Under the pieces are notes generated by a model. That model saw only the letters and a program-made list of their open reading frames with translations. It made no database searches and had not been told where the DNA came from. Below are positions 1-64,000 of a stretch of 64,000 nt of DNA, one piece after another. The stretch is from the NCBI GenBank assembly GCA_019423565.1, contig JAHZBE010000002.1:18563-82562 (forward strand). Direction: 5' to 3'. How positions within the stretch are numbered: the stretch's first letter is position 1; each line of letters begins with the position of its first letter. Source of the DNA: a bacterium. GTDB lineage: Bacteria; Bacillota_I; Bacilli_A; RF39; UBA660. A program made the translations under genes and the position numbers.

Positions 1-317
1 TTTTTATCATAAATTAAAAGATTATTTTCTATTAATTCATTTTTTATTTTAGTTAATTTATTTGTTTTATCTGATAAATTATTAACCGCATATTTTAAAT
101 TATTTAAATATATATTTGCTACATCATAATTCATATCATATTTTTTTATTAAATAGTATATACTTCTTTCATCATAAGTAAATGTTAAAGAATCAATTAA
201 TTCTTTTAAAGACATAAATTTAATATTATAAATTTTATCTAAACTTGATACTTCTTTTATAACATTTTCTTTCATGTTATTTGGAAGCACTAAAATCATA
301 TTATTTTCTATTAATTC
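1..317 (-). CDS. hypothetical protein, N-terminal portion only (gene continues past window start)
   Basis: Open minus-strand frame beginning MLNELIENNMILVLPNNMKE... from ATG at 315-317 with AGGTGA RBS 7 nt upstream; no stop before position 1. Not in the supplied ORF track, translated by eye. Confidence 0.4.
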
Positions 318-373
318 ATTTAACATATCATTCACCTTTTTAATTATAACATAACAAAAAAAATACGCCTATA

Positions 374-1147
374 TTAGCGCATTTCTTTTTTATATTTTTT
401 TACATCACAATCACTTATTATCTCATGAAGATATGGCATATCAATATTTTTTTGATTTGTTCTTATTAACTCATAATAACTTACTAAATCCATTAATGTT
501 TTAATTTTTTCTGCTCTGGACATATATTCATAATATGTTATATAGTAAAATTCCTTATTAAAAAGAGTTTCAAATATAAGCATCATCATAGTTATTCTAT
601 CTAATTCTTTAGTAACATTTTTTGTATCAAGTTTAACATTTCTAATATAATTAAGTAATATTTTTGAGGTCGCGAGTGGACTTCTTCCATTAATACCTGC
701 ATTTAATATATCTATGTAATATGCCTTTTTATCTTCTCCAATTCTTATATTTCCAGGATTAATATCTGATACAACAATATTTTCTTTATGAATCTTTTCT
801 AAAGTTTTAGACATATCTAAACAAAATAAAATTTTATCATATATATTACTAAATCTATGATTTATATCTCTTAAATCCTCACCTTTAATATATCTTTCTA
901 TTGTACCTATTAATGTACCATTGCTCATTATTTTGTGTTCTGGAATTACAATATTAATATCTTTTTTTATACCATTAAGTACTTCTAAATTTTCTTCTTT
1001 ATTTTTTGACAAATCTAAATCTTTACTTAAAAACATCTTATAAATTTTTTCATTTTTATCATCTAAATAAACTGTATTTTCACTACTTTCTACATCTAGT
1101 TTATTTAACTTACTAAAATCTATTTCATTAACATCAATTTTATCCAA
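374..1147 (-). CDS. protein-kinase-like fold phosphotransferase (CotS/APH-like), paralog 1
   Basis: 257 aa; D-x-x-x-x-N catalytic-loop-like motif (SDINPGNIRI) followed by YYID metal-binding-like segment; paralogous to the two downstream ORFs. Confidence 0.55.
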   Translation of the reverse strand: MDKIDVNEIDFSKLNKLDVESSENTVYLDDKNEKIYKMFLSKDLDLSKNKEENLEVLNGIKKDINIVIPEHKIMSNGTLIGTIERYIKGEDLRDINHRFSNIYDKILFCLDMSKTLEKIHKENIVVSDINPGNIRIGEDKKAYYIDILNAGINGRSPLATSKILLNYIRNVKLDTKNVTKELDRITMMMLIFETLFNKEFYYITYYEYMSRAEKIKTLMDLVSYYELIRTNQKNIDMPYLHEIISDCDVKKYKKEMR

Positions 1148-1148
1148 T

Positions 1149-1916
1149 TTACTTCACCTTCTTTGGTAATAATTCATATAAATATGGCATATCAGGTACT
1201 GTATGATATGTATATTTTAAGTCTTCAAAAACCTCTTTTAAATCTTTTAAAAACGTTAATTGTTCACTTTTTTCATCATAAGTATATTCTCCTATACTCA
1301 TAATATTTTTTTCAAATACAACTCCAAAAAGTGATAATAAAAATGAAACTCTATCCATATTCATATCTCTTTTTTGTCTATAATTCATCCAATCATAAAA
1401 ACCACTTGTAACATTTGGAATAAATGTTGGCTTAAAATCTTCAATACCATAACCTTCTACATCAATAAAGTAAACTTTATTTTTATCATCTACAATAATA
1501 TTATCAAAATGCATATCACCTACAACGATATTTTTACCACAATAATGTAGTTTTCGAAGTTTTTTAGATGCATCTATAATATTATCAAGTGCATAAGAAA
1601 CACCTTTTCTAATTGCTAAATCATTAATAGTCTCAGAACTTTTAATAAATTTACTTGCTACACATTTTAAAGTATCACCATCATAGAAACATTTTTCTGG
1701 TGTAACTAAAAAATCAAGATTAACGCTATCAAACAAAGATATTTTTCTTTTTATTTCATCAACTTGACTTTCATCAACATTTTCTAAATTAAAAATTTTA
1801 TATAAATATTCATTATCTATATAAAGTTTATTTGAACATAACACATCTTTTAGTTCTTGTAATTTATTTAAATTTAAATTGTTAAACTCTAACTTTTCCA
1901 ATTTTTTCACCTGCAT
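1149..1916 (-). CDS. protein-kinase-like fold phosphotransferase (CotS/APH-like), paralog 2
   Basis: 255 aa; GDMHFDNIIV...YFIDVEGYG motif; shared C-terminal DMPYLYEL motif with neighbours; 1 nt from paralog 1 (operon). Confidence 0.55.
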   Translation of the reverse strand: MQVKKLEKLEFNNLNLNKLQELKDVLCSNKLYIDNEYLYKIFNLENVDESQVDEIKRKISLFDSVNLDFLVTPEKCFYDGDTLKCVASKFIKSSETINDLAIRKGVSYALDNIIDASKKLRKLHYCGKNIVVGDMHFDNIIVDDKNKVYFIDVEGYGIEDFKPTFIPNVTSGFYDWMNYRQKRDMNMDRVSFLLSLFGVVFEKNIMSIGEYTYDEKSEQLTFLKDLKEVFEDLKYTYHTVPDMPYLYELLPKKVK

Positions 1917-1922
1917 TATCTT

Positions 1923-2712
1923 TTAGTATTTCTTATAATTTAAAGGATCTATAACCTCATGAAGATATGGAACGTCAATTTTCTTTCTTCTTGATTTAAT
2001 TAGCTTAAATGAATCATATAAATTTTTTAAACACTTTATTTCATCTTCTTTTTCTTCATATTCTGAATATGAAATTTCATTAACACTTTTATTAAATAAT
2101 AAATTAAAATACATAAGTAAAAAAGTTATTTTATCCATCTCTTTGGTAATTTTTTTAGGTTGTATATTTTTTACTATGTAAATGTTCTTTAAGTAAATAT
2201 GAAACTGTATTATTATCTAAATTTTCTACTCTATATGATAAAGTATCTATATAATGTGATTTATAATTTTCATCTATACGAATATTTGCTGAATTTAAAT
2301 CCGCTACTACTACTTTTTCTTCATGTATATCTTGTAATGACTTTGATGCATCTAAAAATATTTTCATTATGTGATTTATATCACGATATTTAATAAATAT
2401 ATCATCCAAATTTATACCAGGTACATATTTTTCAATAGTACCACAAAAATGTCTATCAAATATTGTTGTATCTGGTACAATCATTTTTCCTTTTTTATTT
2501 TTTCTTTGTAATAAATCTAACTTTACTAATTTATAAGATAATTCACACAAGTCTTCGGTTTTAAATATTTTATATATTCTCTGTTTTTCTTTATCAACAT
2601 ATATATCACTTTCTAAAGAATCATAATCTAATTTCATAAGTTTATTAAAATCAATATCATTATAACTAATTCTATCCATATAAACCCCTTCTTTGACCAT
2701 GTATTTTACCAA
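1923..2712 (-). pseudogene. kinase-like paralog 3, frameshifted (ORFs 2155..2712 plus 1923..2138)
   Basis: N-terminal ORF (185 aa, ADLNSANIRI...HYID) and C-terminal ORF (71 aa, ...IDVPYLHEV) together align to the full length of paralogs 1 and 2. The frames switch inside a 7-nt homopolymer (tttttttt at 2150-2156, A7 on the coding strand). Confidence 0.55.
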
Positions 2713-2732
2713 AAAAGAAAAAAAGAGTCAAA

Positions 2733-3461
2733 TTACTCTAAGATTTTATTTGAGTCCATATATGGTATTCTTTCATATAAAATAAGTTTATCATTTATAT
2801 CAACAGTTGCAAGTAAAATATCGTGTACTTTTTTCCCCTTACATTTTAACTCATGTAATAACCATTCTGTATCTTTTCCAATATTAATTAAGTTATCATC
2901 CATTATATTACCATCTATTATGACATTAGCACATAATCCTTGTTTTTCTATTTTTAACTTCATATCTTTAACCGTTATATTTTTATATTCTCCTTTAGGT
3001 AAAAAACTAATTTTACCATTTGCCTCTAATATAGCAAATTCAATTTCACTTAAATCAAAATATCCCATTTCTCTTGCTTGACTTAATAAATCATTAACAT
3101 CTATCATACTTTTTTTCATATTTTTATATATTAATTTACTATTTTCCATAAGTACAGTTGGAGTTCCTACAAAAAACTTTCTTAATTTTAAACTTTTAAT
3201 TGTTAAAATAGAAATAAAATAAGCAAGAATACCAAACACTATTATCGCAAGCATTGAATTAAAAAATTTAGCTTCTAAATTTATTGCCATTTCTGATGCA
3301 AAATTACCAATTGATATTCCAACAACATAATCAAATAAACTAAGTTCTGAAACTTGTTTCTTACCTAGTAATTTTGTCATAAAAAATAGTGTTGTCATTG
3401 CAGCAATACATCTAATTATGACCTTGAACATATCCGAATTAAAAAAATCCATATTAATCAC
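2733..3461 (-). CDS. YetF/DUF421 family membrane protein
   Basis: N-terminal TM helices followed by the conserved soluble domain (SQAREMGYFDLSEIEFAILEANGKISFLPK), closely matching B. subtilis YetF-type proteins. Confidence 0.8.
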   Translation of the reverse strand: MINMDFFNSDMFKVIIRCIAAMTTLFFMTKLLGKKQVSELSLFDYVVGISIGNFASEMAINLEAKFFNSMLAIIVFGILAYFISILTIKSLKLRKFFVGTPTVLMENSKLIYKNMKKSMIDVNDLLSQAREMGYFDLSEIEFAILEANGKISFLPKGEYKNITVKDMKLKIEKQGLCANVIIDGNIMDDNLINIGKDTEWLLHELKCKGKKVHDILLATVDINDKLILYERIPYMDSNKILE

Positions 3462-3485
3462 CTAAAATTAGTATGGATTTATTTT

Positions 3486-3953
3486 TTAGTTTAATACAAA
3501 AACTCCAAAATTTAAATATGATGCGAATAAGAGCCATAATAAGTATGGTATTTGAATATATGCTGCTTTTTTACTTATTTTATAGAATGTAAATATCATT
3601 GTAATTACAAATACTATTAACATAAGTATCCAAAGAAATGCTAAAAAATATTCTTTAAATCCAAAGAAAATTGGTGTCCAAAGTGCATTTGTAACAAGTT
3701 GTATATAATATATTAATTTTGCATTTTTTTTGAGTTTTCTTTTAGACTGCATAATAATATATATTGAAATTCCCATTAACATATAAAGTATTGTCCATAC
3801 AATGGGAAAAACAATAGATGGTGGAGAAAACGGTGGTCTATTCAAAGAATTATATACATTCATACTTTTAAACACAAAAATACTTGGAATTACACCTATT
3901 AAGATAGTAGTAATTATATAAAATAATAATTTTTTTATATCTAAATTTTTCAT
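3486..3953 (-). CDS. tspO: TspO/MBR family tryptophan-rich sensory protein
   Basis: 155 aa, 5 TM; N-terminal NRPPFSPPSIVFPIVWTILYMLMG and NALWTPIFFG motifs typical of TspO. Confidence 0.8.
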   Translation of the reverse strand: MKNLDIKKLLFYIITTILIGVIPSIFVFKSMNVYNSLNRPPFSPPSIVFPIVWTILYMLMGISIYIIMQSKRKLKKNAKLIYYIQLVTNALWTPIFFGFKEYFLAFLWILMLIVFVITMIFTFYKISKKAAYIQIPYLLWLLFASYLNFGVFVLN

Positions 3954-4024
3954 AGTAACCTCCTATTTTAATATTATATATTTTTGAGATTTTTATACAA
4001 AAAAAGTTATATTTTTCATATAAC

Positions 4025-4696
4025 TTATTTTATCTTTAACTTAGGGAATGCTTTAACAAGTCTTTTTTTTGCATATTTAGCATTATTCATTATAAAGTCT
4101 TTTACTTTAGCAGTTATTTCTTCTGTAGAATCTTTTTTAATATTTCTTACTGTTGATTTTAAATTAAATATAATCTTAGTTGACATACATAAATCAAATA
4201 TAAATACTAAAGCAAGTACTATAGATACCACAGTTAATAAAAAATCTGGAATATGTGATAACATTCTTAAGAAAAATGGATTTACTATATACATAATAAA
4301 CATACCACCAAGTCCAAATGGTATCATTGTTTCAAGACATATTCTTCCATTAATGTTAAATTTTCTTCTTGAATAATCCCACCATCTTATTTTAAATATT
4401 TTTTCCATAAAATAACTTGTGAAATATTCTAAAAATGAGAATAATAATATACTCATAATAAATAATGTAAATGGATCATTTATATATCTATTTAATAATA
4501 AAATCATAGATAGGCATCCTACACCATATATTGGGCAATATGGACCAACTAAAAATCCTCTATTTACAAACTTTCCTTTTTCAATTAATTTACCTATTAC
4601 TTCAATTGCCCACCCTGTAAATGAATACATTAAAAAGAGCAAAGATAATATTCTAATATCATAATTCATATTTATACCTCTTCTATAATAATACAC
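4025..4696 (-). CDS. membrane protein, putative ABC-transporter type IV (DUF1113/CmpB-like) family
   Basis: GWAIEVIGKLIEKGKFVNRGFLVGPYCPIYGVG and RWWDYS motifs characteristic of PF06541-type proteins; multi-pass membrane. Confidence 0.5.
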   Translation of the reverse strand: MYYYRRGINMNYDIRILSLLFLMYSFTGWAIEVIGKLIEKGKFVNRGFLVGPYCPIYGVGCLSMILLLNRYINDPFTLFIMSILLFSFLEYFTSYFMEKIFKIRWWDYSRRKFNINGRICLETMIPFGLGGMFIMYIVNPFFLRMLSHIPDFLLTVVSIVLALVFIFDLCMSTKIIFNLKSTVRNIKKDSTEEITAKVKDFIMNNAKYAKKRLVKAFPKLKIK

Positions 4697-4939
4697 ATAT
4701 TATTTTAACAAAAATGCAAAATGTATACAACTTAATATGTTGTTTTTACATTCTGTTTACATTTATTTTTAAACATAAATATGGAATTTACCATAAAAAA
4801 GTATATATTATAAGAGATGATAAAAGTCTTACTAAAATTGGTAACAAAAAAAAATCAATTACTGTTGTTCAAAATCAAATAGTTTATTATTCTGAAAAAT
4901 ACGTTAATAAATAAAAAAAGATACACATTTTGTGTACCT

Positions 4940-5764
4940 TTACATAGTTCTTGCATGAGTCATAGGATTTTCTGCAACTATTTCTTCTCTTTTTTGTTTT
5001 AATAAATTTAATTTGATATTAATCGCATCTAATTCATTTTTTAATGTTGATCTTCTTTTTAATAGATCTTCAGTAACTTTTTCACCCATATGTCCATACC
5101 AAGCTTCATTAAATTCTGAATTGATTTGTTTTTGTTTTTTTACACTTTCAATAATATCTGCTTGAACTGCATCTAATCTGTCAAATCTATCTCTTTCTTC
5201 CATAGAGATTTCTCTTCCTGACTCATTTGTATATTTGTTATTATCAACTATTTCTTTAATTTGATCTCTTAATTTTTTTGTTTCTTCATCATAATGTTTA
5301 GCAGTTTCCTCTTTTGCATACTTCGAAGCATTTTGTATATTTTTTAATTCTTCTTTATTTCTTTGAAGTCTTTTGATTTCACTTCTTATTTTTGCAATAC
5401 GTTTTAAATTTTCTCCAGCAGATAAAGAAGTATTTACAGTTTCTGTATATGATTCATTAGCTTCATTACTTTTTGCTTCATCATGTTCTACATTTTCCTT
5501 TGGTGTTTCTGATTTATTAATTACTTCTTCATCTTTTTTAGTGTTATTTACATTTTTAGGTTCTTCTGCTTTTTTATCAGTATCTTGTTTTTTTGAATCT
5601 TTATTTTGTATATTTAATTCTTCTTCATTATCAAAATCAATTTCTTCATCTATAAGATCATCGGGTATTATAAATTTATTTTTTATAAAATTTAATCCTT
5701 TTCTTATAGTTTTAAATAATCTAAATTTTGGTTTTTTTACCTTCTTTTTTGGAATCTCATTCAA
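4940..5764 (-). CDS. hypothetical K/E-rich coiled-coil protein (TTG start)
   Basis: 274 aa, highly charged low-complexity plus coiled-coil segments; start codon on minus strand is TTG; same frame as upstream ORF, separated by one TAA. Confidence 0.35.
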   Translation of the reverse strand: MNEIPKKKVKKPKFRLFKTIRKGLNFIKNKFIIPDDLIDEEIDFDNEEELNIQNKDSKKQDTDKKAEEPKNVNNTKKDEEVINKSETPKENVEHDEAKSNEANESYTETVNTSLSAGENLKRIAKIRSEIKRLQRNKEELKNIQNASKYAKEETAKHYDEETKKLRDQIKEIVDNNKYTNESGREISMEERDRFDRLDAVQADIIESVKKQKQINSEFNEAWYGHMGEKVTEDLLKRRSTLKNELDAINIKLNLLKQKREEIVAENPMTHARTM

Positions 5765-5785
5765 AATTTCTCCATCTAAAAATTC

Positions 5786-6304
5786 TTACTCATTAAATTT
5801 TTCTTCTTTTGTCATATCTTTTTTCCTCTCAACATTTTTATTATTTTTCTTTATCTCATTTACTTTTAACGATACAAATACAGATAATACTGTATTTTCT
5901 TTATTTGTTATACGATTATTTTCATCTAAATAAAATTTTTCTGGTAATTTTAATTCTTTAGCTGATTTAGATATATCAATTGATGTACAATTTTCATCTA
6001 ACTTTATATCCACATCAGGTTTTAATCTTTTTAAATCTTGTTCAAACTTACGTATTTCCTTCTCTGATAATATCATTTCATAAGCATTTGTTACTTCAGC
6101 AAGGTAGTTTTCCATACTTCTTTCTTCATAATTTTCTATCTCATCATTTAACCATTTAATTAAATTGTTTGTCGCATCATCATATTCAGAAACGTTTCTT
6201 AATAATTCCATTTGTAAATCAGTTAAATTAACATCTTTATTACCTTTAAAATATTTATTAGTTATTTCAAGTATTTTTTCCATATTTAATTTCTGATTTT
6301 CCAT
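5786..6304 (-). CDS. hypothetical protein
   Basis: 172 aa ORF; no recognised domain. Confidence 0.35.
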   Translation of the reverse strand: MENQKLNMEKILEITNKYFKGNKDVNLTDLQMELLRNVSEYDDATNNLIKWLNDEIENYEERSMENYLAEVTNAYEMILSEKEIRKFEQDLKRLKPDVDIKLDENCTSIDISKSAKELKLPEKFYLDENNRITNKENTVLSVFVSLKVNEIKKNNKNVERKKDMTKEEKFNE

Positions 6305-6457
6305 TTGAAATACCCCCTTTTCAAAAGACGGCCATTATATTAACATACAAGTACTTTTTTGCCAATTTTTTTGAAAAGATTGCAAATTCATAAAAATAAT
6401 AGTATAATTGTAGTCGTTAATCTTATTAACTTTGATTCTATAAAGAAAGGAGAAAAA

Positions 6458-8140
6458 ATGAAATTATTTGAAAATAATTTAGATACTAAGATTTTTGCTT
6501 TAGGTGGTCTTGGGGAAGTTGGAAAAAACATGTATTGCATAATGCATGGGAATGAAATAATAATTATTGATAGCGGTGTATTATTTCCTGAAGACTCACT
6601 TCTTGGTATAGATTATGTTATTCCTGATTTTGGTTTCTTAAAAAGAAATGAAGACAAAATTAAAGGATTATTTATAACACATGGGCATGAAGATCATATT
6701 GGTAGTATTAATTTTTTATTACAATCTGTTAATATTCCAGTAATATATGCCCCTAATCAAGCAGCAAAACTTATTAAAAAGAAATTAATTGATAGAAATA
6801 TTAAATATGATAATATTGTTATTTTTGATGAAAACACTAAAGTTAAATTCAAAAATTTAGAAGTTGAATTTATTTCAACAACACATTCAATTCCAGATAG
6901 CTTTGCAATCGTTGTTAATACACCAAACGGTACAATAGTTGAAACTGGAGACTTTAAATTTGATTTTACACCAATAGGTCCAATGGCTGATTTACATAAA
7001 ATGGCTAGAATTGGTGAAAAAGGTGTAACACTTTTAATGAGTGAAAGTACTAATGCATTAAATCCAGGTATGTCACTTAGTGAATCTAGAGTAGATGCAA
7101 CTTTAAGTGATCTATTTCAAAGACAACTTGGTAGAATAATAATTGCTACATTCGCATCAAATGTTTATAGATTAAAACATATAATTGAAACTTGTAAAAA
7201 AAATAATAGAAAAGTAGCAATATTCGGTAGAAGTATGGAAACTCAAATAGAAATTGCTTTAGAAGCAGGTTATATAAAGGATAAAAATATATTTGTAACA
7301 CCTGAAGAAGCAAATGCATTAAAACCTGAAGAAGTATGTTTATTATGTACTGGATCACAAGGTGAACCACTTGCAGCTCTATCTAGAATTGCTAATGGTA
7401 CTGATAAAAAAATTAAATTACTTCCAAGTGATACAGTAATATTTTCTTCATCACCTATTCCAGGTAATGCACAAGCTATATCTGTAACTTTAAATAAACT
7501 TGCTTTAAAAGGAGTTAAAACTTATACAAATACATCATTAAATGAAATACATTCATCTGGTCATGGTAACCAAGAAGAATTAAAATTAATGCTTAGATTA
7601 ATGAAACCTAAGTATTTAATGCCTATACATGGTGAGTATAGAATGTTAAAAGCTCATGCTGATTTAGCTGTAAGCTGTGATGTTCCAAGAGAAAATACAT
7701 TTATAATGCAAAATGGTGAAGTTTTATCCATGTTAAATGGAAAGGTAAGAAAAGACAGAAGTTTCCCATGTTATGACATTTATGTAGATGGTAACAGAAT
7801 TGGTGATATTGGTAATGTTGTTATCAAAGATAGAAAAATAATGGCTAATGATGGAATACTTGTTGTTATTTGCAATATAAATGCACAAAAGAAATTATTA
7901 CTTGGAAAAGTAAATATTACAACTAGAGGATTTGTTCTAGTTAATGAAAATGAAGAATTATTAAAAGAAATAGAAAATAAAGCGTTCGAAGTTATAGTTA
8001 AAGAACTAAAAAATAAGAAATTTAATTATACAGAACTTAAGAATCAAATAGTTAATGAGATAAGTCCATTTATAATGGATAGAACAGGTAGAAAACCAAT
8101 TGTTCTTCCTGTAATTATGGATATAAAAAATAGCGATTAA
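6458..8140 (+). CDS. rnj: ribonuclease J (metallo-beta-lactamase/beta-CASP RNase)
   Basis: Start chosen at ATG 6458 with AGGAG RBS (track ORF starts earlier at 6359); HGHEDHIG motif, beta-CASP and C-terminal domain, about 560 aa. Confidence 0.9.
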   Translation: MKLFENNLDTKIFALGGLGEVGKNMYCIMHGNEIIIIDSGVLFPEDSLLGIDYVIPDFGFLKRNEDKIKGLFITHGHEDHIGSINFLLQSVNIPVIYAPNQAAKLIKKKLIDRNIKYDNIVIFDENTKVKFKNLEVEFISTTHSIPDSFAIVVNTPNGTIVETGDFKFDFTPIGPMADLHKMARIGEKGVTLLMSESTNALNPGMSLSESRVDATLSDLFQRQLGRIIIATFASNVYRLKHIIETCKKNNRKVAIFGRSMETQIEIALEAGYIKDKNIFVTPEEANALKPEEVCLLCTGSQGEPLAALSRIANGTDKKIKLLPSDTVIFSSSPIPGNAQAISVTLNKLALKGVKTYTNTSLNEIHSSGHGNQEELKLMLRLMKPKYLMPIHGEYRMLKAHADLAVSCDVPRENTFIMQNGEVLSMLNGKVRKDRSFPCYDIYVDGNRIGDIGNVVIKDRKIMANDGILVVICNINAQKKLLLGKVNITTRGFVLVNENEELLKEIENKAFEVIVKELKNKKFNYTELKNQIVNEISPFIMDRTGRKPIVLPVIMDIKNSD

Positions 8141-8160
8141 TTAGTCGCTATTTTTATTTT
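8118..8160. terminator. bidirectional intrinsic terminator shared by convergent rnj and pnp
   Basis: Imperfect palindrome tagcgattaattagtcgcta flanked by A-run/T-run; overlaps both stop codons (8138-8143). Confidence 0.4.
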
Positions 8161-10315
8161 CTTCTTTTACTTCTTGTTTTGGAAGTGCTTCTTTTCTAGA
8201 TAAATTAAGTTTACCTTTTTTATCGTATCCGGTTGCTTTTACCAATATTTCATCACCAACAGATACAACATCACTTGGTTTTTCAACTCTTTCATTTGCA
8301 AGTTGTGATACATGTACAAGACCTTCACAACCTTCCCATAGTCTAACAAAGCATCCAAAGTCATGAATATCTACTACTTTTCCTGTGTAAATCTTTCCTA
8401 TTTCTACTTCTCTAGCTACATTTTCTATCATTTCTCTTGTTTTAGCAATAATATCTTTATCCATATGATAAATAGTAACTGTACCATCATCTGCTAAATC
8501 AACTTTAACAGCATTAACATCATTTACACTATTAACATGGCTTGCTTCTAATATGATTTTAGTAATCATATCTCCACCTTTACCAATAACATCTTTAATT
8601 TTATCAGGATTAATTTTAAAGATTTCTGTTTTAGGTGCATATTTAGATACTTCTTTTCTAGGTTCAGCAATAATTCCTTCCATCATATCAAGTATCTTCA
8701 TTCTTGCTTCTTTTGCTTGTGCTAAAGCTTCTTTTAATATTTGTTTTGTAATACCTTTAATCTTGATATCCATTTGAAGTGAACAAATACCTTTTCTTGT
8801 TCCACCTACTTTAAAGTCCATATCACCTAAATGGTCTTCCATACCTTGTATATCAGTTAGTATTGTATAATCTTTTTCATCTTTTGATGTTATAAGTCCC
8901 ATAGCAATACCCGCAACTGGAGCTTTTATTGGTACACCTGCGGCCATTAAACTCATACATCCAGCACATATTGTAGCTTGTGAACTTGATCCATTTGATT
9001 CTAGTATTTCAGAAACTACTCTAACTGTATATGGAAATTCTTCTTCACTTGGCATTACTTGTTTTAAACATCTTTCACCAAGTGCACCATGACCTATTTC
9101 TCTTCTACCAGGAGCACCATATCTTCCTGTTTCACCTACTGAAAATTGTGGAAAGTTATAATGTAACATAAAATGTTTTTCTGCTTCTAAACTTATTCCA
9201 TCAAGTGCTTGATATTCATTTAAAGCACCAAGTGTAGTAACTGCTAGAGCTTGTGTTTCTCCTCTTGTAAATACAGCAGATCCATGTGTTCTCGGAAGAA
9301 TATCAATTTCACCACTAAGAGGTCTTATTTCATTCATAGCTCTTCCATCTGCTCTTGTTTTTTCATTAACAGTAATTGATCTAAATATATCGTATTCTAT
9401 TGATTCTAATACTAGTTTTACTTTTGTTAATAGAATATTTAATTCATCTTTATCTAAATCGCTATTTTCTTCTTCATATTTAGAAACAACTTCTTTTTTA
9501 ACATTGTCTATTGCTTCATATTTGGCAAGTTTTTCTTTTATTCTCATTGCAGAATCTAACTTGTCTGCTGCAAGACCTTTTACTTCTTCTCTTAGCTTAT
9601 CAGTTATGTCTAATTTTTCATATTCCATTTTAGGTAATCCTATTTCTTTAATAATAGTTTTTTGGAATTCACATAACTCTTTAACTGCTTCATGACCAAA
9701 CATTAATGCTTCAAGCATATCTTCTTCTGATACTTCTTTTGATCCTGCCTCAACCATGTTTATTGCTTCTGTAGTTCCCGCAACTGTTAAATCAATATCT
9801 GATTTTTCAAGTTCATCGGGTGTTGGATTTATAATAAATTCTCCATTTACTCTACCAACTTTTACACCTGCGATTGGACCATCAAATGGTATTTGTGAAA
9901 TACTTGTTGCTAGTGAAGAACCAAACATTGCTGCTAATTCTGGTGAATTATCAGTATCAACTGATAAAACTGTATTAACAACTTGTACCTCATTTCTAAA
10001 ATCTTCTGGGAACATTGGTCTCATTGGTCTATCAATCATTCTTGCTGCTAAAGTTGCAGCATCTGTTGGTCTACCTTCTCTTTTAATAAATCCTCCAGGA
10101 ATTTTACCAACAGAATATAATTTTTCTTGGTATAAAACCATAAGTGGGAAGAAATCAGATAAAATATTTGCATTATCAGATACAACTGCTGTAGATAAAA
10201 TAACTGTATCACCATATCTTACTAAAACTGCTCCATCTGCTTGTTTTGCATATTCACCTTGTTCTATAACTAGTTTTCTTCCCCTAAAATCTAATTCAAA
10301 TACTTTTTTACTCAT
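8141..10315 (-). CDS. pnp: polyribonucleotide nucleotidyltransferase (PNPase)
   Basis: 724 aa; two RNase PH domains, KH and S1 domains; N-terminus [30 protein letters not shown] is canonical. Confidence 0.95.
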
Positions 10316-10415
10316 AAAATTCTCCTCTAACTATATTTTACCACAATAATCTAATTTTAAATATTATATTTTGCTTTTTTCTATTATTTTTACAAAAGAA
10401 AAAGCACATAAGTGC

Positions 10416-10685
10416 TTATTTTCTTAATCCTAATCTTTCGATTAATTTACGGTATCTATTAATATCTGTCTTTTTAAGATATTCAAGTAAATTACGACGT
10501 TTACCAACTTTCATAAGTAAACCTTTTTTTGAATGATAATCATGAATGTTTACTTTTAAGTGTTCTGTTAAAGTCTTAATTTCTTTAGTTAGAATAGCTA
10601 TTTGTACTTCTGGAGAACCAGTGTCACCTTCGTGAGTAGCATATTCTTTAATTATGTTTTCTTTTTCAGATTTCTTTAATGCCAT
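10416..10685 (-). CDS. rpsO: 30S ribosomal protein S15
   Basis: 89 aa; [16 protein letters not shown]...[23 protein letters not shown] canonical S15; upstream of pnp as in most bacteria. Confidence 0.95.
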
Positions 10686-10824
10686 TTTACTTTCCTCCTA
10701 TAATAATATTTGCCTTAAACCTAGTATATGGTTCGGAGAATCCGATAACCAAGCAAAAGGTATGTATTTAATATACATTAAATCGTAAATAAAATCAATA
10801 CTTTTTATAAATTATTTGAGTACT

Positions 10825-11652
10825 TTACTTATTGCTATCAATTTCTGGAAATTTTAATGTCTTACTTTTACCTCCTTTTAAAAGCTTAATACTCGTATCT
10901 GTTAAAGTATCTACTGAATCGTCTAAAGTAACTTCAAAATCTTCATCAGTTAATCTATTATAAAATACTATTTTCTTTTTAAGTTTAGATAATTCATTAA
11001 TATCTTCTACTATACTTGCCATATCTAAAACTACATTATATTTATAATCATCTAACTCATATATTTCCTTTGAAAAAATTATATCTAAGAAGACTTTTAT
11101 TCTATCCATTAAAGTTTTATTATAATCTTCATTTTTTGGTACATTTGTATTATTTAAATCTTCTAATAAATCAAAAAACTTTTCGAAGATTGCTTTCAAT
11201 TCATGATCATAAATTTTATTTATATCATAACCTTTATTTTTTGATAATCCTTTTGAAAGTTCAATAATTATCTCAGAAATATAGTATTTTTCTTCTTCTT
11301 CATCATATACATCAAATACTTTTGAAAACATAGTTCCCATTATATACTCAATATTTTCTAATACTATATTAAAATCCATATTAGAAACTAAATAATCATT
11401 ATCTAATATATTATAAATGCTATTTAATAATTTTTTTCTTTCTAGATTATCATCAAGTGACGATGAAAATGTACTTATACTTATAAAATGATCTAGTATA
11501 TCACTATTTAATATATCATTATACTTAATACATAAATCATAAAATATATCTTCAGCATCACCTTTTATATTTATCATTCTTGGTAAACCTTTTTTTAGTA
11601 TTTCCTTATTATCAAGTTCATTATATAATTTTACTACTGTACTTTTTTTCAC
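10825..11652 (-). CDS. hypothetical protein
   Basis: 275 aa ORF, acidic, no recognised domain. Confidence 0.4.
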   Translation of the reverse strand: MKKSTVVKLYNELDNKEILKKGLPRMINIKGDAEDIFYDLCIKYNDILNSDILDHFISISTFSSSLDDNLERKKLLNSIYNILDNDYLVSNMDFNIVLENIEYIMGTMFSKVFDVYDEEEEKYYISEIIIELSKGLSKNKGYDINKIYDHELKAIFEKFFDLLEDLNNTNVPKNEDYNKTLMDRIKVFLDIIFSKEIYELDDYKYNVVLDMASIVEDINELSKLKKKIVFYNRLTDEDFEVTLDDSVDTLTDTSIKLLKGGKSKTLKFPEIDSNK

Positions 11653-11709
11653 AAAACCACCTTCACTTAAGATGATATATTATTTTATAAAAATAATCAA
11701 GAAAAAAAG

Positions 11710-13188
11710 CTATAAAACTATAGCTATCATATTATTAGATCCTTTATTTACTACTTTACATAATGTTGATTGAAGTTTATATCTTAAATTATCTGGCATA
11801 AGAGATAATTTTGCCTGTATTCCTTCCTGTACAATTGCATCTAAACTTCTTCCAAATATTTCACTTTTCCAAATACTATCAGCACTTTCTTCTTGGTTTT
11901 TAGTTAAATAATTTATTAATTCTTTTGATTGAAGTTCTGATCCTATAATTGGTTCAAATGTACTTTCAACATCTACTCTAATCATATGAATTGATGGTGC
12001 GACTGCTTTTAACTTAACACCATATCTTCCACCTTGTTTAACTACTTCTGGTGTATCTAATTTCATATCTTTTAAAGTTGGTATTGCAATTCCATATCCA
12101 ACTTCTTTAACCATTTTAAGTGCGCTCTTATATTGTTCAAATTCTTCTTTTGTTTCATTATATTCTTGGAATATATTAAGAAGTGAGGCCCTACTATTTA
12201 TACTTGTTCCTATGATTTCTTTTAGTACTTCATCATATAAATTATTAGGAGCAGTAAGTGTTATTGTTACCTCTCCTTTTGCTGGATCTACATTTGACAT
12301 ATATGCTTTTTCTATTTGATCACACTGTTTAAAATGTTTATTAATAGAATCTATATCACGAAGTTTATCAACTTCTACAACACATTCTCTTATTTGATCT
12401 ATATATACTTTCTTTATTGGATGATTTGGATTTAATGTTCCTATCCAATCCGGAATATCTACTTTAACATTAAGTACAGGAAACTCATATAAAGCCTCTT
12501 TTAATATGTTATACACATCTTTTTCATTCATAGTTTCTGCACTTATTGGTATTACAGGCACATTATGTTCTTCTTTTAATTTTTCTGCTAATCTTTCAGT
12601 TTCTGGAAGTGTTGGATGTGCTGAATTTAATAAAACTATAAATGGTTTACCTATTTCTTTTAGTTCACTTATTACTTCATTTTCTGCTTCTATATAATTA
12701 TTTCTAGTAATATCGCCTATACTACCATCTGTTGTTACTACAATACCTATTGTAGAATGATCTCTAATTACTTTTTCTGTGCCTATTTCAGCTGCCTCTA
12801 CAAAAGGAATGTCTTCATCATACCAAGGCGTTTTAACCATTCTTGGTTCTCCCATTTCATCTTCATAACCTTTAGCAGCAGGAATAACATAACCAACACA
12901 ATCAACTAATTTTATATTTGTTTCAAATTCTTCAACCTTTATTTTAGCGGCTGTTGATGGAACAAATTTAGGTTCTATTGTCATAATTGTTTTTCCTTGT
13001 GCCGTTTGAGGAATTTCATCTAAACATCTTTTTCTTTCATATTCATCTTCAATATTAGGCACAACTAAATTTTCAATAAATTTCTTTATAAAAGTGGATT
13101 TACCTGTTCTTACAGCTCCAACTACACCAAGGTATATATCTCCACCTGTTCTTTCTGATATACTTTTTATAATATCTATCTTTTCCAT
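11710..13188 (-). CDS. spoIVA: stage IV sporulation protein A (spore coat morphogenetic ATPase)
   Basis: 492 aa; N-terminal Walker A GAVRTGKST in the SpoIVA context (MEKIDIIKSISERTGGDIYLGVVG...), length and C-terminus typical. Confidence 0.9.
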   Translation of the reverse strand: MEKIDIIKSISERTGGDIYLGVVGAVRTGKSTFIKKFIENLVVPNIEDEYERKRCLDEIPQTAQGKTIMTIEPKFVPSTAAKIKVEEFETNIKLVDCVGYVIPAAKGYEDEMGEPRMVKTPWYDEDIPFVEAAEIGTEKVIRDHSTIGIVVTTDGSIGDITRNNYIEAENEVISELKEIGKPFIVLLNSAHPTLPETERLAEKLKEEHNVPVIPISAETMNEKDVYNILKEALYEFPVLNVKVDIPDWIGTLNPNHPIKKVYIDQIRECVVEVDKLRDIDSINKHFKQCDQIEKAYMSNVDPAKGEVTITLTAPNNLYDEVLKEIIGTSINSRASLLNIFQEYNETKEEFEQYKSALKMVKEVGYGIAIPTLKDMKLDTPEVVKQGGRYGVKLKAVAPSIHMIRVDVESTFEPIIGSELQSKELINYLTKNQEESADSIWKSEIFGRSLDAIVQEGIQAKLSLMPDNLRYKLQSTLCKVVNKGSNNMIAIVL

Positions 13189-13300
13189 TTAATCCCTACT
13201 TTCTTTATTAAACTATATGAATTAAATTATGTGTTATTACATTTTTTTGACTTTTTTATTTTTTAATAATAGAATACTAACCCGAAAAGAGGGGTTATTT

Positions 13301-13804
13301 ATGGATTATGATGTTGAAATGTTAAAATTATATTTCAAAGAAAAAAGTTATTCTAAAGAAAAAATTAATGAATTATTAGATTCAAACCCATTTAATAAAG
13401 AATATATGGAATGGATAAAAAGCAGAAATTTAACAGGAAAAGATTTAGCAAGAGTAATTATTAAAAACCATTTAATAAATAAAGATACAAATTTACAAGA
13501 GATTACATCACACGAAAATGACAGAGTAAGTAAATATTTATTTAATAAATCTATAACTTCTATAATTACACAATCAATTAGATTTATGCCAGGATATACT
13601 ATATTTATGCGTGGTAAATCAAATGTTCTAAAATCATGCATTAAATATAATATTCCATTCATTGCTGGAGAATGTACATATGATAAAACTTATTATGAAA
13701 AAATTAAAGAATATTATTTAAATTTACGTGAACAATTTAAAAATTGTGAATTCATAGAAGATGAATCTGATTATAGAAATACCTGTATTATCAGATCAAG
13801 ATAA
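13301..13804 (+). CDS. hypothetical protein
   Basis: Start at ATG 13301 with GAGGGG RBS (track ORF extended to 13229); 167 aa, no recognised domain. Confidence 0.4.
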   Translation: MDYDVEMLKLYFKEKSYSKEKINELLDSNPFNKEYMEWIKSRNLTGKDLARVIIKNHLINKDTNLQEITSHENDRVSKYLFNKSITSIITQSIRFMPGYTIFMRGKSNVLKSCIKYNIPFIAGECTYDKTYYEKIKEYYLNLREQFKNCEFIEDESDYRNTCIIRSR

Positions 13805-13860
13805 AAAGAGTCCTTTGAACTGTCTATCTTTATTGACAAGTTCATTTAGACTCTTTTTTT
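13805..13860. terminator. bidirectional intrinsic terminator between convergent genes
   Basis: Long hairpin aaagagtc...gaactgtc/gacaagttc...gactcttt followed by T-run on plus strand and A-run on the other side. Confidence 0.5.
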
Positions 13861-14101
13861 AAAACATTTTATCTACATTCTTAGGTACATTATCTGTAAC
13901 TATGGTATTTATAATTTTATCTTCTTGTTCTTTACTTACTTCCTTACCTGTCATTTTACTAAGTTCACGAATAACATCTCTTATATTATCCTCATTTTTC
14001 ATATTATCACCTTGAAGTTTTTTAGCAAGATCAAGTATTGTAGACTTTTTAACATTAGTCTTTTTTTCTACTTTATTAAAAAAATTATCACTAAAATTCA
14101 T
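13859..14101 (-). CDS. small sporulation protein, SpoVIF(YjcC)-like
   Basis: 80 aa; size, charge pattern and C-terminal ...NVPKNVDKMF resemble the stage VI sporulation protein F family; assignment by pattern memory only. Confidence 0.4.
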   Translation of the reverse strand: MNFSDNFFNKVEKKTNVKKSTILDLAKKLQGDNMKNEDNIRDVIRELSKMTGKEVSKEQEDKIINTIVTDNVPKNVDKMF

Positions 14102-14172
14102 TAGATTACCACCTTCTAATCTAATATATGTTTTTTGCCCAAAAATGTGACAAAAGAAAAAAGTAATATAAA

Positions 14173-15486
14173 TTACTTTTCTTCACCCTTACTTTTAAAT
14201 TGTATTATTATTGGTGTTCCTTCTAAATCAAAATTTTCCCTTATTTTATTTTCTAAATATCTTAAATATGAGAAATGTACTAATCCTTTGTTATTAACAT
14301 TTAATGTAAATTTTGGTGGCATAGTACCTGTTTGAGCAGAAAAATAAATTTTAAGTCTCTTACCTTTATATGAAGGTGCTGGATTTAATGCATATGCATC
14401 ATTTATTACATCATTAAGTACACTTGTTTTAATTTCTCTTCTAGAATTTTCATACACTTTAATTATTTCAGGCATAAGTGTATGAAGTCTTTTTTTAGTA
14501 AGCGCACTTAAAAATACAATTGGAACATAACTTAAAAATTGAAATTCCGCTCTCATTTTTTGTGTATATGATTTTATATCGTTTTTATCATCAACAGTAT
14601 CCCATTTATTTACTACAAGAACCATTGGTTTACCTGCTTCTAGCGCATAAGCCGCAATATGCTTGTCGTGTTCAATAATTCCTTCTTCTGCATTTATAAC
14701 AATTACGCACACATCGCTACGTTCTATTGCTTTCATTGCTCTCATAAGGCTATACATTTCAACATTTTCATATATTTTGCCTTTTTTTCTCATTCCAGCA
14801 GTATCAATTACTACATAATCTTTCTTTTCATACTTAAATTTAGTATCAATTGAATCTCTTGTTGTTCCTGCTTCATTACTAACTATTACTCTATCTTCAT
14901 TTAAAAGTGCATTAGTAAGTGAACTCTTACCAACATTTGGTCTACCTATTAAACAGAACTTTAAAACATCACTAGAATACTCTTCTTCATATTTTGGAAA
15001 ACCTTTTGTTACTTCATCCATAAGATCATCAAATCCAATTGCATGTTCACCACTTATTGGAATATAATGTTCAAATCCTAATTCATAAAAATCATATAAA
15101 TTATCTAAATGTTTTCTATTATCAATTTTATTAATAGCAACTATTACCTTTTTCTTTGATTTAAATAATATATCACGAACTACAAAATCATTAGCATTTA
15201 ATCCCATCTTACCATCTACAACAAATATAACTACATCTGCTTCATCAATTGCAATTTCTGCCTGCATCTTTATATCAATATTAAATGTTTCATTACTAGT
15301 ATCTATTCCGCCTGTATCTATTAAATTGAATTTATAGTCATCATATGATCCAATACCATAAATTCTATCTCTAGTAATTCCTGGAACATCTTCTATAATT
15401 GCAACTTTTCTTCCTACTAGTCTATTAAATATTGTTGACTTACCTACATTAGGACTTCCTACTAACGCTACTGTTGGCATTTTCAT
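14173..15486 (-). CDS. der: ribosome biogenesis GTPase Der (EngA), tandem GTP-binding domains
   Basis: 437 aa; two G domains (GSPNVGKST and GRPNVGKSS) plus C-terminal KH-like domain. Confidence 0.9.
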   Translation of the reverse strand: MKMPTVALVGSPNVGKSTIFNRLVGRKVAIIEDVPGITRDRIYGIGSYDDYKFNLIDTGGIDTSNETFNIDIKMQAEIAIDEADVVIFVVDGKMGLNANDFVVRDILFKSKKKVIVAINKIDNRKHLDNLYDFYELGFEHYIPISGEHAIGFDDLMDEVTKGFPKYEEEYSSDVLKFCLIGRPNVGKSSLTNALLNEDRVIVSNEAGTTRDSIDTKFKYEKKDYVVIDTAGMRKKGKIYENVEMYSLMRAMKAIERSDVCVIVINAEEGIIEHDKHIAAYALEAGKPMVLVVNKWDTVDDKNDIKSYTQKMRAEFQFLSYVPIVFLSALTKKRLHTLMPEIIKVYENSRREIKTSVLNDVINDAYALNPAPSYKGKRLKIYFSAQTGTMPPKFTLNVNNKGLVHFSYLRYLENKIRENFDLEGTPIIIQFKSKGEEK

Positions 15487-15539
15487 AAGTAATCACCTCA
15501 CATAGGAAAATTATATCACATTTTATAAAATTTTGTAAA

Positions 15540-15983
15540 TTATATTTTTATACCCCTTCCTATTATCTTATAAACTATATCACCATATACTAAATTTGAA
15601 TCTTCTATTAAATTTATATCTTCTCTTTTAGCATTAACATAAAATTTATCATTATAGTAATATATTTCATAGTTAATGTATTCAAGAGGATCATCTACTT
15701 CATATAAAAATAGTGTATCTCTTAGAACATTTAATTTTAAATTTACAATATCATCATATATAAAATCTTCGTTTTCTTTTATTTCTAAAATCATTCCATA
15801 ATATCTATTAATATAAAGTTCTAAATTATAATCACCAGTAAAAGTAATATTATAATATTTTTCTAAATTATCAAATACATTTATAAGTATTTTCTTAATA
15901 TCAGACTCTTCATTATATTTATTGTTATCAAGTAAATATACTATTATCGTATTTGATAACATTTCTACTTTCATTATCAACAC
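15540..15983 (-). CDS. hypothetical protein (possible MecA-like adaptor, weak)
   Basis: 147 aa, Y/D/E-rich, no firm domain. Confidence 0.35.
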   Translation of the reverse strand: MLIMKVEMLSNTIIVYLLDNNKYNEESDIKKILINVFDNLEKYYNITFTGDYNLELYINRYYGMILEIKENEDFIYDDIVNLKLNVLRDTLFLYEVDDPLEYINYEIYYYNDKFYVNAKREDINLIEDSNLVYGDIVYKIIGRGIKI

Positions 15984-16012
15984 CTAATTAAATATATGAA
16001 AAAAATGAAGAA

Positions 16013-16627
16013 TTAATCTTCATTTGGATAAACAATTTTATCAATAATACTAGTCACATCATTTTTACCAAGTTTTGTTGTACTTGAAAATAATATATAT
16101 TTATCTTCTTCTTTTATATTTAGTGTATCTTTTATTAACTGAAGTTGTTTTTCTCTTAATGTTCTGCCTATTTTATCTACTTTAGTTAAAATTATTGTTA
16201 CACTTAAATCATAATATTTTAGAAAATTATACATAAGTAAATCATCATTTGTTGGTTTATGTCTAAAATCTATAAGTAAGAATACTTCTTTTAAATTTTC
16301 TCTATTAGTTAAGTATTCTTCTATCATCATACCAAATTTTTGTTGTCTTTCTTTACTTACACTAGCGTATCCATAACCTGGTACATCTACTAAATAAAAA
16401 TCATTATTAACATTATAAAAATTTAATGTTTGAGTTTTACCTGGTTTACTTGATGTTCTAGCATAATTTCTTCTTTCTATTATTGAATTAATAAAACTAC
16501 TTTTACCTACATTACTTCTTCCTACTAATAAAAACTCTGGTTTATTGTCTGTAGGATACTGGCTTTGTCTTACAGCACTTATAGAAAGTTCAACACTATT
16601 AATTTTCATAAACAAATCACCTATCAA
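16013..16627 (-). CDS. engB: ribosome biogenesis GTP-binding protein YsxC/EngB
   Basis: LLVGRSNVGKSSFINSI G1 motif, DVPGYGYA G3 motif, about 200 aa; the true start may be the internal Met at 16609. Confidence 0.85.
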   Translation of the reverse strand: MIGDLFMKINSVELSISAVRQSQYPTDNKPEFLLVGRSNVGKSSFINSIIERRNYARTSSKPGKTQTLNFYNVNNDFYLVDVPGYGYASVSKERQQKFGMMIEEYLTNRENLKEVFLLIDFRHKPTNDDLLMYNFLKYYDLSVTIILTKVDKIGRTLREKQLQLIKDTLNIKEEDKYILFSSTTKLGKNDVTSIIDKIVYPNED

Positions 16628-16703
16628 TAATTATATCAAATTAATAAAATTAAAGCAAATTGGGGAGTATTTCCCTATCTTTTTACTTAATTATTTAAAT
16701 TTT

Positions 16704-17651
16704 TTATTTTATTTTTTTTATTTCATCAATTGTTAAACCAGTTGCTTTTGATATGTCTTCTAATGTCATATTCATTGATAATAAATTTTTAGCAATATTT
16801 ATTTTTTCATTTGATATACCATCAGATTTGCCAGAATCATATCCAGAATCATATCCAGAATTATACCCGGAACTATAACCATTTTCTTTAGCATCTTCTA
16901 TGGCGTCCTCTAATATACACTTATTTTCATAAGCTTTCTTTTCTTCTTCATCATATAACAAAGCATAATATTTATCTTTTGATAAATCATCTAATTTTTT
17001 ATATACCTCACTCATATTCTTATCTCCTTTAGACACTTCTAAAAGTTCTTCTCTTTTTCTTAATTTTAGCATTAACATATATTTCTCTAACTTTGTTAAC
17101 TTATCGTTATTATAATATTTTTCTTTTATATTTTCAAGATATATATCATATTTTATTAATCCTATTTCATCTTCTTCTTTTCCTTCATCATCTTTTAGTG
17201 TATATCTTTTTACTACACTTCCATCTTTTGACCTAAAATTATTTATATTTATTTGTATTGTTACACTTTTATCTGATAATGATACTATTTTAAATAAATA
17301 TATATCATTTCTTTTATTTAATTTTTTATAATAATGATTATTCATCTCTAAATTTATTACACTATCTTCTAATTCTATTATTAAATCCGATGTTCTTCTC
17401 TTTTCATTTATATTTAAAATAGGATACTCACTATTTATTATTGTTCCTTTTAATACTTCTTCTTTTGGTATTCCTGTTACTTCATATATTATATCCGCTA
17501 AGAATTCTTTTACGCTTTTAAATATTTCTTTAAATATTGGATCAAATGTTCCTGGTATTACTTCATGTTTTTGTCTTACAACATCTTCATGATAACTTTT
17601 TATATATTTAATATATATGCACCTACCTTTATTTATGTTTTTCTGAGGTCC
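16704..17651 (-). pseudogene. Rpn/YhgA-like PD-(D/E)XK nuclease family transposase-like gene, apparently lacking a start for its N-terminal nuclease domain
   Basis: The track ORF 16704..17345 has the family's C-terminal signature (IAKNLLSMNMTLEDISKATGLTIDEIKKIK). The same frame stays open upstream to a TGA at 17652-17654 and encodes the N-terminal motif (...FDPIFKEIF...DLIIELED...). There is no ATG, GTG or TTG in that upstream part. Confidence 0.5.
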
Positions 17652-17730
17652 TCATATATTATTTACTCCGTCTATAACCTAAATTCCCCTAAAAAATAGA
17701 AAAAAATTGATATTTCTATCAACTTTTTAA

Positions 17731-18690
17731 CTATTTTAACTTATTTTCTTTTTTATATTCTTTACATGCTTCATCAAAATCTTTGATAATATGTTCTATC
17801 TCATCAAAAGTTTTAATTCTAGCACCAGCCGCAAACTTATGTCCACCACCATTATATCTTTCAAGAATTTTATTTATTTCTGGTCCTCTACTTCTAGCAT
17901 TAACTCTTATTTGATTCATTTTAATATCTTCTGAAAAAGTTACCCAAACAAGTACTTCATCAATATTATTAAAATTATTAACAAGATTACCACTTGATGC
18001 AGGATCAGCATTAAAACTTCTTATAACTTCGTCAGATAATTTTAAATATCCAAGTCCATTATCTGTTACTATTATATTTTGATACATATATCCTTGAAGT
18101 CTTATTTCAGAAAGTGGTCTTCTATATAAATCATCATAAAGTGAAGTAAAATCTATTTTAGTATCATTAATTAATTTTGAAACTAAACTCATAGTTTTTG
18201 GTGAAGTGTAATAAAATAAGAATCTATTTGTATCAGATACAAGTCCCATAAATAATCTTTCAGCGGCATATTTAGTCATTTTAAGTCTTGTATTATAACA
18301 TAAATCAATTACAAGTTCACTAGCACTTGATACTTCTTTTACTAAACTTATGCTTCCAAATTCATCTACTACAGGATGATGATCTATTTTTATTACATCT
18401 TTAAATACACTTATATCCTTAACACCATCTATTCTTTTCAAATCTGGTGTATCTAAAACAATTAATAAAGCTTTAGGGAAAATATCTTCAGATACTTTAT
18501 CTACAGTACCAATATATTTAAATTTAGATGCTGCTGCTCCTATAGTATAAACTTCCTTTTTTGGAAATGTTGCTTTTATTATGTCTTTAAGTCCTATTGT
18601 ACTACCAAGTGCATCAGGATCTGGACCAATATGTCTAGCAAGAATTATTATATCGTTTTCTTTTATTTTTTTATATATTGCTTTATTCAT
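17731..18690 (-). CDS. nrnA: DHH/DHHA1 family phosphoesterase (NrnA-like oligoribonuclease/pAp phosphatase)
   Basis: 319 aa; DHH motif (IDHHPV), GGGH DHHA1 motif near the C-terminus. Confidence 0.8.
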   Translation of the reverse strand: MNKAIYKKIKENDIIILARHIGPDPDALGSTIGLKDIIKATFPKKEVYTIGAAASKFKYIGTVDKVSEDIFPKALLIVLDTPDLKRIDGVKDISVFKDVIKIDHHPVVDEFGSISLVKEVSSASELVIDLCYNTRLKMTKYAAERLFMGLVSDTNRFLFYYTSPKTMSLVSKLINDTKIDFTSLYDDLYRRPLSEIRLQGYMYQNIIVTDNGLGYLKLSDEVIRSFNADPASSGNLVNNFNNIDEVLVWVTFSEDIKMNQIRVNARSRGPEINKILERYNGGGHKFAAGARIKTFDEIEHIIKDFDEACKEYKKENKLK

Positions 18691-18706
18691 ACTTCACCTT
18701 TTTCTA

Positions 18707-19888
18707 CTATATTAACTTATATGTATCTCTTGCAATTACAACTTCTTCATCAGTTGGTATTACATATATTGGACAAATTGAATCATCACTTGAAATGATT
18801 CCTTCTTTTCCAAATCTCATTTCTTCATTTTTTTCTTTATCTATTTTTAAACCTAAACAATTAAGTCTATCAATTACCATTCTTCTTATATGTGGTGCAT
18901 TTTCACCAACACCTGCGGTAAAGCAAAGTGCATCAAGAGAGCCAAGTTCAACAAAATATTTAGCAATATAACCTACTATTGAATTAACATATAAGTGATG
19001 TGCTAAAATACTTTGCTCATGACCTTCACCAATTTTTGCATCAATGTCTCTAAAGTCACTACTAACTCCGCTGACACCAAACATACCACTTTTTTTATTT
19101 AAATCATTGTCAACTTCTTCAATTGACTCACCTGTTTTTTTCATAATATATGGAATAATACCATAGTCTATGTCACCACTTCTAGATCCCATAACTATTC
19201 CTGCATTTGGTGTAAATCCCATTGTTGTATCAACACATTTACCATCTCTAACGGCACTTATACTTCCACCATTACCTATATGACAAACAATTACATTAGC
19301 AAATTCTTTATCAAGTAAATGCATAACTCTTTCTGATACATATTTATGACTCATACCATGGAATCCATATTTTCTAACTCCATATTTTGTATACCATTCA
19401 TCTGGTACTGCATATCTAAATCTTTCTTCTTTTATTGTTTGATGGAATGCTGTATCAAAGCAACCAACTTGAATTGCACTTGGAATTTCTTTCATAAATG
19501 CACGAACTCCAGAAATATTTGCTGGATTATGTAATGGAGCAAGTTCATTTAGTTTTGAAATATCATCTAATATTTCTTCATTTAGTACAAGTGATTTAGA
19601 ATACTTATCAGCACCATGTACTATTCTATGACCTACTCCTTTTATTTCATCTAATGATTCAATTACTTTATTTTCTAATAATTCTTTTATTAATATATTT
19701 ACCGCATCTTCATGTGAAGATAATGTAGCGTCTTTCTTAATTTTTTCTCCATTAATTTTTATAGTATAAAAACTATTATCTAGTCCTATTCTTTCAAATA
19801 CACCAGATATTAAAACTGTTTCTTCAGGCATTTCATACATTTGAAATTTTAATGATGATGAACCTGCATTAACTGATAATATTTTCAT
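18707..19888 (-). CDS. ackA: acetate kinase
   Basis: 393 aa; N-terminal MKILSVNAGSSSLKFQ phosphate-1 motif and ASKHA fold length typical of acetate (rather than butyrate) kinase. Confidence 0.75.
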   Translation of the reverse strand: MKILSVNAGSSSLKFQMYEMPEETVLISGVFERIGLDNSFYTIKINGEKIKKDATLSSHEDAVNILIKELLENKVIESLDEIKGVGHRIVHGADKYSKSLVLNEEILDDISKLNELAPLHNPANISGVRAFMKEIPSAIQVGCFDTAFHQTIKEERFRYAVPDEWYTKYGVRKYGFHGMSHKYVSERVMHLLDKEFANVIVCHIGNGGSISAVRDGKCVDTTMGFTPNAGIVMGSRSGDIDYGIIPYIMKKTGESIEEVDNDLNKKSGMFGVSGVSSDFRDIDAKIGEGHEQSILAHHLYVNSIVGYIAKYFVELGSLDALCFTAGVGENAPHIRRMVIDRLNCLGLKIDKEKNEEMRFGKEGIISSDDSICPIYVIPTDEEVVIARDTYKLI

Positions 19889-19952
19889 CTTTTCACCTCA
19901 TATATATTATACAACAAATATAAAAATAAAAAAACATATATTCACGTATATG

Positions 19953-20333
19953 TTATTTTATTTTTAATATTAAATTAATTATTATAACTGCATAAACAAG
20001 TACAATAACTGTAAGAATTAATGCATCTGCGAATCCAGCCTTTTTCATAGGAGGCCTTACCTCTGGTTTTAAAGTTAGAGCATTACTTTTTTGTTTTTCA
20101 AACTCAACAACATTGTTTTTTTCATCATTTTTTTCAGTGTTTTCTAGCACAGATTGACTATTTGAATTATTTTCTTTAATTCTAAGTGCATCACCTAAAA
20201 GAGCAGCATATTTTCTTCTAGCATTTTTCATCATCTCAGAAGTAATAGGCGTTCCTTTCATATTATAAAGACCAGTAGAAAGATAACTAACTTCCTCAAA
20301 AGAATCATTCAAATTTTGTTCTGCATTATTCAT
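19953..20333 (-). CDS. hypothetical protein with C-terminal transmembrane anchor
   Basis: 126 aa; soluble N-terminus, single C-terminal TM (ALILTVIVLVYAVIIINLIL); overlaps the upstream ORF by 8 nt. Confidence 0.4.
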   Translation of the reverse strand: MNNAEQNLNDSFEEVSYLSTGLYNMKGTPITSEMMKNARRKYAALLGDALRIKENNSNSQSVLENTEKNDEKNNVVEFEKQKSNALTLKPEVRPPMKKAGFADALILTVIVLVYAVIIINLILKIK

Positions 20334-20838
20334 CTTTTACTACCTTCCTTCCAGTAATATCATACTTTGACATATCCTTATCAAATTTTCTATTATTTAC
20401 TGTACAATCAACAGTTTCTTTTAATATATTATTAGTAATAATACTAATTGCTTTATTAATATCAATAACACCCGTTTTTTCATTTATCGCAAATGTTTCA
20501 AGTGCTTTATCAATTGCTTTTTCATCTTTATTTTCTATTGCTTTTTTAAATTCAGCCATATTTTTAGGAACATTAATGGTTTCTTGTGGTTCTTCTATTA
20601 TTTCATCCAAAGTTTCAACTTCGTCATCTTCTTCAATCATATCTGGTATAATCTCAAATTTATCAAAATCAAACTTATTATCTTCTAGAATATCCATAGA
20701 AACATTTTTTTGTACACCATCTTTTTCAAGAACTATTTCATTAGTATTAGAATTAATACCTTTTATAACACCACTTTTCATTAAATCTTGATGTTTCATA
20801 CAATATTCCTTAAGTCTATTTATAATATTACTATCCAT
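20326..20838 (-). CDS. hypothetical acidic protein
   Basis: 170 aa ORF, no recognised domain; translationally coupled to the downstream TM-anchored ORF. Confidence 0.4.
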   Translation of the reverse strand: MDSNIINRLKEYCMKHQDLMKSGVIKGINSNTNEIVLEKDGVQKNVSMDILEDNKFDFDKFEIIPDMIEEDDEVETLDEIIEEPQETINVPKNMAEFKKAIENKDEKAIDKALETFAINEKTGVIDINKAISIITNNILKETVDCTVNNRKFDKDMSKYDITGRKVVKDE

Positions 20839-20904
20839 TTTGTTCCCTCCCTATCTTACTTTACAATAATTATAACACATAATAAAAATTTTTGTATATA
20901 TTTT

Positions 20905-20952
20905 TAAAAAAAAATCAAACTATACATTTTAACCGTATAGTTTGATCTATAT
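20905..20952 (-). terminator. intrinsic terminator downstream of the SASP gene
   Basis: 11-bp inverted repeat tcaaactatac...gtatagtttga followed (on the minus strand) by a T9 run. Confidence 0.45.
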
Positions 20953-20974
20953 ATTATATAGTTATGAGAACTAA

Positions 20975-21187
20975 CTATTTATTTTGCATATTATAGTTAC
21001 CACTTATTTGTGATTGACCCATTTGTACTAATCTACGAGTGATTTCACCACCTACTGAACCGTTAGCCCTAGCAGTAGCGTCAGCTCCTAATTGAACACC
21101 AAATTCGTTAGCTATTTCATATTTCATTCTATCGATAGCTTCTTTTGATCCAGGTGTAACTAGTTTATTTCTATTTGAACCTGTCAT
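20975..21187 (-). CDS. alpha/beta-type small acid-soluble spore protein
   Basis: 70 aa; [47 protein letters not shown] is the canonical SASP signature; strong GGAGG RBS. Confidence 0.9.
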
Positions 21188-21204
21188 TTGTATTTCACCT
21201 CCTA

Positions 21205-21245
21205 TACATTTATAGAATGTGAAATTTTTTCTAAATCATACATTT
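21205..21245 (-). promoter_or_regulatory. candidate sigma-G type forespore promoter for the SASP gene
   Basis: Upstream of the RBS: GTATG, 17-nt spacer, then CATTCTA, resembling the sigma-G consensus (GnATR-17/18-CATnnTA); not verified. Confidence 0.3.
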
Positions 21246-21288
21246 TATTACATGGTAATTGTTTCCAAAAAAAAGATTAAACGCTTGT

Positions 21289-22227
21289 TTAATCTTTATT
21301 ATTCCCTTGAATAACACTTAGTATACCATTCATTTTTTGATGAACGCCATCTAATTCTTCTTTTAATGCATTTCCTTGATTTTCAAGTTCTTCTTTTTCT
21401 CTCTTTAGAGATAAAGTCTCTTTTTGTTTTTCAAATAAATCAAATTTAGTTTTAGATAATTCTTCTTCTAATTCCTCAATATGTTTCATTTGTTTTTCAT
21501 AAACATTTAAAAGTAATGGTTCTACTTCTTCTTTAAATTTTTCCTTATAATTTATTTTTGACAAATCTGGTTGTACGTCTTGTTTTTCCTTAACTGAAGG
21601 TTCTGTCATATCAAATTCTTCAAGTGAAACAACATTATTTTCTGGTTTAGAATTTAAAATAACATTTTCAATATTTTTATTTCTTGCTTGTAATTCTTCA
21701 AATGTTGGTATTTCTATAGTTTTATTTAGTAAATCCTCATTTGATTCTTTTGTTTCACTTCCAAGTATGAATTCTGCTGGTGTATTTACTGCTGCTTCTA
21801 CATTTAAATCTGGAATAGTATTAATTTTTGGTTCAGATTCTTCTTTGTATTTACTAGCAAGAGTATCTGCAAATTTTTTTGAAACAAGAAGTTTTTTTGG
21901 TCTTCTAACTGATACTTCTTCTCCTTCAAATTTTAAATCACACTTATATGAATCACTAAGTGGTTCAGATGGATCTCTTGCGATATCTTTCATTATGGTT
22001 TTAATTTCATCCCATTCATCAGATGATACTATTTCCTTATATGAATATCCATCTTCTTCTTTTACAACACCAGTTGAGTAAATCTTAATCATATTATTGT
22101 CATTTATTTCATTATAAGTATAAGTTATATAGTTATTACCATTTGATAACTTATATTTAGCAAGTATTTGAGCATCTTCTCTAATGCCTTCTTCGTTTAT
22201 TACAAAAAACATAACTTTATTGTCCAT
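21289..22227 (-). CDS. hypothetical protein, N-terminal DUF1292-like region plus C-terminal coiled coil
   Basis: 312 aa; N-terminal about 90 aa resembles YrzB/DUF1292 proteins (weak); C-terminal half heptad-rich. Confidence 0.35.
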   Translation of the reverse strand: MDNKVMFFVINEEGIREDAQILAKYKLSNGNNYITYTYNEINDNNMIKIYSTGVVKEEDGYSYKEIVSSDEWDEIKTIMKDIARDPSEPLSDSYKCDLKFEGEEVSVRRPKKLLVSKKFADTLASKYKEESEPKINTIPDLNVEAAVNTPAEFILGSETKESNEDLLNKTIEIPTFEELQARNKNIENVILNSKPENNVVSLEEFDMTEPSVKEKQDVQPDLSKINYKEKFKEEVEPLLLNVYEKQMKHIEELEEELSKTKFDLFEKQKETLSLKREKEELENQGNALKEELDGVHQKMNGILSVIQGNNKD

Positions 22228-22261
22228 ATTTTAACACCTCATTTACTATAAAGAAATTATA

Positions 22262-22606
22262 TCACATATTATCCCTTTTAGCAACAAAATATTTGCATTC
22301 ATAAGCACAATTTTCCTTTAAATACCTATCTAAAGAACTAATTTTGTTAAAATCTTTTGCTTTTTTGTTATCATCTGAATAAAATCCTTTTAATCTAAGT
22401 TTATCATATGCCCAATCTCCAACAACATAATCAAAGTCATAAAAATAATCAGTACATTTATTAATAAATTCTTCTTTATCAAATCCATTTTTATATTCTT
22501 TAATTATTTCATACTTATTTTCATCTATAATTACTATTTTTTCCATAATATTTATCCTTCCAATTCTACATAATAGATTATAACATATTTTTTTAATCTG
22601 TTTCAA
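22262..22606 (-). CDS. YutD/DUF1027 family protein
   Basis: 114 aa; conserved YDFDYVVGDWAYDKLRLKGFY core of the YutD family. Confidence 0.6.
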   Translation of the reverse strand: MKQIKKICYNLLCRIGRINIMEKIVIIDENKYEIIKEYKNGFDKEEFINKCTDYFYDFDYVVGDWAYDKLRLKGFYSDDNKKAKDFNKISSLDRYLKENCAYECKYFVAKRDNM

Positions 22607-23348
22607 TTGGTAATGATAATATATTAGAACTTGAATTTAATTTTCCATCACTATAATAATCTGGAACACTTCCATTAATTATCTTAATTGCGACAGGAAT
22701 ATTATTAGTAATTTTTATTCTTTCTGTTTGAAAAGGAATTATTACTTCCTCTGTTACTTCGATATTCGCATAAATTTCAATTAATGCACTATTTATCCCA
22801 TAATTTCTGACTTTTGTTTCAACACTACTTACAACATTTCCAATTAAATTTATTTTAACTGGGATTTTAGGGCCTAAATTTGATAAAAGTACATTATTAG
22901 TTATTATTCCCATTGGAACTTCTGATATTACTCCATTTTTTAAGTTTTTAACATCATAAGTATCTGAATTAATAAATGAAATATCATCTATCTCACCTTT
23001 TTCTAATTTTCTTAAATTATCACTTACAATTGATGTAGTTTTTGATAAAAATCTATTAACAATGACAGGATTAAAATCAATTGTCTGTATTTCACCATTT
23101 TTATTTTGAATGACATTATACATTTCATCATCTAATATTGATAAAACATCATCGTTTAAAGAATTTTTTATAGTAACTATTGCCATTTTTTTACAATCAA
23201 TTTTTGCTTGGTTCATAATAACTGGCATAACTTTTTTACCAGAGTAATCAACTAATAAGTATGTACATATTATTAATACAATTATAATACAAGATATTTT
23301 TGTAGATAATTTAATTTTTTTATGTGATCTTAATCTTATTTTTTTCAA
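22593..23348 (-). CDS. yunB: sporulation protein YunB-like
   Basis: 251 aa, N-terminal TM then conserved YunB-type domain organisation; next to yutD-like as in Bacillus; assignment by architecture. Confidence 0.5.
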   Translation of the reverse strand: MKKIRLRSHKKIKLSTKISCIIIVLIICTYLLVDYSGKKVMPVIMNQAKIDCKKMAIVTIKNSLNDDVLSILDDEMYNVIQNKNGEIQTIDFNPVIVNRFLSKTTSIVSDNLRKLEKGEIDDISFINSDTYDVKNLKNGVISEVPMGIITNNVLLSNLGPKIPVKINLIGNVVSSVETKVRNYGINSALIEIYANIEVTEEVIIPFQTERIKITNNIPVAIKIINGSVPDYYSDGKLNSSSNILSLPIETD

Positions 23349-23397
23349 AGGTACATCACCTATTTAAGTATATGAAAAAAAGGAAAAATTAATTTTC

Positions 23398-24165
23398 CTA
23401 TTTTATAAAGAAATTATATACAATAAATCCTGCACCTGCGAGTACAATAAGTACTACAAGAACAATTAATATTTTTATAAAAGTACTACTTTTTCTAACA
23501 CTTTCTCTTAAATCTGATATATCATCAAAATCTTTTGAACTAAACATAAATGTATCTGTACTATATTCCTCTGTATTTTCATCAGGTACTTTTCTAACAT
23601 CTACCTTATCTGCTAAATCAGTTGGTTTAATAAGTTGTGTTTTTTCACTATCTTCTGTTAAGTCATTAAACATATCTTTAGCAAGATCAACAGAACTAAC
23701 ATTAGTTAGTGTATTCATTATATTTAAAAGTTCTTTTTCTTCTTTGACTAAACTTTCATATACTTTTCTTGTTTTTGATAGTTCTTCATCAAGATTTTCA
23801 TTAAACTTATAATTTTGAATTTTTCTTTTTTCATTTGCATCTTCCATAATGTCTCTTTGACTTTTGGCTTCTTTTAGTACTTCATTTATATCATATAACT
23901 TATTTTCATAATTCTTTGGTGGAACAATACTATCATATTCTTTTTCTAGATTAGGTGTTTTATCAACTCTTTTATTAACATTTTTTTGCTTATCTATTAT
24001 TTCTTTAATTTTAGAAATATCTATTTCATTTGAATCGTCAATAACAACCATATTAGAATAATTAGTATTTGAATATATATCATCATATAAGTTTTGATTT
24101 TTATTTACTCTGCTAAAAGATTCTTTATTATCATATTTGTCTAATCTAGATTTCAATAGAATCAC
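23398..24165 (-). CDS. hypothetical protein with C-terminal TM anchor
   Basis: 255 aa, charged, C-terminal hydrophobic helix. Confidence 0.4.
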   Translation of the reverse strand: MILLKSRLDKYDNKESFSRVNKNQNLYDDIYSNTNYSNMVVIDDSNEIDISKIKEIIDKQKNVNKRVDKTPNLEKEYDSIVPPKNYENKLYDINEVLKEAKSQRDIMEDANEKRKIQNYKFNENLDEELSKTRKVYESLVKEEKELLNIMNTLTNVSSVDLAKDMFNDLTEDSEKTQLIKPTDLADKVDVRKVPDENTEEYSTDTFMFSSKDFDDISDLRESVRKSSTFIKILIVLVVLIVLAGAGFIVYNFFIK

Positions 24166-24266
24166 CTACTTTATAAAAATAATAACATATTTTTTATTTT
24201 TTTTAAATAACTTAATATAAAATATCGAAAAATGTAGTATAATTATATTGATTTGGGAGGATATTT

Positions 24267-24476
24267 ATGAAAAAAGTTGTAATTAATAAAGATAAATGCC
24301 TTGATTGTGGTATGTGCGTAGGAATTGAAAGCGTTGTTTTTGATTTTGATGATGACGGACTAGTAAAAGTTAATAATGATAATATTAATGATGATAATAA
24401 AGAAAATGTTAATAATGCAATTGACTCTTGTCCTGTTGCCGCAATTGAAGTTGTAGACGAAGAAAGTGATGAATAA
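24267..24476 (+). CDS. single-cluster ferredoxin
   Basis: 69 aa; CLDCGMC...CP cysteine ligand pattern of small bacillary-type 4Fe-4S/3Fe-4S ferredoxins; GGGAGG RBS. Confidence 0.7.
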   Translation: MKKVVINKDKCLDCGMCVGIESVVFDFDDDGLVKVNNDNINDDNKENVNNAIDSCPVAAIEVVDEESDE

Positions 24477-24525
24477 CTTTCTTTTTTTATGCATAAAAAA
24501 AATCAAACTTTTTATTGTTTGACTT

Positions 24526-25182
24526 TTAGTTTAATCTAATTATTGAGTACATTACAACTGCACCAATTATTACTGCGATTATTGAAATTATTATAGCACT
24601 CGCATTACCTTTTTCTGAATCATTTTCTTCTGGCATTACTTCCATAGAATCATCTTCTTCATTAAATAAAGGTTTTGCTAAAAGTTCTGGTTCTTCATTT
24701 AATACACTCATTTCACTTGTAAGAGAAAATGATGGTTTTAATTCTTCTTCATCCTCTTTTTCTTCTACTTTAGGTGCATCAAATATAGTATCATCAAAAG
24801 TCATTGACTCAAGATCTTCATTTTCTTCCTTAGTAACATCTGGTAATATTTCTTCCTCTTCTTCTTTTTGAGATGCTAAATATTCATCATATTTCTTTCT
24901 CATATCTTTTTCAAATGTACTAAGTTCAGATTCGATAACTTCAAAAGGTATTGATAAATCATCATTCTCATATTTCTTTAAAACTGATATATAAATATCT
25001 TTTGTTATTGTTGGTATTTCTCTTGCTAAGTCATTTAATTTTGTAACTATTGCATTCTTTCTTGTCTTTTTAAGTTCACTCATATATTCTTCATATTGAC
25101 TTCTCTTTTCTTCATCAGAGAAATTAACATTATTTAATATTTCCATTGCATCTTCTCTACTATAATCTAATTTTTGTGTCAT
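24526..25182 (-). CDS. hypothetical acidic protein with C-terminal TM anchor
   Basis: 218 aa, E/D-rich, C-terminal TM (AIIISIIAVIIGAVVMYSII). Confidence 0.4.
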   Translation of the reverse strand: MTQKLDYSREDAMEILNNVNFSDEEKRSQYEEYMSELKKTRKNAIVTKLNDLAREIPTITKDIYISVLKKYENDDLSIPFEVIESELSTFEKDMRKKYDEYLASQKEEEEEILPDVTKEENEDLESMTFDDTIFDAPKVEEKEDEEELKPSFSLTSEMSVLNEEPELLAKPLFNEEDDSMEVMPEENDSEKGNASAIIISIIAVIIGAVVMYSIIRLN

Positions 25183-25266
25183 AATATTTCATCTCCCGCT
25201 ACTATATCTCGTATTGTTAATAACATTATAACACAATATACCCTAGTTTTGTAAAGGCTTTTTTAA

Positions 25267-26214
25267 TTATTTTAAACCATTTTCGCACCTATTTCCCCAT
25301 GAATCGATTAATTTTTCCTCTTTATATATTCTAACCACCTCACAATTGTTAGCGCATTTAGAACATTCTTTTATTTTTGCCTCAAATTTTATATTATCCA
25401 TATTAAACGAAAAATTATCTATTTTTTCTTTTTTCTTACTTAAAATAGCAATACCAAATGCACCCATTAAGTGACCAATATCATCTACAATAATATCCAT
25501 TTTTAATTCATCTTTAAATGCTTCTACAACACCTATATTTTTACTAACACCACCTTGAAATACAACTTTAGGATATATCTTTTTTCCTTTTGCTACATTA
25601 CCTAAATAATTATTAACAACTGCTTTGCATAGTCCTGAAACTATATCTTCTGTCCTATAACCTATTTGTGCTTTATGAACAAGATCAGATTCTGCAAATA
25701 CTGTACATCTTGATGCTATTTTTACTGGATTATTTGAAGTAAGTGCTATTTTCCCAAAATCATTTATATTAATACCTAGTCTTTTTGCTTGACTAGATAA
25801 AAATGAACCTGTTCCTGCGGCACATAAAGTATTCATTGCATAATCAGTTATTACACCATTATTAATAAGTATTATTTTTGAATCTTGACCACCTATTTCA
25901 AGAATAGTTCTTACATCAGGATGAATTGTAATAGTTCCAACAGCGTGTGCTGTTATTTCATTCTTTATAATATTTGCACCAAGCATTTCACCAATAAGTC
26001 TTCTTGCACTACCAGTTGTACCTACACCTACAATTTTATATTTATCATAATTAAATTTAGTTGATAATCTTCTAACAAGTTCTTTGGATGCTTTTATTGG
26101 ATTTGCATCTGTCATTATATATTCATATGCAAGTATATTATTTTGTTCATCTATAATTACTCCTTTAGTTGATATTGAACCTATATCTATACCTAAATAA
26201 GCATTATTTTTCAT
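25267..26214 (-). CDS. BadF/BadG/BcrA/BcrD-type ATPase, CoA-substrate-specific enzyme activase (HgdC-like)
   Basis: N-terminal GIDIGSISTKGVI actin-fold ATPase motif typical of activases; C-terminal extension with a Cys cluster (CSKCANNCE...C). Confidence 0.8.
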   Translation of the reverse strand: MKNNAYLGIDIGSISTKGVIIDEQNNILAYEYIMTDANPIKASKELVRRLSTKFNYDKYKIVGVGTTGSARRLIGEMLGANIIKNEITAHAVGTITIHPDVRTILEIGGQDSKIILINNGVITDYAMNTLCAAGTGSFLSSQAKRLGININDFGKIALTSNNPVKIASRCTVFAESDLVHKAQIGYRTEDIVSGLCKAVVNNYLGNVAKGKKIYPKVVFQGGVSKNIGVVEAFKDELKMDIIVDDIGHLMGAFGIAILSKKKEKIDNFSFNMDNIKFEAKIKECSKCANNCEVVRIYKEEKLIDSWGNRCENGLK

Positions 26215-27277
26215 TATTCCTCCTCATTATAAGCATGTCATTAAATGCTTCTAATCTTGTTTTTATTCCAAGTTCACTAGTATTTGTATCGAATGTTAAA
26301 AACATAAGTGGTATTTTTTCATTTGTACATAATTTTTCAAGTACTTTCATCGCACCAATTTCTGGAGTACAACCAAATGGTTTAATATGTATAATTCCAT
26401 CATATCCTTTATCAATTAATATTTTTGCCCTTGATATATTTTCCATTGCATCTGAACCCATTGAGTATTTACAATATTTTCTAGCTTTCCATAAATAATA
26501 TTTTTCTTTAAATCTTTTTGTAACAAGTAAAAATGTAACATTAGTATATCTTGTTACTTCTATGTTCATATTAGATAATTCTTTTTCAATGAAGTAATTT
26601 GCATTTTCTTCCATTGATGTATATAGTTCTCCTATAATTCCTACCTTTATACAATTTTTAGGTTTATCTAATTTTATATTTTTAAATTTTCTTTTATATT
26701 TGTAATAATTTTTTATTAAAGTAAAGATGTTATTTGATTTATAAAATGAATTTAACATTCCTTTTTTTATTCTTTCAAAACTACCTTTTTTTATTTCAAA
26801 ACCAATATTTTTTCTTATATACATATCAATTTTATCCATATAGTTTATCATTAAAAATGTTAGCACTAGATAATATAAATATTTTATTTTTTTCAGGTTT
26901 GGATTTATTTTTCTAAGCATATTATACATACTACCAATGCCATTTACATCATTATCAGATAAAGAATAAAATTCAAATTTATAACCTAAATCTTCAAGTA
27001 TTTTCTTTTGTAGTTCAAAATAATAACCAAATCTACATCCACCACCTGCTTGTATTAAAATATTTGCGCCATTATCTAACGATTCTATATAATTACCTAA
27101 AGTATATTTAAAAGGCATACAAACATAATCTGGACTATATTTTGAACCTAATTCTATTGTTTTTTTTGTAATAGATGGAGATGGAATTACTTTTGCATTT
27201 GTTAATTTTTCTATTAGATATTTAATTGGAACATCATAATTTGAAAGATGAGGAAAACTAATTACTTTATTATTCAT
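26204..27277 (-). CDS. activase-associated DUF2229 family protein (acyl-CoA dehydratase-related)
   Basis: 357 aa; overlaps both neighbours by a few nt (operon); KVGIIGELYT motif typical of the CoA-enzyme-activase uncharacterised domain. Confidence 0.55.
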   Translation of the reverse strand: MNNKVISFPHLSNYDVPIKYLIEKLTNAKVIPSPSITKKTIELGSKYSPDYVCMPFKYTLGNYIESLDNGANILIQAGGGCRFGYYFELQKKILEDLGYKFEFYSLSDNDVNGIGSMYNMLRKINPNLKKIKYLYYLVLTFLMINYMDKIDMYIRKNIGFEIKKGSFERIKKGMLNSFYKSNNIFTLIKNYYKYKRKFKNIKLDKPKNCIKVGIIGELYTSMEENANYFIEKELSNMNIEVTRYTNVTFLLVTKRFKEKYYLWKARKYCKYSMGSDAMENISRAKILIDKGYDGIIHIKPFGCTPEIGAMKVLEKLCTNEKIPLMFLTFDTNTSELGIKTRLEAFNDMLIMRRNNEK

Positions 27278-28181
27278 ATTTTTCCCCCTTAATTATATCT
27301 ACAAAACTTTCTATTCTTGTATTTGTACCTTCATTATTAATTGGATCATCTGCTAAAATTGTAATAGATGGAATATTTATGTTTCTTGTAACCATTTCAT
27401 TTACTAAGGAATCTGGTCCACATGGAAATGATGAAAGAAGAATTATTCCATTTACTTGTGATTCATATTCTATAACTGAATTTAAAAGTTCTCGATTATT
27501 AAGCCATCTTAACGTTTTTGTTATTTTTTTGTATAAATCTTTATCATTATCTGGATTACCTACACATGCGTATATAACTTCACAATCTAAATCATTAAGT
27601 ATTTTTGTCATTTCTTTTCCTATTAAATTATCAAAAGTATTATAGTAATGTGATACAAGTAATATTTTAGTTTTATTTCTTTCTAATTTTTTATTCTGAA
27701 CTAAATAATTTATTTTATTTTGTTTATATTCTTCTTTTTTTGCTTTATGGTATGCTGATTCTATATAATTTTTCCCGAATCCTAATTTTTCACCCATTTT
27801 AATAAATGCTGATTCTTCAGTTTTTCTTTTTCTTTCATCAACATTATAATTTAAAATATTTACATCAAATGTATTATTTATAATATCGTATAGCGCAATA
27901 AAATTTGTACATGATTCTGAATTTATTTTTTCACATACAATTCTTGGCACTAAAACATAATCTACTTTATCTTTTAAATAAAAGACATGTCCAATATAAA
28001 TTTTTAGTGATAAACACATTTCACTTGCTGAATATTTTTTACCATTTTCAAGTATTTCAAAATTTGTTTCTGGACTTACTATTATGTCACAACCTAGTTC
28101 TTTAAAAAATTCTTTCCACAATATATTATATTTGTAATAATAAAGTCCTCTTGGAATACCAATTTTTATTTTATTATCCAT
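27270..28181 (-). CDS. 2-hydroxyacyl-CoA dehydratase D-component-like (HgdD family) protein
   Basis: 303 aa; N-terminal IGIPRGLYYYKYNILWKEFFKELGCDIIVSPET is the hallmark HGD-D N-terminus. Confidence 0.6.
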   Translation of the reverse strand: MDNKIKIGIPRGLYYYKYNILWKEFFKELGCDIIVSPETNFEILENGKKYSASEMCLSLKIYIGHVFYLKDKVDYVLVPRIVCEKINSESCTNFIALYDIINNTFDVNILNYNVDERKRKTEESAFIKMGEKLGFGKNYIESAYHKAKKEEYKQNKINYLVQNKKLERNKTKILLVSHYYNTFDNLIGKEMTKILNDLDCEVIYACVGNPDNDKDLYKKITKTLRWLNNRELLNSVIEYESQVNGIILLSSFPCGPDSLVNEMVTRNINIPSITILADDPINNEGTNTRIESFVDIIKGEKYE

Positions 28182-28238
28182 ACATATACCCTTTCAATAA
28201 AATATATTCGGGATAATAAAAAAAAGACTAATAGTCTT

Positions 28239-29513
28239 TTAAAAATTAAACATTAATAATTCTGGTTTTATAATTAATAATAAACCAATTATAAGCATAA
28301 TTATTCCACCTACTAAATGTGAATATTTTGTATATTTAGTTGATAAACCAGTTACTTTAAGTGTTACCATTGATATAACGAATATAACTATATCATCTAT
28401 TAAGAAGAAGAATATGTATATAAACATGTATATCATATAACTAAATGTACTTAAATTATTCATCGCAAGTATTTGTGTAAATAAAAGTGGAATACCTATT
28501 GAACACATAAGTTCAATAATATTAATTGATGCTGCTAAAACCATAATTCCAAGAAGCGCAATTATAAATTTCTTTTCATGAGTTATAGAAATTATTTTTT
28601 CCATTATTTTCTTTCTATCTTTTTTATCTACTACATCGCAGCCTTCATCCTTTTTCTTTAATGAATCAATATATTTATATACATTAATTAATCCAACAAC
28701 AAGCGCTATTACTGCGATTAATAATCTTATAAATGCAATTTTACTTATAAATGTTGCTAAATTAAGCCAAGCAAGCATAAACATTAGATATACAATTCCT
28801 GATGTTAAAATAAATGTTAAACCAAGTATCCACATCTTTTTTCTATCCTTCATATTAAATAACATTGTAATTAAGAAAATTAATATCCACATTGCACATG
28901 GATTAAATCCATCAACGAAACCTAGTACTACAGCAAGTATTGGAAGTGATACTTTTTTAGCATTTATTTTCCCAAGTACTGGAACTGTAACATTTTCATC
29001 TGTTTGATTAGAATCTTTAATATCATCTGCTTTTTCTATTTTATTTTCTTTTTTATCCTCTGTTTTACTTTCATCTTTTATTGTATCTTCTTTTACTTCA
29101 GTTTTTTTAACTTTTCCTGTTATTTCACCAGCATAATCTCTATAATCATTATTTAAATAATAGTTAATCGCATCTTTTATTTGTTCATCTGTTACTCCAT
29201 CTGCATATCCTACTATTGTTTTTTTACCAATTACAGTAAATGGTACACCATTTTTATTTGTTGTACCCATTTCTTTTTGAACTTTTGATAATAGTTCTTG
29301 ATTATGTGAATCATACCAAATTTCATATTTATATAATTTAACATCTGTTCTATCTTTTAAATAATCACTTAAAAATTCTTCTTCTGCGGCACAATGAGGG
29401 CATCCATTTCCATAGAACAAATGAATATTTATTACCTTTTCATCTGCTTTCGCACTTACTGGCAATAATAAGAAGACTGCAAATACGATTAAAAACTTTA
29501 ATATTTTTTTCAT
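28239..29513 (-). CDS. exported thioredoxin-fold (CPHC) domain fused to a polytopic CcdA/DsbD-like membrane domain
   Basis: Signal peptide, GCPHC redox motif, K/E-rich linker, then about 6 TM helices with conserved Cys residues (NPCAMW, MCSIGIP). Confidence 0.5.
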   Translation of the reverse strand: MKKILKFLIVFAVFLLLPVSAKADEKVINIHLFYGNGCPHCAAEEEFLSDYLKDRTDVKLYKYEIWYDSHNQELLSKVQKEMGTTNKNGVPFTVIGKKTIVGYADGVTDEQIKDAINYYLNNDYRDYAGEITGKVKKTEVKEDTIKDESKTEDKKENKIEKADDIKDSNQTDENVTVPVLGKINAKKVSLPILAVVLGFVDGFNPCAMWILIFLITMLFNMKDRKKMWILGLTFILTSGIVYLMFMLAWLNLATFISKIAFIRLLIAVIALVVGLINVYKYIDSLKKKDEGCDVVDKKDRKKIMEKIISITHEKKFIIALLGIMVLAASINIIELMCSIGIPLLFTQILAMNNLSTFSYMIYMFIYIFFFLIDDIVIFVISMVTLKVTGLSTKYTKYSHLVGGIIMLIIGLLLIIKPELLMFNF

Positions 29514-29767
29514 TTTACATCACCTACTGCTTTCATTATTTCTTCATAATTTTTTTCGCCTATTAGTCTGAATAATTCTTTATCTTGATTCATAAAAATA
29601 AGTACTGGAAGTGTTGTTCCCACATTATATTTTTTTACTTCATCTTCATCAAAATCATAATCTAAATTTTCTACTTCAATATTTTGTTCTTCTTTAATTT
29701 TATCAATTGCTTTATTTGTAATAAGACATGCTGGACACCATAAAGCACTTATTTTTATAATCTTCAT
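29510..29767 (-). CDS. small thioredoxin-like protein (WCPAC)
   Basis: 85 aa; WCPAC active-site motif; 4-nt overlap with the downstream membrane redox protein. Confidence 0.6.
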   Translation of the reverse strand: MKIIKISALWCPACLITNKAIDKIKEEQNIEVENLDYDFDEDEVKKYNVGTTLPVLIFMNQDKELFRLIGEKNYEEIMKAVGDVK

Positions 29768-29815
29768 TCTATCACCAAGTACATTGTACCATACTTTATA
29801 TTAAAATTAAAGATT

Positions 29816-31006
29816 TTAATTTGGAATTTTTAATTGTTGACCTATACTTAATAAATTACTCGTTAAATTATTTAAAACTTTTATTTTTTCAACTGTAGTA
29901 TTATATCTATTTGCAATAGTCCATAAACTATCTCCTTTTTTTACTGTGTATATGTTTTCAGTACTTGTTTTTCCTTGTGGAATCTTTAGTACCTGACCTA
30001 TACTTAATAAATTACTTGTTAGATTATTATAACTTTTTAATTCTTCTGTAGTTATACCATATTTGTTTGCGATTACCCAAAGGCTATCCCCTTTTTGCAC
30101 AGTATAAGTTGTTTTTCCATTATTAGATGAATCTTTTATTTTTAAAACTTGACCTATACTTAATAAATTATTTGTTAAATTATTTAAGTTTTTTAATTCT
30201 GATACTGTCATATTAAATTTGTTTGCTATACTCCAAAGACTATCTCCTTTTTGAACAATATATGTATCACTTACTTCTGGACTTACACTTATACTCGGAA
30301 TTACAAGTTTTTGTCCAACACTTAATGTATTTGTTTTTAAGTTATTTGCACTTTTTAACTTTTCCACAGTAGTATTATATTTATTTGCTATTTTCCATAA
30401 ACTATCTCCTTTTTTTACTGTGTATATTTCTTGTGATTCTCCTTCTTTGTAATATGGAACATTCGTATAATTTGCAAGTGATTTAACTACTGCTTCAGCA
30501 TAATCTTCCCATTCATTTTTAATATTAGTAGCTTCATTTATATTATTTATATTTCCATAGTTTACAATAATTGTTTCAATTAAACCTGTATCTTTTTGAA
30601 TATTATAATAGTCTTTACTTGTATCATTTTCACTTCTTCTTTGATAGTACTTGCTTACTGTTAAACCTGCATCATCTAAATTTTCTGCAAGTGATGAAGC
30701 AAGATTACTATTATTTCTAAGTGCATATATTATTTCTGCTCCACTTCCGGTATTTCCAAGCATATTTGATAGCGCAACTACTTTAGAATTATTACCATAT
30801 GCATTTAATATTTTATTTGCTCTATCATCTTCACTTATATATTCATCTGTTGTTCTAATTATTTTTACATCAGCACCTAAACTTTTTAATCTGTTAAATA
30901 TATACTCACTTATAAGAAGGTTATAGTCTTTTTCAACTATTCCGTTACCTGTTACTCCACTTTCTCTTCCACCTTTTGATGGATCAATTACTATCATAGT
31001 CTTCAC
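29816..31006 (-). CDS. N-acetylmuramoyl-L-alanine amidase (Amidase_3) with four C-terminal LysM repeats
   Basis: N-terminal MKTMIVIDPSKGGRESG...(Amidase_3) followed by 4 copies of the YTVKKGDSLWxIANKYNTTVEELKxLNNL LysM consensus. Confidence 0.85.
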   Translation of the reverse strand: MKTMIVIDPSKGGRESGVTGNGIVEKDYNLLISEYIFNRLKSLGADVKIIRTTDEYISEDDRANKILNAYGNNSKVVALSNMLGNTGSGAEIIYALRNNSNLASSLAENLDDAGLTVSKYYQRRSENDTSKDYYNIQKDTGLIETIIVNYGNINNINEATNIKNEWEDYAEAVVKSLANYTNVPYYKEGESQEIYTVKKGDSLWKIANKYNTTVEKLKSANNLKTNTLSVGQKLVIPSISVSPEVSDTYIVQKGDSLWSIANKFNMTVSELKNLNNLTNNLLSIGQVLKIKDSSNNGKTTYTVQKGDSLWVIANKYGITTEELKSYNNLTSNLLSIGQVLKIPQGKTSTENIYTVKKGDSLWTIANRYNTTVEKIKVLNNLTSNLLSIGQQLKIPN

Positions 31007-31028
31007 CCTAGTAAATCATATGATATTT

Positions 31029-31071
31029 TTTTTCAAAATAAAACTCCAATATAAATTGAAGATTTATTTTC
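31029..31071. repeat. 42-bp direct repeat, copy A (ttttcaaaataaaactccaatataaattgaagatttatttt)
   Basis: Near-identical (1 indel, 1 substitution) to the copy at 32806..32850; together they bracket a 3-gene cassette. Confidence 0.6.
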
Positions 31072-31146
31072 ATTAAATTTTAGGATGAATAACTTTTTAT
31101 TTTATAAAAGGTAACTTTTAATTTAGTTGTATACGCCGTATAAAAA

Positions 31147-31488
31147 TTACATTAATTCAATTCTTATTCCTAAAACACCATATTTTGTTTGTTTTTCTTT
31201 TGTATAAAACTCTTCAAGAACATCAATTAATTCGTCTTTAGTCATTGATTTATCAGATAAAACTGAAATATCAAAATCCTTAAACATATCTTCAAAAGAA
31301 TTATATCTTAACAAACCTACAACTTTTGCATTAAAAGATTCGTTTAATTCTGGTTCTTTTAAAAATTTGATAGTATCCCCAATCTTAATTTGTTGTCTTT
31401 TTTCATCAAAAAGTCTAATTTCAATTCTTTTTGTACCATTAAGTATAAAATTATAATACTCAGGCTGTAATTTCATTTCGTGTTCCAT
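31147..31488 (-). CDS. ASCH (PUA-like) domain protein
   Basis: 113 aa; N-terminal ...FILNGTKRIEIRLFDEKRQQIKIGDTIKF matches the ASCH beta-barrel core. Confidence 0.55.
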   Translation of the reverse strand: MEHEMKLQPEYYNFILNGTKRIEIRLFDEKRQQIKIGDTIKFLKEPELNESFNAKVVGLLRYNSFEDMFKDFDISVLSDKSMTKDELIDVLEEFYTKEKQTKYGVLGIRIELM

Positions 31489-31489
31489 A

Positions 31490-32029
31490 TTATTTTTTTC
31501 CTTTCATTTTTGCTCTTTGCAATATCATTTGTTTTGTTTTACTCGGATTATTACATATGTTTCCATCCAAGCTAAATGCTTCATCCCATTCCTTTATAAC
31601 ATCATATAATGGATCGTTTTCATAAATGAATTTTATATATTGTGGCATGTCTGCATTTTTTGATATACTACGCATATCTTTTAAGGATAAATATTCTTCA
31701 AATTCTGTTACATCATATAATTGTAATGCAAAACAATTTGGATTATTTTTACCATAGTATTCAACGATTTCATGACCATCACTTCTTTTGTCATATCCTG
31801 TTGCACTTAATATTTCATTAGTATTACCTTTTAAAATATCACCTACTTTAAAATATCCTATAATTGCTTTATCTTCTTTTGCAGAATACACATAAACTTT
31901 TTTATTAAGTAATTCATCTTTTAAAGGCGATTTTCTAAATTCATAAAGTTTGGTTTCATCAAATATTTGCCTAGCATAATAAGTCATTATTGAAATAATT
32001 GCAATTTTTTTTCTTTGACTTTTATCCAT
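31490..32029 (-). CDS. ASCH/PUA-like domain protein (second, longer)
   Basis: Start at ATG 32029 with GGAGGGG RBS; internal KVYVYSAKEDKAIIGYFKVGDI pattern resembles the ASCH/EVE-type fold; weak. Confidence 0.4.
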   Translation of the reverse strand: MDKSQRKKIAIISIMTYYARQIFDETKLYEFRKSPLKDELLNKKVYVYSAKEDKAIIGYFKVGDILKGNTNEILSATGYDKRSDGHEIVEYYGKNNPNCFALQLYDVTEFEEYLSLKDMRSISKNADMPQYIKFIYENDPLYDVIKEWDEAFSLDGNICNNPSKTKQMILQRAKMKGKK

Positions 32030-32121
32030 CTTATCCCCTCCTGATAAATAGATTATAACATAAATTGACAAATTTAGCAAAAAATGATATAGTATATCCT
32101 AATTTTGAGGAGGGGAACTAT

Positions 32122-32691
32122 ATGATAAAAATAGAAAGTTTAAAAGATTATTTGAAAACTATCAGTAATGAAGATTTTATAATGCTAGCAACAAAAATTT
32201 ATATGATTACAGATTTTATTTGCAAAGATTATCCCAAACATAAGGAATGGTATTTTACTAAACAACTACCTGCAATCGCCGGTGAAGAAAGAAATATTTT
32301 ATTTGTTAGAAATCCAGAAAATCAAGAAGAAATTATTTCAATGGCTTGTTTAAAGAAAGATGAGGAAGAACAAAAAATATGTACTTTATATGTTTCAGAT
32401 AAATGTAGAGGTCTGGGAATAGGAACAGCAATCGTTGAAGATTCAATGAAATGGTTAGGTACAACTAAACCACTTATAACATTAGCAGATTACAAATTAG
32501 AAATGTTTAAACCAATTATTAACAAATATGATTGGCAACTAACTGAAATAGTTTCTGGTTTATATAATGATAGATCACAAGAATTATGTTTTAACGGAAC
32601 TCTCACTAAAAATAATAATAATCTATTAGAACAACAATTACATCGTAGACTGGTAAAAGCACTAGAATATAGAAAAAATCAACTAAAATAG
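32122..32691 (+). CDS. GNAT family N-acetyltransferase
   Basis: Start at 32122 with GGAGGGG RBS; LYVSDKCRGLGIGTAIVED acetyl-CoA binding motif A. Confidence 0.6.
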   Translation: MIKIESLKDYLKTISNEDFIMLATKIYMITDFICKDYPKHKEWYFTKQLPAIAGEERNILFVRNPENQEEIISMACLKKDEEEQKICTLYVSDKCRGLGIGTAIVEDSMKWLGTTKPLITLADYKLEMFKPIINKYDWQLTEIVSGLYNDRSQELCFNGTLTKNNNNLLEQQLHRRLVKALEYRKNQLK

Positions 32692-32805
32692 TTTTATTTT
32701 TAAAATCACAATTAGTATCAAAAAAAATTAAATATAAAAAGTAGGTATTGAATTCAATACCTATTTTTTAATTTTCTCATTATTCTCATAAATTTTTATC
32801 AATAT

Positions 32806-32850
32806 TTTCAAAAATAAAACTCCAATATAAATTGAAGGTTTATTTTTTTC
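32806..32850. repeat. 42-bp direct repeat, copy B (ttttcaaaaataaaactccaatataaattgaaggtttatttt)
   Basis: Matches copy A at 31029..31071; overlaps the stop codon of the 32840..33181 gene. Confidence 0.6.
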
Positions 32851-33181
32851 TTATATTTAATTGTATTAAAGTTCCTACTATATACATTATTATATAAAGT
32901 ACTGAATATATTACTGTATCATTATTGTAATAAAATAATGCTGATGGAACATATATAAACGCTACTAAAAATGAATAGTACCATTTAAATCCACATTTTT
33001 TAGTAATAATCATTCCTGCGATTAATGCATATATATTATTTACTAAAAGTACGCATATTTTTGCATAAATATTCGCACCTGACTCGTTAAATCCATACGC
33101 AAAAAATGGAATAAAGTAATATACTAAAAGGCCATAACCTAAAACTTTTAATACTTCTATTACTTTTTCTTTTCTACTCAC
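32840..33181 (-). CDS. small hypothetical membrane protein
   Basis: 113 aa, 3-4 predicted TM helices. Confidence 0.4.
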   Translation of the reverse strand: MSRKEKVIEVLKVLGYGLLVYYFIPFFAYGFNESGANIYAKICVLLVNNIYALIAGMIITKKCGFKWYYSFLVAFIYVPSALFYYNNDTVIYSVLYIIMYIVGTLIQLNIRKK

Positions 33182-34355
33182 TTGCTTTTTTCTCCACTTC
33201 TTCTTCTATTTCTTCATTTAATTTAATTAATTCGTATTTATCGTTAAAATACATAAATATTGTTTTAATAATCGCAACACATGGAGCTGCAATTATCATA
33301 CCAATAATTCCAAAGAATTTTCCAAATACAAGAAGAGCAATAATAACTGTTACTGGATGTAACTTTAACCCTTTACTTTGTATAAGTGGTGTGAATATTA
33401 CATTATCAAGCATTTGTGATACTAAAATACTTATTATTACAAATATACCTGTTGGCACTCCTTGTGTAAAACCTACTATAGCAGCTGGAATACCACCAAT
33501 CCATGGTCCAACATATGGAATAGCATTTGTAATACCACAGAAGAATGCAAAAAGAATTGATGCTTTTAATCCTGCGATTGAAAAACCAATTGAATTTTCT
33601 ATAAAAATTAAAGTCATTGTCATTAATATTCCTTGAATATAGTTAAATAACGTTTTATTAGCAATATTCATTAAGTTACCAGCATCTTCTCTTGCTTTTA
33701 CTGGTAATATGCTTAAAAAAACTTTACTAACATTATCAAAATCAAAAAGCATATAAAGTCCAATAAATAATCCAATTACAAATGTTCCAAGACCTGATAC
33801 AAATGAAGTTGCAATTGTAATTACTTTTGATGGTAATCCAACAGTTATTTGTTTTCCTAAATCAACAATTGTACTAAATAAACTTGCTTTTATATCTGCT
33901 GCATTACTATCAAGTACTGGTTCAAATATTTCAAATATTTTGTCTATAAATGAACTTAATTTTGTTGTTAAACTTGGAACCATGCCTATAAAATCATTTA
34001 TTTGTTTTGTTAAAGTTGGAACGCTAAATACACATAATACTATAAGTAACGCAATGAATACTGTATAAACAATAATAGTTGCGACTACTCTATTCATTTT
34101 ATGCTTTGTTAAGAATGTTACAATAGGATTAAATAACCAAGCAATTATTATACCTATAAATAATGGAGATAATGTATTTAAAAGTACTCCAATAAATTTA
34201 AATATTTTCCATTCTTTAAATATATATGTTACAAGCATAACTGCTGCTACAATAAGTGCTACAAACATTATTTTAAGCATCTTATTAAGTAAAACAACAC
34301 CTTCGTTTACTTTTTCTATATCTAAAGTATCTTTTTTGTTATTTTTTCTAAGCAT
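33174..34355 (-). CDS. AI-2E family transporter (PerM/YtvI-like, UPF0118)
   Basis: 393 aa, about 8 TM, conserved GIIIAWLFNPIVTFL and C-terminal GIPAAIVGF-type segments. Confidence 0.75.
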   Translation of the reverse strand: MLRKNNKKDTLDIEKVNEGVVLLNKMLKIMFVALIVAAVMLVTYIFKEWKIFKFIGVLLNTLSPLFIGIIIAWLFNPIVTFLTKHKMNRVVATIIVYTVFIALLIVLCVFSVPTLTKQINDFIGMVPSLTTKLSSFIDKIFEIFEPVLDSNAADIKASLFSTIVDLGKQITVGLPSKVITIATSFVSGLGTFVIGLFIGLYMLFDFDNVSKVFLSILPVKAREDAGNLMNIANKTLFNYIQGILMTMTLIFIENSIGFSIAGLKASILFAFFCGITNAIPYVGPWIGGIPAAIVGFTQGVPTGIFVIISILVSQMLDNVIFTPLIQSKGLKLHPVTVIIALLVFGKFFGIIGMIIAAPCVAIIKTIFMYFNDKYELIKLNEEIEEEVEKKASE

Positions 34356-34430
34356 ATAAACACATCCTTTTGTTATTAGTATAACACATAATAGGAAAAA
34401 CTTCCCATATTTAGGAAGTTTTTTACAGTT

Positions 34431-35051
34431 TTAGACAGTTTTGGTTTTCTTCTTTATTTTATCCACAGTAAAAATATAAATAAACATATAGATAATTGAT
34501 GTTAAATATCCACCAATTATATCACTCGCATAATGTACTCCAAGATAAATTCTGCTTATACCCACTAAAAGTATTATGGTAGATAATAAGAATATGTATA
34601 TTACTTTTGTATAAATATTAAATTTCGATTTTGCGATTAAATAAATTAAAAATCCGTAAAAACTCATTGCGGTCATTGCGTGTCCACTTGGGAAACTAAA
34701 TCCTGTTTGTTCTATTAAGTGAAGTACTATTGGTCTTTCTCTTCTTATTATTCTTTTAAATACCGAGTTTATAATCACACTATTTATAGAGTTTACAGAA
34801 ATTAATATACCCGTTTTTATATTTTTTATAAATATTAAGGATGCTAAACATAAAAGAACTATACATTGTGTACATGCCATATTAGATATAAACTGGAAAA
34901 ACCTTGTTTTTTCTTCTGTTATGTTTCCCGCAATTAAACTGTATACTGCATCATCAAATGGAATTATTTTTCCACTTTCTATAAGATATATAAGACAAAT
35001 AAGTAAAATTACTAAAATGCTAAATACAATATATTTGATTTTACCTTTCAT
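34431..35051 (-). CDS. PAP2 family phosphatase (phosphatidic acid/undecaprenyl-diphosphate phosphatase-like)
   Basis: KRIIRRERP, PSGH and SRIYLGVHYASD: the three canonical PAP2 motifs. Confidence 0.85.
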   Translation of the reverse strand: MKGKIKYIVFSILVILLICLIYLIESGKIIPFDDAVYSLIAGNITEEKTRFFQFISNMACTQCIVLLCLASLIFIKNIKTGILISVNSINSVIINSVFKRIIRRERPIVLHLIEQTGFSFPSGHAMTAMSFYGFLIYLIAKSKFNIYTKVIYIFLLSTIILLVGISRIYLGVHYASDIIGGYLTSIIYMFIYIFTVDKIKKKTKTV

Positions 35052-35075
35052 AAGTTTACCCTCTTTTCTATTAAT

Positions 35076-35106
35076 AAAGTGCTTTTATATTTTAAAAGCA
35101 CTTCTT
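35076..35106 (-). terminator. hairpin downstream of the tRNA pair (candidate terminator)
   Basis: aagtgctttta/taaaagcactt 11-bp inverted repeat just 3' of the minus-strand tRNAs. Confidence 0.35.
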
Positions 35107-35122
35107 GTTATGTTAAATCTAT

Positions 35123-35200
35123 ATACAAAATTTGGTGACCTGTATGGGATTCGAACCCATGAATGCTGCCGTGAGAGGGCAGTGTGTTAAGCCACTTCAC
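35123..35200 (-). tRNA. tRNA-Glu (anticodon CUC)
   Basis: Manual fold: 7-bp acceptor stem, T-arm ATGGG/TTCGAATC/CCCAT, anticodon stem CTGCC/GGCAG with loop CTCTCAC; encoded CCA; resembles E. coli tRNA-Glu except C34. Confidence 0.7.
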
Positions 35201-35275
35201 CAACAGGCCATGGCTGCCCAAGTTAGATTCGAACTAACGCATAATAGATTCAGAGTCTACCGCCTTACCACTTGG
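35201..35275 (-). tRNA. tRNA-Gln (anticodon CUG)
   Basis: Manual fold: acceptor TGCCCAA/TTGGGCA, D-arm GCCAAGTGGTAAGGC as in bacterial tRNA-Gln, anticodon loop CTCTGAA, encoded CCA; immediately abuts tRNA-Glu. Confidence 0.7.
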
Positions 35276-35340
35276 CTATTGGGCAATCCAATAATATTAT
35301 AACAAAAAAGTCTAGGTTTTTCTAGACCTTTTTATATATA

Positions 35341-35598
35341 TTAATTAATTCCGAGTCCTAATTTGATAAATAATATAAGTATTCCTATCAAACCTGTTAT
35401 TAAAGCTCCTACTGATGTCCTCCATAACCATTTATTTCTATCTTCAATTTTGTTAATAGTTTCTAAGTTTCTATTTGCTAAGTTGTATGCTTCATTTGAC
35501 TTTTCTTTTATAAGTTTGTAATCATCTATTTTACTTTCAATAACAGCGAGCCTAGTTAAAACTTCTAATTCAAATTTTTCTCCCATATGCATCACCAT
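35341..35598 (-). CDS. XhlA-like small membrane protein (phage hemolysin/holin-associated family), tentative
   Basis: About 80 aa, coiled-coil N-terminus and single C-terminal TM (ALITGLIGILILFI), the architecture of XhlA-family proteins. Confidence 0.35.
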   Translation of the reverse strand: MVMHMGEKFELEVLTRLAVIESKIDDYKLIKEKSNEAYNLANRNLETINKIEDRNKWLWRTSVGALITGLIGILILFIKLGLGIN

Positions 35599-35749
35599 CC
35601 TTAATATATATTTCTATTATATTAAATGCATATTTTAGTATTTTGAGTTTGTTATTAACTATAATTTTATAATTTTTAACAGTTAAAATATTATTGTATA
35701 ATTAATTATTTAGTTCAACGCATACTTGTGTATCGCATTTTTACTTATT

Positions 35750-37090
35750 TTATTTAAAATCAAACTCTTTATAAGCCTTATTTAGTAAATTTTGTCTCAT
35801 ATCTTTTAATAAACAATCTACAACTTCAAAAGATATCTCTCTTTGATTTTTATTTGTTGTATCAAATAAGTTAAAGTTTATGTTTTCTTCTTCAGATAAC
35901 TTTTTCATATTTAATAATGATTCATTATATTCATTTAAATTTGTCTCATTAAGAAATGATCTTTTTTCAAGTGATAAATTTGCATTGTAATCACGTTTTA
36001 ATGATGTTAGACTATCCGCATATGTTGAAATAACAATATCAATTTTATTTTTAATTAAAGGTATATATAACTTTTTATATTCACTATATTCATTTTCACT
36101 CATTCCATTTTTTAAATATAATCTATCAACCCAAATTAGTCTATCAAATAAAGATCTATCAATTATAATAATGTCTGGTTTTCTCTCAATTGATTCTTCT
36201 AATTGTTTTAATACATATTTTGAAATTTCTGTATTAACTACATTTTTATATTTGTTTTTTAAAGTTGGATATATTTCCTTTTTGTATTTTTCAGATGTAG
36301 TAAATTCTTCTAATACCTCTACTACAAAACCTTTCTTTTTGAAAAAATCTTTTAAATTATTAATTAAACTTGTTTTACCTGTTCTTGGTGTTCCAGTAAA
36401 TTCAATAACATATGGAGAATTATCAGATAAAACTTTTTTTAGTTTGTATACTTCTTCTTTTCTATAATGTATTTTTCTTAATTTATTATATTCTTCTATA
36501 TTATCCTTAAATATAATATTTTTTACATATTCATCGTTATCTTTATTATTAAAGATTTCATCTATTAACGCTTTTAATCTTATGAACATAGGATTATTTT
36601 CATCTTCATTAAATATTAAACTATTATAAACTTCAGTATAGTACCATTTTTGAGATTCATATCCTCTTTTAAATGCTGAAAAATCATATTTTCCCTTAAT
36701 TTCAAATAATATTTTTAAATCTTCAAGATTACTAATTTTATCCGCACATATTACTGCTTTATGTCTTAAATCTAATTTTTTAGTTTCTTCTATTGTATGT
36801 TTTTTTCTTTCTTCCCAAGATAAACTTTTATCTGGTTCACTCGCACCATATACTAATGAAGCAATATCATCATTAAAATTATCTTTTATATCTTCTATTT
36901 CATATGATGTATCTTCTACAACATCATGTAAATACCCTGCGGATACAACGTTTTCATCAAATACATATTGTTTTAATATTTGTCCAACATTTATTGGATG
37001 TATTATCATTGGTTTTTCTTTATCACTTTTTCTTACCTGACCTTTATGCGCTTTTATCGCAAATTCTTTTGCTTTTAATTCTATATTCAT
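35750..37090 (-). CDS. fusion protein: N-terminal RelA/SpoT-type HD hydrolase domain (small alarmone hydrolase-like) plus C-terminal P-loop deoxynucleoside/nucleotide-kinase-like domain
   Basis: Residues 1-150: HKGQVRKSDKEKPMIIHPINVGQIL...GYLHDVVEDT...ICADKISNL match the (p)ppGpp hydrolase HD signature. Residues about 225-400: Walker A GTPRTGKTS and IIIDRSLFDRLIWVDRLY (dNK-like DRS/ERS region). Confidence 0.6.
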   Translation of the reverse strand: MNIELKAKEFAIKAHKGQVRKSDKEKPMIIHPINVGQILKQYVFDENVVSAGYLHDVVEDTSYEIEDIKDNFNDDIASLVYGASEPDKSLSWEERKKHTIEETKKLDLRHKAVICADKISNLEDLKILFEIKGKYDFSAFKRGYESQKWYYTEVYNSLIFNEDENNPMFIRLKALIDEIFNNKDNDEYVKNIIFKDNIEEYNKLRKIHYRKEEVYKLKKVLSDNSPYVIEFTGTPRTGKTSLINNLKDFFKKKGFVVEVLEEFTTSEKYKKEIYPTLKNKYKNVVNTEISKYVLKQLEESIERKPDIIIIDRSLFDRLIWVDRLYLKNGMSENEYSEYKKLYIPLIKNKIDIVISTYADSLTSLKRDYNANLSLEKRSFLNETNLNEYNESLLNMKKLSEEENINFNLFDTTNKNQREISFEVVDCLLKDMRQNLLNKAYKEFDFK

Positions 37091-37230
37091 AACTCCTCCA
37101 TTTATAATAAACTAGAAAATTTATCATATTTAATATTGTAATCAACTATAAGAATTATAACATATTTATGTACTATTTTGAATAGTTTACATCACATCTA
37201 AACCTGGTGATGGGCACTGTGTAGTTTTTA

Positions 37231-37845
37231 CTATAAATATTTATTTATATCATTTATATATAATTTTAAAATATCATATTGCTTTATATTTTTATTCTTA
37301 TATCCTAATTCTTTTCTAATTGCTAAAATTAAAGTTTCAATCTTTGGTGCTTCATTTGATAAATAATATTTTGTGGATTCTACTTTAGTTAGACCTTTTT
37401 TATTTGTCTCGCTATTCATAACAGATATTTTAAAGTCGGACCAAGCTTTCAATACGTTGTCAGATGCATAAATTGTCATATATTTTTGTTGTTCTCTCAA
37501 TTCTTCTGTTATATTTTTATTATTTGTAATTTCGGCATAAAGAACATTTTTTATTAACCAATCTAAAAATTCAATATATATCTTTTGTCTTTCTTCTCTA
37601 ATTTGATTTTTAATATTATATCTGTTTTCAAAATATTTGCCTACCGGTACTGAAACAAACGCTAATAATCCAGTAATCAATGCTACCGAAATCGTTGGAT
37701 ATTTATCAAATACATATTTAATAGCTTTTATTAATAATTGTCCTATTTTTATAGAAATATAAACAGCAAATATTAGTAATGCCATTTCCAAAATGAAGTA
37801 TAATATATCGCGTTTAAAATTAAAAATTTTTTTATTACTATTCAT
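37231..37845 (-). CDS. hypothetical membrane protein (2 N-terminal TM plus cytoplasmic domain)
   Basis: 204 aa; 15 nt downstream of the Bro-N gene (likely co-transcribed). Confidence 0.4.
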   Translation of the reverse strand: MNSNKKIFNFKRDILYFILEMALLIFAVYISIKIGQLLIKAIKYVFDKYPTISVALITGLLAFVSVPVGKYFENRYNIKNQIREERQKIYIEFLDWLIKNVLYAEITNNKNITEELREQQKYMTIYASDNVLKAWSDFKISVMNSETNKKGLTKVESTKYYLSNEAPKIETLILAIRKELGYKNKNIKQYDILKLYINDINKYL

Positions 37846-37859
37846 AATTTTCTCCTACT

Positions 37860-38714
37860 TTATTTTGATGTTTCTAGTTGTTCTTCTTTCTTATATTCAT
37901 AATTTAATCTATTTTGTTTATTAACAACAGATTCTCCTAAATTTCTTTCTATATCTTCTCTTGCTACTTTTGCTGCATGTCCTCCCATTCTAGCAACCTC
38001 TTTATTTTGTTCTAAGCCTTGCGGTTTATGTTTTTCTGCTAATCTTTTTGTAGTTTCTTCTGATAAATCAGCCAATATTATTTCAATGTTATCCATATTA
38101 TCTCTTAAAGACTCTTTACGAAGACCTTTATATTGTTTATATTCTTTAGCTGTCATACCAGACCATTCTTTATAGATTTCATTAGTTAGTATAGCATATT
38201 CTTTACCTTCAGTTATACCATTCTCTTGCCAAATATCAGTTAATTCTTTTCTATCTTGAATTCCTTTTAATCTTTTTGTAATCCATTTTTCATCATAGCC
38301 TTTAGCACGATATATATCTATAGCTCTTTGAGCTGAAAGTGATGGGTCAAATACTTCGTCAATTCTTTCACTTCCTAATTTAGCTAACCACCCTTTTATT
38401 GATTCAGCATTTTTACTAGGAATAGATTCAATTATTCTAAACATGCCCTCAATATCAACTACATCAGTATTATAATATTTACCATCTGAAGACTTTAATT
38501 TCAGTTGGTTACAATTTGTAACCGACTCATTTCCTTCTTTTTTTAATCTATGTTTTAACACTTTCCAATAATTTCTAGGATTATCACTTTCTGATAAAAC
38601 TCCTACTATATCAACAACACTAATATAATATTTTTCATCTTCTTTATCCCATACGGTTCTTATTGTTTCATTATTAAAAATTTTATTAATTAAATGCATT
38701 TTATCCTGATTCAT
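37860..38714 (-). CDS. Bro-N domain protein, DinD (DNA-damage-inducible protein D)-like
   Basis: N-terminal ...IRTVWDKEDEKYYISVVDIVGVLSESDNPRNYWKVLKHRL fits the Bro-N consensus; 284 aa matches DinD-type proteins. Confidence 0.5.
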   Translation of the reverse strand: MNQDKMHLINKIFNNETIRTVWDKEDEKYYISVVDIVGVLSESDNPRNYWKVLKHRLKKEGNESVTNCNQLKLKSSDGKYYNTDVVDIEGMFRIIESIPSKNAESIKGWLAKLGSERIDEVFDPSLSAQRAIDIYRAKGYDEKWITKRLKGIQDRKELTDIWQENGITEGKEYAILTNEIYKEWSGMTAKEYKQYKGLRKESLRDNMDNIEIILADLSEETTKRLAEKHKPQGLEQNKEVARMGGHAAKVAREDIERNLGESVVNKQNRLNYEYKKEEQLETSK

Positions 38715-38766
38715 TTATAAACCTCCTATTTCATTTTCAGATAATTCTTTTTCTTTTAATTTTTCA

Positions 38767-39393
38767 TTACTCATACATCATACCTACATAATCCATAACC
38801 ACTTCTTTTATACCTAATTTTTCTGCATACAAAGATAATCTGACAAGATCTTTATCCTTCCTTTTTATATACTCTCGTACACTATGTTTAATAAGTTCTA
38901 AATCCATTCTATTTTTAGATCTAATAATATCACATATACATCTTTCGACATCATATGCTTTCACTTTATTACCCATAGGTGTTTCAATTTCAATAAGACC
39001 AAGTTTGTAAATATCATTATCAACATAAAACACATTATGTTTCCTTAAGTGCACACTACTATAACTTCTTTTTACAGTTATATCATACACTCCATTTGGA
39101 GCCTTTGTAGATAAACCATGAAAATACAAAGCCGTCATATGAGAAAATATTACATTAGGCATACTTAAACCAAAAACATAATAATTATCTATAACTTTAT
39201 TAAAATCAATATAAATACCTGACGCAACTTTTTCTATAATACCTTTTTCTTGCATGATTGAAAGATACATTCTGTGTATGCCAAACATATCAAGTTCTTT
39301 TGAAGTAATATATCCATTATTTTTTTTCATAAGTTCTTCAATAATTTCGATATTACTTTTATCCTGAAACCCTTCTATAGTTAATTTTTCCAT
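38767..39393 (-). CDS. AbiEi-like (type IV TA antitoxin family) transcriptional regulator domain protein, tentative
   Basis: Start at ATG 39393 with AAGAGG RBS (track ORF extended to 39513); ITSKELDMFGI winged-helix-like N-terminus and VFGLSMPNVIFSHMTALYFHGLS core reminiscent of AbiEi/COG5340 proteins. Confidence 0.4.
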   Translation of the reverse strand: MEKLTIEGFQDKSNIEIIEELMKKNNGYITSKELDMFGIHRMYLSIMQEKGIIEKVASGIYIDFNKVIDNYYVFGLSMPNVIFSHMTALYFHGLSTKAPNGVYDITVKRSYSSVHLRKHNVFYVDNDIYKLGLIEIETPMGNKVKAYDVERCICDIIRSKNRMDLELIKHSVREYIKRKDKDLVRLSLYAEKLGIKEVVMDYVGMMYE

Positions 39394-39733
39394 ATAGTAC
39401 CTCTTTGACTTTTCTACTGAAATTATATCATGTTCAGTAGTTTTGTCAACCTTTTTCCTGAATTCAGGGAAATGGTCACTTACTTTGTTATTACTAGTTT
39501 CACAAGCAATCATCGCACGTTTTATAACTTTATGAAATTTTCACATTTATTATATTCTAGTAAAGACATTAATTTTCTTGATTCCAAAAACTCATTTCCA
39601 TATTCATCAATATGTTTTATACCTTCAAAAATTTTTCAATATATTCTTCTATATACCAAAATTAAAAAAGCAATATTAATCCATCAAATTAATACTGCTC
39701 ATCATTTAAACTTTAACATAAATTATTCAATAT

Positions 39734-40141
39734 TTATTTTTTAAACCACATATACATTCCTTCTTCAGCAACTTCTTTTTTTACTTTAAAGCCAAATTTT
39801 TCATAAAATCCAACTTTACCATTTGCTGCCAAAAGTTGTATCATCATTTCTTCGCCATCTTCAAGTGTATCTTTTACTCTATCTAATAGATTATTAATCA
39901 TTTTTTTACCAATATGTTTGCCTTGATATTCTGGTTTTACAATAACATCTGATACAAGTACCATATAACCATTATCTGTTACTAATCTTGCCATACCTAC
40001 AATATTACCATCTTGAATATATTTAACTGTCATACTATTTTTTAAACTTTTTTCTAACAATCTCTTTGACGGACATTTCCAACCTACGGAATTAATCATT
40101 TCTAAATATTCTTCATATGTTAAATTATTTTCTTCTATCAT
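39734..40141 (-). CDS. GNAT family N-acetyltransferase
   Basis: 135 aa; VKPEYQGKHIGKKMINNLL motif A, GNAT fold length. Confidence 0.75.
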   Translation of the reverse strand: MIEENNLTYEEYLEMINSVGWKCPSKRLLEKSLKNSMTVKYIQDGNIVGMARLVTDNGYMVLVSDVIVKPEYQGKHIGKKMINNLLDRVKDTLEDGEEMMIQLLAANGKVGFYEKFGFKVKKEVAEEGMYMWFKK

Positions 40142-40335
40142 ATAAACACCTCATTACACACTATTTAACTTATCTATTCTACTAGTCAATAAAGTACAAT
40201 CATCTTCAACTTATAATTATTATAACATATTCTTTTTTATTTTATGATTTTAAAAATTTAAAAAGATCAACCATTAAAGTTGATCTTAACAATATAGTTA
40301 CATTATTTTAAAAAGTATACAATAAATTTTTTCTC

Positions 40336-42159
40336 CTAACCAACGGTATGAATATTGCTTTTAAAAGTTGATTCATATTCCCAATTAATTAAATCAAAAG
40401 ATTTAAGTTTAACTTTTGTTGTGGCAGAATCACCTTGACTTAACGTTATAATATATTGATTACCTTTCTTTTCAATTAGATCAATATTACTAATATAATA
40501 AATGTTATTTGGTATTTGATTTTTGTATTCAACTTTTTCCCATTTTGTTCCTTTATCTTTTGTTATATACATGTATGGAAACTCATTCTGTTCATTATTA
40601 TATAATAAAACAATTCCATTATTTTCATCATACATTATAAAATCTTCTAATGTCTTCCTTGAACCATTTTCTGGCAACTCAATAGATTCCCAATCATTAC
40701 CACTATTTGTCGTTAAATATGCCTTTTTAAATTCCCCACTGCCCATTGTCCAATCAGAACCTAATGCAACATATCCAAAGTTTTGATTAGTAAATCCAAC
40801 TACCCTATGAGGTATATCTTTGTATATATCTTTATTTACAATATCAAAACTTTTTTCTTTCCAATTCAAACCATTATCTGTAGATATTTTTAATTTTGGA
40901 TCTTCTCCATAAAAATATGCAATAGGAACAAGTTCATTAGTTGAAATAAACCAACTACCATTTGGAAAAGAAATGTCTCTGTAAAAATTTAAAGTATCTT
41001 TTACTTCACTTGGTGAAATATCCGTTTTAATCCAATTATTACCATAATTTCTAGTAAATAATAATTCATTATTCGTATTTATAAAATAATCTGTTTCCAT
41101 ATTATATCCACTTTTTTTTATATCACCATCTACATTATCAAATACGTACTTGTAAACTTCATCAGCAATTATACTGCTGCCATCGCTAAGTGTAATAATT
41201 GAATAAATGCCTGGATTTACTTTTCCACCCTTACCCGATTTATAATCAATAAAAGATAGTGCCTTTACCTCTTTATTATCCCTCATATCAATAACACTTG
41301 TTTCATCAAAAAACTGATTATTTGGATAAATTGATACTTCATAATTTTTTAAGTTACTCATTTTTATTTGTTTTCTTAAAGGTATTTTTTTAATCTGATT
41401 ACTTATATATCTAATATTTAAACTCTTTGAATATTCATCGACTAAATGTTTATTAATTTCACAATCATTCTTATCTTTACAATTATCCACACTTTTATAG
41501 CCAAATTCTAAATTTTTATTTTCGTACCTATAATATCCATAACCAACATAATCATAGTTATCATCAAAGAAATTTATTGTAATTCCGAATTTCTTGATAT
41601 TTCCTTTTTTAGTTAATTGAATACTATAATCATTAATATTTGAATTATATTTTTTTATATCATTTGTTTTAGATATAATTTTTAACAACTCATCTAATCC
41701 TTTTTTTTCTAAATTGGATACTCCAAAAAATCCTATTTCATAATGATTATTACCCTCTTTTATATTTGATGGATGATAATATATGTACCTTATTAAAAAA
41801 GTCAAAAATATAATTACTATAATAGAAACTATCATAATAGATAATTTTCTTATTTTATTTATTAATTCTTTTTTTCTTTGAATTTGATTTTGCTCTATTT
41901 TTTCGATTGTTTTGTCTATTTCTTTCTGGATATCAATTTTTTTATTTTTTCCTCTTTCGCCACATAATATTTCAGATACATCAGCATCTAATATTAAAGC
42001 TAACTTTTGTAAAATTGTTATATCTGGAAAACTAAGTCCCCTTTCCCATTTGCTCACTGCTTTATCAGTTACAAATAACTTATCTCCCAATTGTTGTTGA
42101 GTTAAACCTTTTTCTTTTCTAAGGGATGCTATAAATTTTCCAACCTTGTTATTATCCAT
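40336..42159 (-). CDS. XRE-family HTH regulator fused to a TM helix and extracytoplasmic BNR/Asp-box beta-propeller domain
   Basis: N-terminal LRKEKGLTQQQLGDKLFVTDKAVSKWERG (HTH_3); TM at about 100-125; C-terminal repeated S/T-x-D/N-x-G-x-x-W boxes (RNYGNNWIKT, TDNGLNWKEK, TNSGNDWESI, TKDKGTKWEKV). Confidence 0.6.
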   Translation of the reverse strand: MDNNKVGKFIASLRKEKGLTQQQLGDKLFVTDKAVSKWERGLSFPDITILQKLALILDADVSEILCGERGKNKKIDIQKEIDKTIEKIEQNQIQRKKELINKIRKLSIMIVSIIVIIFLTFLIRYIYYHPSNIKEGNNHYEIGFFGVSNLEKKGLDELLKIISKTNDIKKYNSNINDYSIQLTKKGNIKKFGITINFFDDNYDYVGYGYYRYENKNLEFGYKSVDNCKDKNDCEINKHLVDEYSKSLNIRYISNQIKKIPLRKQIKMSNLKNYEVSIYPNNQFFDETSVIDMRDNKEVKALSFIDYKSGKGGKVNPGIYSIITLSDGSSIIADEVYKYVFDNVDGDIKKSGYNMETDYFINTNNELLFTRNYGNNWIKTDISPSEVKDTLNFYRDISFPNGSWFISTNELVPIAYFYGEDPKLKISTDNGLNWKEKSFDIVNKDIYKDIPHRVVGFTNQNFGYVALGSDWTMGSGEFKKAYLTTNSGNDWESIELPENGSRKTLEDFIMYDENNGIVLLYNNEQNEFPYMYITKDKGTKWEKVEYKNQIPNNIYYISNIDLIEKKGNQYIITLSQGDSATTKVKLKSFDLINWEYESTFKSNIHTVG

Positions 42160-42355
42160 TACTTCTCACCTCAAAAACATTATACTATAAAAAAAACAAA
42201 TTTAATATCGACCAATAGTTTAGATAATAAATTTGTGATTTTTTAAACTTATCATGCAAATAATTTATGACTTTAAATTATAAATTTTGACAAAAAATTT
42301 ATTAAAAACTATTCGTAGCAGCAATAATATATTGTCATAAATTTTTATTAATATT

Positions 42356-44977
42356 TTAAATACTAATTTTATTTTTAATAATATTAATATCATCATTATT
42401 TCTAGTGACAAAATTTCCTACAATTTTATTCATACATTCAGGTGTCCAATATATTTTTAATTTTTCTTTTGCTCTTGTAATCGCAGTATAAAAGATGTTA
42501 TGACTTATAACATCACCTACTTCATCATTTATAACAATTTTAACTGATTTATATTCTAAACCCTGTGATTTATGAATTGAGGTTGCATAGGCAATAATAA
42601 ATGGTACTACACTATCCTTTTTATCCTCAACATCATCATCATAATTAGCATTAACACTAAAACAAATAATCGTTGATTTATCACTTCTTTCAATTATTTC
42701 TAATCCAACATATTGTGCATCGACATCAGAAATGAAAATATCCACACTTATTTCAAATGTTATTTTTTCTTCTGTTTTAGTTATTCCTGTTATCACACCC
42801 TTTAAATTATTGTATAAAACAGGATAGAATCTATTTAAATCATTAAACAAAATAGGATCATCTACTTTATAAGAATTTATTCCCCACTCATATCCGATAT
42901 TATTGTTATCTGATTGCAAATATCTATTAATGCTATTAATTCCATATGGTCCATCATAATTTAAACATAATATAATTTCATCTTTATCGTCCTTTTCAAA
43001 TATCTTTTCGTTTAAATTATATGACATATCATTATCTGCTAAATATTCAATTATATCATTATCAATATTTCTAACTTTTTGCCATAAATCTAATAAAACA
43101 GGATTTTTAGTTCTAAATGTTCCATCTAATTCTTTTATACAATTACCTGGTAACAAATCCTTGGCAAGCCTAAACCAATTACCAAATTTAATAGATTCTA
43201 TTTGATAAACATCACCCACTAACAATAATAAATTATAATTTTCGTTAGTACTTAACAATATATTCATATCATAATTATCTACAGTACTACACTCATCTAT
43301 AATTAATAGATCACATAGTTGTGGATTTCTTTTATACTTATCAATTGTCAAAAATTCAAAATTTTTATTATCAAGTCCTATCCTTCTTTTTAAATTTTCA
43401 ACTGCAGGATTCGTCTTTGCTAAAAATACAATTTTTCTGTATTCAAAAATACTAGAAATTATTTTAATAGTTTCCGTTTTTCCACATCCAGCAGAACCAT
43501 AAATTAAAGCAACTTTTGTATCCACAAACAATTCTTTACATATATCATATTTTTTTGAATCTGAAAATTCGTAATCTGTTAACATTTCCCAATCAGCGAA
43601 CATATTACTATAATCATCATATCCAAATTTTGTAAATTCATTTAATTTTTGCAAAATTGATATAGTTTCCTGTTCATAACCATTTATATATATATACTTA
43701 TCACTCTTAATAATTTTTCGACCTTCATGTCTAGGTAAATATAATTTTGAATTAAAAACATCTATTAGGTTATCCATATATTCTGACTCCAAATCAATAT
43801 CACTTATTTTTGTATATATTTTCCAAAAACTATCAGAGTTATAACTAAGTCTCCTAGAAAATAACTCATGTTCTCTACCATTACTCTCAATGCATTGTAA
43901 TAAATCACTTATATCAACTTTATGATTTGATAAAGACGATGCGTATGGCATTTCATCAAAAGGAATAGAACTCCAATTCAAATATAAATTAGACAACTTA
44001 TAATTTTCACTAGACATCAGTTGTGATTTTATGACAATATTGTTAAGAGTAAATAACATATACTTCAAAATATTAGCACTGGGCTTATTTTTTAAAATTA
44101 TATTTCTTGAAAGATTAAGCAAATTTAAAATGTAATTAGTTTTTGCACCTTTTATCATTTTCTCGCTAAATATGTTATATTGATTATCATTAAATTCAAC
44201 TATATCTAATAGGTTAAAATTATTACTCATTAAATATTTCATTAACAAATCATACTCTCCATATCTTGAAGAAATTTTATATTCTAATCCAAATATTTTA
44301 GCATAATTATTAAACTCACATGGTCTAATAGCAATCTTATAATTATCTATAATTTTAATATTTATTTTTTTACCAAACAAATTTATAGTTCTATCAACGC
44401 TAGAAATTTTAATAGCATAATTATCCATAATTTTAATTCTACTGTAAACAATTATTCTATTAAATTTATTTATATAATCTGTCGCATCAGATAGGGTAAC
44501 TTCATAAAATACATTTTTATTAATAATTATCGGTTTTACTTTTTTTACATAATATTGATTAGCTATTACACCTTTGTTTATATTAAAAGGAACTTTTTTC
44601 ACATGATTACAAATTTGAAAATAATAATTTTCCATGTTTTTCTCGATATTTAAAGGAAATGAATATAAGTTTTCCAAAATATCCATATTATACTTAATTT
44701 TCATAAATTTTTTTAGTTCAATTAAATAATTAAGATATTTTATTAATACTCTTGAAGAACCATCACCATTTGGTAGAGTATGCGATGTTGATATCTGCAA
44801 AAATCCATGCAAAGCTCTTAATTCTCTCATATTAGCACAACTTTTCATATATTTAACTGATAGTTTATTATTTTCGTGATTAAATTTTACATATCCTTTT
44901 ATTTTATCAGTAATATATACTCTAAAAAAACAATACTCAACTAAATATCTAAGATTACTTAATACATTTTTAGACAA
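42356..44977 (-). CDS. SF1 RecD/Pif1-like DNA helicase with about 480-aa N-terminal domain of unknown function
   Basis: C-terminal half: Walker A GSAGCGKTET, LLIIDECS (motif II), LLLVGDVYQ, YATSIHKSQGLEYKSV (motif VI-like); the N-terminal half has no recognisable motif. Confidence 0.65.
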   Translation of the reverse strand: MSKNVLSNLRYLVEYCFFRVYITDKIKGYVKFNHENNKLSVKYMKSCANMRELRALHGFLQISTSHTLPNGDGSSRVLIKYLNYLIELKKFMKIKYNMDILENLYSFPLNIEKNMENYYFQICNHVKKVPFNINKGVIANQYYVKKVKPIIINKNVFYEVTLSDATDYINKFNRIIVYSRIKIMDNYAIKISSVDRTINLFGKKINIKIIDNYKIAIRPCEFNNYAKIFGLEYKISSRYGEYDLLMKYLMSNNFNLLDIVEFNDNQYNIFSEKMIKGAKTNYILNLLNLSRNIILKNKPSANILKYMLFTLNNIVIKSQLMSSENYKLSNLYLNWSSIPFDEMPYASSLSNHKVDISDLLQCIESNGREHELFSRRLSYNSDSFWKIYTKISDIDLESEYMDNLIDVFNSKLYLPRHEGRKIIKSDKYIYINGYEQETISILQKLNEFTKFGYDDYSNMFADWEMLTDYEFSDSKKYDICKELFVDTKVALIYGSAGCGKTETIKIISSIFEYRKIVFLAKTNPAVENLKRRIGLDNKNFEFLTIDKYKRNPQLCDLLIIDECSTVDNYDMNILLSTNENYNLLLLVGDVYQIESIKFGNWFRLAKDLLPGNCIKELDGTFRTKNPVLLDLWQKVRNIDNDIIEYLADNDMSYNLNEKIFEKDDKDEIILCLNYDGPYGINSINRYLQSDNNNIGYEWGINSYKVDDPILFNDLNRFYPVLYNNLKGVITGITKTEEKITFEISVDIFISDVDAQYVGLEIIERSDKSTIICFSVNANYDDDVEDKKDSVVPFIIAYATSIHKSQGLEYKSVKIVINDEVGDVISHNIFYTAITRAKEKLKIYWTPECMNKIVGNFVTRNNDDINIIKNKISI

Positions 44978-45339
44978 ATAATCTCTATCATCTAAATTTT
45001 CTTCTATTATTCTATTTATAACATTATTTATATCATATATTTTAGAATCTATATAATTTAAAGCTTCATAACTTCCTTTTACAACTAGTACTAAATTTGT
45101 ATACTATTTTACCATAAATTTTTATTTTCTTACTAATCCAATAAGAAAATTTTCGATATTTCAAAAAAATATAATTTTTAAATCACCAATTATGGAATAA
45201 AAATTTCTTTAAAATTATACAATTATTAACAAATTCTAATTATATAATATAACTATTTTTTTGATAAAATTTAAATATTTCATTGCATAAAAAGAGTATT
45301 GATATAATTTCAATACTCTAATATAGTTAACATTTTTTA

Positions 45340-45918
45340 TTAGTTTTTAAAACCTAATCCATTAAAGAATTTAAGGTTCCCATCTTTACCAAAAGATGCA
45401 GTTACATTGCTGCTTCCATCTTCTGCTACCCAAACATATTTATTCCAAGAACTAACTTCAATAAGAGTTCCATCAACACCACCAACGGCTTTTTTAAATT
45501 CATCATAGCTAATTCCATCATTAATTCTTGCTTTTATGTCTGATAAGTTATCAAGTGTTACTTTTTTATTTTTTAATTCTTTTTTATCATATTCACTTTT
45601 TATAGATACTATTTTATCATTTGAAAATGAAACAGTAATTTTTTTATCATTACCAAAGTCATATTCATACTTATCAAGTGAAGTACTTTCAAGTTTAGTA
45701 GCTTCAAATCCTACTATACCATTTAATTCTTCTAATGTATTATCTAAAGACATCTTTGTTAAACATTCATAATATGAACATTTTGATTTTACAGTTTGTT
45801 CTGTACCACTTTTTACATTATCATTTTTTACATTTGTGTTTTCTTTTGTATTTGCACACCCTACAGTACAAATTAATACAAATAAACATGTTAACCCTAT
45901 TAAAATTTTATTTTTCAT
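45340..45918 (-). CDS. hypothetical lipoprotein
   Basis: Signal peptide with lipobox-like LICTVGC; 192 aa. Confidence 0.5.
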   Translation of the reverse strand: MKNKILIGLTCLFVLICTVGCANTKENTNVKNDNVKSGTEQTVKSKCSYYECLTKMSLDNTLEELNGIVGFEATKLESTSLDKYEYDFGNDKKITVSFSNDKIVSIKSEYDKKELKNKKVTLDNLSDIKARINDGISYDEFKKAVGGVDGTLIEVSSWNKYVWVAEDGSSNVTASFGKDGNLKFFNGLGFKN

Positions 45919-46092
45919 TTTTTCTCCTCCTAATTCAATTATAACCTATAATACATTAATTGTATACATATTTTAATATAAAAATTACACAGATATTTTA
46001 TATTAAATTATTTATCAAAAAAACTAGAGAATAATCTCTAGAATCACATATAAAACAGATGTAATATTTAACATGCACCAAATTTATTCTTT

Positions 46093-47835
46093 TTAATAAG
46101 AAAGATTACAAACTTTTTCTTTATTACTCATACACAAATTGTAATAATAACCTTGTTTTTTTATAAGTTCTTTATGTGTTCCAATTTCTACAATTTTTTT
46201 ATCTTCTATAAATACAATCAAATCAGCATTTTTAATAGTATTTAATCTATGTGCTATTACAAATGATATCTTATTCTCTAATATTTCCTTTGTAGCATTC
46301 ATTATATATTGTTCAAATTCCAAATCTAAATTTGATGTAACTTCATCAAGAATTACTATATCACCTTTTTTTAATATAGCTCTTGCAAAACTTAACAATT
46401 GTTTTTCACCATAAGATAATAAATCTGTTTCTGCAGTTATTATTGTATCGTATTTATTTTCAAATTGTTCTATTTTTTTATGGATACCAATTCTTTTACA
46501 AAGAGAAACAATATCTTGAAAAGTAACATTATCATTTCCATACATTAGATTTTCTTTTATAGACATGTTTAATATAACGGGTTCTTGAAAAACATATGAT
46601 ATATTTTTCCTAAGTTCACTAAGTTTATAATTTGTATAATCAATACCATTTATTAAGATTTTTCCATTCGTTAACTTATAGAATCTTGGTATTAAATTTA
46701 CAAAAGATGTTTTACCTGCACCGCTTTTTCCAACAATTGCAATTGTTTTAGGTTTATCTACTTTTAAATTAATATTATCCAATATTAAATTTTCTCCATC
46801 ATAACTTAATGACACATCTTTAAATTCTATTGAATCTATTTTGTTTAATTCTAATACTCCTTCATCAACTTCTTTTTCAATATTAACTATGTCTAATACA
46901 TTTAAAAATGCAATATACTTATTCAAAGCCCCATGCATATGATCCAAAACTCCATGCATATTACCATTAATATCATTTATATAATCCATCATTAAAATTA
47001 TTGTAGACCCACCACAAATTCCTATTAAAATTTTATTTCCACCAATCAACAATGTGATTATTGTAGAAAAAAACGATAATAAACTAAATAATGCAGTATG
47101 TAATCCTGAAATTTTACTTGTTTTAATAAAATCACTTTTTGATTTTTCTAATAATTTTTTTATATCATCTATATTTGTTTCCTCAAGTCTTAAAGTTTTT
47201 GTAGTTGAAAAACTATCAATATATTCATTAACCTTTTCTTGAAGATTAATTATAGTTTTTTGTAATTTTCTATATGTTTTCATGCTTTTATTATAAAAAG
47301 GTATTAACATTAAATATGATATTACAAATATAACTAAAACACTAAGAGCAATTTGCCAATCTAAAAAGAACATTATAATAAGTGTAACTATTATACTCTT
47401 TATTCTATATGCAAACAATCCTAAGAAATTCCATATGAATAATCGTGCAGATTCAAAACTTTGTGTAACAGTTAAACTAAATAATTTCCCTACCTGCATC
47501 TTATCAAGTACACTTATATCGCCATTCTGAATAGTACTAAAAATTTTGCTTTTTATTTGTTTATCATTATCAAAACATATAATACTTCTTTGCTTTTCTA
47601 AATATAAACTACCAAGAAAAATTCTAATCCATATGTATAAGATATATATAGAAGAAATTATAATTACCATTTTTACATTTTTATTTGGAATAAAATTGTC
47701 AATTGAGCTTGATAACACAAACTGATACACAAAAACAGGAGCAATTTGAAGCACTTCAAATATTGCTCTTTTAATAGTAGGTTTTTTATTTGTAGTGAAA
47801 TTAAGCATTTCTTTTAATTTTTGTTTATTAAACAT
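46093..47835 (-). CDS. ABC transporter ATP-binding/permease protein (exporter half-transporter)
   Basis: 6-TM domain plus NBD with Walker A GKSGAGKTS, signature LSYGEKQ, Walker B ILDE. Confidence 0.85.
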   Translation of the reverse strand: MFNKQKLKEMLNFTTNKKPTIKRAIFEVLQIAPVFVYQFVLSSSIDNFIPNKNVKMVIIISSIYILYIWIRIFLGSLYLEKQRSIICFDNDKQIKSKIFSTIQNGDISVLDKMQVGKLFSLTVTQSFESARLFIWNFLGLFAYRIKSIIVTLIIMFFLDWQIALSVLVIFVISYLMLIPFYNKSMKTYRKLQKTIINLQEKVNEYIDSFSTTKTLRLEETNIDDIKKLLEKSKSDFIKTSKISGLHTALFSLLSFFSTIITLLIGGNKILIGICGGSTIILMMDYINDINGNMHGVLDHMHGALNKYIAFLNVLDIVNIEKEVDEGVLELNKIDSIEFKDVSLSYDGENLILDNINLKVDKPKTIAIVGKSGAGKTSFVNLIPRFYKLTNGKILINGIDYTNYKLSELRKNISYVFQEPVILNMSIKENLMYGNDNVTFQDIVSLCKRIGIHKKIEQFENKYDTIITAETDLLSYGEKQLLSFARAILKKGDIVILDEVTSNLDLEFEQYIMNATKEILENKISFVIAHRLNTIKNADLIVFIEDKKIVEIGTHKELIKKQGYYYNLCMSNKEKVCNLSY

Positions 47836-47836
47836 A

Positions 47837-49606
47837 TTATTCTCCTATTTTATCTAAATTAATTTCGTATATTTTTCTATAATTTTCATTTTTTAGTAAT
47901 TCATCATGTGTTCCACATATCACTTTACCATTATTTATATAGATAATTTTTTCAAATTTTGGTGCCAATTCTATTTCATGTGAAATAAATATTTTACTAG
48001 AATCATCTTCTAATGTTAATAAATTTTCTAATATTTTTCGTTTATTTATTCTGTCTATTGCACTAAAAGAATCATCAAATATCATTATAGGTTTTGGTTT
48101 TGTATATGCTCTTACTAAAATTAATCGCTGTCTTTGTCCTTTTGATAAGGAAACCCCATTTTTACCTATTTGACTATCATATCCATCATTAAGTTTTTGA
48201 ACGTCTTTGTGGAATGAAAAAAAGTTTGATAATTCAATTATTTCTGGCATAGAAATACTTGGCATTAATATCTTTATATTCTCTGCAATTGTTCTTGAAA
48301 ATAAATAAGAATCTTGAAGTAAAAGGCACATATTTTCTCTAATAATTTTTTTATTTAAATCTTTTATCTCATAATTTCCAATTTTTATACTTCCATCATA
48401 TTCATAAAAACCAATTAAAGTTTTTAATAATATTGTTTTACCACTACCCGTACTACCAACAACCATAACCTTTTCACCTGGATTAATTACAAAATTTAGA
48501 TTACTCAATAAAATCTTTCCATTTATTTTTATATTAGCATTTTTAAATGTTATTGTAGTATCTCTAATTTCAATATTTTCATCACTTTTCTCATCTTCTA
48601 ATGTCAAATTTAATAGATTATTAAGTCTCTTGCAAGAAACAATACATAGATTAAAAACTTCTAATATTTCTGATAAATCAGTAAAAGATCTCGTTATTTT
48701 ATTTGCATAATTTATTGTTACATATATGCTTCCTATAGTTATAAAATTATTAACATACAAGATACTACTAATTATGAATATTACTGGAGTTTGAGTTTTT
48801 ACAACACTACTTGTTGATGCTTTATAAAAACTATCCAATACAATTTTTCTTTTATTCGCATCTAGATTATTATTATTTACTTTTTCAAATTTCTCTATTT
48901 CTTTTTCCTGTAAATTATTAATTTTCATAAATTTGATATTAGAATAATTATCATTTAATTTTGAATATAATTCTTTTTGTACCTTCATTTTATTTTCAAT
49001 TATTGGTTTTGATTTTATGTAATACCAAATAGACAATAAAATTATTATTAATATTGATACAAACATTACTAGCGATAGTCTTATATCTAAACTTGCTAAT
49101 TGGGCTATTGCAAATATAATTATTAAAGTTAAATCAAGTATATATGTAAGTTGTTTTTCTATAACATTGACTATATTGGCAACATCATCTGTTGAATTTT
49201 GAACTAATTCAGCAAGTGACTTTTTATAAAAATCTTGATATGTTAAATTTTGTATGTGATTAAATAATTTTAATTTTAATTCAAATTGAAATTCTTGAAT
49301 TATTTTATTTTTTGTAACATTTCTTACATATGTAAATAATATAATTACCCCTTTTATAAGTAAAACAAAAATACACATTATTGGTATAAATGATAATTTA
49401 CCATTAAATAAACTAATAAACAATTCTATAATATCATTATTTGTATTTTGTTTTAATAACACATCAATAAAATATTGTATAACAACAGGTATATATGTTA
49501 CTAAATAATTCAATGCAATACTCAACAAAAAAAACACTAATATTAATAACTTAGTATGTTTAAAACTTGATACAATAGCTTTCAATAACTTCATAAACTT
49601 CTCCAC
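47837..49606 (-). CDS. ABC transporter ATP-binding/permease protein (exporter half-transporter, partner)
   Basis: TMD plus NBD (GSTGSGKT, LSKGQRQR, IFDDSFSAID); 1-nt gap to partner gene. Confidence 0.85.
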   Translation of the reverse strand: MEKFMKLLKAIVSSFKHTKLLILVFFLLSIALNYLVTYIPVVIQYFIDVLLKQNTNNDIIELFISLFNGKLSFIPIMCIFVLLIKGVIILFTYVRNVTKNKIIQEFQFELKLKLFNHIQNLTYQDFYKKSLAELVQNSTDDVANIVNVIEKQLTYILDLTLIIIFAIAQLASLDIRLSLVMFVSILIIILLSIWYYIKSKPIIENKMKVQKELYSKLNDNYSNIKFMKINNLQEKEIEKFEKVNNNNLDANKRKIVLDSFYKASTSSVVKTQTPVIFIISSILYVNNFITIGSIYVTINYANKITRSFTDLSEILEVFNLCIVSCKRLNNLLNLTLEDEKSDENIEIRDTTITFKNANIKINGKILLSNLNFVINPGEKVMVVGSTGSGKTILLKTLIGFYEYDGSIKIGNYEIKDLNKKIIRENMCLLLQDSYLFSRTIAENIKILMPSISMPEIIELSNFFSFHKDVQKLNDGYDSQIGKNGVSLSKGQRQRLILVRAYTKPKPIMIFDDSFSAIDRINKRKILENLLTLEDDSSKIFISHEIELAPKFEKIIYINNGKVICGTHDELLKNENYRKIYEINLDKIGE

Positions 49607-49688
49607 ATTTTTATTTTTTTAAACAAAAGACCTGATACTTTCGTAGCAAGTCTATCTTAACGAACATATTGGTTCGACTAAATCTAAA

Positions 49689-49762
49689 TGGCAGGGGATG
49701 AGAGAATCGAACTCCCAACAAAAGTTTTGGAGACTCCTATTATACCATTTAACTAATCCCCT
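49689..49762 (-). tRNA. tRNA-Trp (anticodon CCA)
   Basis: Manual fold: acceptor AGGGGAT/ATCCCCT, anticodon arm GGAGT-CTCCAAA-ACTTT, T-arm GGGAGTTCGATTCTCTC, encoded CCA; close to B. subtilis tRNA-Trp. Confidence 0.75.
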
Positions 49763-49851
49763 AAATCGGACAAATTAATAATATCATATTTTTTTTATTT
49801 TATCAACTAATTTTGATACTCTTTTGCATATAATATATGGGAGGGTTTATT

Positions 49852-50280
49852 ATGGCTATTGTTGCATATAATACAAAAGAACTTGATTTACTTGCTAGAC
49901 TTATGAGAGCAGAAGCAACTGGTGAAGGTAATCTTGGAATGCTTATGGTTGGCAATGTTGGAATAAATAGAGTTATAGGAAACTGCTTAGATTTTAAAAA
50001 TATAACTAGTATTTATCAAATGGTATATCAAGATCCAGGAGGATTTTCTGGAACAGATAGTCCACTTTTTTATAGTTCATCTAGTACTGCTGAAAAAAAT
50101 CTTGCTAAAAGAGTAATAAATGGTGAATACTTTCATCCTGCGACTAATGCACTTTGGTTTTATGCACCAGGATCTGGTAATTCATGTAAACCAACATGGT
50201 TTAATCAAAAAAATAGTGGAAGATATAAAAATCATTGTTTTTATGTTCCTAAAAAAGGAGTTTGTAAAGACTTATACTAA
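49852..50280 (+). CDS. spore cortex-lytic enzyme family cell wall hydrolase (CwlJ/SleB-type Hydrolase_2 domain)
   Basis: Start at 49852 with GGGAGGG RBS; LLARLMRAEATGEG...MLMVGNVGINRV motif typical of SleB/CwlJ catalytic domain. Confidence 0.75.
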   Translation: MAIVAYNTKELDLLARLMRAEATGEGNLGMLMVGNVGINRVIGNCLDFKNITSIYQMVYQDPGGFSGTDSPLFYSSSSTAEKNLAKRVINGEYFHPATNALWFYAPGSGNSCKPTWFNQKNSGRYKNHCFYVPKKGVCKDLY

Positions 50281-50294
50281 AAATACCAATGCTT

Positions 50295-51515
50295 TTACAC
50301 ATTGGTATTCTTTTTTATTTGAAGTTCATCGCCAACTCTAAGTACATCTGATTTTAAGTTATTTAACTGTTTAATATCATTTATTGTTGTATTATAATCT
50401 CTAGCAAGTTTCCATAAACTATCCCCTCTTTTAACAGTATAAACTATAATACCATTACCTGTTTCAGTTCCAGTTGGAATAATAAGAACACTTCCTACAG
50501 TCAATATATCACTTGTTAAATTATTTTTGTTTTTAATATCATCTATACTAACATTAAATATTTTAGATATTGACCATAGTGTATCTCCATTTTTGACTAC
50601 ATAAGTATTTTCTTCATTAATTATATCATCTTCTGAAGGTGTTACTATAGTTGTAGAAGATGGTATATTTATAATTTGACCAATACTTAATAAATCACTA
50701 GTTAAATTATTAACTTTCATTAAATCATTAACATTAACTCCATATTGTCTTGCGATTGAATATAAACTATCTCCTCTTTTAACTACATATGATATATTTG
50801 TATCTTCTGCTTTATAATATTCCGGTACTCTTAAAGTTTGACCTACATATAAGATATTACTTTTTAAATTGTTTAATCTTTTTATTTCATTTACATTAGT
50901 ATTAAATTTTTTAGCAATATTCCATAAAGTATCTCCTTTTTGCACAGTATAAGTAATAGATGAACTACTTTCACCATATGGAATATTTTTATATTCAGCA
51001 ACTGCTTTTACAACTGCTTCAGCATATTTTTCCCAATTATTTTTTATTCTTTCTGCATCACCCTTATTATCAAGAAATCCATATTCAATAATTATTGGTT
51101 CTGTTACACCTGTATTCCTGTGGATAAAATAATAATCCTTACTATTATCACTTGGTAATCTTCTTTGATATGCTTTTCTTATAGATTGACCTTCTTTACT
51201 TAGATTTTCAAGTATTAATTTTGATAGTGTATCATTATTTCTAAGAGCGTATATAACTTCTGCTCCTGATGAGCCACCTGCATTTAAATGATTTGATATA
51301 ACAAGTACATCAGGTGAATTGCCATATGCGTTTAATATTCTGTTAACTCTTTCTGTTGGAGTTACTGTTTCATCAGTACTCCTAACAAGCGTAGAATTTG
51401 CACCTAATTCATTAAATCTTCTATTTAAATAATCAGCAAATTTTAAAGTATATTCCTTTTCAACAAGTCCATTTCCACTAGTTCCAGGATCACTTCCACC
51501 ATGGCGAGTACCCCT
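50295..51515 (-). pseudogene. Amidase_3 plus 3xLysM gene (paralog of 29816..31006) lacking its first ~7 codons and any start codon
   Basis: Frame is open from the TAA at 51516-51518 down to 50295 and encodes RGTRHGGSDPGTSGNGLVEKEYTL... (Amidase_3 starting at the conserved GG) then 3 LysM repeats. There is no Met, GTG or TTG in the 190-aa amidase part (first Met at 50945). The recombinase gene stop is 12 nt away. Confidence 0.6.
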
Positions 51516-51527
51516 TTAAACAAGGAA

Positions 51528-53171
51528 CTAATCTAATCGAATTAAATTAAATTCTATTTCAATATCTCTTGTGTTAGTTTCAGGATTTATTTCACCAATC
51601 AATACTTGTTCTATAAATTCATCAACAATCTCTTTTGTTAATTTATCAATATGTTTATATTTTTCGAAAACTTTTTTACTTGTTTGAACTTTTTCTTCAT
51701 TTGTTTTAATATTTAAAAGCTCATCATTTATTACTTTGATTCTTTTCTTATATTCTTCTATTTCTTTACTAAATTTCTCTCTTAACATCATAAATTCATC
51801 TTGTGAAATAATTCCTTCTAATTTATCTTCATATATTGACTTATAATAATCATTTTTTTTATTTATTTTTGTATTCAATTCTTCTTTTTCTTGTTCGAAG
51901 ATTTCTTTTTTTGAAATAGAACTAGAGTTTAAAGATTTTTTTTGAATTGTATATAATCTATCTAACTCATCAATATTATAATATATATCTAACTGTTTGT
52001 TAATCTCATCAACTATAATTTTTTCTAGCACATCACATCTTATTGAAGCATTATTATTACACTTATGATTAGCAAGCCTTACACCCTTACATTTTAAATA
52101 TGGTGTTTTACCCTCTGATGTTTTATATAAATTTCTAGTGAATACTTGATGACATTCTTTACAATATACTTTTCTGCTTAACATATAAACTTTGCCCGTT
52201 CTAGTTACTCTAGTCCTCGTCTTAAATTTACATTGAACAGCATTCCAAGTATCAACATCAATAATTGGTTCATGAGTGCCATAACTATATGTCCATTCAT
52301 CTTTAGGTTTATTTATTTGCTTATGATTTTTATAACTAACATATGTCTTTTTACCTTGAACTAAGTTTCCCATATAAACTTCATTTCTTAATATTCCATA
52401 AATAGTATCTTGACACCATTGTGTTCTCATTCCATATTTAGCACTTCTACAAACATATTTACTTCCATTTTCTTTTTTATAATTACTTGGTGTTAATATT
52501 CCTCTATCATTTAAATTCTTTGCAATTTTATAATATCCCATACCACTTTTATACATTGAAAAAATTTCTTTTACAATCTCAGCAGCAACTGGATCAATTA
52601 ATAGTTTATTTTTATTATTAGGATCTTTTTTATACCCATATGGAGCAAACGAACCTAAAAACAAGCCATCTTCTCGTTTATTTTGTAATGATCTTCTAAC
52701 ATTATCAGATAAATCTTCTAAATACCATTCATTAACTAAGCCATTAATTTGTCTTGACTTTTTATTACCTGCAACATCTGTATCTGCATTATCAACAATG
52801 CTTACAAATCTAACTCCCCATTCAATAAATTTATTATGAATATATCTTTCGATAACTTCCATATCTCTTGAAAATCTTGATTGAGTTTTACATAATACAA
52901 TATCCACTTCTCCTTTTTCACATTCTTCAATCATTTTGTTAAAACCTGGTCTGTTATTATCAGTACCAGAATAATCATCATCACTATATATGGCAACTAC
53001 TTCCCAGCCTTGTTCAAGTGCATATTTTAGTAACATACTCTTTTGATTTGCAATTGATTCACTATCATCATTTTTATTTTTCTTATATCTATCTTCGTCA
53101 GATAATCTAACATATATTATTACTCTCTTCGGTCCAATTCTTTTAACTCTTGTTATTGACATGAGAAGCAC
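51528..53171 (-). CDS. large serine recombinase (resolvase/invertase catalytic domain plus recombinase and zinc-ribbon/coiled-coil C-terminal domains)
   Basis: 547 aa; N-terminal VIIYVRLSDED (catalytic Ser in R-x-S context), resolvase-like fold, Cys-rich zinc-ribbon segment (CKECHQ...CKGVRLANHKC) and long C-terminal coiled coil. Confidence 0.85.
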   Translation of the reverse strand: MLLMSITRVKRIGPKRVIIYVRLSDEDRYKKNKNDDSESIANQKSMLLKYALEQGWEVVAIYSDDDYSGTDNNRPGFNKMIEECEKGEVDIVLCKTQSRFSRDMEVIERYIHNKFIEWGVRFVSIVDNADTDVAGNKKSRQINGLVNEWYLEDLSDNVRRSLQNKREDGLFLGSFAPYGYKKDPNNKNKLLIDPVAAEIVKEIFSMYKSGMGYYKIAKNLNDRGILTPSNYKKENGSKYVCRSAKYGMRTQWCQDTIYGILRNEVYMGNLVQGKKTYVSYKNHKQINKPKDEWTYSYGTHEPIIDVDTWNAVQCKFKTRTRVTRTGKVYMLSRKVYCKECHQVFTRNLYKTSEGKTPYLKCKGVRLANHKCNNNASIRCDVLEKIIVDEINKQLDIYYNIDELDRLYTIQKKSLNSSSISKKEIFEQEKEELNTKINKKNDYYKSIYEDKLEGIISQDEFMMLREKFSKEIEEYKKRIKVINDELLNIKTNEEKVQTSKKVFEKYKHIDKLTKEIVDEFIEQVLIGEINPETNTRDIEIEFNLIRLD

Positions 53172-53395
53172 CTCCTTTCAGCGATAATTCTATAGTATTT
53201 TTATAATTTAATTAAATGTATAAATATTAAATTTGCAGCCTTGACTTTTTAGCTTGTAGATTCTTTTTCCTGTAAAATAATAATTCTTAATAATTTCTCA
53301 TTAAAAATTTTTATCAATTCTTCTTTTGTATCATTATTAGTTTTTATAATTGACTTAACATTATATTTAATTTCTTCTTTCAAAACAATCACCTT

Positions 53396-53644
53396 TTAAA
53401 ATATATGCTTATAATCCTTAAATATTTTTTTCTCATCATAATTAGACATATTATTTATTAATTCAATTCCGTATTTAAAGGTCGGTTTTTTATCAAATGT
53501 CTTTTTTAAGTCAATATTATTATCTACACTATCATTTAAAACTTTTGCTACTTTAATCAAAGCAAGTTTCATACTCTTTTCACTTACCATCATTTCTGTT
53601 TCATAAATCATTTTTATTTTTACATTATATGTTTTTGTTCTCAT
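53396..53644 (-). CDS. hypothetical protein (translationally coupled downstream of the MazF-like gene)
   Basis: 82 aa ORF whose start overlaps the mazF-like stop; no recognised domain. Confidence 0.35.
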   Translation of the reverse strand: MRTKTYNVKIKMIYETEMMVSEKSMKLALIKVAKVLNDSVDNNIDLKKTFDKKPTFKYGIELINNMSNYDEKKIFKDYKHIF

Positions 53645-53647
53645 ATA

Positions 53648-54007
53648 TTAATTCTCCTTATCATTTATTCCAAAAGTATTTAAAAGTGCTTTGTTTACTG
53701 CCATCTGTTCCTTATAACTAATACTTGCAAGATATTGTTCTAACCTTTCTTTACTAATCGATCTGATATGCTCTATTAATACTACTGAATCATATTTTAA
53801 ATATCTTCTAGATTTAATAGAAACATGACTACACATATAAAACTTTTTATTAATAAGTTTTGTTATCGGTGCAACTATAACTGTTGGACAATTTCTTGTA
53901 CCCTTATTACTTTGAATAATCAAAACAGGTCTTCTACCACCTTGTTCATTACCAATAATCGGATCAAGGGTTGCATAATATATTTCTCCTCTTAACACTT
54001 GTTTCAT
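53648..54007 (-). CDS. MazF/PemK/EndoA-family endoribonuclease toxin
   Basis: Start at ATG 54007 with GGAGG RBS; RGEIYYATLDPIIGNEQGGRRPVLIIQSN...TVIVAPIT...LIEHIRSISKERL closely parallels B. subtilis EndoA (NdoA). Confidence 0.8.
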   Translation of the reverse strand: MKQVLRGEIYYATLDPIIGNEQGGRRPVLIIQSNKGTRNCPTVIVAPITKLINKKFYMCSHVSIKSRRYLKYDSVVLIEHIRSISKERLEQYLASISYKEQMAVNKALLNTFGINDKEN

Positions 54008-54074
54008 TAAATACCTCCATTTTAGGCAAAATAAAAAGACCTTTAAGGTCTTACTAAAAAATATCTTTGCTATT

Positions 54075-54611
54075 TTATTTACAAATAATGTAGTCGCTAT
54101 AATCAAAATTTAAAGGTAAAGATTCATCATAATCAAAATTCTCATTTGCCATTACCTCCATGTGAAATGTTAATACTATTCTTATAATACAACTATTAAC
54201 AAATGGTATAACACCACATCTAGATCTTTGCATAACTTTAGACAGTTGATATTCTGTTTTCTCATTTATAAACTTTTCAGTAAAGCATTTCTTTTCATCT
54301 GCATTCATAATCTTCATCATAGCAGTTATTTTTTCATTCATAAAACGATATTCAGCCACTTCATCTATTTTCCTATCAATACTATCCATTTGATGATTCT
54401 CTCTAGGTAAAGAGCATGAATATATAGGTTCATATCTTGAAGTTATTCTTATTGTAGGTTCATTAGGATATTTATTCTTTAACCTCACAAAATGGTGCAT
54501 TATCTTTAATGCAATTTGAGTACACATTTCTAAATTATACTCACTTATAAATACTTTACTTAAAATATCATTATCTAGATATTCATAATTTTTGTTATCT
54601 TCATCATTCAT
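54075..54611 (-). CDS. hypothetical regulator, ArpU/sigma-region-4-like (weak)
   Basis: 178 aa; C-terminal region has an HTH-like segment (TEYQLSKVMQRSRCGV); assignment weak. Confidence 0.3.
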   Translation of the reverse strand: MNDEDNKNYEYLDNDILSKVFISEYNLEMCTQIALKIMHHFVRLKNKYPNEPTIRITSRYEPIYSCSLPRENHQMDSIDRKIDEVAEYRFMNEKITAMMKIMNADEKKCFTEKFINEKTEYQLSKVMQRSRCGVIPFVNSCIIRIVLTFHMEVMANENFDYDESLPLNFDYSDYIICK

Positions 54612-54687
54612 TTTGATCTTATCCCACTATAGCAAAGAAAAAGGAAAATCATTTTTTAGGACAAGAAACCCCATTTTTGATTTTCCT

Positions 54688-55245
54688 TTAAAAATTAATT
54701 GAAAATATACTATATGGAGCACATACACATTTTCTAAAAAATCCTTTACCATTTAAAGAATATGAAGTACCTAATTTTTTCTTTAATTCTTCTTTATCAT
54801 TAAGTAATAAGATGTCATCATATAATTTTGATTCAAATTTTGGAATTTCCAAATTTTCTCTATATTTATCAGGATATTTTATATTTAATTCATCAAATAT
54901 TTCTAAAACGTTTCTTACAGATTCTATTGCTATCTTTTTCCAATCTACACTTTCTTTTTTATTTATGAAAAATTCATTAACAGCTTCTATATTATTAAAA
55001 TCATAAGCAAGTAACTCTATTTTTTGACCATAAAAAGATGTAGTTATTTCCATACCTACTTTTATGTCACCACTAAAATTATTTCTAACATTTTCATCCA
55101 TTAATTCTATATGTGCACTGCAGTTATCATGATCCGTAATGGAGATAATTGATAAACCTTTTTCTTCTGCCATTCTTAATAAAGTACTTACATCATATAC
55201 TCCATCAGAATATAACGAATGCATATGTAAATCTATTTTTTTCAT
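54688..55245 (-). CDS. PHP domain metal-dependent phosphoesterase
   Basis: N-terminal IDLHMHSLYSDG...ISITDHD PHP motifs I and II; 185 aa. Confidence 0.6.
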   Translation of the reverse strand: MKKIDLHMHSLYSDGVYDVSTLLRMAEEKGLSIISITDHDNCSAHIELMDENVRNNFSGDIKVGMEITTSFYGQKIELLAYDFNNIEAVNEFFINKKESVDWKKIAIESVRNVLEIFDELNIKYPDKYRENLEIPKFESKLYDDILLLNDKEELKKKLGTSYSLNGKGFFRKCVCAPYSIFSINF

Positions 55246-55438
55246 ATATATCCCTTCTTTAAATCATATATTCTATCACAAAGATTAAAAAAAGCAAAAT
55301 TATTTTTTTGCTCTTCAATTTTATATTTTCTATTTAAATATAAAAAATATCTTTTTCTAGTTTTAACCTTAAGATTTTGATTTTTAACTTTGATTGATTA
55401 TACACATATTATTTTTTAATATATAAGTCTCTATTTTA

Positions 55439-57142
55439 CTATTTTTGCAATAATTTGTAATATTTATTATTTTTAATAAGTTCCTTATGTTTACCATTTC
55501 CGACAATTTTACCATGATCAATAACCAGTATATTATCTGCCATTTTCATTAATTTAGGTTTATGTGTAATCATAATAACTGTATGATCTTTCTTTAGATT
55601 TTTTAACACATTCATAACATGCTTTGCAGTATTAGGATCTAAAGAAGCAGTTACTTCATCAAATAATAATATTTCAGATTTTGACAATAAAGTTCTTGCT
55701 AATGCTATAAGTTGCTTTTGTCCACCTGATATATCTACTGCATCTTCTTTTAAAATAGTATTATATCCTTTAGGTAAAGACATTATGAAATTATGTATTC
55801 CTACTCTTTTACATGCTTCTACTTGATGTTCATGATTAGAATCAATTAAACTTAAATTTTCCTTTATACTCATATTAAATATAAATGGTTTTTGAGTTGT
55901 TATTGAAACATTAGAAGAATAAATCTTATTTGAATATTCATATATATTAATTCCATCTATATAAATATTTCCTTTATCTAATTTATATAATCTAAGTAAT
56001 AATCTAAATATTGTTGATTTACCTGATCCGGATTTTCCAACTATTGCAGTTAAGGAATTTGCATGTATATCAAAACTAATATTATTTAATATTAATTTAT
56101 TTTCGTATGTAAATGATACATTTTCAAAACTAACATTACCAAATATATCATCTGTTATATTATTTCCAAATGATAACATATTCTTATTATTGTAATACAT
56201 TACATTATACAATCTATCAATACGAACGCTACTAGCTGACATTTTGTTTATTCTTTTAAAAAATTCTGTATTTTCTGTTTCAATTCTATCAATATAACCA
56301 ACAACCAAAATAAGCATTCCAACATTCATATTTCCTTTTAATATTTCAAAAATTACAATAACATATGAAGTAATTTTTGCAACTATAATAAGAATTGGCA
56401 AGATGCATTCGTTTATATCCCAATATTTTCTTTTTAAAAAATATTGTTTTCTCCACTCTTTTTTATATAAATTTAAATAATCATTAAGTTTGTCTGACAT
56501 ACTAAAAGATTTAATTTCTTTATTACCATCTAATATTTGTGTAAACATTTCAACTATTTTATCTTGCTGTTTTCTTTGACCATTTAAGTAATAATCTCTC
56601 TTCTTTTGACCCTTATCTAATAAGTACAAATATAGAATATTAAAAAGTAGTACAATAATTCCAATATAAATATTGTAATTTAGTAAAATAATTAAAGAAA
56701 TTATAAGACTTATAAAATGTGTTACTGCATCGACCATTCTATCATCAAACATACAAACTTCAAAAGTATCATTCGCAACCGTATTAATCAAATATGATTT
56801 TGAAACTTTCTTTGTAAAATTCTCATCATATTTAACAACACTTTCAATAACATTTTCTTGTAATTTTGTATACACATAATTTGAATTATTTCTGTATGCA
56901 ACATAGTTCCAATGATATACAATATTATAAATTAAATAATTTATCGATAAATAAAATACATTTAAAAAAGCATTATTAAAATCTTGAATTGTAGCATACT
57001 CTACAATCTTTGAAGCAAATATTGGTATACCTAAAACCGTTGTGCTTCTTAAAAAGGCTGAGAAAAAAAGTGCAAATAATAGTTTTTTATCATTAGCATG
57101 TAACTTTAAATATTTTTTATAAATTTTAAAATATCTAATCAT
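55439..57142 (-). CDS. ABC transporter ATP-binding/permease protein (exporter)
   Basis: TMD plus NBD (GKSGSGKST, ISGGQKQ, LLFDEVTASLD); close paralog of the adjacent gene. Confidence 0.85.
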   Translation of the reverse strand: MIRYFKIYKKYLKLHANDKKLLFALFFSAFLRSTTVLGIPIFASKIVEYATIQDFNNAFLNVFYLSINYLIYNIVYHWNYVAYRNNSNYVYTKLQENVIESVVKYDENFTKKVSKSYLINTVANDTFEVCMFDDRMVDAVTHFISLIISLIILLNYNIYIGIIVLLFNILYLYLLDKGQKKRDYYLNGQRKQQDKIVEMFTQILDGNKEIKSFSMSDKLNDYLNLYKKEWRKQYFLKRKYWDINECILPILIIVAKITSYVIVIFEILKGNMNVGMLILVVGYIDRIETENTEFFKRINKMSASSVRIDRLYNVMYYNNKNMLSFGNNITDDIFGNVSFENVSFTYENKLILNNISFDIHANSLTAIVGKSGSGKSTIFRLLLRLYKLDKGNIYIDGINIYEYSNKIYSSNVSITTQKPFIFNMSIKENLSLIDSNHEHQVEACKRVGIHNFIMSLPKGYNTILKEDAVDISGGQKQLIALARTLLSKSEILLFDEVTASLDPNTAKHVMNVLKNLKKDHTVIMITHKPKLMKMADNILVIDHGKIVGNGKHKELIKNNKYYKLLQK

Positions 57143-58880
57143 TATTAAACACTCCTAACTTACTTGCACTTTTTCTAGTTTGCAAAGCCCTATAATACTC
57201 ATTACTTTCTAATAATTGTTTATGTGTACCATCTCCAACTATTTTTCCTTCATTTAAAACTATAATTCTATCTGCTTTTTTCATTAATTCTGGTTTATGA
57301 GTAATCATAATTATTGTATGATCTTTTTTTAAATCTTTTAAAATAGTATCTATATTAGATGAAGTATCTGGATCTAAAGATGCTGTAATTTCATCAAATA
57401 ATAATATTTCAGATTTTGATAATAATGTTCTTGCTAAACTTATAAGTTGTTTCTGACCACCAGATATATTAGTCGCATTTTCTCGTAATATTGTGTTATA
57501 CCCTTTTGATAATGAAACTATAAAATCATGTATTCCAACTCTTTTACAAGCCTCTATTTGATTATTTATATTTGTATCAACAAAATCTAAGTTTTTTCTT
57601 ATACTCATATTAAATATAAATGGTTTTTGGTTTACAACACTTACGTTTGATTTATATATATCTTTTGAGTAGTCATATATATTAACACCATCAATTAGAA
57701 TTTCTCCAGAACTAGGTTTATATAATCTAAGTAAAAGATTAATTATTGATGTTTTACCAGTACCACTTTGTCCTACAATTGCAGTTAAAGAATTAGAATT
57801 TATTTTAAAACTTATACCTTTTATAATTTCTTTCTTGTTATATCCAAATCTTACATTATTAAATTCTATAATTCCATCTATATTATCATTGTATATATTT
57901 CCATAACTTATCAAATTATTTGATTTATAATTTAAAATACTATTTACCCTATCCACACATATACTTACTTCTCTTATAGTTGATGTTGAATCAATTAATT
58001 GATCTAAATAAGAAGTAATTGTTTCAAAATAGCCAACAATTAAAACTAAAACATCAACTGTTATTTTTTGTTTTGTCATTAAAAATAATAATATTAAATA
58101 CAAAGATATTTTGAAAAAATAAGTTATAAATCTAACATCATTATCTCTTATAGTTAAATAATTTCTTTTTTTAATATAACTATCACTATATTTATTTTTT
58201 ATTTCATTAAGTTTCAACTTTAATTTTGGTAACATATTAAATGTTTTAATTTCTTGTAATCCTGATAAAATTTGTGAAAATAAACTACTATATCTATCAA
58301 TCGCATGTTTTTGTTTTCTTAAATAAATTGATGATTTTCTATCAACATAATTTTTAATTTCTATATGTAAAATGGAGTAGATTAAAAATATTACAAAAAC
58401 CAATTTATCATATCTAGCAACTATTATACATACAATAATTACTTGTATAATAGTTGTAAATAATTCAGAAATTTGATTACACATATCTCCTATATCTATT
58501 ACATCTGAATTTATTGAATTTAATAGTTTACCTTTACCTATATTTTTAGTAAAATTATCATCTACTTGTACTAATTTATTTAATAATTTCGTTTGTAAAT
58601 TGTTATAACAATAATTCATATTTTTACCATATACTTTTAAATTAATAAAATAAAATAATTTATAAAAGATGTATGAAATTGTTAATAACCCCAAATTTAT
58701 AAAAGTCATTTTAGAATCACTTAATGTTGCATATTTTATAATTTTTGATGCAAACAAAGTATTTAAAATCAAAAATCCTTTATAACAAAAAGCAGTAAAT
58801 ATCATTTCAAATAAATATCTTGCTTTAGTTTGTGAAAGTTTTAAATATTCTTTTATAAATTTAATATATTCCTTTATCAT
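57135..58880 (-). CDS. ABC transporter ATP-binding/permease protein (exporter), tandem paralog
   Basis: TMD plus NBD (GQSGTGKTS, ISGGQKQ, LLFDEITASLD); 8-nt overlap with partner. Confidence 0.85.
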   Translation of the reverse strand: MIKEYIKFIKEYLKLSQTKARYLFEMIFTAFCYKGFLILNTLFASKIIKYATLSDSKMTFINLGLLTISYIFYKLFYFINLKVYGKNMNYCYNNLQTKLLNKLVQVDDNFTKNIGKGKLLNSINSDVIDIGDMCNQISELFTTIIQVIIVCIIVARYDKLVFVIFLIYSILHIEIKNYVDRKSSIYLRKQKHAIDRYSSLFSQILSGLQEIKTFNMLPKLKLKLNEIKNKYSDSYIKKRNYLTIRDNDVRFITYFFKISLYLILLFLMTKQKITVDVLVLIVGYFETITSYLDQLIDSTSTIREVSICVDRVNSILNYKSNNLISYGNIYNDNIDGIIEFNNVRFGYNKKEIIKGISFKINSNSLTAIVGQSGTGKTSIINLLLRLYKPSSGEILIDGVNIYDYSKDIYKSNVSVVNQKPFIFNMSIRKNLDFVDTNINNQIEACKRVGIHDFIVSLSKGYNTILRENATNISGGQKQLISLARTLLSKSEILLFDEITASLDPDTSSNIDTILKDLKKDHTIIMITHKPELMKKADRIIVLNEGKIVGDGTHKQLLESNEYYRALQTRKSASKLGVFNND

Positions 58881-59037
58881 TTACTTAACCCCTATACATA
58901 TAATTACTACATTTGATTTTTATAATTACATTCTTTCGTTATTATTAATATTAATTATAACATAAAATAATAAAAGAAAAAACCTAACTTAGTTTTTTCT
59001 TTTATTCACCTATAGAAAATAAATCTATTTTAAAGAT

Positions 59038-59469
59038 TTATTTTTCATAATATATATCTATATCAACAGTACCATCAATTCCATCTACTTTACCGATTTC
59101 TGTTAATTGCCAGAATTTATAATTACCTTCATAACTTGTTTTATCTTCTACTTTTGAGGTTTCTGTTGAATTTGTTTTATTACTTGATGATCTTTCTTTG
59201 CTTTTTTCAGTTTCACTTGAACTATTTGTAGGTTCTTTTTCTTGTTCTTTGGATAAATCTGACTTTTCTTCCATTTTTTCATCATTCTTTGTTTTTTCAA
59301 CAGATTTGTTAACTTCTTCATTCTCCTCAAATGTAGGTAATTCACTTGTAAAAGCATTTCCAATACCGATAATTGCACATAAAACTGTTACTGCAATAAA
59401 AATTTTATAATTTTTTTCATCATACAAAGTTCCTTTCTTGCCTACACTATACCACATTTTTAATAACAA
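59038..59469 (-). CDS. hypothetical N-terminally anchored, S/E/K-rich exported protein
   Basis: 143 aa; N-terminal TM/signal anchor then low-complexity acidic region. Confidence 0.4.
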   Translation of the reverse strand: MLLKMWYSVGKKGTLYDEKNYKIFIAVTVLCAIIGIGNAFTSELPTFEENEEVNKSVEKTKNDEKMEEKSDLSKEQEKEPTNSSSETEKSKERSSSNKTNSTETSKVEDKTSYEGNYKFWQLTEIGKVDGIDGTVDIDIYYEK

Positions 59470-59599
59470 TTAAAAGTGTGCAATAATTTTATTTCTAGAT
59501 TATTTATTTATACTACTATTAATTCTTTCAGTTAGTTAATAATAGTTAGTATATTTAGGGGAGGTTGTAGGAAGGGATTTTATAGAATAAATACTCCCA

Positions 59600-60553
59600 T
59601 TATCTTTCCATTTGTTTTTTGCGTTGATGATTGTTATAAAATTCAACTGCTTTGACTACATAATCTTCTCGACCTTTATCATCTAAATTTCGTGGGAGTA
59701 AATTTCGTAATCTATCTGCATTAAATTTATACTTTTCTTTTTGATTAGGTTTCTCTTGTTCCATCAAACTATCCATTGTATCTTGATTAAGTTCTTTTTT
59801 TCTACTTAATTCTTTCAATTGGATTGCTTGAGATAGGGATGGTGTACAATCAGAATATTCCATACAATCTAAAAGCATATTTTGTTCATCTTTTGTTAAA
59901 TAAGATATTTCAACAGCAGGTCTAAAAGCAATTCGTTCACTATCTACCATATCTAATATTTTAGGTATTAGTTCGGTTAGTCTTATATATCTAAAAACTG
60001 TTGCTCTACTATCATCAAATTCTTTTCCAAGTTTTTCTGCACTATCTAACTTTGTATCCATTGGCGACAAAGTTAAATCATTTCTTTTTCCTTGGCTATT
60101 TAATGCTTCAAGTTTAAGTTTATATGCAAATGCCTTCTCACTTGGTAGAATATGTTCCCTTTGCATATTACTATCAACCATAATTATAGTTGCTTCATCA
60201 TCTGTAAGTTCTCTAATAATACAAGGTATTGAATCTTTATTTGCTAGTTCACTTGCTTTCTTTCTTCTATGTCCTGAAATCATTTCATACTTACCATCTT
60301 GTTTTGGTCTAACTAAAACTGGAACTAATACTCCATATTCTTCAATACTCTTTGACATTTCTCTCATTTCATCATCTACTATAACTTTAAACGGATGATT
60401 AGGAAAATCTGCTATATCACTTATTTTTAAATTTTCAACATGCTTTTTACTCCTTAAATCTCTTTCTTCTTGCATAGTAAAAAACTCATCTCTCGTAATC
60501 TTTGGTAGTTGCATTTTTTTCTTTTGTTCTTCCATTTTCCACTTCTCTTGCAA
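59600..60553 (-). CDS. parB: ParB/Spo0J-like partition protein (ParB N-terminal nuclease-like domain)
   Basis: GVLVPVLVRPKQDGKYEMISGHRRKKA ParB box; HTH region follows; annotated start overlaps parA by about 68 nt, true start may be an internal Met (e.g. 60475). Confidence 0.75.
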   Translation of the reverse strand: MQEKWKMEEQKKKMQLPKITRDEFFTMQEERDLRSKKHVENLKISDIADFPNHPFKVIVDDEMREMSKSIEEYGVLVPVLVRPKQDGKYEMISGHRRKKASELANKDSIPCIIRELTDDEATIIMVDSNMQREHILPSEKAFAYKLKLEALNSQGKRNDLTLSPMDTKLDSAEKLGKEFDDSRATVFRYIRLTELIPKILDMVDSERIAFRPAVEISYLTKDEQNMLLDCMEYSDCTPSLSQAIQLKELSRKKELNQDTMDSLMEQEKPNQKEKYKFNADRLRNLLPRNLDDKGREDYVVKAVEFYNNHQRKKQMER

Positions 60554-61316
60554 ATGATGAATATGCTTCGGCTACTTTAATATTTTTATCATAACTAAAA
60601 ATACTCTTACCTTGCGAAGTTGATTCTGCCGTTTTAACTGCTATTGGTATTTGTGTATCAAATATCTTAACAATACTCCCATAACTTTCTTTTATTTCTT
60701 GTTTAACTTCTCTTGATAGATTAGTCCTATTATCAACTAATGTTATCAGTACTCCACCTATCTCTAATTTATGATTTAAATGCTTTTTAACATTAGATAT
60801 GGTACTTAATAAGTGTCCCATATTCTTTGCTGCTAAATATTGTGCTTGAACAGGAATAATAACTTTATCTGCACTTGTTAATGCATTAACTGTTATCATT
60901 CCAAGTGATGGCTGACAATCAAGAATTATATAATCATAATCTTTCTTTAAATTGTTTATACAACTTTTCATTATTTGTTCTCTGTTCATCGCATTTACCA
61001 ATTTCATTTCCATTGTTGAAAAATCTAAATTAGATGGTATTAAGTCAACATTCTCTTTATGGTGTAATATAGCATCTTTGCTATTTATTGAAATGTCATT
61101 TATTTCATGTTCCATTAAATCTGACATTGTTAATGAAAATTCATCTTGTTGATACCAACCCATGCATGTCGTTAAGTCTGCTTGTGGGTCAACATCTATT
61201 AACAAAACCTTTTTACCCATTTTAGATAGTGCTACACCTAAACTAAAAGTTGTGGTTGTTTTACCAACTCCACCCTTTTGATTTGCAACTGCTATTACTG
61301 TGTAATCATTCATCAT
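60486..61316 (-). CDS. parA: ParA/Soj-family partition ATPase
   Basis: Start at ATG 61316 with AGGAGG RBS; deviant Walker A AVANQKGGVGKTTT, DCQPSLG motif. Confidence 0.85.
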   Translation of the reverse strand: MMNDYTVIAVANQKGGVGKTTTTFSLGVALSKMGKKVLLIDVDPQADLTTCMGWYQQDEFSLTMSDLMEHEINDISINSKDAILHHKENVDLIPSNLDFSTMEMKLVNAMNREQIMKSCINNLKKDYDYIILDCQPSLGMITVNALTSADKVIIPVQAQYLAAKNMGHLLSTISNVKKHLNHKLEIGGVLITLVDNRTNLSREVKQEIKESYGSIVKIFDTQIPIAVKTAESTSQGKSIFSYDKNIKVAEAYSSFAREVENGRTKEKNATTKDYER

Positions 61317-61651
61317 TTTTTCCTCCTTTCTAATCTGCCATGCTATCTCTACATGACAAAGTAAACACAAAAAAAAGAACTTTTTCTTTAAAAGTCCTTA
61401 TTTTATATACCTTGTTATCAGGTATCATTGGTGTCCTGCATCTACAACAATCTTCACATTATTATTCATAAAATCTCTCCTCAAATTATTTTATGATAAA
61501 TACCCAAATGTGTTATTGTTTATTTTACTTTAAATATAAAATTTTTTAGGTAGATAAATTATTACAATAATATATAATGTTAACATATTTAATTACTTTT
61601 AATAAATTTCCTTCAGTTTTCTAACTCATTAATTATCATAAATAAGTTAAC

Positions 61652-63355
61652 TTATTTAACTTTACTATCCTCTGTTAAAAGTTTGAAATAACTACCTTTC
61701 TTATTAATTAATTCTTTATGGGTTCCTTGCTCAACAATTTTACCCTTATCAAGATATAAAATTTGAGAACATTCTTTAATTGTAGATAATCTATGTGCAA
61801 TTATAAATGAAATTTTATTTTTAGTTATTTCATCTATAGCATTTCTAATTAACATTTCAGATTTATAACTTAACGATGCTGTTGCTTCATCCAAAATTAT
61901 TATTTCGGGATCTTCTACCATTACTCTAGCAAAATTTAATAATTGCTTTTCTCCTGTTGATAACAAATCAGTATCAGAAGTAATAAATGTATCATATCCA
62001 TTTTCTAGATTTATTATTTTGTCATGTATTTTCAGTTTCTTACAAATATTAATTATTTTTTCTCTACTTACATCATTATTAACATAATTTATGTTATCTA
62101 ATATTGTTCCATCAAAAATAACAACATTTTGCATTATGTAACCTATTTTAGATCTTAAACTTTCTAAACTATAGTTTTTATAATTCTTTTCATTAATTAG
62201 AATCTCTCCACTACTTAAATCATAAAACCTACATATTAAATTTACTAGACTTGTTTTACCACAACCAGTTTTTCCTATTAATGCAATCTTGTCTCCTTTA
62301 TTAGCTTCAATATTAATTTTTGTTAGAATCTTATTTTTATTGTCATAACTAAAGTCAACATTATTAAACTTTATTTTTTTTATAGCATCTATTTCTTCTC
62401 CTATTTTAATATTTTCTTCTTCTCTGTTTAATAAATCCATTATTTTGTTATAGGATATTCTACCCAAATTTCTAATCTGAAATCCTTCTATAACCCATTT
62501 AGCATATGTTTCTGGGCTTGAAATATATCTTACTAAAACTGTAAGTGCCCCATAAGAAATTAAACCATTTACTACTCCAATACTACCATAGCATACATTA
62601 AATACAATAATAAATGAAATAATAAATTCATATAAATATGTATAAGTTCTAATATTTTTTTCTAATTTATTTGTAACATCATTATATTCTTTAATTAATT
62701 CAGACAATTCTTTCATTCTTTGGCTTTCAATTAATAAAGTCTTTATAGTTGAAAATCCATATATTTGATCATTAGACCAATTCAATATTTTAGCATTAAT
62801 TTTTCTTTTCAATTTTGTATATTCAATAGATTTTTTATTAAATACATATGTAATTATAAAACCTAAAATATAAATAAAAAGTGCCACAATCATTATCGGA
62901 ACATTTAAATACATTAATATAAAAATTGTTCCTAAAAGTCTTACAATACCACCACAGTAAGAGCGTACTACTCCATTACTATAGAATCTTGCCATTTCTT
63001 TTGTATCATTTAATATATTTTCCAAAACTTCTCCTGTTTTAATTTGATCAAGTTCACTCTCTTTTAAATCTTGGATTTTAAAATATATTTTTTCTCTATA
63101 ATCTGCTTCCAATTCCTTTATAAAAGATTCACTATTTATGTCTTCAAAAAAAGTAGTAATCGCCCTGAAAATATTTACACAAAAATATATAATAGATAAT
63201 ATTATTATTAGTTTTATATTTTTACTTGGAATTGCATATTCAACCATTACAATAGTAAAACTTATAAAAATAACCACCATTATACTAGTTAGGAACCATC
63301 CAATAGCAGTATTTCTTGCTTGCTTTTTGTAATTATTATAAATACTTTTTAACAT
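61652..63355 (-). CDS. ABC transporter ATP-binding/permease protein (exporter)
   Basis: TMD plus NBD (GKTGCGKTS, LSTGEKQ, IILDEATASL). Confidence 0.85.
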   Translation of the reverse strand: MLKSIYNNYKKQARNTAIGWFLTSIMVVIFISFTIVMVEYAIPSKNIKLIIILSIIYFCVNIFRAITTFFEDINSESFIKELEADYREKIYFKIQDLKESELDQIKTGEVLENILNDTKEMARFYSNGVVRSYCGGIVRLLGTIFILMYLNVPIMIVALFIYILGFIITYVFNKKSIEYTKLKRKINAKILNWSNDQIYGFSTIKTLLIESQRMKELSELIKEYNDVTNKLEKNIRTYTYLYEFIISFIIVFNVCYGSIGVVNGLISYGALTVLVRYISSPETYAKWVIEGFQIRNLGRISYNKIMDLLNREEENIKIGEEIDAIKKIKFNNVDFSYDNKNKILTKINIEANKGDKIALIGKTGCGKTSLVNLICRFYDLSSGEILINEKNYKNYSLESLRSKIGYIMQNVVIFDGTILDNINYVNNDVSREKIINICKKLKIHDKIINLENGYDTFITSDTDLLSTGEKQLLNFARVMVEDPEIIILDEATASLSYKSEMLIRNAIDEITKNKISFIIAHRLSTIKECSQILYLDKGKIVEQGTHKELINKKGSYFKLLTEDSKVK

Positions 63356-63356
63356 A

Positions 63357-64000
63357 TTAATCCTCCTCTAATATAACGTTATCATCTACATCAATAAGCT
63401 TACTATAATTTGGATTTTTAAGTAAATTTGAATGAGTATCATAAATAACATTGTTATTATCAATAAATAATACATGGCTACATTTTTCTACTACATTTCT
63501 ATCATGTGAAATAATAATTGTCCCTTTATTCATTTCAATTAGATTGTTTAATATTTCTAATTTAGTAGCGTTATCCAATTTTGATAAAGAATCATCAAAA
63601 ATAATATATTCAGTATCCATTGCTAATGTACGAGCTATGGCAATTCTTTGTTTTTGACCTCCTGAAATATTACTTCCATTATTTTCAAGAATATGATTAT
63701 ATTTATCATCAAATTCTTCAATATCTTTTCCTAAACAAGATATTTTACACAATCTAGTAATATCATCATCTGTCAAATTTCTATTTGTTACATTAATATT
63801 ATTTTTTATTGAATCATTAAAGATATAAGTATCTTGTAATACAATTCCTACATATTTTCTAATAGACTTTTGATTAACTTCTTTAATATTTGTATTACCG
63901 ATATAAATATTTCCAGTATAATTATAAAAACCTAATAAAGTTTTAGCAATCAAAGTTTTTCCACTACCATTATCCCCTATAATTGCAATATTCTCGTTTT
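63357..64000 (-). CDS. ABC transporter ATP-binding/permease protein, C-terminal part (gene continues past window end)
   Basis: NBD with ISGGQKQR signature; Walker A GDNGSGKT encoded at 63960-63985; no start within window. Confidence 0.8.
   Translation of the reverse strand, partial: NENIAIIGDNGSGKTLIAKTLLGFYNYTGNIYIGNTNIKEVNQKSIRKYVGIVLQDTYIFNDSIKNNINVTNRNLTDDDITRLCKISCLGKDIEEFDDKYNHILENNGSNISGGQKQRIAIARTLAMDTEYIIFDDSLSKLDNATKLEILNNLIEMNKGTIIISHDRNVVEKCSHVLFIDNNNVIYDTHSNLLKNPNYSKLIDVDDNVILEED

Follow-up and report, generated by a model that had tools for sequence, protein, structure and literature searches.

Alarmone metabolism is thought to rest on the RSH enzymes, which are either long proteins, with a hydrolase domain joined to a nucleotidyltransferase-fold synthetase, or single-domain proteins. 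One of the latter, the metazoan SpoT homologue Mesh1, doubles as an NADPH phosphatase. The physiology of RF39, a lineage that is abundant in the guts of humans and animals but uncultured and has small genomes, is known from genomes alone. Among the small alarmone hydrolases (SAHs), Lmo0812, C. glutamicum RelH and the Leptospira SAH belong to the MixSpo (RelH) type (PMC10434055), and the known members of this type (RelH, 7QOC and 7QOD; Leptospira levettii SAH, 7QOE; Lmo0812, 4YF1) have a single domain and ~180–200 amino acids. SAHs are also associated with phages and prophages (10.1101/575399).

Here we describe a protein, encoded in a 64,000-nucleotide stretch of RF39 DNA (the whole of which we call the window), in which a predicted hydrolase domain of the RelH/MixSpo type is joined to a putative P-loop kinase. 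Like RSHs of the long form (Rel, RelA and SpoT), it carries a homologous hydrolase domain and a second predicted nucleotide-handling catalytic domain; unlike them, it has neither a nucleotidyltransferase-fold synthetase nor TGS/ACT, the partner domain being a P-loop kinase. Compared with the RelH/MixSpo SAHs, it has the same type of hydrolase plus an additional kinase module of ~250 amino acids, so that it is not 'small', and its clade is confined to uncultured gut Bacilli, while compared with single-domain Mesh1 it has two domains. RSH surveys, SAH papers and full-text searches of the literature yielded no description of a kinase-fused SAH, most subscription journals lying outside the scope of this search, and in this respect the preliminary description of the locus, which held the hydrolase-plus-kinase architecture to be undescribed, was borne out. 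It had also called the fusion previously unseen; the architecture is uncharacterised but not unseen, being abundant in databases under the label 'HD domain-containing protein', and we rate it as not categorically new and as of interest to the alarmone and gut-microbiome fields.

Domain layout and occurrence of the fusion protein

The fusion gene is a 446-amino acid open reading frame plus stop on the minus strand of the window (35750–37090), which begins with ATG and is complete as judged from the sequence and from relatives with the same architecture. On the same strand, a ribosome-binding site, GGAGG (37095–37099), lies 5 nt 5′ of the ATG, and further upstream is a promoter-like site (TTCAAA-17-TATAAT with a TG upstream, as in an extended −10; 37154–37182), which is a consensus match only. 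Both sites fall within the upstream stretch that is conserved with conspecific genomes. The protein consists of three main parts, a predicted SAH (RSH HD) domain of the RelH/MixSpo type (residues 1–185; 36536–37090), a helical linker with the N-terminal helix of the kinase module (residues 186–225; 36416–36535), in which the model places helices at 187–193 and 198–220, and finally a P-loop kinase core with a predicted thymidylate kinase (TMPK)/deoxynucleoside kinase (dNK) fold (residues 226–446; 35753–36415), all on the minus strand. The AlphaFold single-chain model of the protein has a pLDDT of 93.1 and a pTM of 0.90, the latter value suggesting that the two domains may form a fixed assembly.

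More than 1,600 database proteins match the fusion; the best 120 of these are all of about the same length and nearly all carry HD_4 and AAA_28 annotations together. The matches go solely by the name 'HD domain-containing protein [Bacilli bacterium]'. When 1.84 billion cluster representatives were searched, 115 clusters fell below 1e-30 and full-length fusions were recovered at identities as low as ~30%, and a scan of one genome per species located relatives in at least 138 species, nearly all of them uncultured Bacilli/Tenericutes gut MAGs. The best species matches are 'uncultured Tenericutes UMGS855' (99%) and Clostridium sp. CAG:433 (98%), CAG-433 being a GTDB family within the order RF39 (PMC8035907). 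Below these, identity declines without a break to ~53% in gut MAGs that carry the labels Bacilli, Tenericutes, Mollicutes or Erysipelotrichaceae, a 99%–53% series that comprises 80 retained species loci out of the 138 found and that we read as vertical descent. The known members all come from uncultured organisms and bear only generic names.

Against eight orthologues, dN/dS is 0.07–0.39 for the hydrolase half and 0.13–0.24 for the kinase half, and both halves are under purifying selection. A sequencing or assembly chimera is ruled out by the >1,600 proteins, the 138 species genomes, the purifying selection in both halves and the confident single-chain model, which bears out the earlier view that the gene is a genuine fusion and not two genes joined by error. 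Together, the comparisons in this and the following two sections show a genuine, conserved two-domain protein with predicted hydrolase and kinase sites, of RelH and TMPK/dNK type respectively, that are both intact.

The N-terminal half resembles RelH-type alarmone hydrolases

The translation contains AHKGQVRKSDKEKPMIIHP (residues 14–32), LHDVVEDT (residues 54–61; 36908–36931, minus strand), which supplies the HD metal-binding pair His55 and Asp56 and the ED catalytic pair Glu59 and Asp60, and ADKISNL (residues 116–122). Residues 7–126 match Pfam HD_4 (PF13328; E=5.4e-17; 62.4 bits, cut-off 27.2), while NCBIfam spoT_relA (TIGR00691) reaches 80.2 bits where its cut-off is 499.2 and is covered only at positions 2–126 of 687. 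Pfam gave no match in the protein to the RelA_SpoT synthetase or to the TGS/ACT region. In the PDB, the best relative of this half is Listeria Lmo0812 (4YF1; E=4.6e-39), and the alignment, over residues 6–180, takes in the whole of the 187-amino acid Lmo0812; it is followed by Drosophila and human Mesh1 and then by the hydrolase domains of Rel enzymes. The catalytic and metal-binding residues of HD1–HD6 (Arg20, His31, His55-Asp56, Glu59-Asp60, Asp117 and Asn121) are all present, line up with those of Lmo0812 and Mesh1 and are invariant or nearly so among 34 homologues. In particular, His55, Asp56 and Glu59 are invariant and Asp60 is found in at least 90% of these 34 family members, and the LHDVVEDT segment is identical in Drosophila Mesh1 in the HMMER alignment. 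The fold is that of the solved SAHs, with the MixSpo members nearest.

Thus, by homology, the N-terminal half is predicted to be a bona fide RSH-type alarmone hydrolase domain of the RelH/MixSpo type. The preliminary description had correctly recognised this domain, giving it ~150 residues where we place it at ~185. By analogy with its relatives, the HD domain would remove the 3′-pyrophosphate from (pp)pGpp, and possibly from (p)ppApp, in a Mn2+-dependent manner. Its substrate need not be an alarmone, however, because Mesh1-type domains can act on NADPH as well.

The C-terminal half resembles thymidylate and deoxynucleoside kinases

The C-terminal half contains GTPRTGKTS (residues 233–241), of which GTPRTGKT (233–240; 36371–36394, minus strand) forms the Walker A or P-loop motif with an arginine at its fourth position, and DRSLFDRLIWVDRLY (residues 311–325). 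The latter begins with DRSLFDR (residues 311–317; 36140–36160, minus strand), which the sequence and the alignment with 8PUU suggest to be the counterpart of the ERS/DRY motif of dNKs and TMPKs. Conservation and the same alignment point to a lid segment with Arg366-Asp367 and Arg377 (LKRDYNANLSLEKR; 35960–35995, minus strand). Among profile libraries, this half passes the threshold of Pfam AAA_28 (4e-8; 34.1 bits, cut-off 27), a catch-all model for the NadR ribosylnicotinamide-kinase-like P-loop group, with other generic P-loop matches remaining below threshold, and residues 226–353 match PHROG 2107 'thymidylate kinase' at 4e-8. Pfam and NCBIfam scans of the window protein returned no match to Thymidylate_kin (PF02223/TIGR00041). 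Across 20 kinase-intact homologues, Pfam found AAA_28 in 19, Thymidylate_kin weakly in 8 (best E=1.4e-3) and the tRNA-kinase-like KTI12 weakly in 13, and no match to dNK or PPK2; neither a PPK2 profile match nor a PPK2-type Walker A was seen in the kinase half of the window protein. A homology search with the C-terminal half alone retrieved the same close family again and added little.

When the profile built from these 20 homologues (A3) was compared with the PDB, the best match was 8PUU (E=5e-9), the Giardia deoxyadenosine kinase (PMC11662666), and the remaining dNKs and the TMPKs followed at 1e-3 to 1e-2. The match to 8PUU takes in the P-loop, the Glu that follows strand 2, the DRS/ERS motif and the first part of the lid; DRSLFDR is aligned to 'QDRSIYED' and Arg366 to the region of the lid arginine. 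The three approaches thus differ in their nearest relative, with TMPKs best in the fold search, a dNK best by sequence profile and AAA_28 alone in Pfam, and the kinase half combines a TMPK fold with a P-loop, a DR(Y) motif and a lid. It shares only 14–20% identity with TMPKs (S. tokodaii 2PLR and S. aureus 4DWJ) and non-TK1 dNKs (8PUU, human dGK 2OCP and Mycoplasma dAK 2JAS), from which it also differs in falling below the Pfam Thymidylate_kin and dNK thresholds, in having an extra N-terminal helix and in being fused to a hydrolase. By these comparisons the kinase domain appears to fall in no curated kinase family.

Fifteen positions are invariant or nearly so in the kinase-intact members: Gly233, Arg236, Gly238, Lys239, Thr240, Glu262, Tyr269, Asp311, Arg312, Asp316 and Arg317 (the last four from DRSLFDR), Trp320, Arg366, Asp367 and Arg377. 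Gly233, Gly238, Lys239, Thr240 and Arg366 are fully invariant and Arg236, Asp367 and Arg377 nearly so. Within the protein's own clade (34 sequences, to 70% identity), Gly233, Lys239, Thr240, Glu262, Asp311, Arg312, Asp316, Arg317, Arg366 and Arg377 are invariant. The conserved positions correspond to what is predicted to be the full nucleoside/nucleotide-kinase catalytic set. The C-terminal half is thus a putative separate P-loop kinase of the TMPK/dNK class, with a candidate acceptor-site Glu/Tyr. A separate P-loop kinase with Walker A and DRS motifs had been anticipated in the preliminary description, and the AAA_28 and PHROG matches agree with it; the module is larger than the ~200 residues then proposed, at ~250 with its conserved N-terminal helix. 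By analogy with TMPKs and dNKs, it would phosphorylate a (deoxy)nucleoside or a nucleoside monophosphate at the 5′ position, with the γ-phosphate of ATP as the group transferred.

Hydrolase residues outlast kinase residues in the wider family

Relatives of the two domains also occur in other arrangements. The kinase module is found alone, behind a leader of ~90 amino acids (P0252, P0254 and P0286), and these kinase-only homologues share the 'HYRKEE..KL' helix and retain the catalytic kinase residues. It is also fused to another, YedJ-like HD domain (P0217/P0297) and forms part of a triple HD+SAH+kinase protein (P0138), arrangements which suggest that its linkage with nucleotide phosphohydrolases is recurrent. 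At its start, the P0217/P0297 gene shares 8 bp with the end of ftsH. SAH relatives stand alone in P0188 and P0186, whose contigs stop too soon to reveal any kinase gene downstream, and in P0229 the RelH-type domain is fused to an inositol-monophosphatase-family (CysQ-like) domain.

Among representatives clustered at 50% identity, the hydrolase residues (pattern RHHDEDDN, ED motif included) are retained in nearly all, while the kinase residues are intact in ~8 clusters, the window's included, and degenerate in ~20. P0145 has the reverse pattern, with the kinase kept and the ED pair lost, and in three clusters both are lost. Because the hydrolase is constant and the kinase often decays to a pseudo-kinase in the wider family, the core function would lie with the hydrolase, and the kinase would be an accessory, one that we infer to be still catalytic in the window's clade. 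That either domain can decay to a pseudo-enzyme is a likeness to RelA and SpoT, and the decay across the fusion family appears to be reciprocal domain decay of the same kind.

The frequent loss of catalytic residues elsewhere in the family suggests that the kinase domain can serve a non-catalytic role. It might be mainly a sensor or scaffold that binds ATP, GTP or dNTP and switches the alarmone hydrolase, with phosphotransfer absent or incidental, and would then play the part that falls to the pseudo-hydrolase in RelA or to the weak synthetase in SpoT. The ~20 of ~30 diverged full-length representatives that lost Walker A, DRS or lid residues, yet retained the domain and intact HD residues, speak for such regulation, and the fixed two-domain assembly suggested by the pTM is consistent with it. 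However, the catalytic kinase residues are invariant in the 34 sequences of the protein's own clade and persist in the kinase-only homologues, the kinase half matches the hydrolase half in its low dN/dS, and P0145 keeps the kinase without the ED pair, which speaks for an independent activity of the kinase. We consider a mainly regulatory kinase-like domain fairly unlikely.

The gene lies on the conserved side of a strain-variable island

The window is ordinary chromosome, with genes for RNase J, PNPase, SpoIVA, EngA, an NrnA-like DHH protein and acetate kinase, and with a uniform G+C content of 21–27%. The neighbours of the fusion gene include AbiEi (PADLOC, 9e-58), a Bro-N/PDC-S13 protein (PADLOC, 2.8e-114), an SF1 helicase and, just downstream, tRNA-Gln and tRNA-Glu (35133–35285); tRNA-Trp lies at 49689–49762. 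In the conspecific genomes L006 and L007, nucleotide homology of 97.5–98.7% sets in at window position 37211–37223, ~125 bp 5′ of the fusion start codon, and continues downstream across an XhlA-like ORF, the tRNAs, PAP2 and an AI-2E transporter; beyond the breakpoint, on the upstream side, the window and these two genomes have no sequence in common. In L008, a sister species in which the ORF is ~95% identical at the nucleotide level, the tRNA-Trp region is ~1 kb upstream of the gene, compared with 12.4 kb in the window. From this breakpoint and spacing, the genes for a 204-amino acid membrane protein, Bro-N/PDC-S13, AbiEi, a GNAT protein, an HTH protein and the SF1 helicase, which sit between tRNA-Trp and the fusion gene, are therefore strain-variable DNA, and the fusion gene is part of the conserved flank, or backbone, rather than of the variable island. 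The same interval also holds ABC transporter genes. The preliminary description had placed the gene in a tRNA-adjacent island with defence-like neighbours; the tRNAs and the neighbours are there, but the gene is on the conserved side of the breakpoint.

To survey neighbourhoods more widely, ORFs were called and clustered in 85 related loci plus the window, the fusion gene being present in 84. No conserved partner was found among these 84 loci. The commonest neighbour cluster, an HTH_11-WYL regulator, occurs in 14 of them, followed by a LysM/Amidase_3 protein (12), an ABC ATPase (10) and a small Cys/His-rich protein (8). Ham1/RdgB, NUDIX and UDG-superfamily neighbours occur in three loci each and give a weak hint of a nucleotide-housecleaning neighbourhood. 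Neighbour cluster c44, considered as a 5′(3′)-deoxyribonucleotidase, was dropped when Pfam did not confirm it. Regular-expression searches of the window and the 85 loci for canonical TMPK P-loops and for the RSH synthetase 'EIQIRT' gave no match, the ~13 kb per genome being too little to inform. Variable DNA recurs on the upstream side of the gene in several species, with Hachiman (HamA plus helicase), a type IIG RM system plus AAA_15, or a recombinase. Among the 2.9 million viral contigs of IMG/VR, one carries the full fusion; there a prophage end (tail, DGR reverse transcriptase and endolysin) abuts the gene, which is on the host side and is followed by host genes. The BFVD viral structures include no protein spanning both domains, and the fusion as a phage gene is rejected on these two grounds. 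From the variable upstream flanks and this lone host-side copy, we conclude that the gene tends to adjoin integration hot spots and is not itself mobile.

These data bear on a role in defence or counter-defence, in which the protein would be an antitoxin-like or immunity enzyme against toxic alarmones or toxSAS-made tRNA 3′-pyrophosphate, or a nucleotide-depleting or nucleotide-modifying effector of an anti-phage system of the island. Its appeal lies in the AbiEi and Bro-N/PDC-S13 genes that the fusion gene abuts in the window, in the Hachiman or RM/AAA_15 genes a few kb upstream at related loci, in the prophage end on the IMG/VR contig and in the report that SAHs are universal toxSAS antidotes (bioRxiv 10.1101/575399); the domain is of the same kind as that of the toxSAS–SAH pairs and phage-encoded SAHs. 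Unlike those, however, the fusion gene has no adjacent SAS gene or conserved partner and is not phage-borne: no RelA_SpoT synthetase domain was found among the window neighbours scanned, PADLOC has no match for the protein, and the family extends over at least 138 species in unrelated neighbourhoods, with an identity series that we read as vertical. The island boundary, moreover, lies upstream of the promoter-like site, and the defence genes are strain-specific whereas the fusion gene is not. We reject an island-borne defence gene because of the synteny breakpoints and the lack of a conserved partner. The proposal of a phage-defence or antitoxin role thus found no support, the neighbourhood survey that had been suggested as a check having turned up no cluster in more than 14 of the 84 loci, and we regard any such role as improbable.

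Discussion

The explanation that we prefer, at about even confidence, is that the protein is a chromosomal, lineage-typical housekeeping nucleotide enzyme of RF39-type gut Bacilli with two activities. On one chain, a hydrolase and a kinase could form a futile pair unless they act at different positions or on different substrates. The most likely coupling of the two domains would be a 'hydrolyse and recharge' unit, in which the breakdown products of alarmones (GMP/GDP from pGpp/ppGpp) would be phosphorylated on the same protein, with salvaged (deoxy)nucleosides or NMPs as alternative kinase substrates. Alarmone clearance would thereby be linked to the refilling of nucleotide pools in genomes that are small and depend on salvage. 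As in Rel/SpoT, each domain may also control the other, and expression would be from the gene's own promoter-like site on the conserved genome backbone.

Of the rivals, the sensor or pseudo-kinase is the likeliest, followed by defence or antitoxin and then by a PNKP-like enzyme; defence is the one most clearly disfavoured by the data. A more far-reaching possibility, to which we assign a very low probability, is a new messenger-nucleotide switch, in which a phosphorylated nucleotide would serve as a signal, produced by the TMPK-like kinase and destroyed by the RelH-type domain, as a functional analogue of bifunctional Rel/SpoT with a P-loop kinase in place of the nucleotidyltransferase-fold synthetase. 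The chemistry could, for example, be the addition of a phosphate to a 3′-phosphorylated guanosine or adenosine nucleotide, or the extension of a 5′-polyphosphate. Least probable of all is an end-healing or salvage enzyme analogous to a PNKP, with the HD domain removing 3′-(pyro)phosphate from the ends of RNA/tRNA or from 3′-NMP/pNp and the kinase acting on 5′-OH in mono- or polynucleotides, a pairing of 5′-kinase and 3′-phosphoesterase that follows the logic of T4 PNK/Pnkp and fits the weak KTI12 matches and the P0229 fusion, which points to 3′-phosphorylated nucleotides as a theme, but for which we found neither a closest similarity of the kinase to polynucleotide kinases nor a ligase or Hen1 partner.

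What the fusion means depends on which of these readings holds. If the protein amounts to no more than a salvage kinase to which a housekeeping hydrolase is tethered, the result is a routine gain in annotation, from 'HD domain-containing protein' to 'RelH-type alarmone hydrolase / TMPK-like kinase'. A messenger switch, if true, would be a new signalling design in a major human gut lineage that is uncultured. The conserved hydrolase–kinase fusion is a third architecture beside the long and the single-domain RSHs, and the reciprocal decay of either domain offers a natural series for the origins of pseudo-enzymes in RSH-like proteins. If both predicted activities are real, exit from the stringent state would be directly coupled to nucleotide re-phosphorylation or salvage, and the protein would provide a testable handle on how gut bacteria with reduced genomes manage their nucleotide pools.

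Gene content flanking the fusion gene and its orthologues

The ~12.4-kb interval (window 37223-49689) between tRNA-Trp (window 49689-49762) and the fusion gene is strain-variable over much of its length. It encodes an 873-aa SF1 helicase, a 607-aa HTH protein, a GNAT, a Bro-N protein matching the PADLOC candidate PDC-S13 (2.8e-114), a homologue of AbiEi (9e-58), two ABC exporter genes and a 204-aa membrane protein without a family match. No integrase was seen in this interval and no AbiEii toxin gene adjoins the AbiEi homologue in the window. Window 31070-32805 is an insertion of ~1.7 kb relative to the two conspecific genomes, L006 and L007, and contains three small ORFs (window 31147-31488, 31490-32080 and 32065-32691); the second, the only one of the three that was scanned, has no Pfam match.

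Mobile and defence genes are also found beside orthologues of the fusion gene. In the IMG/VR contig L086 (IMGVR_UViG_3300008512_000079, positions 1-7200) a prophage end lies directly upstream of the orthologue and carries a tail protein, a tail-fibre assembly protein, a LysM endolysin and a reverse transcriptase of the diversity-generating-retroelement type (PHROG 1423, 9e-110). The defence content upstream of orthologues differs between species: locus L002 (765-6544) harbors a Hachiman-like HamA, a DEAD/ResIII helicase and a serine recombinase, and locus L004 (1067-6602) a type IIG restriction-modification fusion and an AAA_15/AAA_21 ATPase. Because these upstream defence genes vary, the data suggest that an integration hot spot recurs near the fusion-gene locus.

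On its other side, the fusion gene is separated from a tRNA-Gln/tRNA-Glu pair by an 85-aa XhlA/holin-like ORF (window 35341-35598, minus strand; Pfam XhlA 2e-13, PHROG holin 8e-17), and no further lysis genes adjoin this ORF in the window. It is kept in L007 and in the sister species (L008), while in L006 the DNA aligns at this position, yet no ORF of at least 70 aa was called.

A linked regulator and further domain fusions

In 14 of 84 loci (L022, L024, L026, L027, L030, L031, L033, L035, L048, L063, L067, L069, L074 and L080) a 205-aa HTH_11-WYL regulator is encoded on the same strand as the fusion gene and upstream of it, no more than four genes away and directly adjoining it in 10 of the 14. 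This protein could be the transcriptional regulator of the fusion gene in that sub-clade.

Homology searches with the fusion protein also returned further fusions of the RelH-type hydrolase or the kinase module, which are unreported. Among the cluster representatives, P0138 combines a YedJ-like HD domain, HD_4 and the kinase; P0217, the first 8 bp of which are shared with the end of ftsH, joins a YedJ-like HD domain to the kinase; P0229 consists of an inositol-monophosphatase-family domain and HD_4, and P0167 of HD_4 and a partial ABC ATPase.

Possible sporulation-associated genes

Although the genome type bears the label 'uncultured Tenericutes'/RF39, the window encodes a full-length SpoIVA (window 11710-13188, minus strand), in which each of the three SpoIVA Pfam domains is matched (E down to 2e-107). 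A small Cys/His-rich protein without a Pfam match, which may be CotD-like, is a repeated neighbour of the fusion gene in eight related loci. Together, SpoIVA and this possibly CotD-like neighbour hint at a sporulating lifestyle.

Follow-up and report, generated by a model that had tools for sequence, protein, structure and literature searches.

Every solitary defence helicase characterised so far (Nhi, Hna, HmaA and AbiO) carries a nuclease domain. Nhi, the nuclease-helicase immunity protein of Staphylococcus (~610 aa), joins an N-terminal HsdR-like nuclease to a DUF2075-type helicase and is thought to target phage replication intermediates, and the N-terminus of the lactococcal abortive-infection protein AbiO is a PD-(D/E)XK nuclease. 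Helicase-DUF2290 (Rousset 2022) and GajB of Gabija are also defence SF1 helicases, with AAA_19 and UvrD_C or UvrD_C_2 domains, and belong to two-gene systems that need DUF2290 or the GajA nuclease, respectively. PDC-S53 belongs to a set of 145 phage defence candidates (PDCs), families defined by their occurrence inside BREX, DISARM or type I restriction-modification (R-M) systems (Payne et al., 2024; bioRxiv 10.1101/2024.01.29.577857). The name PDC-S53 does not occur in any searchable paper text; eight further candidates, HEC-01 and seven PDCs, have been assayed in other work, and only four of them protected against phage.

The window, by which we mean the whole 64,000-nucleotide stretch of bacterial DNA that was analysed, contains an open reading frame (ORF) of 873 codons on the minus strand (42356-44977; all features given below lie on this strand), which an earlier note on this sequence had put forward as a candidate single-gene defence protein. 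Comparison with PADLOC returned a full-length match to PDC-S53 (PDLC05035; E = 0, 1015.5 bits), in which query residues 1-871 align with profile positions 29-894 of 900, and the idea is thus already catalogued. The first ~28 profile positions are unmatched because the start codon has been deleted. The window protein has the ~900-aa architecture, the solitary organisation and the association with type I R-M and defence genes that typify PDC-S53, and differs in the loss of its start codon. The gene is a largely ordinary, already flagged feature, a start-damaged copy of PDC-S53; what the analysis adds is a first structural description of PDC-S53, together with its context across the family.

The native protein is 905 aa in length, and the gene model is corrected accordingly. 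A coding remnant extends over 42356..45067 and comprises native codons 3-905 plus the stop codon; its in-frame translation begins EALNYIDSK and is 99% identical to the 905-aa protein P0001. The 873-codon ORF is only a portion of this remnant because it is cut at the first in-frame TTG (44975..44977), the earliest possible start, which corresponds to native Leu33. Translation of 44978-45067 yields native residues 3-32 with the frame kept, and this segment is therefore not non-coding DNA. Homologues are 895-935 aa long and share one architecture. DNA alignments with related loci place the junction of an 11-bp deletion at 45069..45070, where GATGTGAATGG is missing; these 11 bp are kept in all five related loci aligned (L001, L004, L007, L008 and L009). 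The deletion removes the native ATG-GAT reading frame, and the ATG proximal to the predicted native ribosome-binding site (AAAAGGAAG, 45072..45080, kept in L001 and L009) now opens an out-of-frame mini-ORF, ATG AAG CTT TAA (45058..45069), which reads MKL followed by a stop. With its start deleted and the remaining ATG out of frame, the window copy is not an intact, expressible coding sequence. The 873-aa helicase ORF described earlier does exist and its motifs are intact, but the gene natively encodes 905 aa and has lost its start.

The 873-aa product was found on one contig only, compared with at least 60 contigs for the intact 905-aa form, and the other cluster members listed are 905-907 aa long, save one fragment of 93 aa. 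Relative to the intact allele, the window copy has nine synonymous and eight non-synonymous codon changes, giving an estimated dN/dS of ~0.27, so the body of the ORF was under constraint as it diverged and the lesion arose recently. At the level of the assembly, the locus presents as a 905-codon PDC-S53-family gene that has been damaged recently. Occurrence on a single contig would also fit an assembly or sequencing artefact in a strain that truly encodes the intact protein, which we consider very unlikely, given that an 11-bp loss is atypical for homopolymer or short-read error and that the deletion is one of only two indels over ~8.1 kb of common DNA, against 122 substitutions, so that the assembly is not indel-noisy. 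It is also quite improbable that the 873-aa ORF is functional in this strain through translation from the TTG at 44977. The frame is open for 873 codons, all helicase motifs are present, the product is recorded by gene callers and the TTG is preceded by AGAG, a weak string that is the sole Shine-Dalgarno-like sequence ahead of it. However, the native ribosome-binding site now serves the out-of-frame three-codon ORF, the allele occurs on no other contig, all homologues and the PADLOC profile carry ~30 residues more, and the first helix of the protein, whose invariant or nearly invariant residues I12, I19, I23 and R30 fall in the segment lost upstream of the TTG, would be missing from the product. 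Since the native start is deleted, the window copy is probably inactive; the gene is most likely silent in this strain, with at best weak expression of a product without the conserved first helix. For functional work, the intact allele from L001-L008 or L009 is preferable to the copy in the window strain.

The C-terminal half of the protein (native residues 449-905; 42359..43729) is an SF1B helicase core. RecD/Pif1-type motifs, including those quoted in the earlier note, are present in this half, in agreement with Pfam, NCBIfam and Foldseek: Walker A GSAGCGKT (43475-43498), Walker B IIDECS (43286-43303), motif III VGDVYQ (43202-43219), motif V SIHKSQGLEY (42551-42580) and motif VI YTAITRAK (42467-42490), all of which are invariant among 58 homologues. 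Pfam matches to AAA_30, AAA_19 and UvrD_C_2 are confined to this region. The best Foldseek match of the core was RecD2 (3gpl; E = 1.3e-19, target-normalised TM-score 0.65), followed by RecD, Pif1 and Dda, and the comparison reveals the RecA-like 1A and 2A domains and SH3-like 2B insertion of the SF1B fold. Over the C-terminal ~450 aa the protein is most similar to RecD2 of D. radiodurans (3gpl/3e1s; TIGR01448) and to RecD of RecBCD, with which it shares the SF1B motifs and the 2B insertion. It differs from RecD2 in that the match to NCBIfam TIGR01448 covers query residues 417-855 only and, at 129.6 bits, falls far short of the cutoff of 500, and in its ~450-aa N-terminal module, which has no detectable homology to the N-terminal domains of RecD2 or RecD. 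The core is of the RecD2/Pif1/Dda type and none of its ATPase or helicase motifs is damaged; going purely by family membership, it would be expected to translocate 5' to 3' on ssDNA.

No library annotates the N-terminal 480 aa, a region in which the earlier reading had likewise found no assignable motif, and Pfam returned no domain for residues 1-480 of the window ORF. The AlphaFold model of the N-terminal region is confident (pLDDT 87.8, pTM 0.84) and contains three parts. Native residues 3-160 (44594..45067) form a helical bundle, delimited by AlphaFold models (pLDDT 87-88) and conservation; its first helix, bearing the conserved residues named above, is encoded upstream of the TTG and is therefore missing from the 873-aa product. 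According to the secondary structure of the model, residues 173-247 (44333..44557) fold into a five-stranded, OB-fold-like beta-barrel, with conserved aromatic and basic residues placed on the strands and Y175, Y190, E191, K203 and Y219 invariant. No Foldseek match of the N-terminal model reached E <= 1e-3, and local matches were obtained to SSB, Rim1, RPA70N and LEF-3 (probability 0.75-1.0 over ~85-100 columns). Since the Foldseek output gives no query ranges, we infer that these OB/SSB-type matches correspond to the residue 173-247 barrel. The remaining alpha/beta region of the models (residues 251-448; 43730..44323) has a fold without a match in Pfam, PDB or BFVD, and includes the invariant residues R323, N345, Q351 and E403.

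The suggestion that the N-terminal domain might be a novel nuclease was not borne out by structure prediction and Foldseek, which revealed only the OB/SSB-like barrel. Searches of 24 diverse members against Pfam (E <= 1) detected no nuclease family, nor did NCBIfam or the PADLOC models for Nhi and AbiO, and no nuclease fold was found by the PDB sequence profile or by Foldseek searches of PDB and BFVD with the confident model; the search of PDB sequences with the N-terminal profile gave a single, spurious match (E = 0.012). An HEPN-like active site, considered for an R-N-x-x-E-H string in helix 2, was rejected after an Rx4-6H test in which R42 proved invariant, with the residue four positions on being His in only 20 of the 58 sequences and Tyr in 30 (RYLVEY in the window). 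A PD-(D/E)XK site formed by E191 and K203 received no support, as both residues are on strands of the OB/SSB-like five-stranded barrel and no nuclease match was found. Relationship to MobF/TraA-type relaxase-helicases was dismissed: NCBIfam matches to TraA and TraI are confined to the helicase region, and the N-terminal model gave neither a relaxase domain in Pfam nor a match to the HUH relaxase fold. The PHROGs contained no match with the N-terminal module alone. The N-terminal ~450 aa constitute a module confined to the PDC-S53 family, without a detectable nuclease. The conserved polar residues R42, H98, R108, E191, K203, R323, N345, Q351 and E403 could form an active site of an unrecognised kind, and the module may conceivably possess a cryptic catalytic activity.

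A profile search with the N-terminal module matched 1,220 cluster representatives, and in every full-length match among the best 150 of these the module is N-terminal in a protein of ~900 aa. The family is spread sporadically over many phyla at ~40% identity, with Patescibacteria and a Nanoarchaeota MAG among the carriers, and a few plasmids and two phages also encode members. Clustering of neighbouring genes (four on either side) at 78 diverse family loci revealed no conserved partner, the largest neighbour cluster being present at 12 of the 78, consistent with the stand-alone system that had been envisaged. Recurrent neighbours encode HsdR, HsdM, Fic/SoFic, YgjP, DNA methylases, LmuB and serine recombinases. 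At 16 of these loci hsd genes (HsdR or HsdM) are located no more than four genes away, mostly co-directional with and upstream of the helicase gene, which often comes last, at the 3' side, in a type I R-M operon; at L068 and L079 it is situated between hsd genes and YgjP. Single-gene organisation and adjacency to BREX, DISARM or type I R-M genes, here in the form of this hsd linkage, are the properties expected of PDC-S53.

In the window lineage the gene resides in a tRNA-flanked variable island, and in close relatives a type II-A Cas9 gene is two genes off. The DNA common to the window and L009 is restricted to the gene and ~200 bp on either side, and the L009 gene adjoins an NgoPII R-M system. 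In the two phages the gene belongs to an accessory cassette, has methylases or a type IIS R-M system as neighbours, and is divergent from the replication genes and within a few kb of them; one plasmid copy adjoins a rep gene. The family therefore does occur in defence or mobile contexts (R-M, Cas9, plasmids, phages), as the proposed defence-island setting would have it, and its distribution is sporadic and island-borne rather than that of the core genome. A 607-aa HTH protein and the 192-aa upstream gene were considered as partners and rejected; they are kept only in ~98%-identical relatives, and neither L009 nor the 78 diverse loci have them. The family behaves as a cassette of one gene, with a putative promoter region of its own, that is mobile among genomes, plasmids and temperate phages.

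We judge it slightly better than an even chance that this locus is a damaged PDC-S53 allele whose intact form acts on its own as a helicase against phages or mobile elements, with an N-terminus that senses ssDNA. The OB-like N-terminal module would recognise ssDNA or phage replication or recombination intermediates, which might carry phage SSB as with Nhi, Hna and Hachiman, and this recognition step would load or license the 5'-to-3' motor, which might unwind the intermediates or strip their proteins and in so doing block phage DNA replication. Such a protein would resemble Nhi in being a solitary SF1-helicase defence protein directed at replication intermediates, and AbiO in combining, within one gene, an N-terminal accessory domain with a C-terminal SF1B helicase. 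It differs from Nhi in its RecD2-like core, its length of 905 aa and the lack of a detected nuclease or a PADLOC Nhi match, and from AbiO in that its N-terminus is helical, OB-like and alpha/beta without nuclease signal, with no PADLOC match to AbiO. Unlike the two-gene Helicase-DUF2290 and Gabija systems, PDC-S53 has no conserved partner, and PADLOC matches of GajB to the window protein are weak and limited to the motifs. Since all characterised solitary defence helicases have a nuclease and none is detectable here, the effector step would be without precedent, and if experiments validated the family it would provide the first solitary defence helicase in which no nuclease can be recognised. 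A bolder and rather doubtful proposition is that the family represents a new mechanistic class of single-protein immunity, a nuclease-free SF1B helicase with an N-terminal sensor of ssDNA or SSB-coated intermediates, in which infection would be stopped by the motor alone, through dismantling of intermediates or ATP-burning abortive infection; alternatively, the N-terminal module might conceal an enzymatic fold absent from the PDB so far.

The Nhi-like analogy originally drawn implies instead a nuclease-helicase of the Nhi/AbiO type, in which a novel or diverged N-terminal nuclease degrades phage DNA as the SF1 motor feeds it substrate. The pairing of helicase and nuclease in all characterised solitary defence helicases and the many invariant polar N-terminal residues, including H98, R108, E191, K203 and E403, speak for this reading, but the uniformly negative nuclease searches, the poor conservation of the Rx4H string in helix 2 and the location of E191 and K203 on an OB-like barrel, rather than on a restriction-endonuclease-like alpha/beta core, make it unlikely. 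We consider it equally improbable that the protein has no role in defence and serves mobile elements or the host as an accessory helicase for replication, repair or maintenance, being a RecD2 paralogue with an OB domain at its N-terminus, akin to YrrC. In the Pfam architecture of RecD2 an OB domain precedes the SF1B core, a domain order that the present protein resembles; its core is closest to RecD2, serine recombinases are frequent among its neighbours, and plasmid and phage copies occur, one of the former beside a rep gene and the latter near replication genes. Against this, the score for the RecD2 equivalog is far below cutoff, no RecD2 N-terminal domains were detected by Pfam, and the sporadic, ~40%-identity distribution across phyla extends to Patescibacteria and Nanoarchaeota. 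Moreover, the phage copies are divergent from the replication module and beside R-M genes, the gene adjoins or sits within type I R-M operons, and it is dispensable, as indicated by the start loss in the window and its position in a variable island.

The long AT-rich non-coding flanks remarked on in the earlier note are indeed AT-rich, but they are ordinary for spacers in this region and the segment 44978-45067 belongs to the coding remnant. GC content is 15-17% in the gene flanks, compared with 18-20% in other local spacers and 24.6% in the whole window, and with a GC content near that of other spacers the flanks are therefore ordinary intergenic regions. An Rfam scan of the window detected three tRNAs only, none of them in the flanks of the gene. 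Repeats near the gene are short AT-rich pairs only, of which one 26-nt pair flanks the gene and may be due to chance. A putative promoter, an extended -10 element (TGGTAAAAT, 45106..45114), is kept across the window, L001 and the 92% relative L009, which diverges farther upstream, so that the element is conserved jointly with the gene cassette. A terminator scan identified an intrinsic-terminator-like hairpin at the end of the upstream 192-aa gene (45293..45319), the only such site within 42000-45450 (mean of 0.2 sites in shuffled controls), and this hairpin sets the helicase gene apart as its own transcription unit.

The helicase encoded at 42356-44977 on the minus strand belongs to a family that is already known as a defence candidate, catalogued in PADLOC as PDC-S53. 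PDC families are defined as genes located inside BREX, DISARM or type I R-M systems and comprise 145 candidates (Payne et al., 2024, bioRxiv 10.1101/2024.01.29.577857); those tested elsewhere are families other than PDC-S53, which a literature search found named in no paper text. The PDC-S53 profile matched the window ORF end to end (E = 0, 1015.5 bits), and the next PADLOC matches (type IV-D RecD, PDC-S68 and GajB) were much weaker and restricted to helicase motifs. As the earlier note had described, the ORF has 873 codons, with TTG as its first possible start, and contains the quoted Walker A (GSAGCGKT, 43475-43498), Walker B (IIDECS, 43286-43303) and motif V (SIHKSQGLEY, 42551-42580) sequences, all on the minus strand; the gene model did not hold, the native protein having 905 aa and the start being lost in this copy. 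Pfam analysis placed AAA_30, AAA_19, Viral_helicase1 and UvrD_C_2 on ORF residues ~481-841 and nothing on residues 1-480, in agreement with the view that the N-terminal 480 residues carry no assignable motif. In contrast to PDC-S53, the RecD2 equivalog of NCBIfam covered the C-terminal half of the protein only and scored 129.6, well below its cutoff of 500. The best PDB matches of a full-length AlphaFold model (pLDDT 86.7) were RecD2 (3gpl, E = 1.3e-19), the RecD subunit of RecBCD, Pif1 and Dda, which identifies the protein, as modelled, as an SF1B helicase.

Modelled on their own, the N-terminal 498 residues gave a confident structure (pLDDT 87.8, pTM 0.84). In the full-length model, numbered according to the native protein, the N-terminal module consists of a six-helix bundle (residues ~1-160), a five-stranded beta-barrel (173-247) and an alpha/beta region (251-448) that runs into the helicase, providing a first structural outline of the PDC-S53 family. 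Foldseek searches of the PDB and BFVD with the N-terminal model gave no match at E <= 1e-3, and the only coherent local matches were to OB-fold ssDNA-binding proteins, namely bacterial SSBs, Rim1, RPA70N, baculovirus LEF-3 and phage SSBs (probability 0.75-1.0 over ~85-100 columns). Foldseek gives no aligned query residues, and we attribute these matches to the barrel, whose invariant aromatic and basic residues (Y175, K178, K180, Y190, K203, R206 and Y219) form a pattern that would be expected of an ssDNA-binding surface. The proposal that this region might be a nuclease was not borne out: none was detected by Pfam in 24 diverse family members at E <= 1, by profile search of PDB sequences, in PHROGs or with the PADLOC models for Nhi and AbiO, and the structure prediction and fold search suggested as a check yielded a confident model with local OB-like matches and no nuclease fold.

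A profile of the N-terminal module retrieved 1,220 cluster representatives among 1.84 billion proteins, 467 of them at E <= 1e-30. All full-length hits among the best 150 listed have ~900 aa and carry the module at their very N-terminus, implying that the fusion is fixed. At least 598 relatives, all with 38-48% identity, were present in one-genome-per-species data, ranging across Bacillota, Bacteroidota, Patescibacteria, Proteobacteria, Elusimicrobia, Melainabacteria, Acidimicrobiia and one Nanoarchaeota MAG; sequence comparison thus indicates a patchy, horizontally spread family. Clustering of the four neighbours on either side in 78 loci revealed no conserved partner gene, the largest cluster occurring in 12 loci. 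Recurrent neighbours encode HsdR, HsdM, serine recombinases, Fic, YgjP and several DNA methylases, and a pooled PADLOC scan of 147 neighbours identified SoFic, type I REase and specificity subunits, MADS methylase, PDC-S04 and LmuB. At 16 of these loci hsd genes are found no more than four genes from the helicase, in most cases upstream of it and in the same orientation, and at two loci the helicase gene is located between hsd genes and YgjP, as befits the definition of PDC families. Together with the end-to-end profile match, these features uphold the designation as a candidate single-gene defence protein. Moreover, the N-terminal domain showed no detectable homology to a housekeeping helicase accessory domain and the gene lacked conserved core-genome synteny, the two findings named beforehand as arguing against this role. 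Five plasmids and two phages of Bacillota hosts also carry full-length members. In the phages the gene belongs to a small cassette whose transcription diverges from that of the replication genes; methylases or a type IIS R-M system, together with recombinases, are its neighbours. On a 10.6-kb L. plantarum plasmid the helicase is cargo beside a GHKL ATPase and a toxin-antitoxin pair. In the loci of Terrisporobacter phage TPDSL_ph1 and Erysipelothrix phage phi1605 a 278-aa gene lies directly upstream of the helicase at identical cassette coordinates (6068-6904); it has no Pfam hit, was encountered at none of the bacterial loci and might act as a lineage-specific partner.

The analysis shows that the SF1B motor is intact, that the N-terminal module is specific to the family and includes an OB-like barrel, and that the gene is a solitary mobile cassette in a defence-island setting. 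A mechanism can be proposed with moderate to low confidence. It is modelled on Nhi, Hna and Hachiman, whose trigger is phage SSB or replication intermediates: the module would recognise ssDNA or phage replication or recombination intermediates, recognition would license the 5'-to-3' motor, and the motor would then disrupt phage DNA replication. However, Nhi, Hna, Hachiman and AbiO each possess a nuclease effector, whereas none is visible in the PDC-S53 protein, leaving the effector step without precedent; a cryptic catalytic site is possible. That the protein represents a new class of single-protein immunity based on a nuclease-free helicase, or harbours an unrecognised enzyme fold in its N-terminus, seems to us rather unlikely.

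The window copy appears from sequence to be a start-loss singleton. Homologues are 895-935 aa throughout, the closest (P0001) having 905 aa with 99% identity, and the match of the window ORF opens at position 29 of the PDC-S53 profile. P0001 begins with MDEALNYIDAKIYD, and in frame upstream of the TTG codon the window DNA still codes for EALNYIDSKIYDINNVINRIIEENLDDRDY. In DNA alignments with four loci at 99% identity and one at 92%, the window alone was missing 11 bp (GATGTGAATGG) downstream of the ribosome-binding site AAAAGGAAG and before codon 3. The ATG remaining after this site is out of frame (MKL-stop, 45058-45069, minus strand), and the first in-frame ATG, GTG or TTG corresponds to native Leu33. 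The 32 lost residues make up most of the first helix and include I12, I19, I23 and R30, positions that show little or no variation in 58 homologues. The 873-aa product in its exact form has been recorded from a single contig; apart from one 93-aa fragment, the other proteins listed in its 90% cluster have 905-907 aa and occur on at least 60 contigs. The ~8.1 kb common to the window and its relatives contain 122 substitutions and just two indels, which argues against an indel-noisy assembly, and the ORF differs from the intact allele by 9 synonymous and 8 non-synonymous codons (estimated dN/dS ~0.27), G417W being the sole change at a conserved position. The singleton allele, the clean assembly and this ratio make the lesion look real and recent, and the window copy is likely to be silent or weakly hypomorphic. 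The corrected gene model is of practical value, and an intact allele is advised for experiments. The only other indel, 12 bp (TAAATTGGATTA) present in the relative's locus L001 and missing in the window, lies at ~45977, in the spacer that precedes the 192-aa gene.

The flanks of the helicase gene, described earlier as long AT-rich non-coding stretches, are ordinary, with a GC content of 15-17% versus 18-20% in other spacers and 24.6% in the whole window. Within the upstream spacer are the preceding gene's terminator (45293-45319) and a promoter-like TGGTAAAAT element that is kept together with the helicase gene even in the 92% relative (L009), whose locus is common with the window at 42337-45174 only, spanning this gene and its promoter region, and where the helicase adjoins an NgoPII R-M system. 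A 26-nt direct repeat (85% identical) lies on either side of the gene (42324-42349 and 45101-45126); the upstream copy includes the extended -10 element TGGTAAAAT, the downstream copy is ~165 nt before the 607-aa HTH gene, and the L009 homology boundary (42337) falls within the latter copy. The pair could serve as a shared promoter or operator or as a recombination site, or it could have arisen by chance in AT-rich DNA.

The window is common with ~98%-identical relatives at 39713-46001 only, a block holding the 192-aa gene, the helicase, a 607-aa HTH_3 protein and a GNAT gene. Beyond the GNAT gene these relatives carry a complete type II-A Cas9-Cas1-Cas2-Csn2 locus (15699-21576 in L001), of which the window bears no trace. 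The corresponding stretch of the window (35136-39713) instead encodes AbiEi (38767-39513), with no AbiEii gene seen, a Bro-N protein that is itself the PADLOC candidate PDC-S13 (37860-38714), an HD_4 and AAA_28 protein (35750-37090) and a 204-aa protein. The 607-aa protein, downstream of the helicase (40336-42159), has an N-terminal XRE-type HTH (HTH_3) and is kept with the helicase among the ~98% relatives only. By eye it has an apparently hydrophobic segment; its C-terminal region is large and gives a weak signal resembling BNR repeats. Two tRNA genes (35136-35285) and a third (49692-49762) enclose the whole variable stretch. Directly beside the latter, a 3.7-kb segment (46001-49689) that encodes two ABC exporters (46093-47835; 47837-49606) is missing from the relatives' loci L001-L008, and this position suggests an insertion at a tRNA-adjacent hotspot. 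Further along, a large serine recombinase gene (51528-53171) abuts an Amidase_3/LysM gene that can be read without a stop between ~51515 and 50295 but lacks its original start and 5' end, as homology with the intact L001 gene (414 aa) sets in 36 nt after the frame opens. An integrated element thus looks to have truncated a cell-wall hydrolase gene at 50295-53171, and the same recombinase-LysM arrangement occurs in L009.

Follow-up and report, generated by a model that had tools for sequence, protein, structure and literature searches.

The genome of an uncultured gut Bacilli lineage, known from metagenomes only, very probably carries a TndX/TnpX-type integrative element of 9.93 kb that has inserted into a chromosomal gene for an Amidase_3 enzyme with four LysM repeats, at the CA of a histidine codon, in such a way that recombination between the att sites would restore the gene. 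The whole element and both halves of the gene lie within the 64,000-nucleotide stretch of contig JAHZBE010000002.1 that we analysed (the window), and the att sites and the recombinase are fully defined by the present analysis.

The split amidase gene and the element junctions

The 3′ part of the split amidase gene occupies 50295..51501 of the minus strand, in a frame that starts RGTRHGGSDPGTSGNG and is open to the stop at 50295. It begins with the third base of the His-13 codon, continues GGSDPG..., and encodes the rest of the Amidase_3 domain and the LysM repeats, for which Pfam gives four separate stretches where the original prediction had counted three. The earliest ATG, GTG or TTG in the frame is the GTG at 50945; as that prediction had noted, about 190 amidase codons pass without a start, and a recombinase gene ends 12 bases before the amidase frame and in the same frame. 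These bases, TTC CTT GTT TAA, follow the recombinase stop (TAG, 51530-51528), and their TAA is at 51518-51516. The recombinase gene, with its stop at 51528, also sits where it had been expected, at the edge of the element adjoining the crossover (attR core 51503-51502).

The 5′ part lies at 61432..61469, also on the minus strand. It starts with the ATG at 61469, reads MNNNVKIVVDAGH, and encodes MNNNVKIVVDAG followed by the CA of His-13; as now arranged, the frame runs from this CA into a Q codon and then a TGA stop. The intact allele of a related locus (L001) begins with exactly the same sequence as this 5′ part. The missing 5′ exon had been predicted to comprise about seven codons and to lie beyond position 64000. 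It exists and fits exactly, but the 3′ part lacks 12 codons and the first two bases of His-13, and the junction that bounds the exon, at 61433-61432, is inside the window. The element cuts off the promoter, the ribosome-binding site (RBS) and 12 2/3 codons from the 401 codons that follow, and the catalytic domain is untranslatable as long as the element stays inserted.

Comparison of the junctions with intact alleles places the integrated element at 51502..61431 on the minus strand (9,930 bp, one core copy counted). The second junction, for which the original prediction had proposed a search, is the attL crossover core CA at 61432..61433 (minus strand), where homology to the intact alleles stops exactly; the attR core, also CA, is at 51502..51503 (minus strand). 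Removal of the element in silico rebuilds an attB joint, GATGCAGGACATGGTGGAAG, that agrees with the intact L001 allele at 62 of 62 bases, and this, together with the break in homology at the core, bears out the idea of an element with a serine recombinase inside an Amidase_3–LysM gene. Close relatives, to which the prediction had pointed as a check, have element-free sites in four loci (L001, L002, L003 and L005), and the empty site of L005 is collinear with both flanks, the homology being interrupted at the core.

The rebuilt attP joint is GGGTACTCGCCACCAATGATAC. Its arms are symmetric, with 7-bp perfect inverted repeats (CCTTGTT / AACAAGG) at -22..-16 on both arms, and symmetric positions number 15/30 in attP versus 8/30 in attB. 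An exact attP joint or excised circle had no matches in metagenome_contigs and IMG/VR, a search of low power in that the element end itself is present in only five contigs of the metagenome collection. Indexing places the identical recombinase in 286 assembly blocks, and the element layout is the same in all 24 independent contigs read. Base composition gives no signal at the element boundaries. A known plasmid was considered as a reading of this region and rejected, megablast of window positions 44000-64000 against plasmids returning one 35-bp chance match only.

The 3′ part is 98.7% identical in DNA sequence to the intact allele and contains no stops and no frameshifts. The rebuilt protein covers positions 1-173 of the 174 in the Pfam Amidase_3 profile, and full-length intact alleles of 414 aa are common at about 98% identity to it (852 members in one cluster). 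Judged by this near-complete profile match and by these full-length homologues, the observation of a split gene lies far beyond chance.

The rebuilt enzyme has no signal peptide, and its catalytic domain is N-terminal with the wall-binding repeats after it, a layout like that of CwlC. By analogy with Amidase_3 structures in general, we take His-13 to be the first zinc-binding histidine (D-A-G-H-G-G); a sequence search of the PDB at E below 1e-10 returned LysM-domain structures only and was unhelpful for mapping catalytic residues. The score against the CwlD equivalog profile (70.8 bits, cut-off 221.6) indicates that the protein is not a CwlD equivalog. The gene at 29816..31006, which had been described as an intact paralog, is indeed an amidase paralog but is not intact, since three of the four expected catalytic residues are lost (H13K, H84M and E152N), and it is therefore unlikely to be an enzymatic substitute for the split gene.

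The convergent neighbour of the amidase gene, outside the element (49837..50280, plus strand), encodes a small cell-wall hydrolase of the Hydrolase_2 family (SleB/CwlJ-type; Pfam 63 bits) and, as a conserved partner, accompanies the amidase gene in most related loci. This chromosomal synteny, together with the existence of empty sites and of a fitting 5′ half that has a promoter of its own 9.9 kb away, makes it extremely improbable that we are looking at a prophage remnant in which a phage endolysin and a phage integrase have been joined by deletion; the last two of these findings refute that reading for practical purposes. Its appeal is that endolysins, too, frequently combine an Amidase_3 domain with LysM repeats and lack a signal peptide, and that phage genomes often have the integrase gene and the lysis genes side by side across attP. 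However, the matches to PHROGs are limited to ParB-like, integrase, weak PHP-domain/DNA-polymerase-type and unknown-function families, and IMG/VR holds a single relative of the recombinase, at 39% identity.

The recombinase and the other element genes

The gene at the right end of the element (51528..53162, minus strand; ORF 53171/53162..51528) encodes a large serine recombinase of 544 aa with a YVRLS serine motif. Its Resolvase (92.5 bits), Recombinase (94.2 bits) and zinc ribbon (Zn_ribbon_recom, 37.2 bits) domains all exceed the Pfam cut-offs, and residues 489-544 form a DUF4368 domain (27.5 bits, cut-off 25). Its residues 12-543 align with annotated tndX products (Tn5397 TndX; Enterococcus plasmids) at 31.7% identity (E 1e-64). 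The protein matches a PHROG integrase at 368 bits, and scores far below the cut-off for NCBIfam XisF (105 bits, cut-off 375). DUF4368 is a mark of a multi-targeting clade that includes TndX (PMC10083194), and integration and excision by TnpX and TndX need no further element-encoded factors (PMC2475636).

In the mechanism that we favour, the integrative element, with the recombinase gene at its right end and a ParA/ParB module at its left, entered the amidase gene when the recombinase exchanged strands at the CA dinucleotide within the codon for the presumed first zinc-binding histidine; recombination of attL with attR by the same enzyme would cut the element out precisely and make the amidase gene whole again. 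The sequence comparisons establish the insertion with its junctions, the empty sites, the range of targets and the intactness of both gene halves; that the element still excises, and when it does so, we infer.

The left-end module encodes a ParA-type ATPase of 276 aa (60486..61316, on the minus strand like the other element genes described here; Pfam AAA_31 196 bits, CbiA) and a ParB_N/HTH_ParB protein (59600..60553; Pfam ParB_N 69.6 bits, PHROG ParB-like 167 bits). Two sister elements with different cargo (L038 and L041) share the DNA of the ParA region at 99% identity, and homology to them stops at about 59134, within a gene (59038..59469) whose small product is rich in Ser, Glu and Lys and has a hydrophobic segment at its N-terminus. 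The cargo comprises two ABC exporter genes (57135..58880 and 55439..57142, together 55439..58880; Pfam ABC_membrane and ABC_tran in each), whose products are 25-35% identical to those of the chromosomal ABC pairs flanking on either side, and a gene for a PHP-domain protein of 185 aa (54688..55245; Pfam PHP 39.8 bits). A 178-aa protein (54075..54611) found no match in family searches including Pfam and PHROGs; comparison of translations shows that its C-terminal half resembles an 82-aa ORF of the related element in L047. Next come a PemK/MazF-like toxin gene (53648..54007; Pfam PemK_toxin 93.2 bits) and, directly 3′ of it, an 82-aa ORF (53396..53644) with a close homologue at the equivalent position in L047.

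Immediately upstream of the recombinase gene is an ORF of about 45 aa (53249..53392) that, in all family members examined, occupies the same position and keeps the motif YNV...L(I/F)NxKLLK/R(I/V)I. It has no Pfam and no PHROG matches and is a candidate accessory or directionality factor by virtue of its sequence and placement. Pfam searches of the element genes recognised no relaxase, type IV secretion or replication genes, and Pfam and PHROGs gave no phage structural, packaging or lysis genes in the element.

The element shares with Tn5397 (TndX) and Tn4451/Tn4453 (TnpX) its recombinase architecture, including the C-terminal DUF4368, the position of the recombinase gene at an element end, a 2-bp core and the use of more than one target. 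It differs in its core, which is CA here and GA (a characteristic if not strictly defining trait) in Tn4451 and Tn5397, and in its target, a D-x-G-H-G-G coding motif here and sites resembling the element joint there. It has neither a Mob gene, such as the TnpZ gene of Tn4451, nor the Tn916-like conjugation genes of Tn5397, and it carries ABC exporters and a toxin in place of their antibiotic resistance genes. Site-specific in-gene insertion, very short end repeats, small size and the lack of its own transfer apparatus are features in common with the integrative and mobilizable elements of Firmicutes that use serine recombinases and break up genes of their hosts, such as rumA in streptococci (PMC5704250), from which it differs in having no recognised relaxase or oriT.

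Target choice and spread among relatives

In three further Amidase_3 genes the element end is found at the identical His codon, which brings the target genes to four; the sequences joined there, each ending at the junction, are MSDYRETKKVVVDAGH, MDKSLVGIVIDPGH and the CwlD-like ...GKVIILDAGH. The target is the coding sequence of the conserved Amidase_3 motif (D-x-G-H-G-G) and no single particular gene, and because it is defined in this way landing in several paralogous genes is possible. The system is a clear example from nature of how the coding sequence of a conserved protein motif sets the target of a large serine recombinase. Recombinases at 57-83% identity, as well as relatives at 54-56% in L004 and L009, occupy the same His codon, and family members that are 83, 70, 57, 56 and 54% identical all end 20-100 nt before ...HGG.D.GA. 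No targets outside Amidase_3 were seen for the close recombinase family; a 54% identical homologue in L052 has no amidase gene adjoining it, which indicates that the target preference has limits.

A second recombinase clade interrupts the orthologous gene after SNHLNAGG, and the two clades insert beside the codons for both presumed zinc-ligand histidines of the Amidase_3 enzyme. The site-2 relative in L027 carries HTH_36, a TED-SpaA adhesin and a sortase. Convergence of divergent recombinases on a conserved coding site, and a DUF4368 clade with multiple targets and non-trivial motifs, were described by Durrant et al. 2022 (PMC10083194); the case here differs in that two clades strike next to both zinc-ligand histidine codons of one enzyme family, and the main text of that paper makes no mention of amidase targets. 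An amidase gene as an integration target was likewise not found in the open-access papers searched.

An interrupted copy of the amidase gene is present in 13 of the 23 species-representative genomes, and alleles with and without an insertion occur together at about 98% identity. All 3′ parts read to the end are still open, with 310-410 codons, in species at 46-99% protein identity. In the L018/L019 pair the amidases are 98% identical versus 50% for the recombinases; this uncoupled divergence means repeated horizontal colonisation and no inherited, host-adapted element. Co-divergence of recombinase and amidase, for which we looked as a sign of vertical inheritance, was accordingly rejected. One related genome, L047, apparently has two interruptions within a single gene.

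The colonisation pattern and a cargo typical of mobile elements are what would be expected of plain insertional inactivation of a dispensable gene, with the conserved sequence as a landing pad, in the manner of many mobilizable elements with serine recombinases, and the amidase never meaningfully restored in carriers; diverse large serine recombinases do often converge on one conserved in-gene site (PMC10083194). We nevertheless consider this explanation rather doubtful, in view of the freedom from stops and frameshifts of the 3′ parts across so wide a range of species, the identity of the 5′ fragment and promoter to the intact allele, and the probable inability of the catalytically degenerate paralog to compensate. 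With over half of the species interrupted, an irreversible loss of a useful gene each time is also hard to reconcile with the data.

Sporulation context of the amidase gene

The predicted proteins of the host include SpoIVA (671 bits, cut-off 460), YunB (146 bits, cut-off 112) and SpoVIF (73 bits, cut-off 27), which mark it as an endospore former. Upstream of the amidase gene is a putative sigma-K-type promoter (61487..61513, minus strand) that consists of AC at 61513-61512, a spacing of 16 nt and CATAAAATA at 61495-61487; this AC-16-CATAAAATA arrangement sits 26 nt before the ATG, with an RBS, GGAGAG, downstream of it at 61480-61475 (minus strand). In 15 of 16 amidase upstream regions, orthologues down to 34% identity included, a CATAnnnTA box has been preserved 20-30 nt ahead of the ATG. 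Of the 59 window genes only three have such a box within 70 nt upstream, namely spoIVA, the gene of the SleB/CwlJ-like hydrolase and a kinase-like gene (374..1147), and the sole further full motif with RBS and ATG in the window precedes the SpoVIF homologue. Sigma-K promoters of C. difficile have AC at -35 and CATATAAT at -10 (PMC3789822), and we infer that the conserved amidase motif may function as a promoter of this type.

Skin-like excision during sporulation is plausible on these predicted features. We raise, as a tentative extension of the integrative-element explanation that does not exclude it, a developmental switch of the kind known from skin, SPbeta, gin and yin, in which mother-cell-specific excision would restore a late mother-cell amidase that might serve, for instance, to lyse the mother cell and free the spore, and the forespore would keep the element. 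The sporulation proteins of the host, the conserved motif that is otherwise rare in the window, the CwlC-like layout of the split amidase and the open 3′ parts despite interruption in 13 of 23 species are all consistent with such a switch. So is precedent: besides the shared promoter form, two sigma-K-dependent amidases have been proposed to act in mother-cell lysis in C. difficile (PMC3789822), and cwlC and cwlH have a role in this process in B. subtilis (PMC517825). However, a motif search found no CATAnnnTA (sigma-E/K-type) box upstream of the recombinase gene or of the 45-aa and 82-aa ORFs, and TndX-type enzymes are reported to be free of any requirement for a directionality factor (PMC2475636, PMC5704250). 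The mobile-element cargo, the uncoupled divergence of recombinase and amidase, and the presence of closely similar occupied and empty alleles side by side also argue against it.

It is conceivable, if speculative, that the mother-cell amidase gene, with the CwlD-like gene, is a safe harbour for the two recombinase clades, which the host would tolerate because excision in the terminally differentiated mother cell would rebuild the spore-releasing enzyme; L047 would then need two excisions, one after the other. If excision is tied to sporulation, the elements would control spore release, and hence transmission, of a common human gut organism, and a skin-like developmental rearrangement would be acting on a lytic enzyme instead of a regulator.

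Sporulation genes with intervening elements are sigK (skin), spsM (SPbeta), spoVFB (vfbin), spoVR (vrin), gerE (gin) and yabG (yin), beside which a peptidoglycan amidase with a putative sigma-K-type promoter would be a new kind of target. The present element resembles these in its endospore-forming host, in the large serine recombinase by the junction, in precise insertion within a coding sequence and in a target gene that, judged by its upstream motif, may be mother-cell specific. Insertions at different positions of the same gene in different species recall sigK, and a small, non-phage-like element recalls gin (PMC5595907). The differences are that the target is a peptidoglycan amidase, that the recombinase is TndX-like and that the element is also found in other Amidase_3 genes; a promoter-motif search ahead of the recombinase gene and the small ORFs identified no sporulation-controlled directionality factor.

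The heterocyst elements (fdxN, with the large serine recombinase XisF; nifD; hupL) belong to another phylum and cell type, the XisF match here is far below the cut-off, and the developmental link proposed for the amidase gene would be an indirect one drawn from its context. They are similar in that they split genes required in a terminally differentiated cell alone, which are rejoined by site-specific recombination, and the apparent double interruption of one gene in L047 adds to the likeness.

Two halves of a split amidase gene

The recombinase ORF (544 or 547 aa, minus strand, 53162 or 53171..51528) ends at a TAG stop (51530-51528), after which the sequence reads TTC CTT GTT TAA and a minus-strand frame opens at 51515. 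This frame reads RGTRHGGSDPGTSGNG... and runs to a stop at 50295. Its earliest possible start codon is a GTG at 50945, so the amidase domain cannot be translated from it, as the original prediction had claimed. The missing 5′ part, which had been placed beyond 64000, instead lies inside the window: scanning all six frames for [IVL]x[IVL]D[PA]G locates it on the minus strand at 61469 as MNNNVKIVVDAGHQ followed by a stop, with an RBS (GGAGAG) 8 nt upstream. Fusing MNNNVKIVVDAG-H with the 3′ frame yields a rebuilt protein, MNNNVKIVVDAGHGGSDPGTSGNG..., that covers positions 1-173 of the 174 in the Amidase_3 profile and carries four LysM repeats by Pfam rather than the predicted three. Along its entire length it shares ~98% identity with 414-aa proteins of other assemblies, and one cluster of these relatives has 852 member sequences.

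Insertion is precise, at a CA core within the codon for His-13 (the first zinc-ligand histidine, site 1), which corrects the earlier count of ~7 missing codons, and it cuts the catalytic domain off from its promoter and start codon. Those two counts aside, of LysM repeats and of missing codons, the original description of the recombinase ORF and the amidase frame holds. The element spans 9,930 bp. On the minus strand its junctions with the gene are GCAGGA-CA-CCAATGATACC (attL, core 61433-61432) and GGGGTACTCGC-CA-TGGTGGAAG (attR, core 51503-51502). With both junctions and the 5′ fragment in hand, the empty site (attB) can be rebuilt, and it is identical at 62/62 positions to the intact allele of L001, a related locus in another public assembly (GTAGATGCAGGACATGGTGGAAGTGATCC). 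In the rebuilt element joint (attP) the two arms form a perfect 7-bp inverted repeat at -22..-16 (CCTTGTT / AACAAGG), and 15/30 attP positions are symmetric, against 8/30 in attB. An element-free relative, the MAG locus L005 (amidase 91% identical), is collinear with window positions 51503..50272 and 61431..63995 on the two flanks, with the break exactly at the core. The junctions, the rebuilt sites and this collinearity are the signature of large-serine-recombinase integration. An assembly artefact is excluded, because the layout is the same in all 24 contigs read that carry the identical recombinase and the DNA past the Hydrolase_2 gene varies among them. The identical protein occurs in 286 indexed blocks of public assemblies.

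Recombinase family and insertion sites

The recombinase has Resolvase, Recombinase, Zn_ribbon_recom and DUF4368 domains (Pfam), and over residues 12-543 it aligns at 31.7% identity with the annotated TndX of Tn5397. DUF4368 marks a multi-targeting large-serine-recombinase clade to which TndX-like transposases belong (PMC10083194). A scan for the left end of the element finds five contigs, of which two are the same as the window. In the other three the end is joined to different Amidase_3 genes, again at this His codon; two of these targets run up to the junction as MSDYRETKKVVVDAGH and MDKSLVGIVIDPGH, and the third, of CwlD-like layout, has an N-terminal hydrophobic segment and then ...LLGKVIILDAGH. 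Two of the three contigs (L038 and L041) carry a ParA-ParB module 99% identical to that of the window, and their DNA departs from the window element beyond ~59134. Recombinase relatives at 83% (L047), 70% (L049), 57% (L050), 56% (L009) and 54% (L004) identity all end 20-100 nt before ...HGG.D.GA, with the junction between CA and TGG; the recombinase of L052, a 54% relative from a Defluviitaleaceae MAG, does not end before an amidase HGG motif. Just 5′ of the recombinase, all family members examined have an ORF of ~45 aa with the motif YNV...L(I/F)NxKLL(K/R)(I/V)I, which is a candidate accessory factor. Integration and excision by TnpX and TndX need no other element-encoded factors (PMC2475636).

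Among 23 species-representative genomes the orthologous amidase gene is interrupted in 13: two are split at site 1, ten at a second site after SNHLNAGG, beside the second zinc-ligand histidine (site 2), and one (L017) has a recombinase directly before the LysM part. The remaining ten are intact. Site-2 recombinases form a separate clade (36-79% identity within it, ~31% to the window recombinase) and lie 0.15-2 kb upstream of the amidase 3′ part; the 5′ halves lie on separate contigs, L026 and L027. After the L027 5′ half come genes for a phosphoesterase, for ParA (58% identical to that of the window) and ParB (52%), and for an HTH_36 protein, a TED-SpaA adhesin and a sortase, and the recombinase end in L007 carries helicase/PLD and AAA genes, so the site-2 occupant is a larger element. 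The amidases of L018 and L019 are 98% identical and their recombinases 50%; the recombinases of L007 and L018 are 72% identical and their amidases 46%. Because recombinase identity does not track amidase identity, these comparisons indicate that the sites have been colonised repeatedly by horizontal transfer.

Site 1 (window 61440..61425, ATGCAGGA-CAT-GGTGGAAG) resembles site 2 (L027 10255..10275, ATGCAGGA-GGTGGGGAAGG) in sequence, yet the two recombinase clades are so distant. In L017 (1192..3419) the recombinase, 32% identical to that of the window, ends immediately before the first LysM repeat with no catalytic domain after it, and only a 221-codon LysM frame is kept; this is a third insertion site or else the result of a deletion. 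The L047 frame past the site-1 junction reads ASHGGTDPG...ISNHINAGGGDS and then breaks into unrelated sequence, leaving a short middle piece (HGGTDPG...NHINAGGGDS, 4651..4923) between the site-1 element and DNA with AAA_15/AAA_21 and DUF3892 genes; this amidase gene appears to be split twice, in a locus that lacks the downstream 3′ part over the stretch covered. On L015, a 4-kb contig with the amidase likewise split at site 2, a ParA homologue 68% identical to that of the element (3803..4123) lies just past the Hydrolase_2 gene.

Elements with large serine recombinases that split genes have many known examples: skin, SPbeta, vfbin, vrin, gin, yin, the comK phages, the fdxN element and serine-recombinase mobilizable elements. 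Diverse recombinases converging on one conserved site have also been described (PMC10083194). We found no report in the open-access literature of an amidase gene as the target of such an element. New here are this target, the targeting of protein-motif coding sequence common to several paralogous genes, and the presence of two recombinase clades at sequences beside both zinc-ligand histidines.

Element content and neighbourhood

Starting at attL, the element encodes a ParA-type ATPase and a ParB_N/HTH protein, then a small protein rich in Ser, Glu and Lys and a pair of ABC exporters; next come a PHP-domain protein, a 178-aa protein that matches no family and a PemK/MazF-like toxin, followed by an 82-aa ORF, the ~45-aa ORF and, last, the recombinase. 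No relaxase, secretion or replication genes were recognised among these. We rejected a prophage identity, given that PHROGs matches comprise ParB-like and integrase families and otherwise weak PHP-domain and unknown-function hits, and that IMG/VR holds a single recombinase relative, 39% identical. The toxin gene has no recognisable antitoxin upstream, and the conserved 82-aa ORF comes after it both here and in L047 (the two together at 53396..54007, minus strand, and L047 2155..2767), which suggests that the toxin is an orphan or that toxin and antitoxin genes stand in an unusual order.

Strains with the identical element differ beyond the Hydrolase_2 gene (L032 versus L033, past 13311). One version encodes an N6_N4 methylase together with a TED-SpaA adhesin and a sortase, a module that runs on into a TrbL gene in L001 (12251..21245); the other has two DNA_methylase genes and a McrB-like gene. 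This region looks like a second variable hotspot next to the amidase locus. The ABC exporter pair beside Hydrolase_2 (46093..49606, minus strand) is missing in Clostridium sp. CAG:433 (L003 11263..12761), where the lipoprotein gene (window 45340..45918) directly follows the hydrolase; ABC pairs like this one flank the amidase locus on both sides and also occur within the element.

Probable amidase role and possible excision

Among named records, Clostridium sp. CAG:433 and uncultured gut MAGs labelled 'Bacilli' or 'Tenericutes' come closest, and GC content is ~24%. The organism has core sporulation genes, as the window contains spoIVA (11710..13188, minus strand; TIGR02836, 671 bits; a CATAATTTA box 43 nt upstream), yunB (22593..23348, minus strand; 146 bits) and an 80-aa SpoVIF homologue (13859..14101, minus strand; PF14069, 73 bits). 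The amidase has a putative sigma-K-type promoter motif, AC-16-CATAAAATA, 26 nt before its ATG. Of 16 amidase upstream regions, 15 keep a CATAnnnTA box at 20-30 nt, among them those of orthologues down to 34% identity and of two of the other Amidase_3 target genes. Within 70 nt upstream, 3/59 window genes have this box: spoIVA, the SleB/CwlJ-type hydrolase gene next to the amidase, and a kinase-like gene. The full AC-16/17-CATAnnnTA followed by RBS and ATG occurs elsewhere in the window only before the SpoVIF homologue (ACATTTTTGGGCAAAAAACATATATTA, about 14148..14120), which has ACAnnTTTGGG in common with the amidase promoter. The amidase protein is like CwlC in layout, with an N-terminal catalytic domain, C-terminal wall-binding repeats and no signal peptide; a CwlD equivalog was rejected (70.8 versus 221.6 bits). 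In C. difficile, sigma-E and sigma-K promoters have the same -10 and differ at -35 (ATA versus AC), and two sigma-K-dependent amidases are proposed to act in mother-cell lysis (PMC3789822), which in B. subtilis involves cwlC and cwlH (PMC517825). The split gene thus probably encodes a late mother-cell amidase.

All interrupted copies that can be read to the 3′ end are open there over 310-410 codons and retain LysM repeats, save L017, whose open frame is the 221-codon LysM part alone. In the window the 3′ part contains no stop or frameshift and has 98.7% DNA identity to the intact allele, to which the 5′ fragment and promoter are identical. These sequence identities and open frames argue against simple decay; recent insertions could also account for them. 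TndX-type enzymes are bidirectional. The recombinase is intact, and its action on the att sites would restore the amidase gene exactly; by analogy, we infer that the element retains the ability to excise. The attP joint was not found in two collections, a search of low power. Excision timed to sporulation, as in a dedicated developmental switch, is plausible and would fit the amidase's likely mother-cell role, its preserved frames and the very large share of species in which it is occupied. Against such a switch stand the horizontal colonisation pattern and a motif search that finds no sporulation-type box before the recombinase or the small ORFs.

The intact Amidase_3-4xLysM paralog (29816..31006, minus strand) has lost three of the four residues expected for catalysis (H13K, H84M or Q, E152N or K). 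Since the degenerate form is also conserved in another species (L007 17303..17845), it may have a wall-binding or regulatory function without catalysis. Three tandem paralogous genes (374..1147, 1149..1916 and 2155..2712, minus strand) may encode spore-coat kinase-like proteins; only the first has a family match (weak ABC1 kinase-like, just under cut-off), and it has CATAnnnTA boxes upstream.
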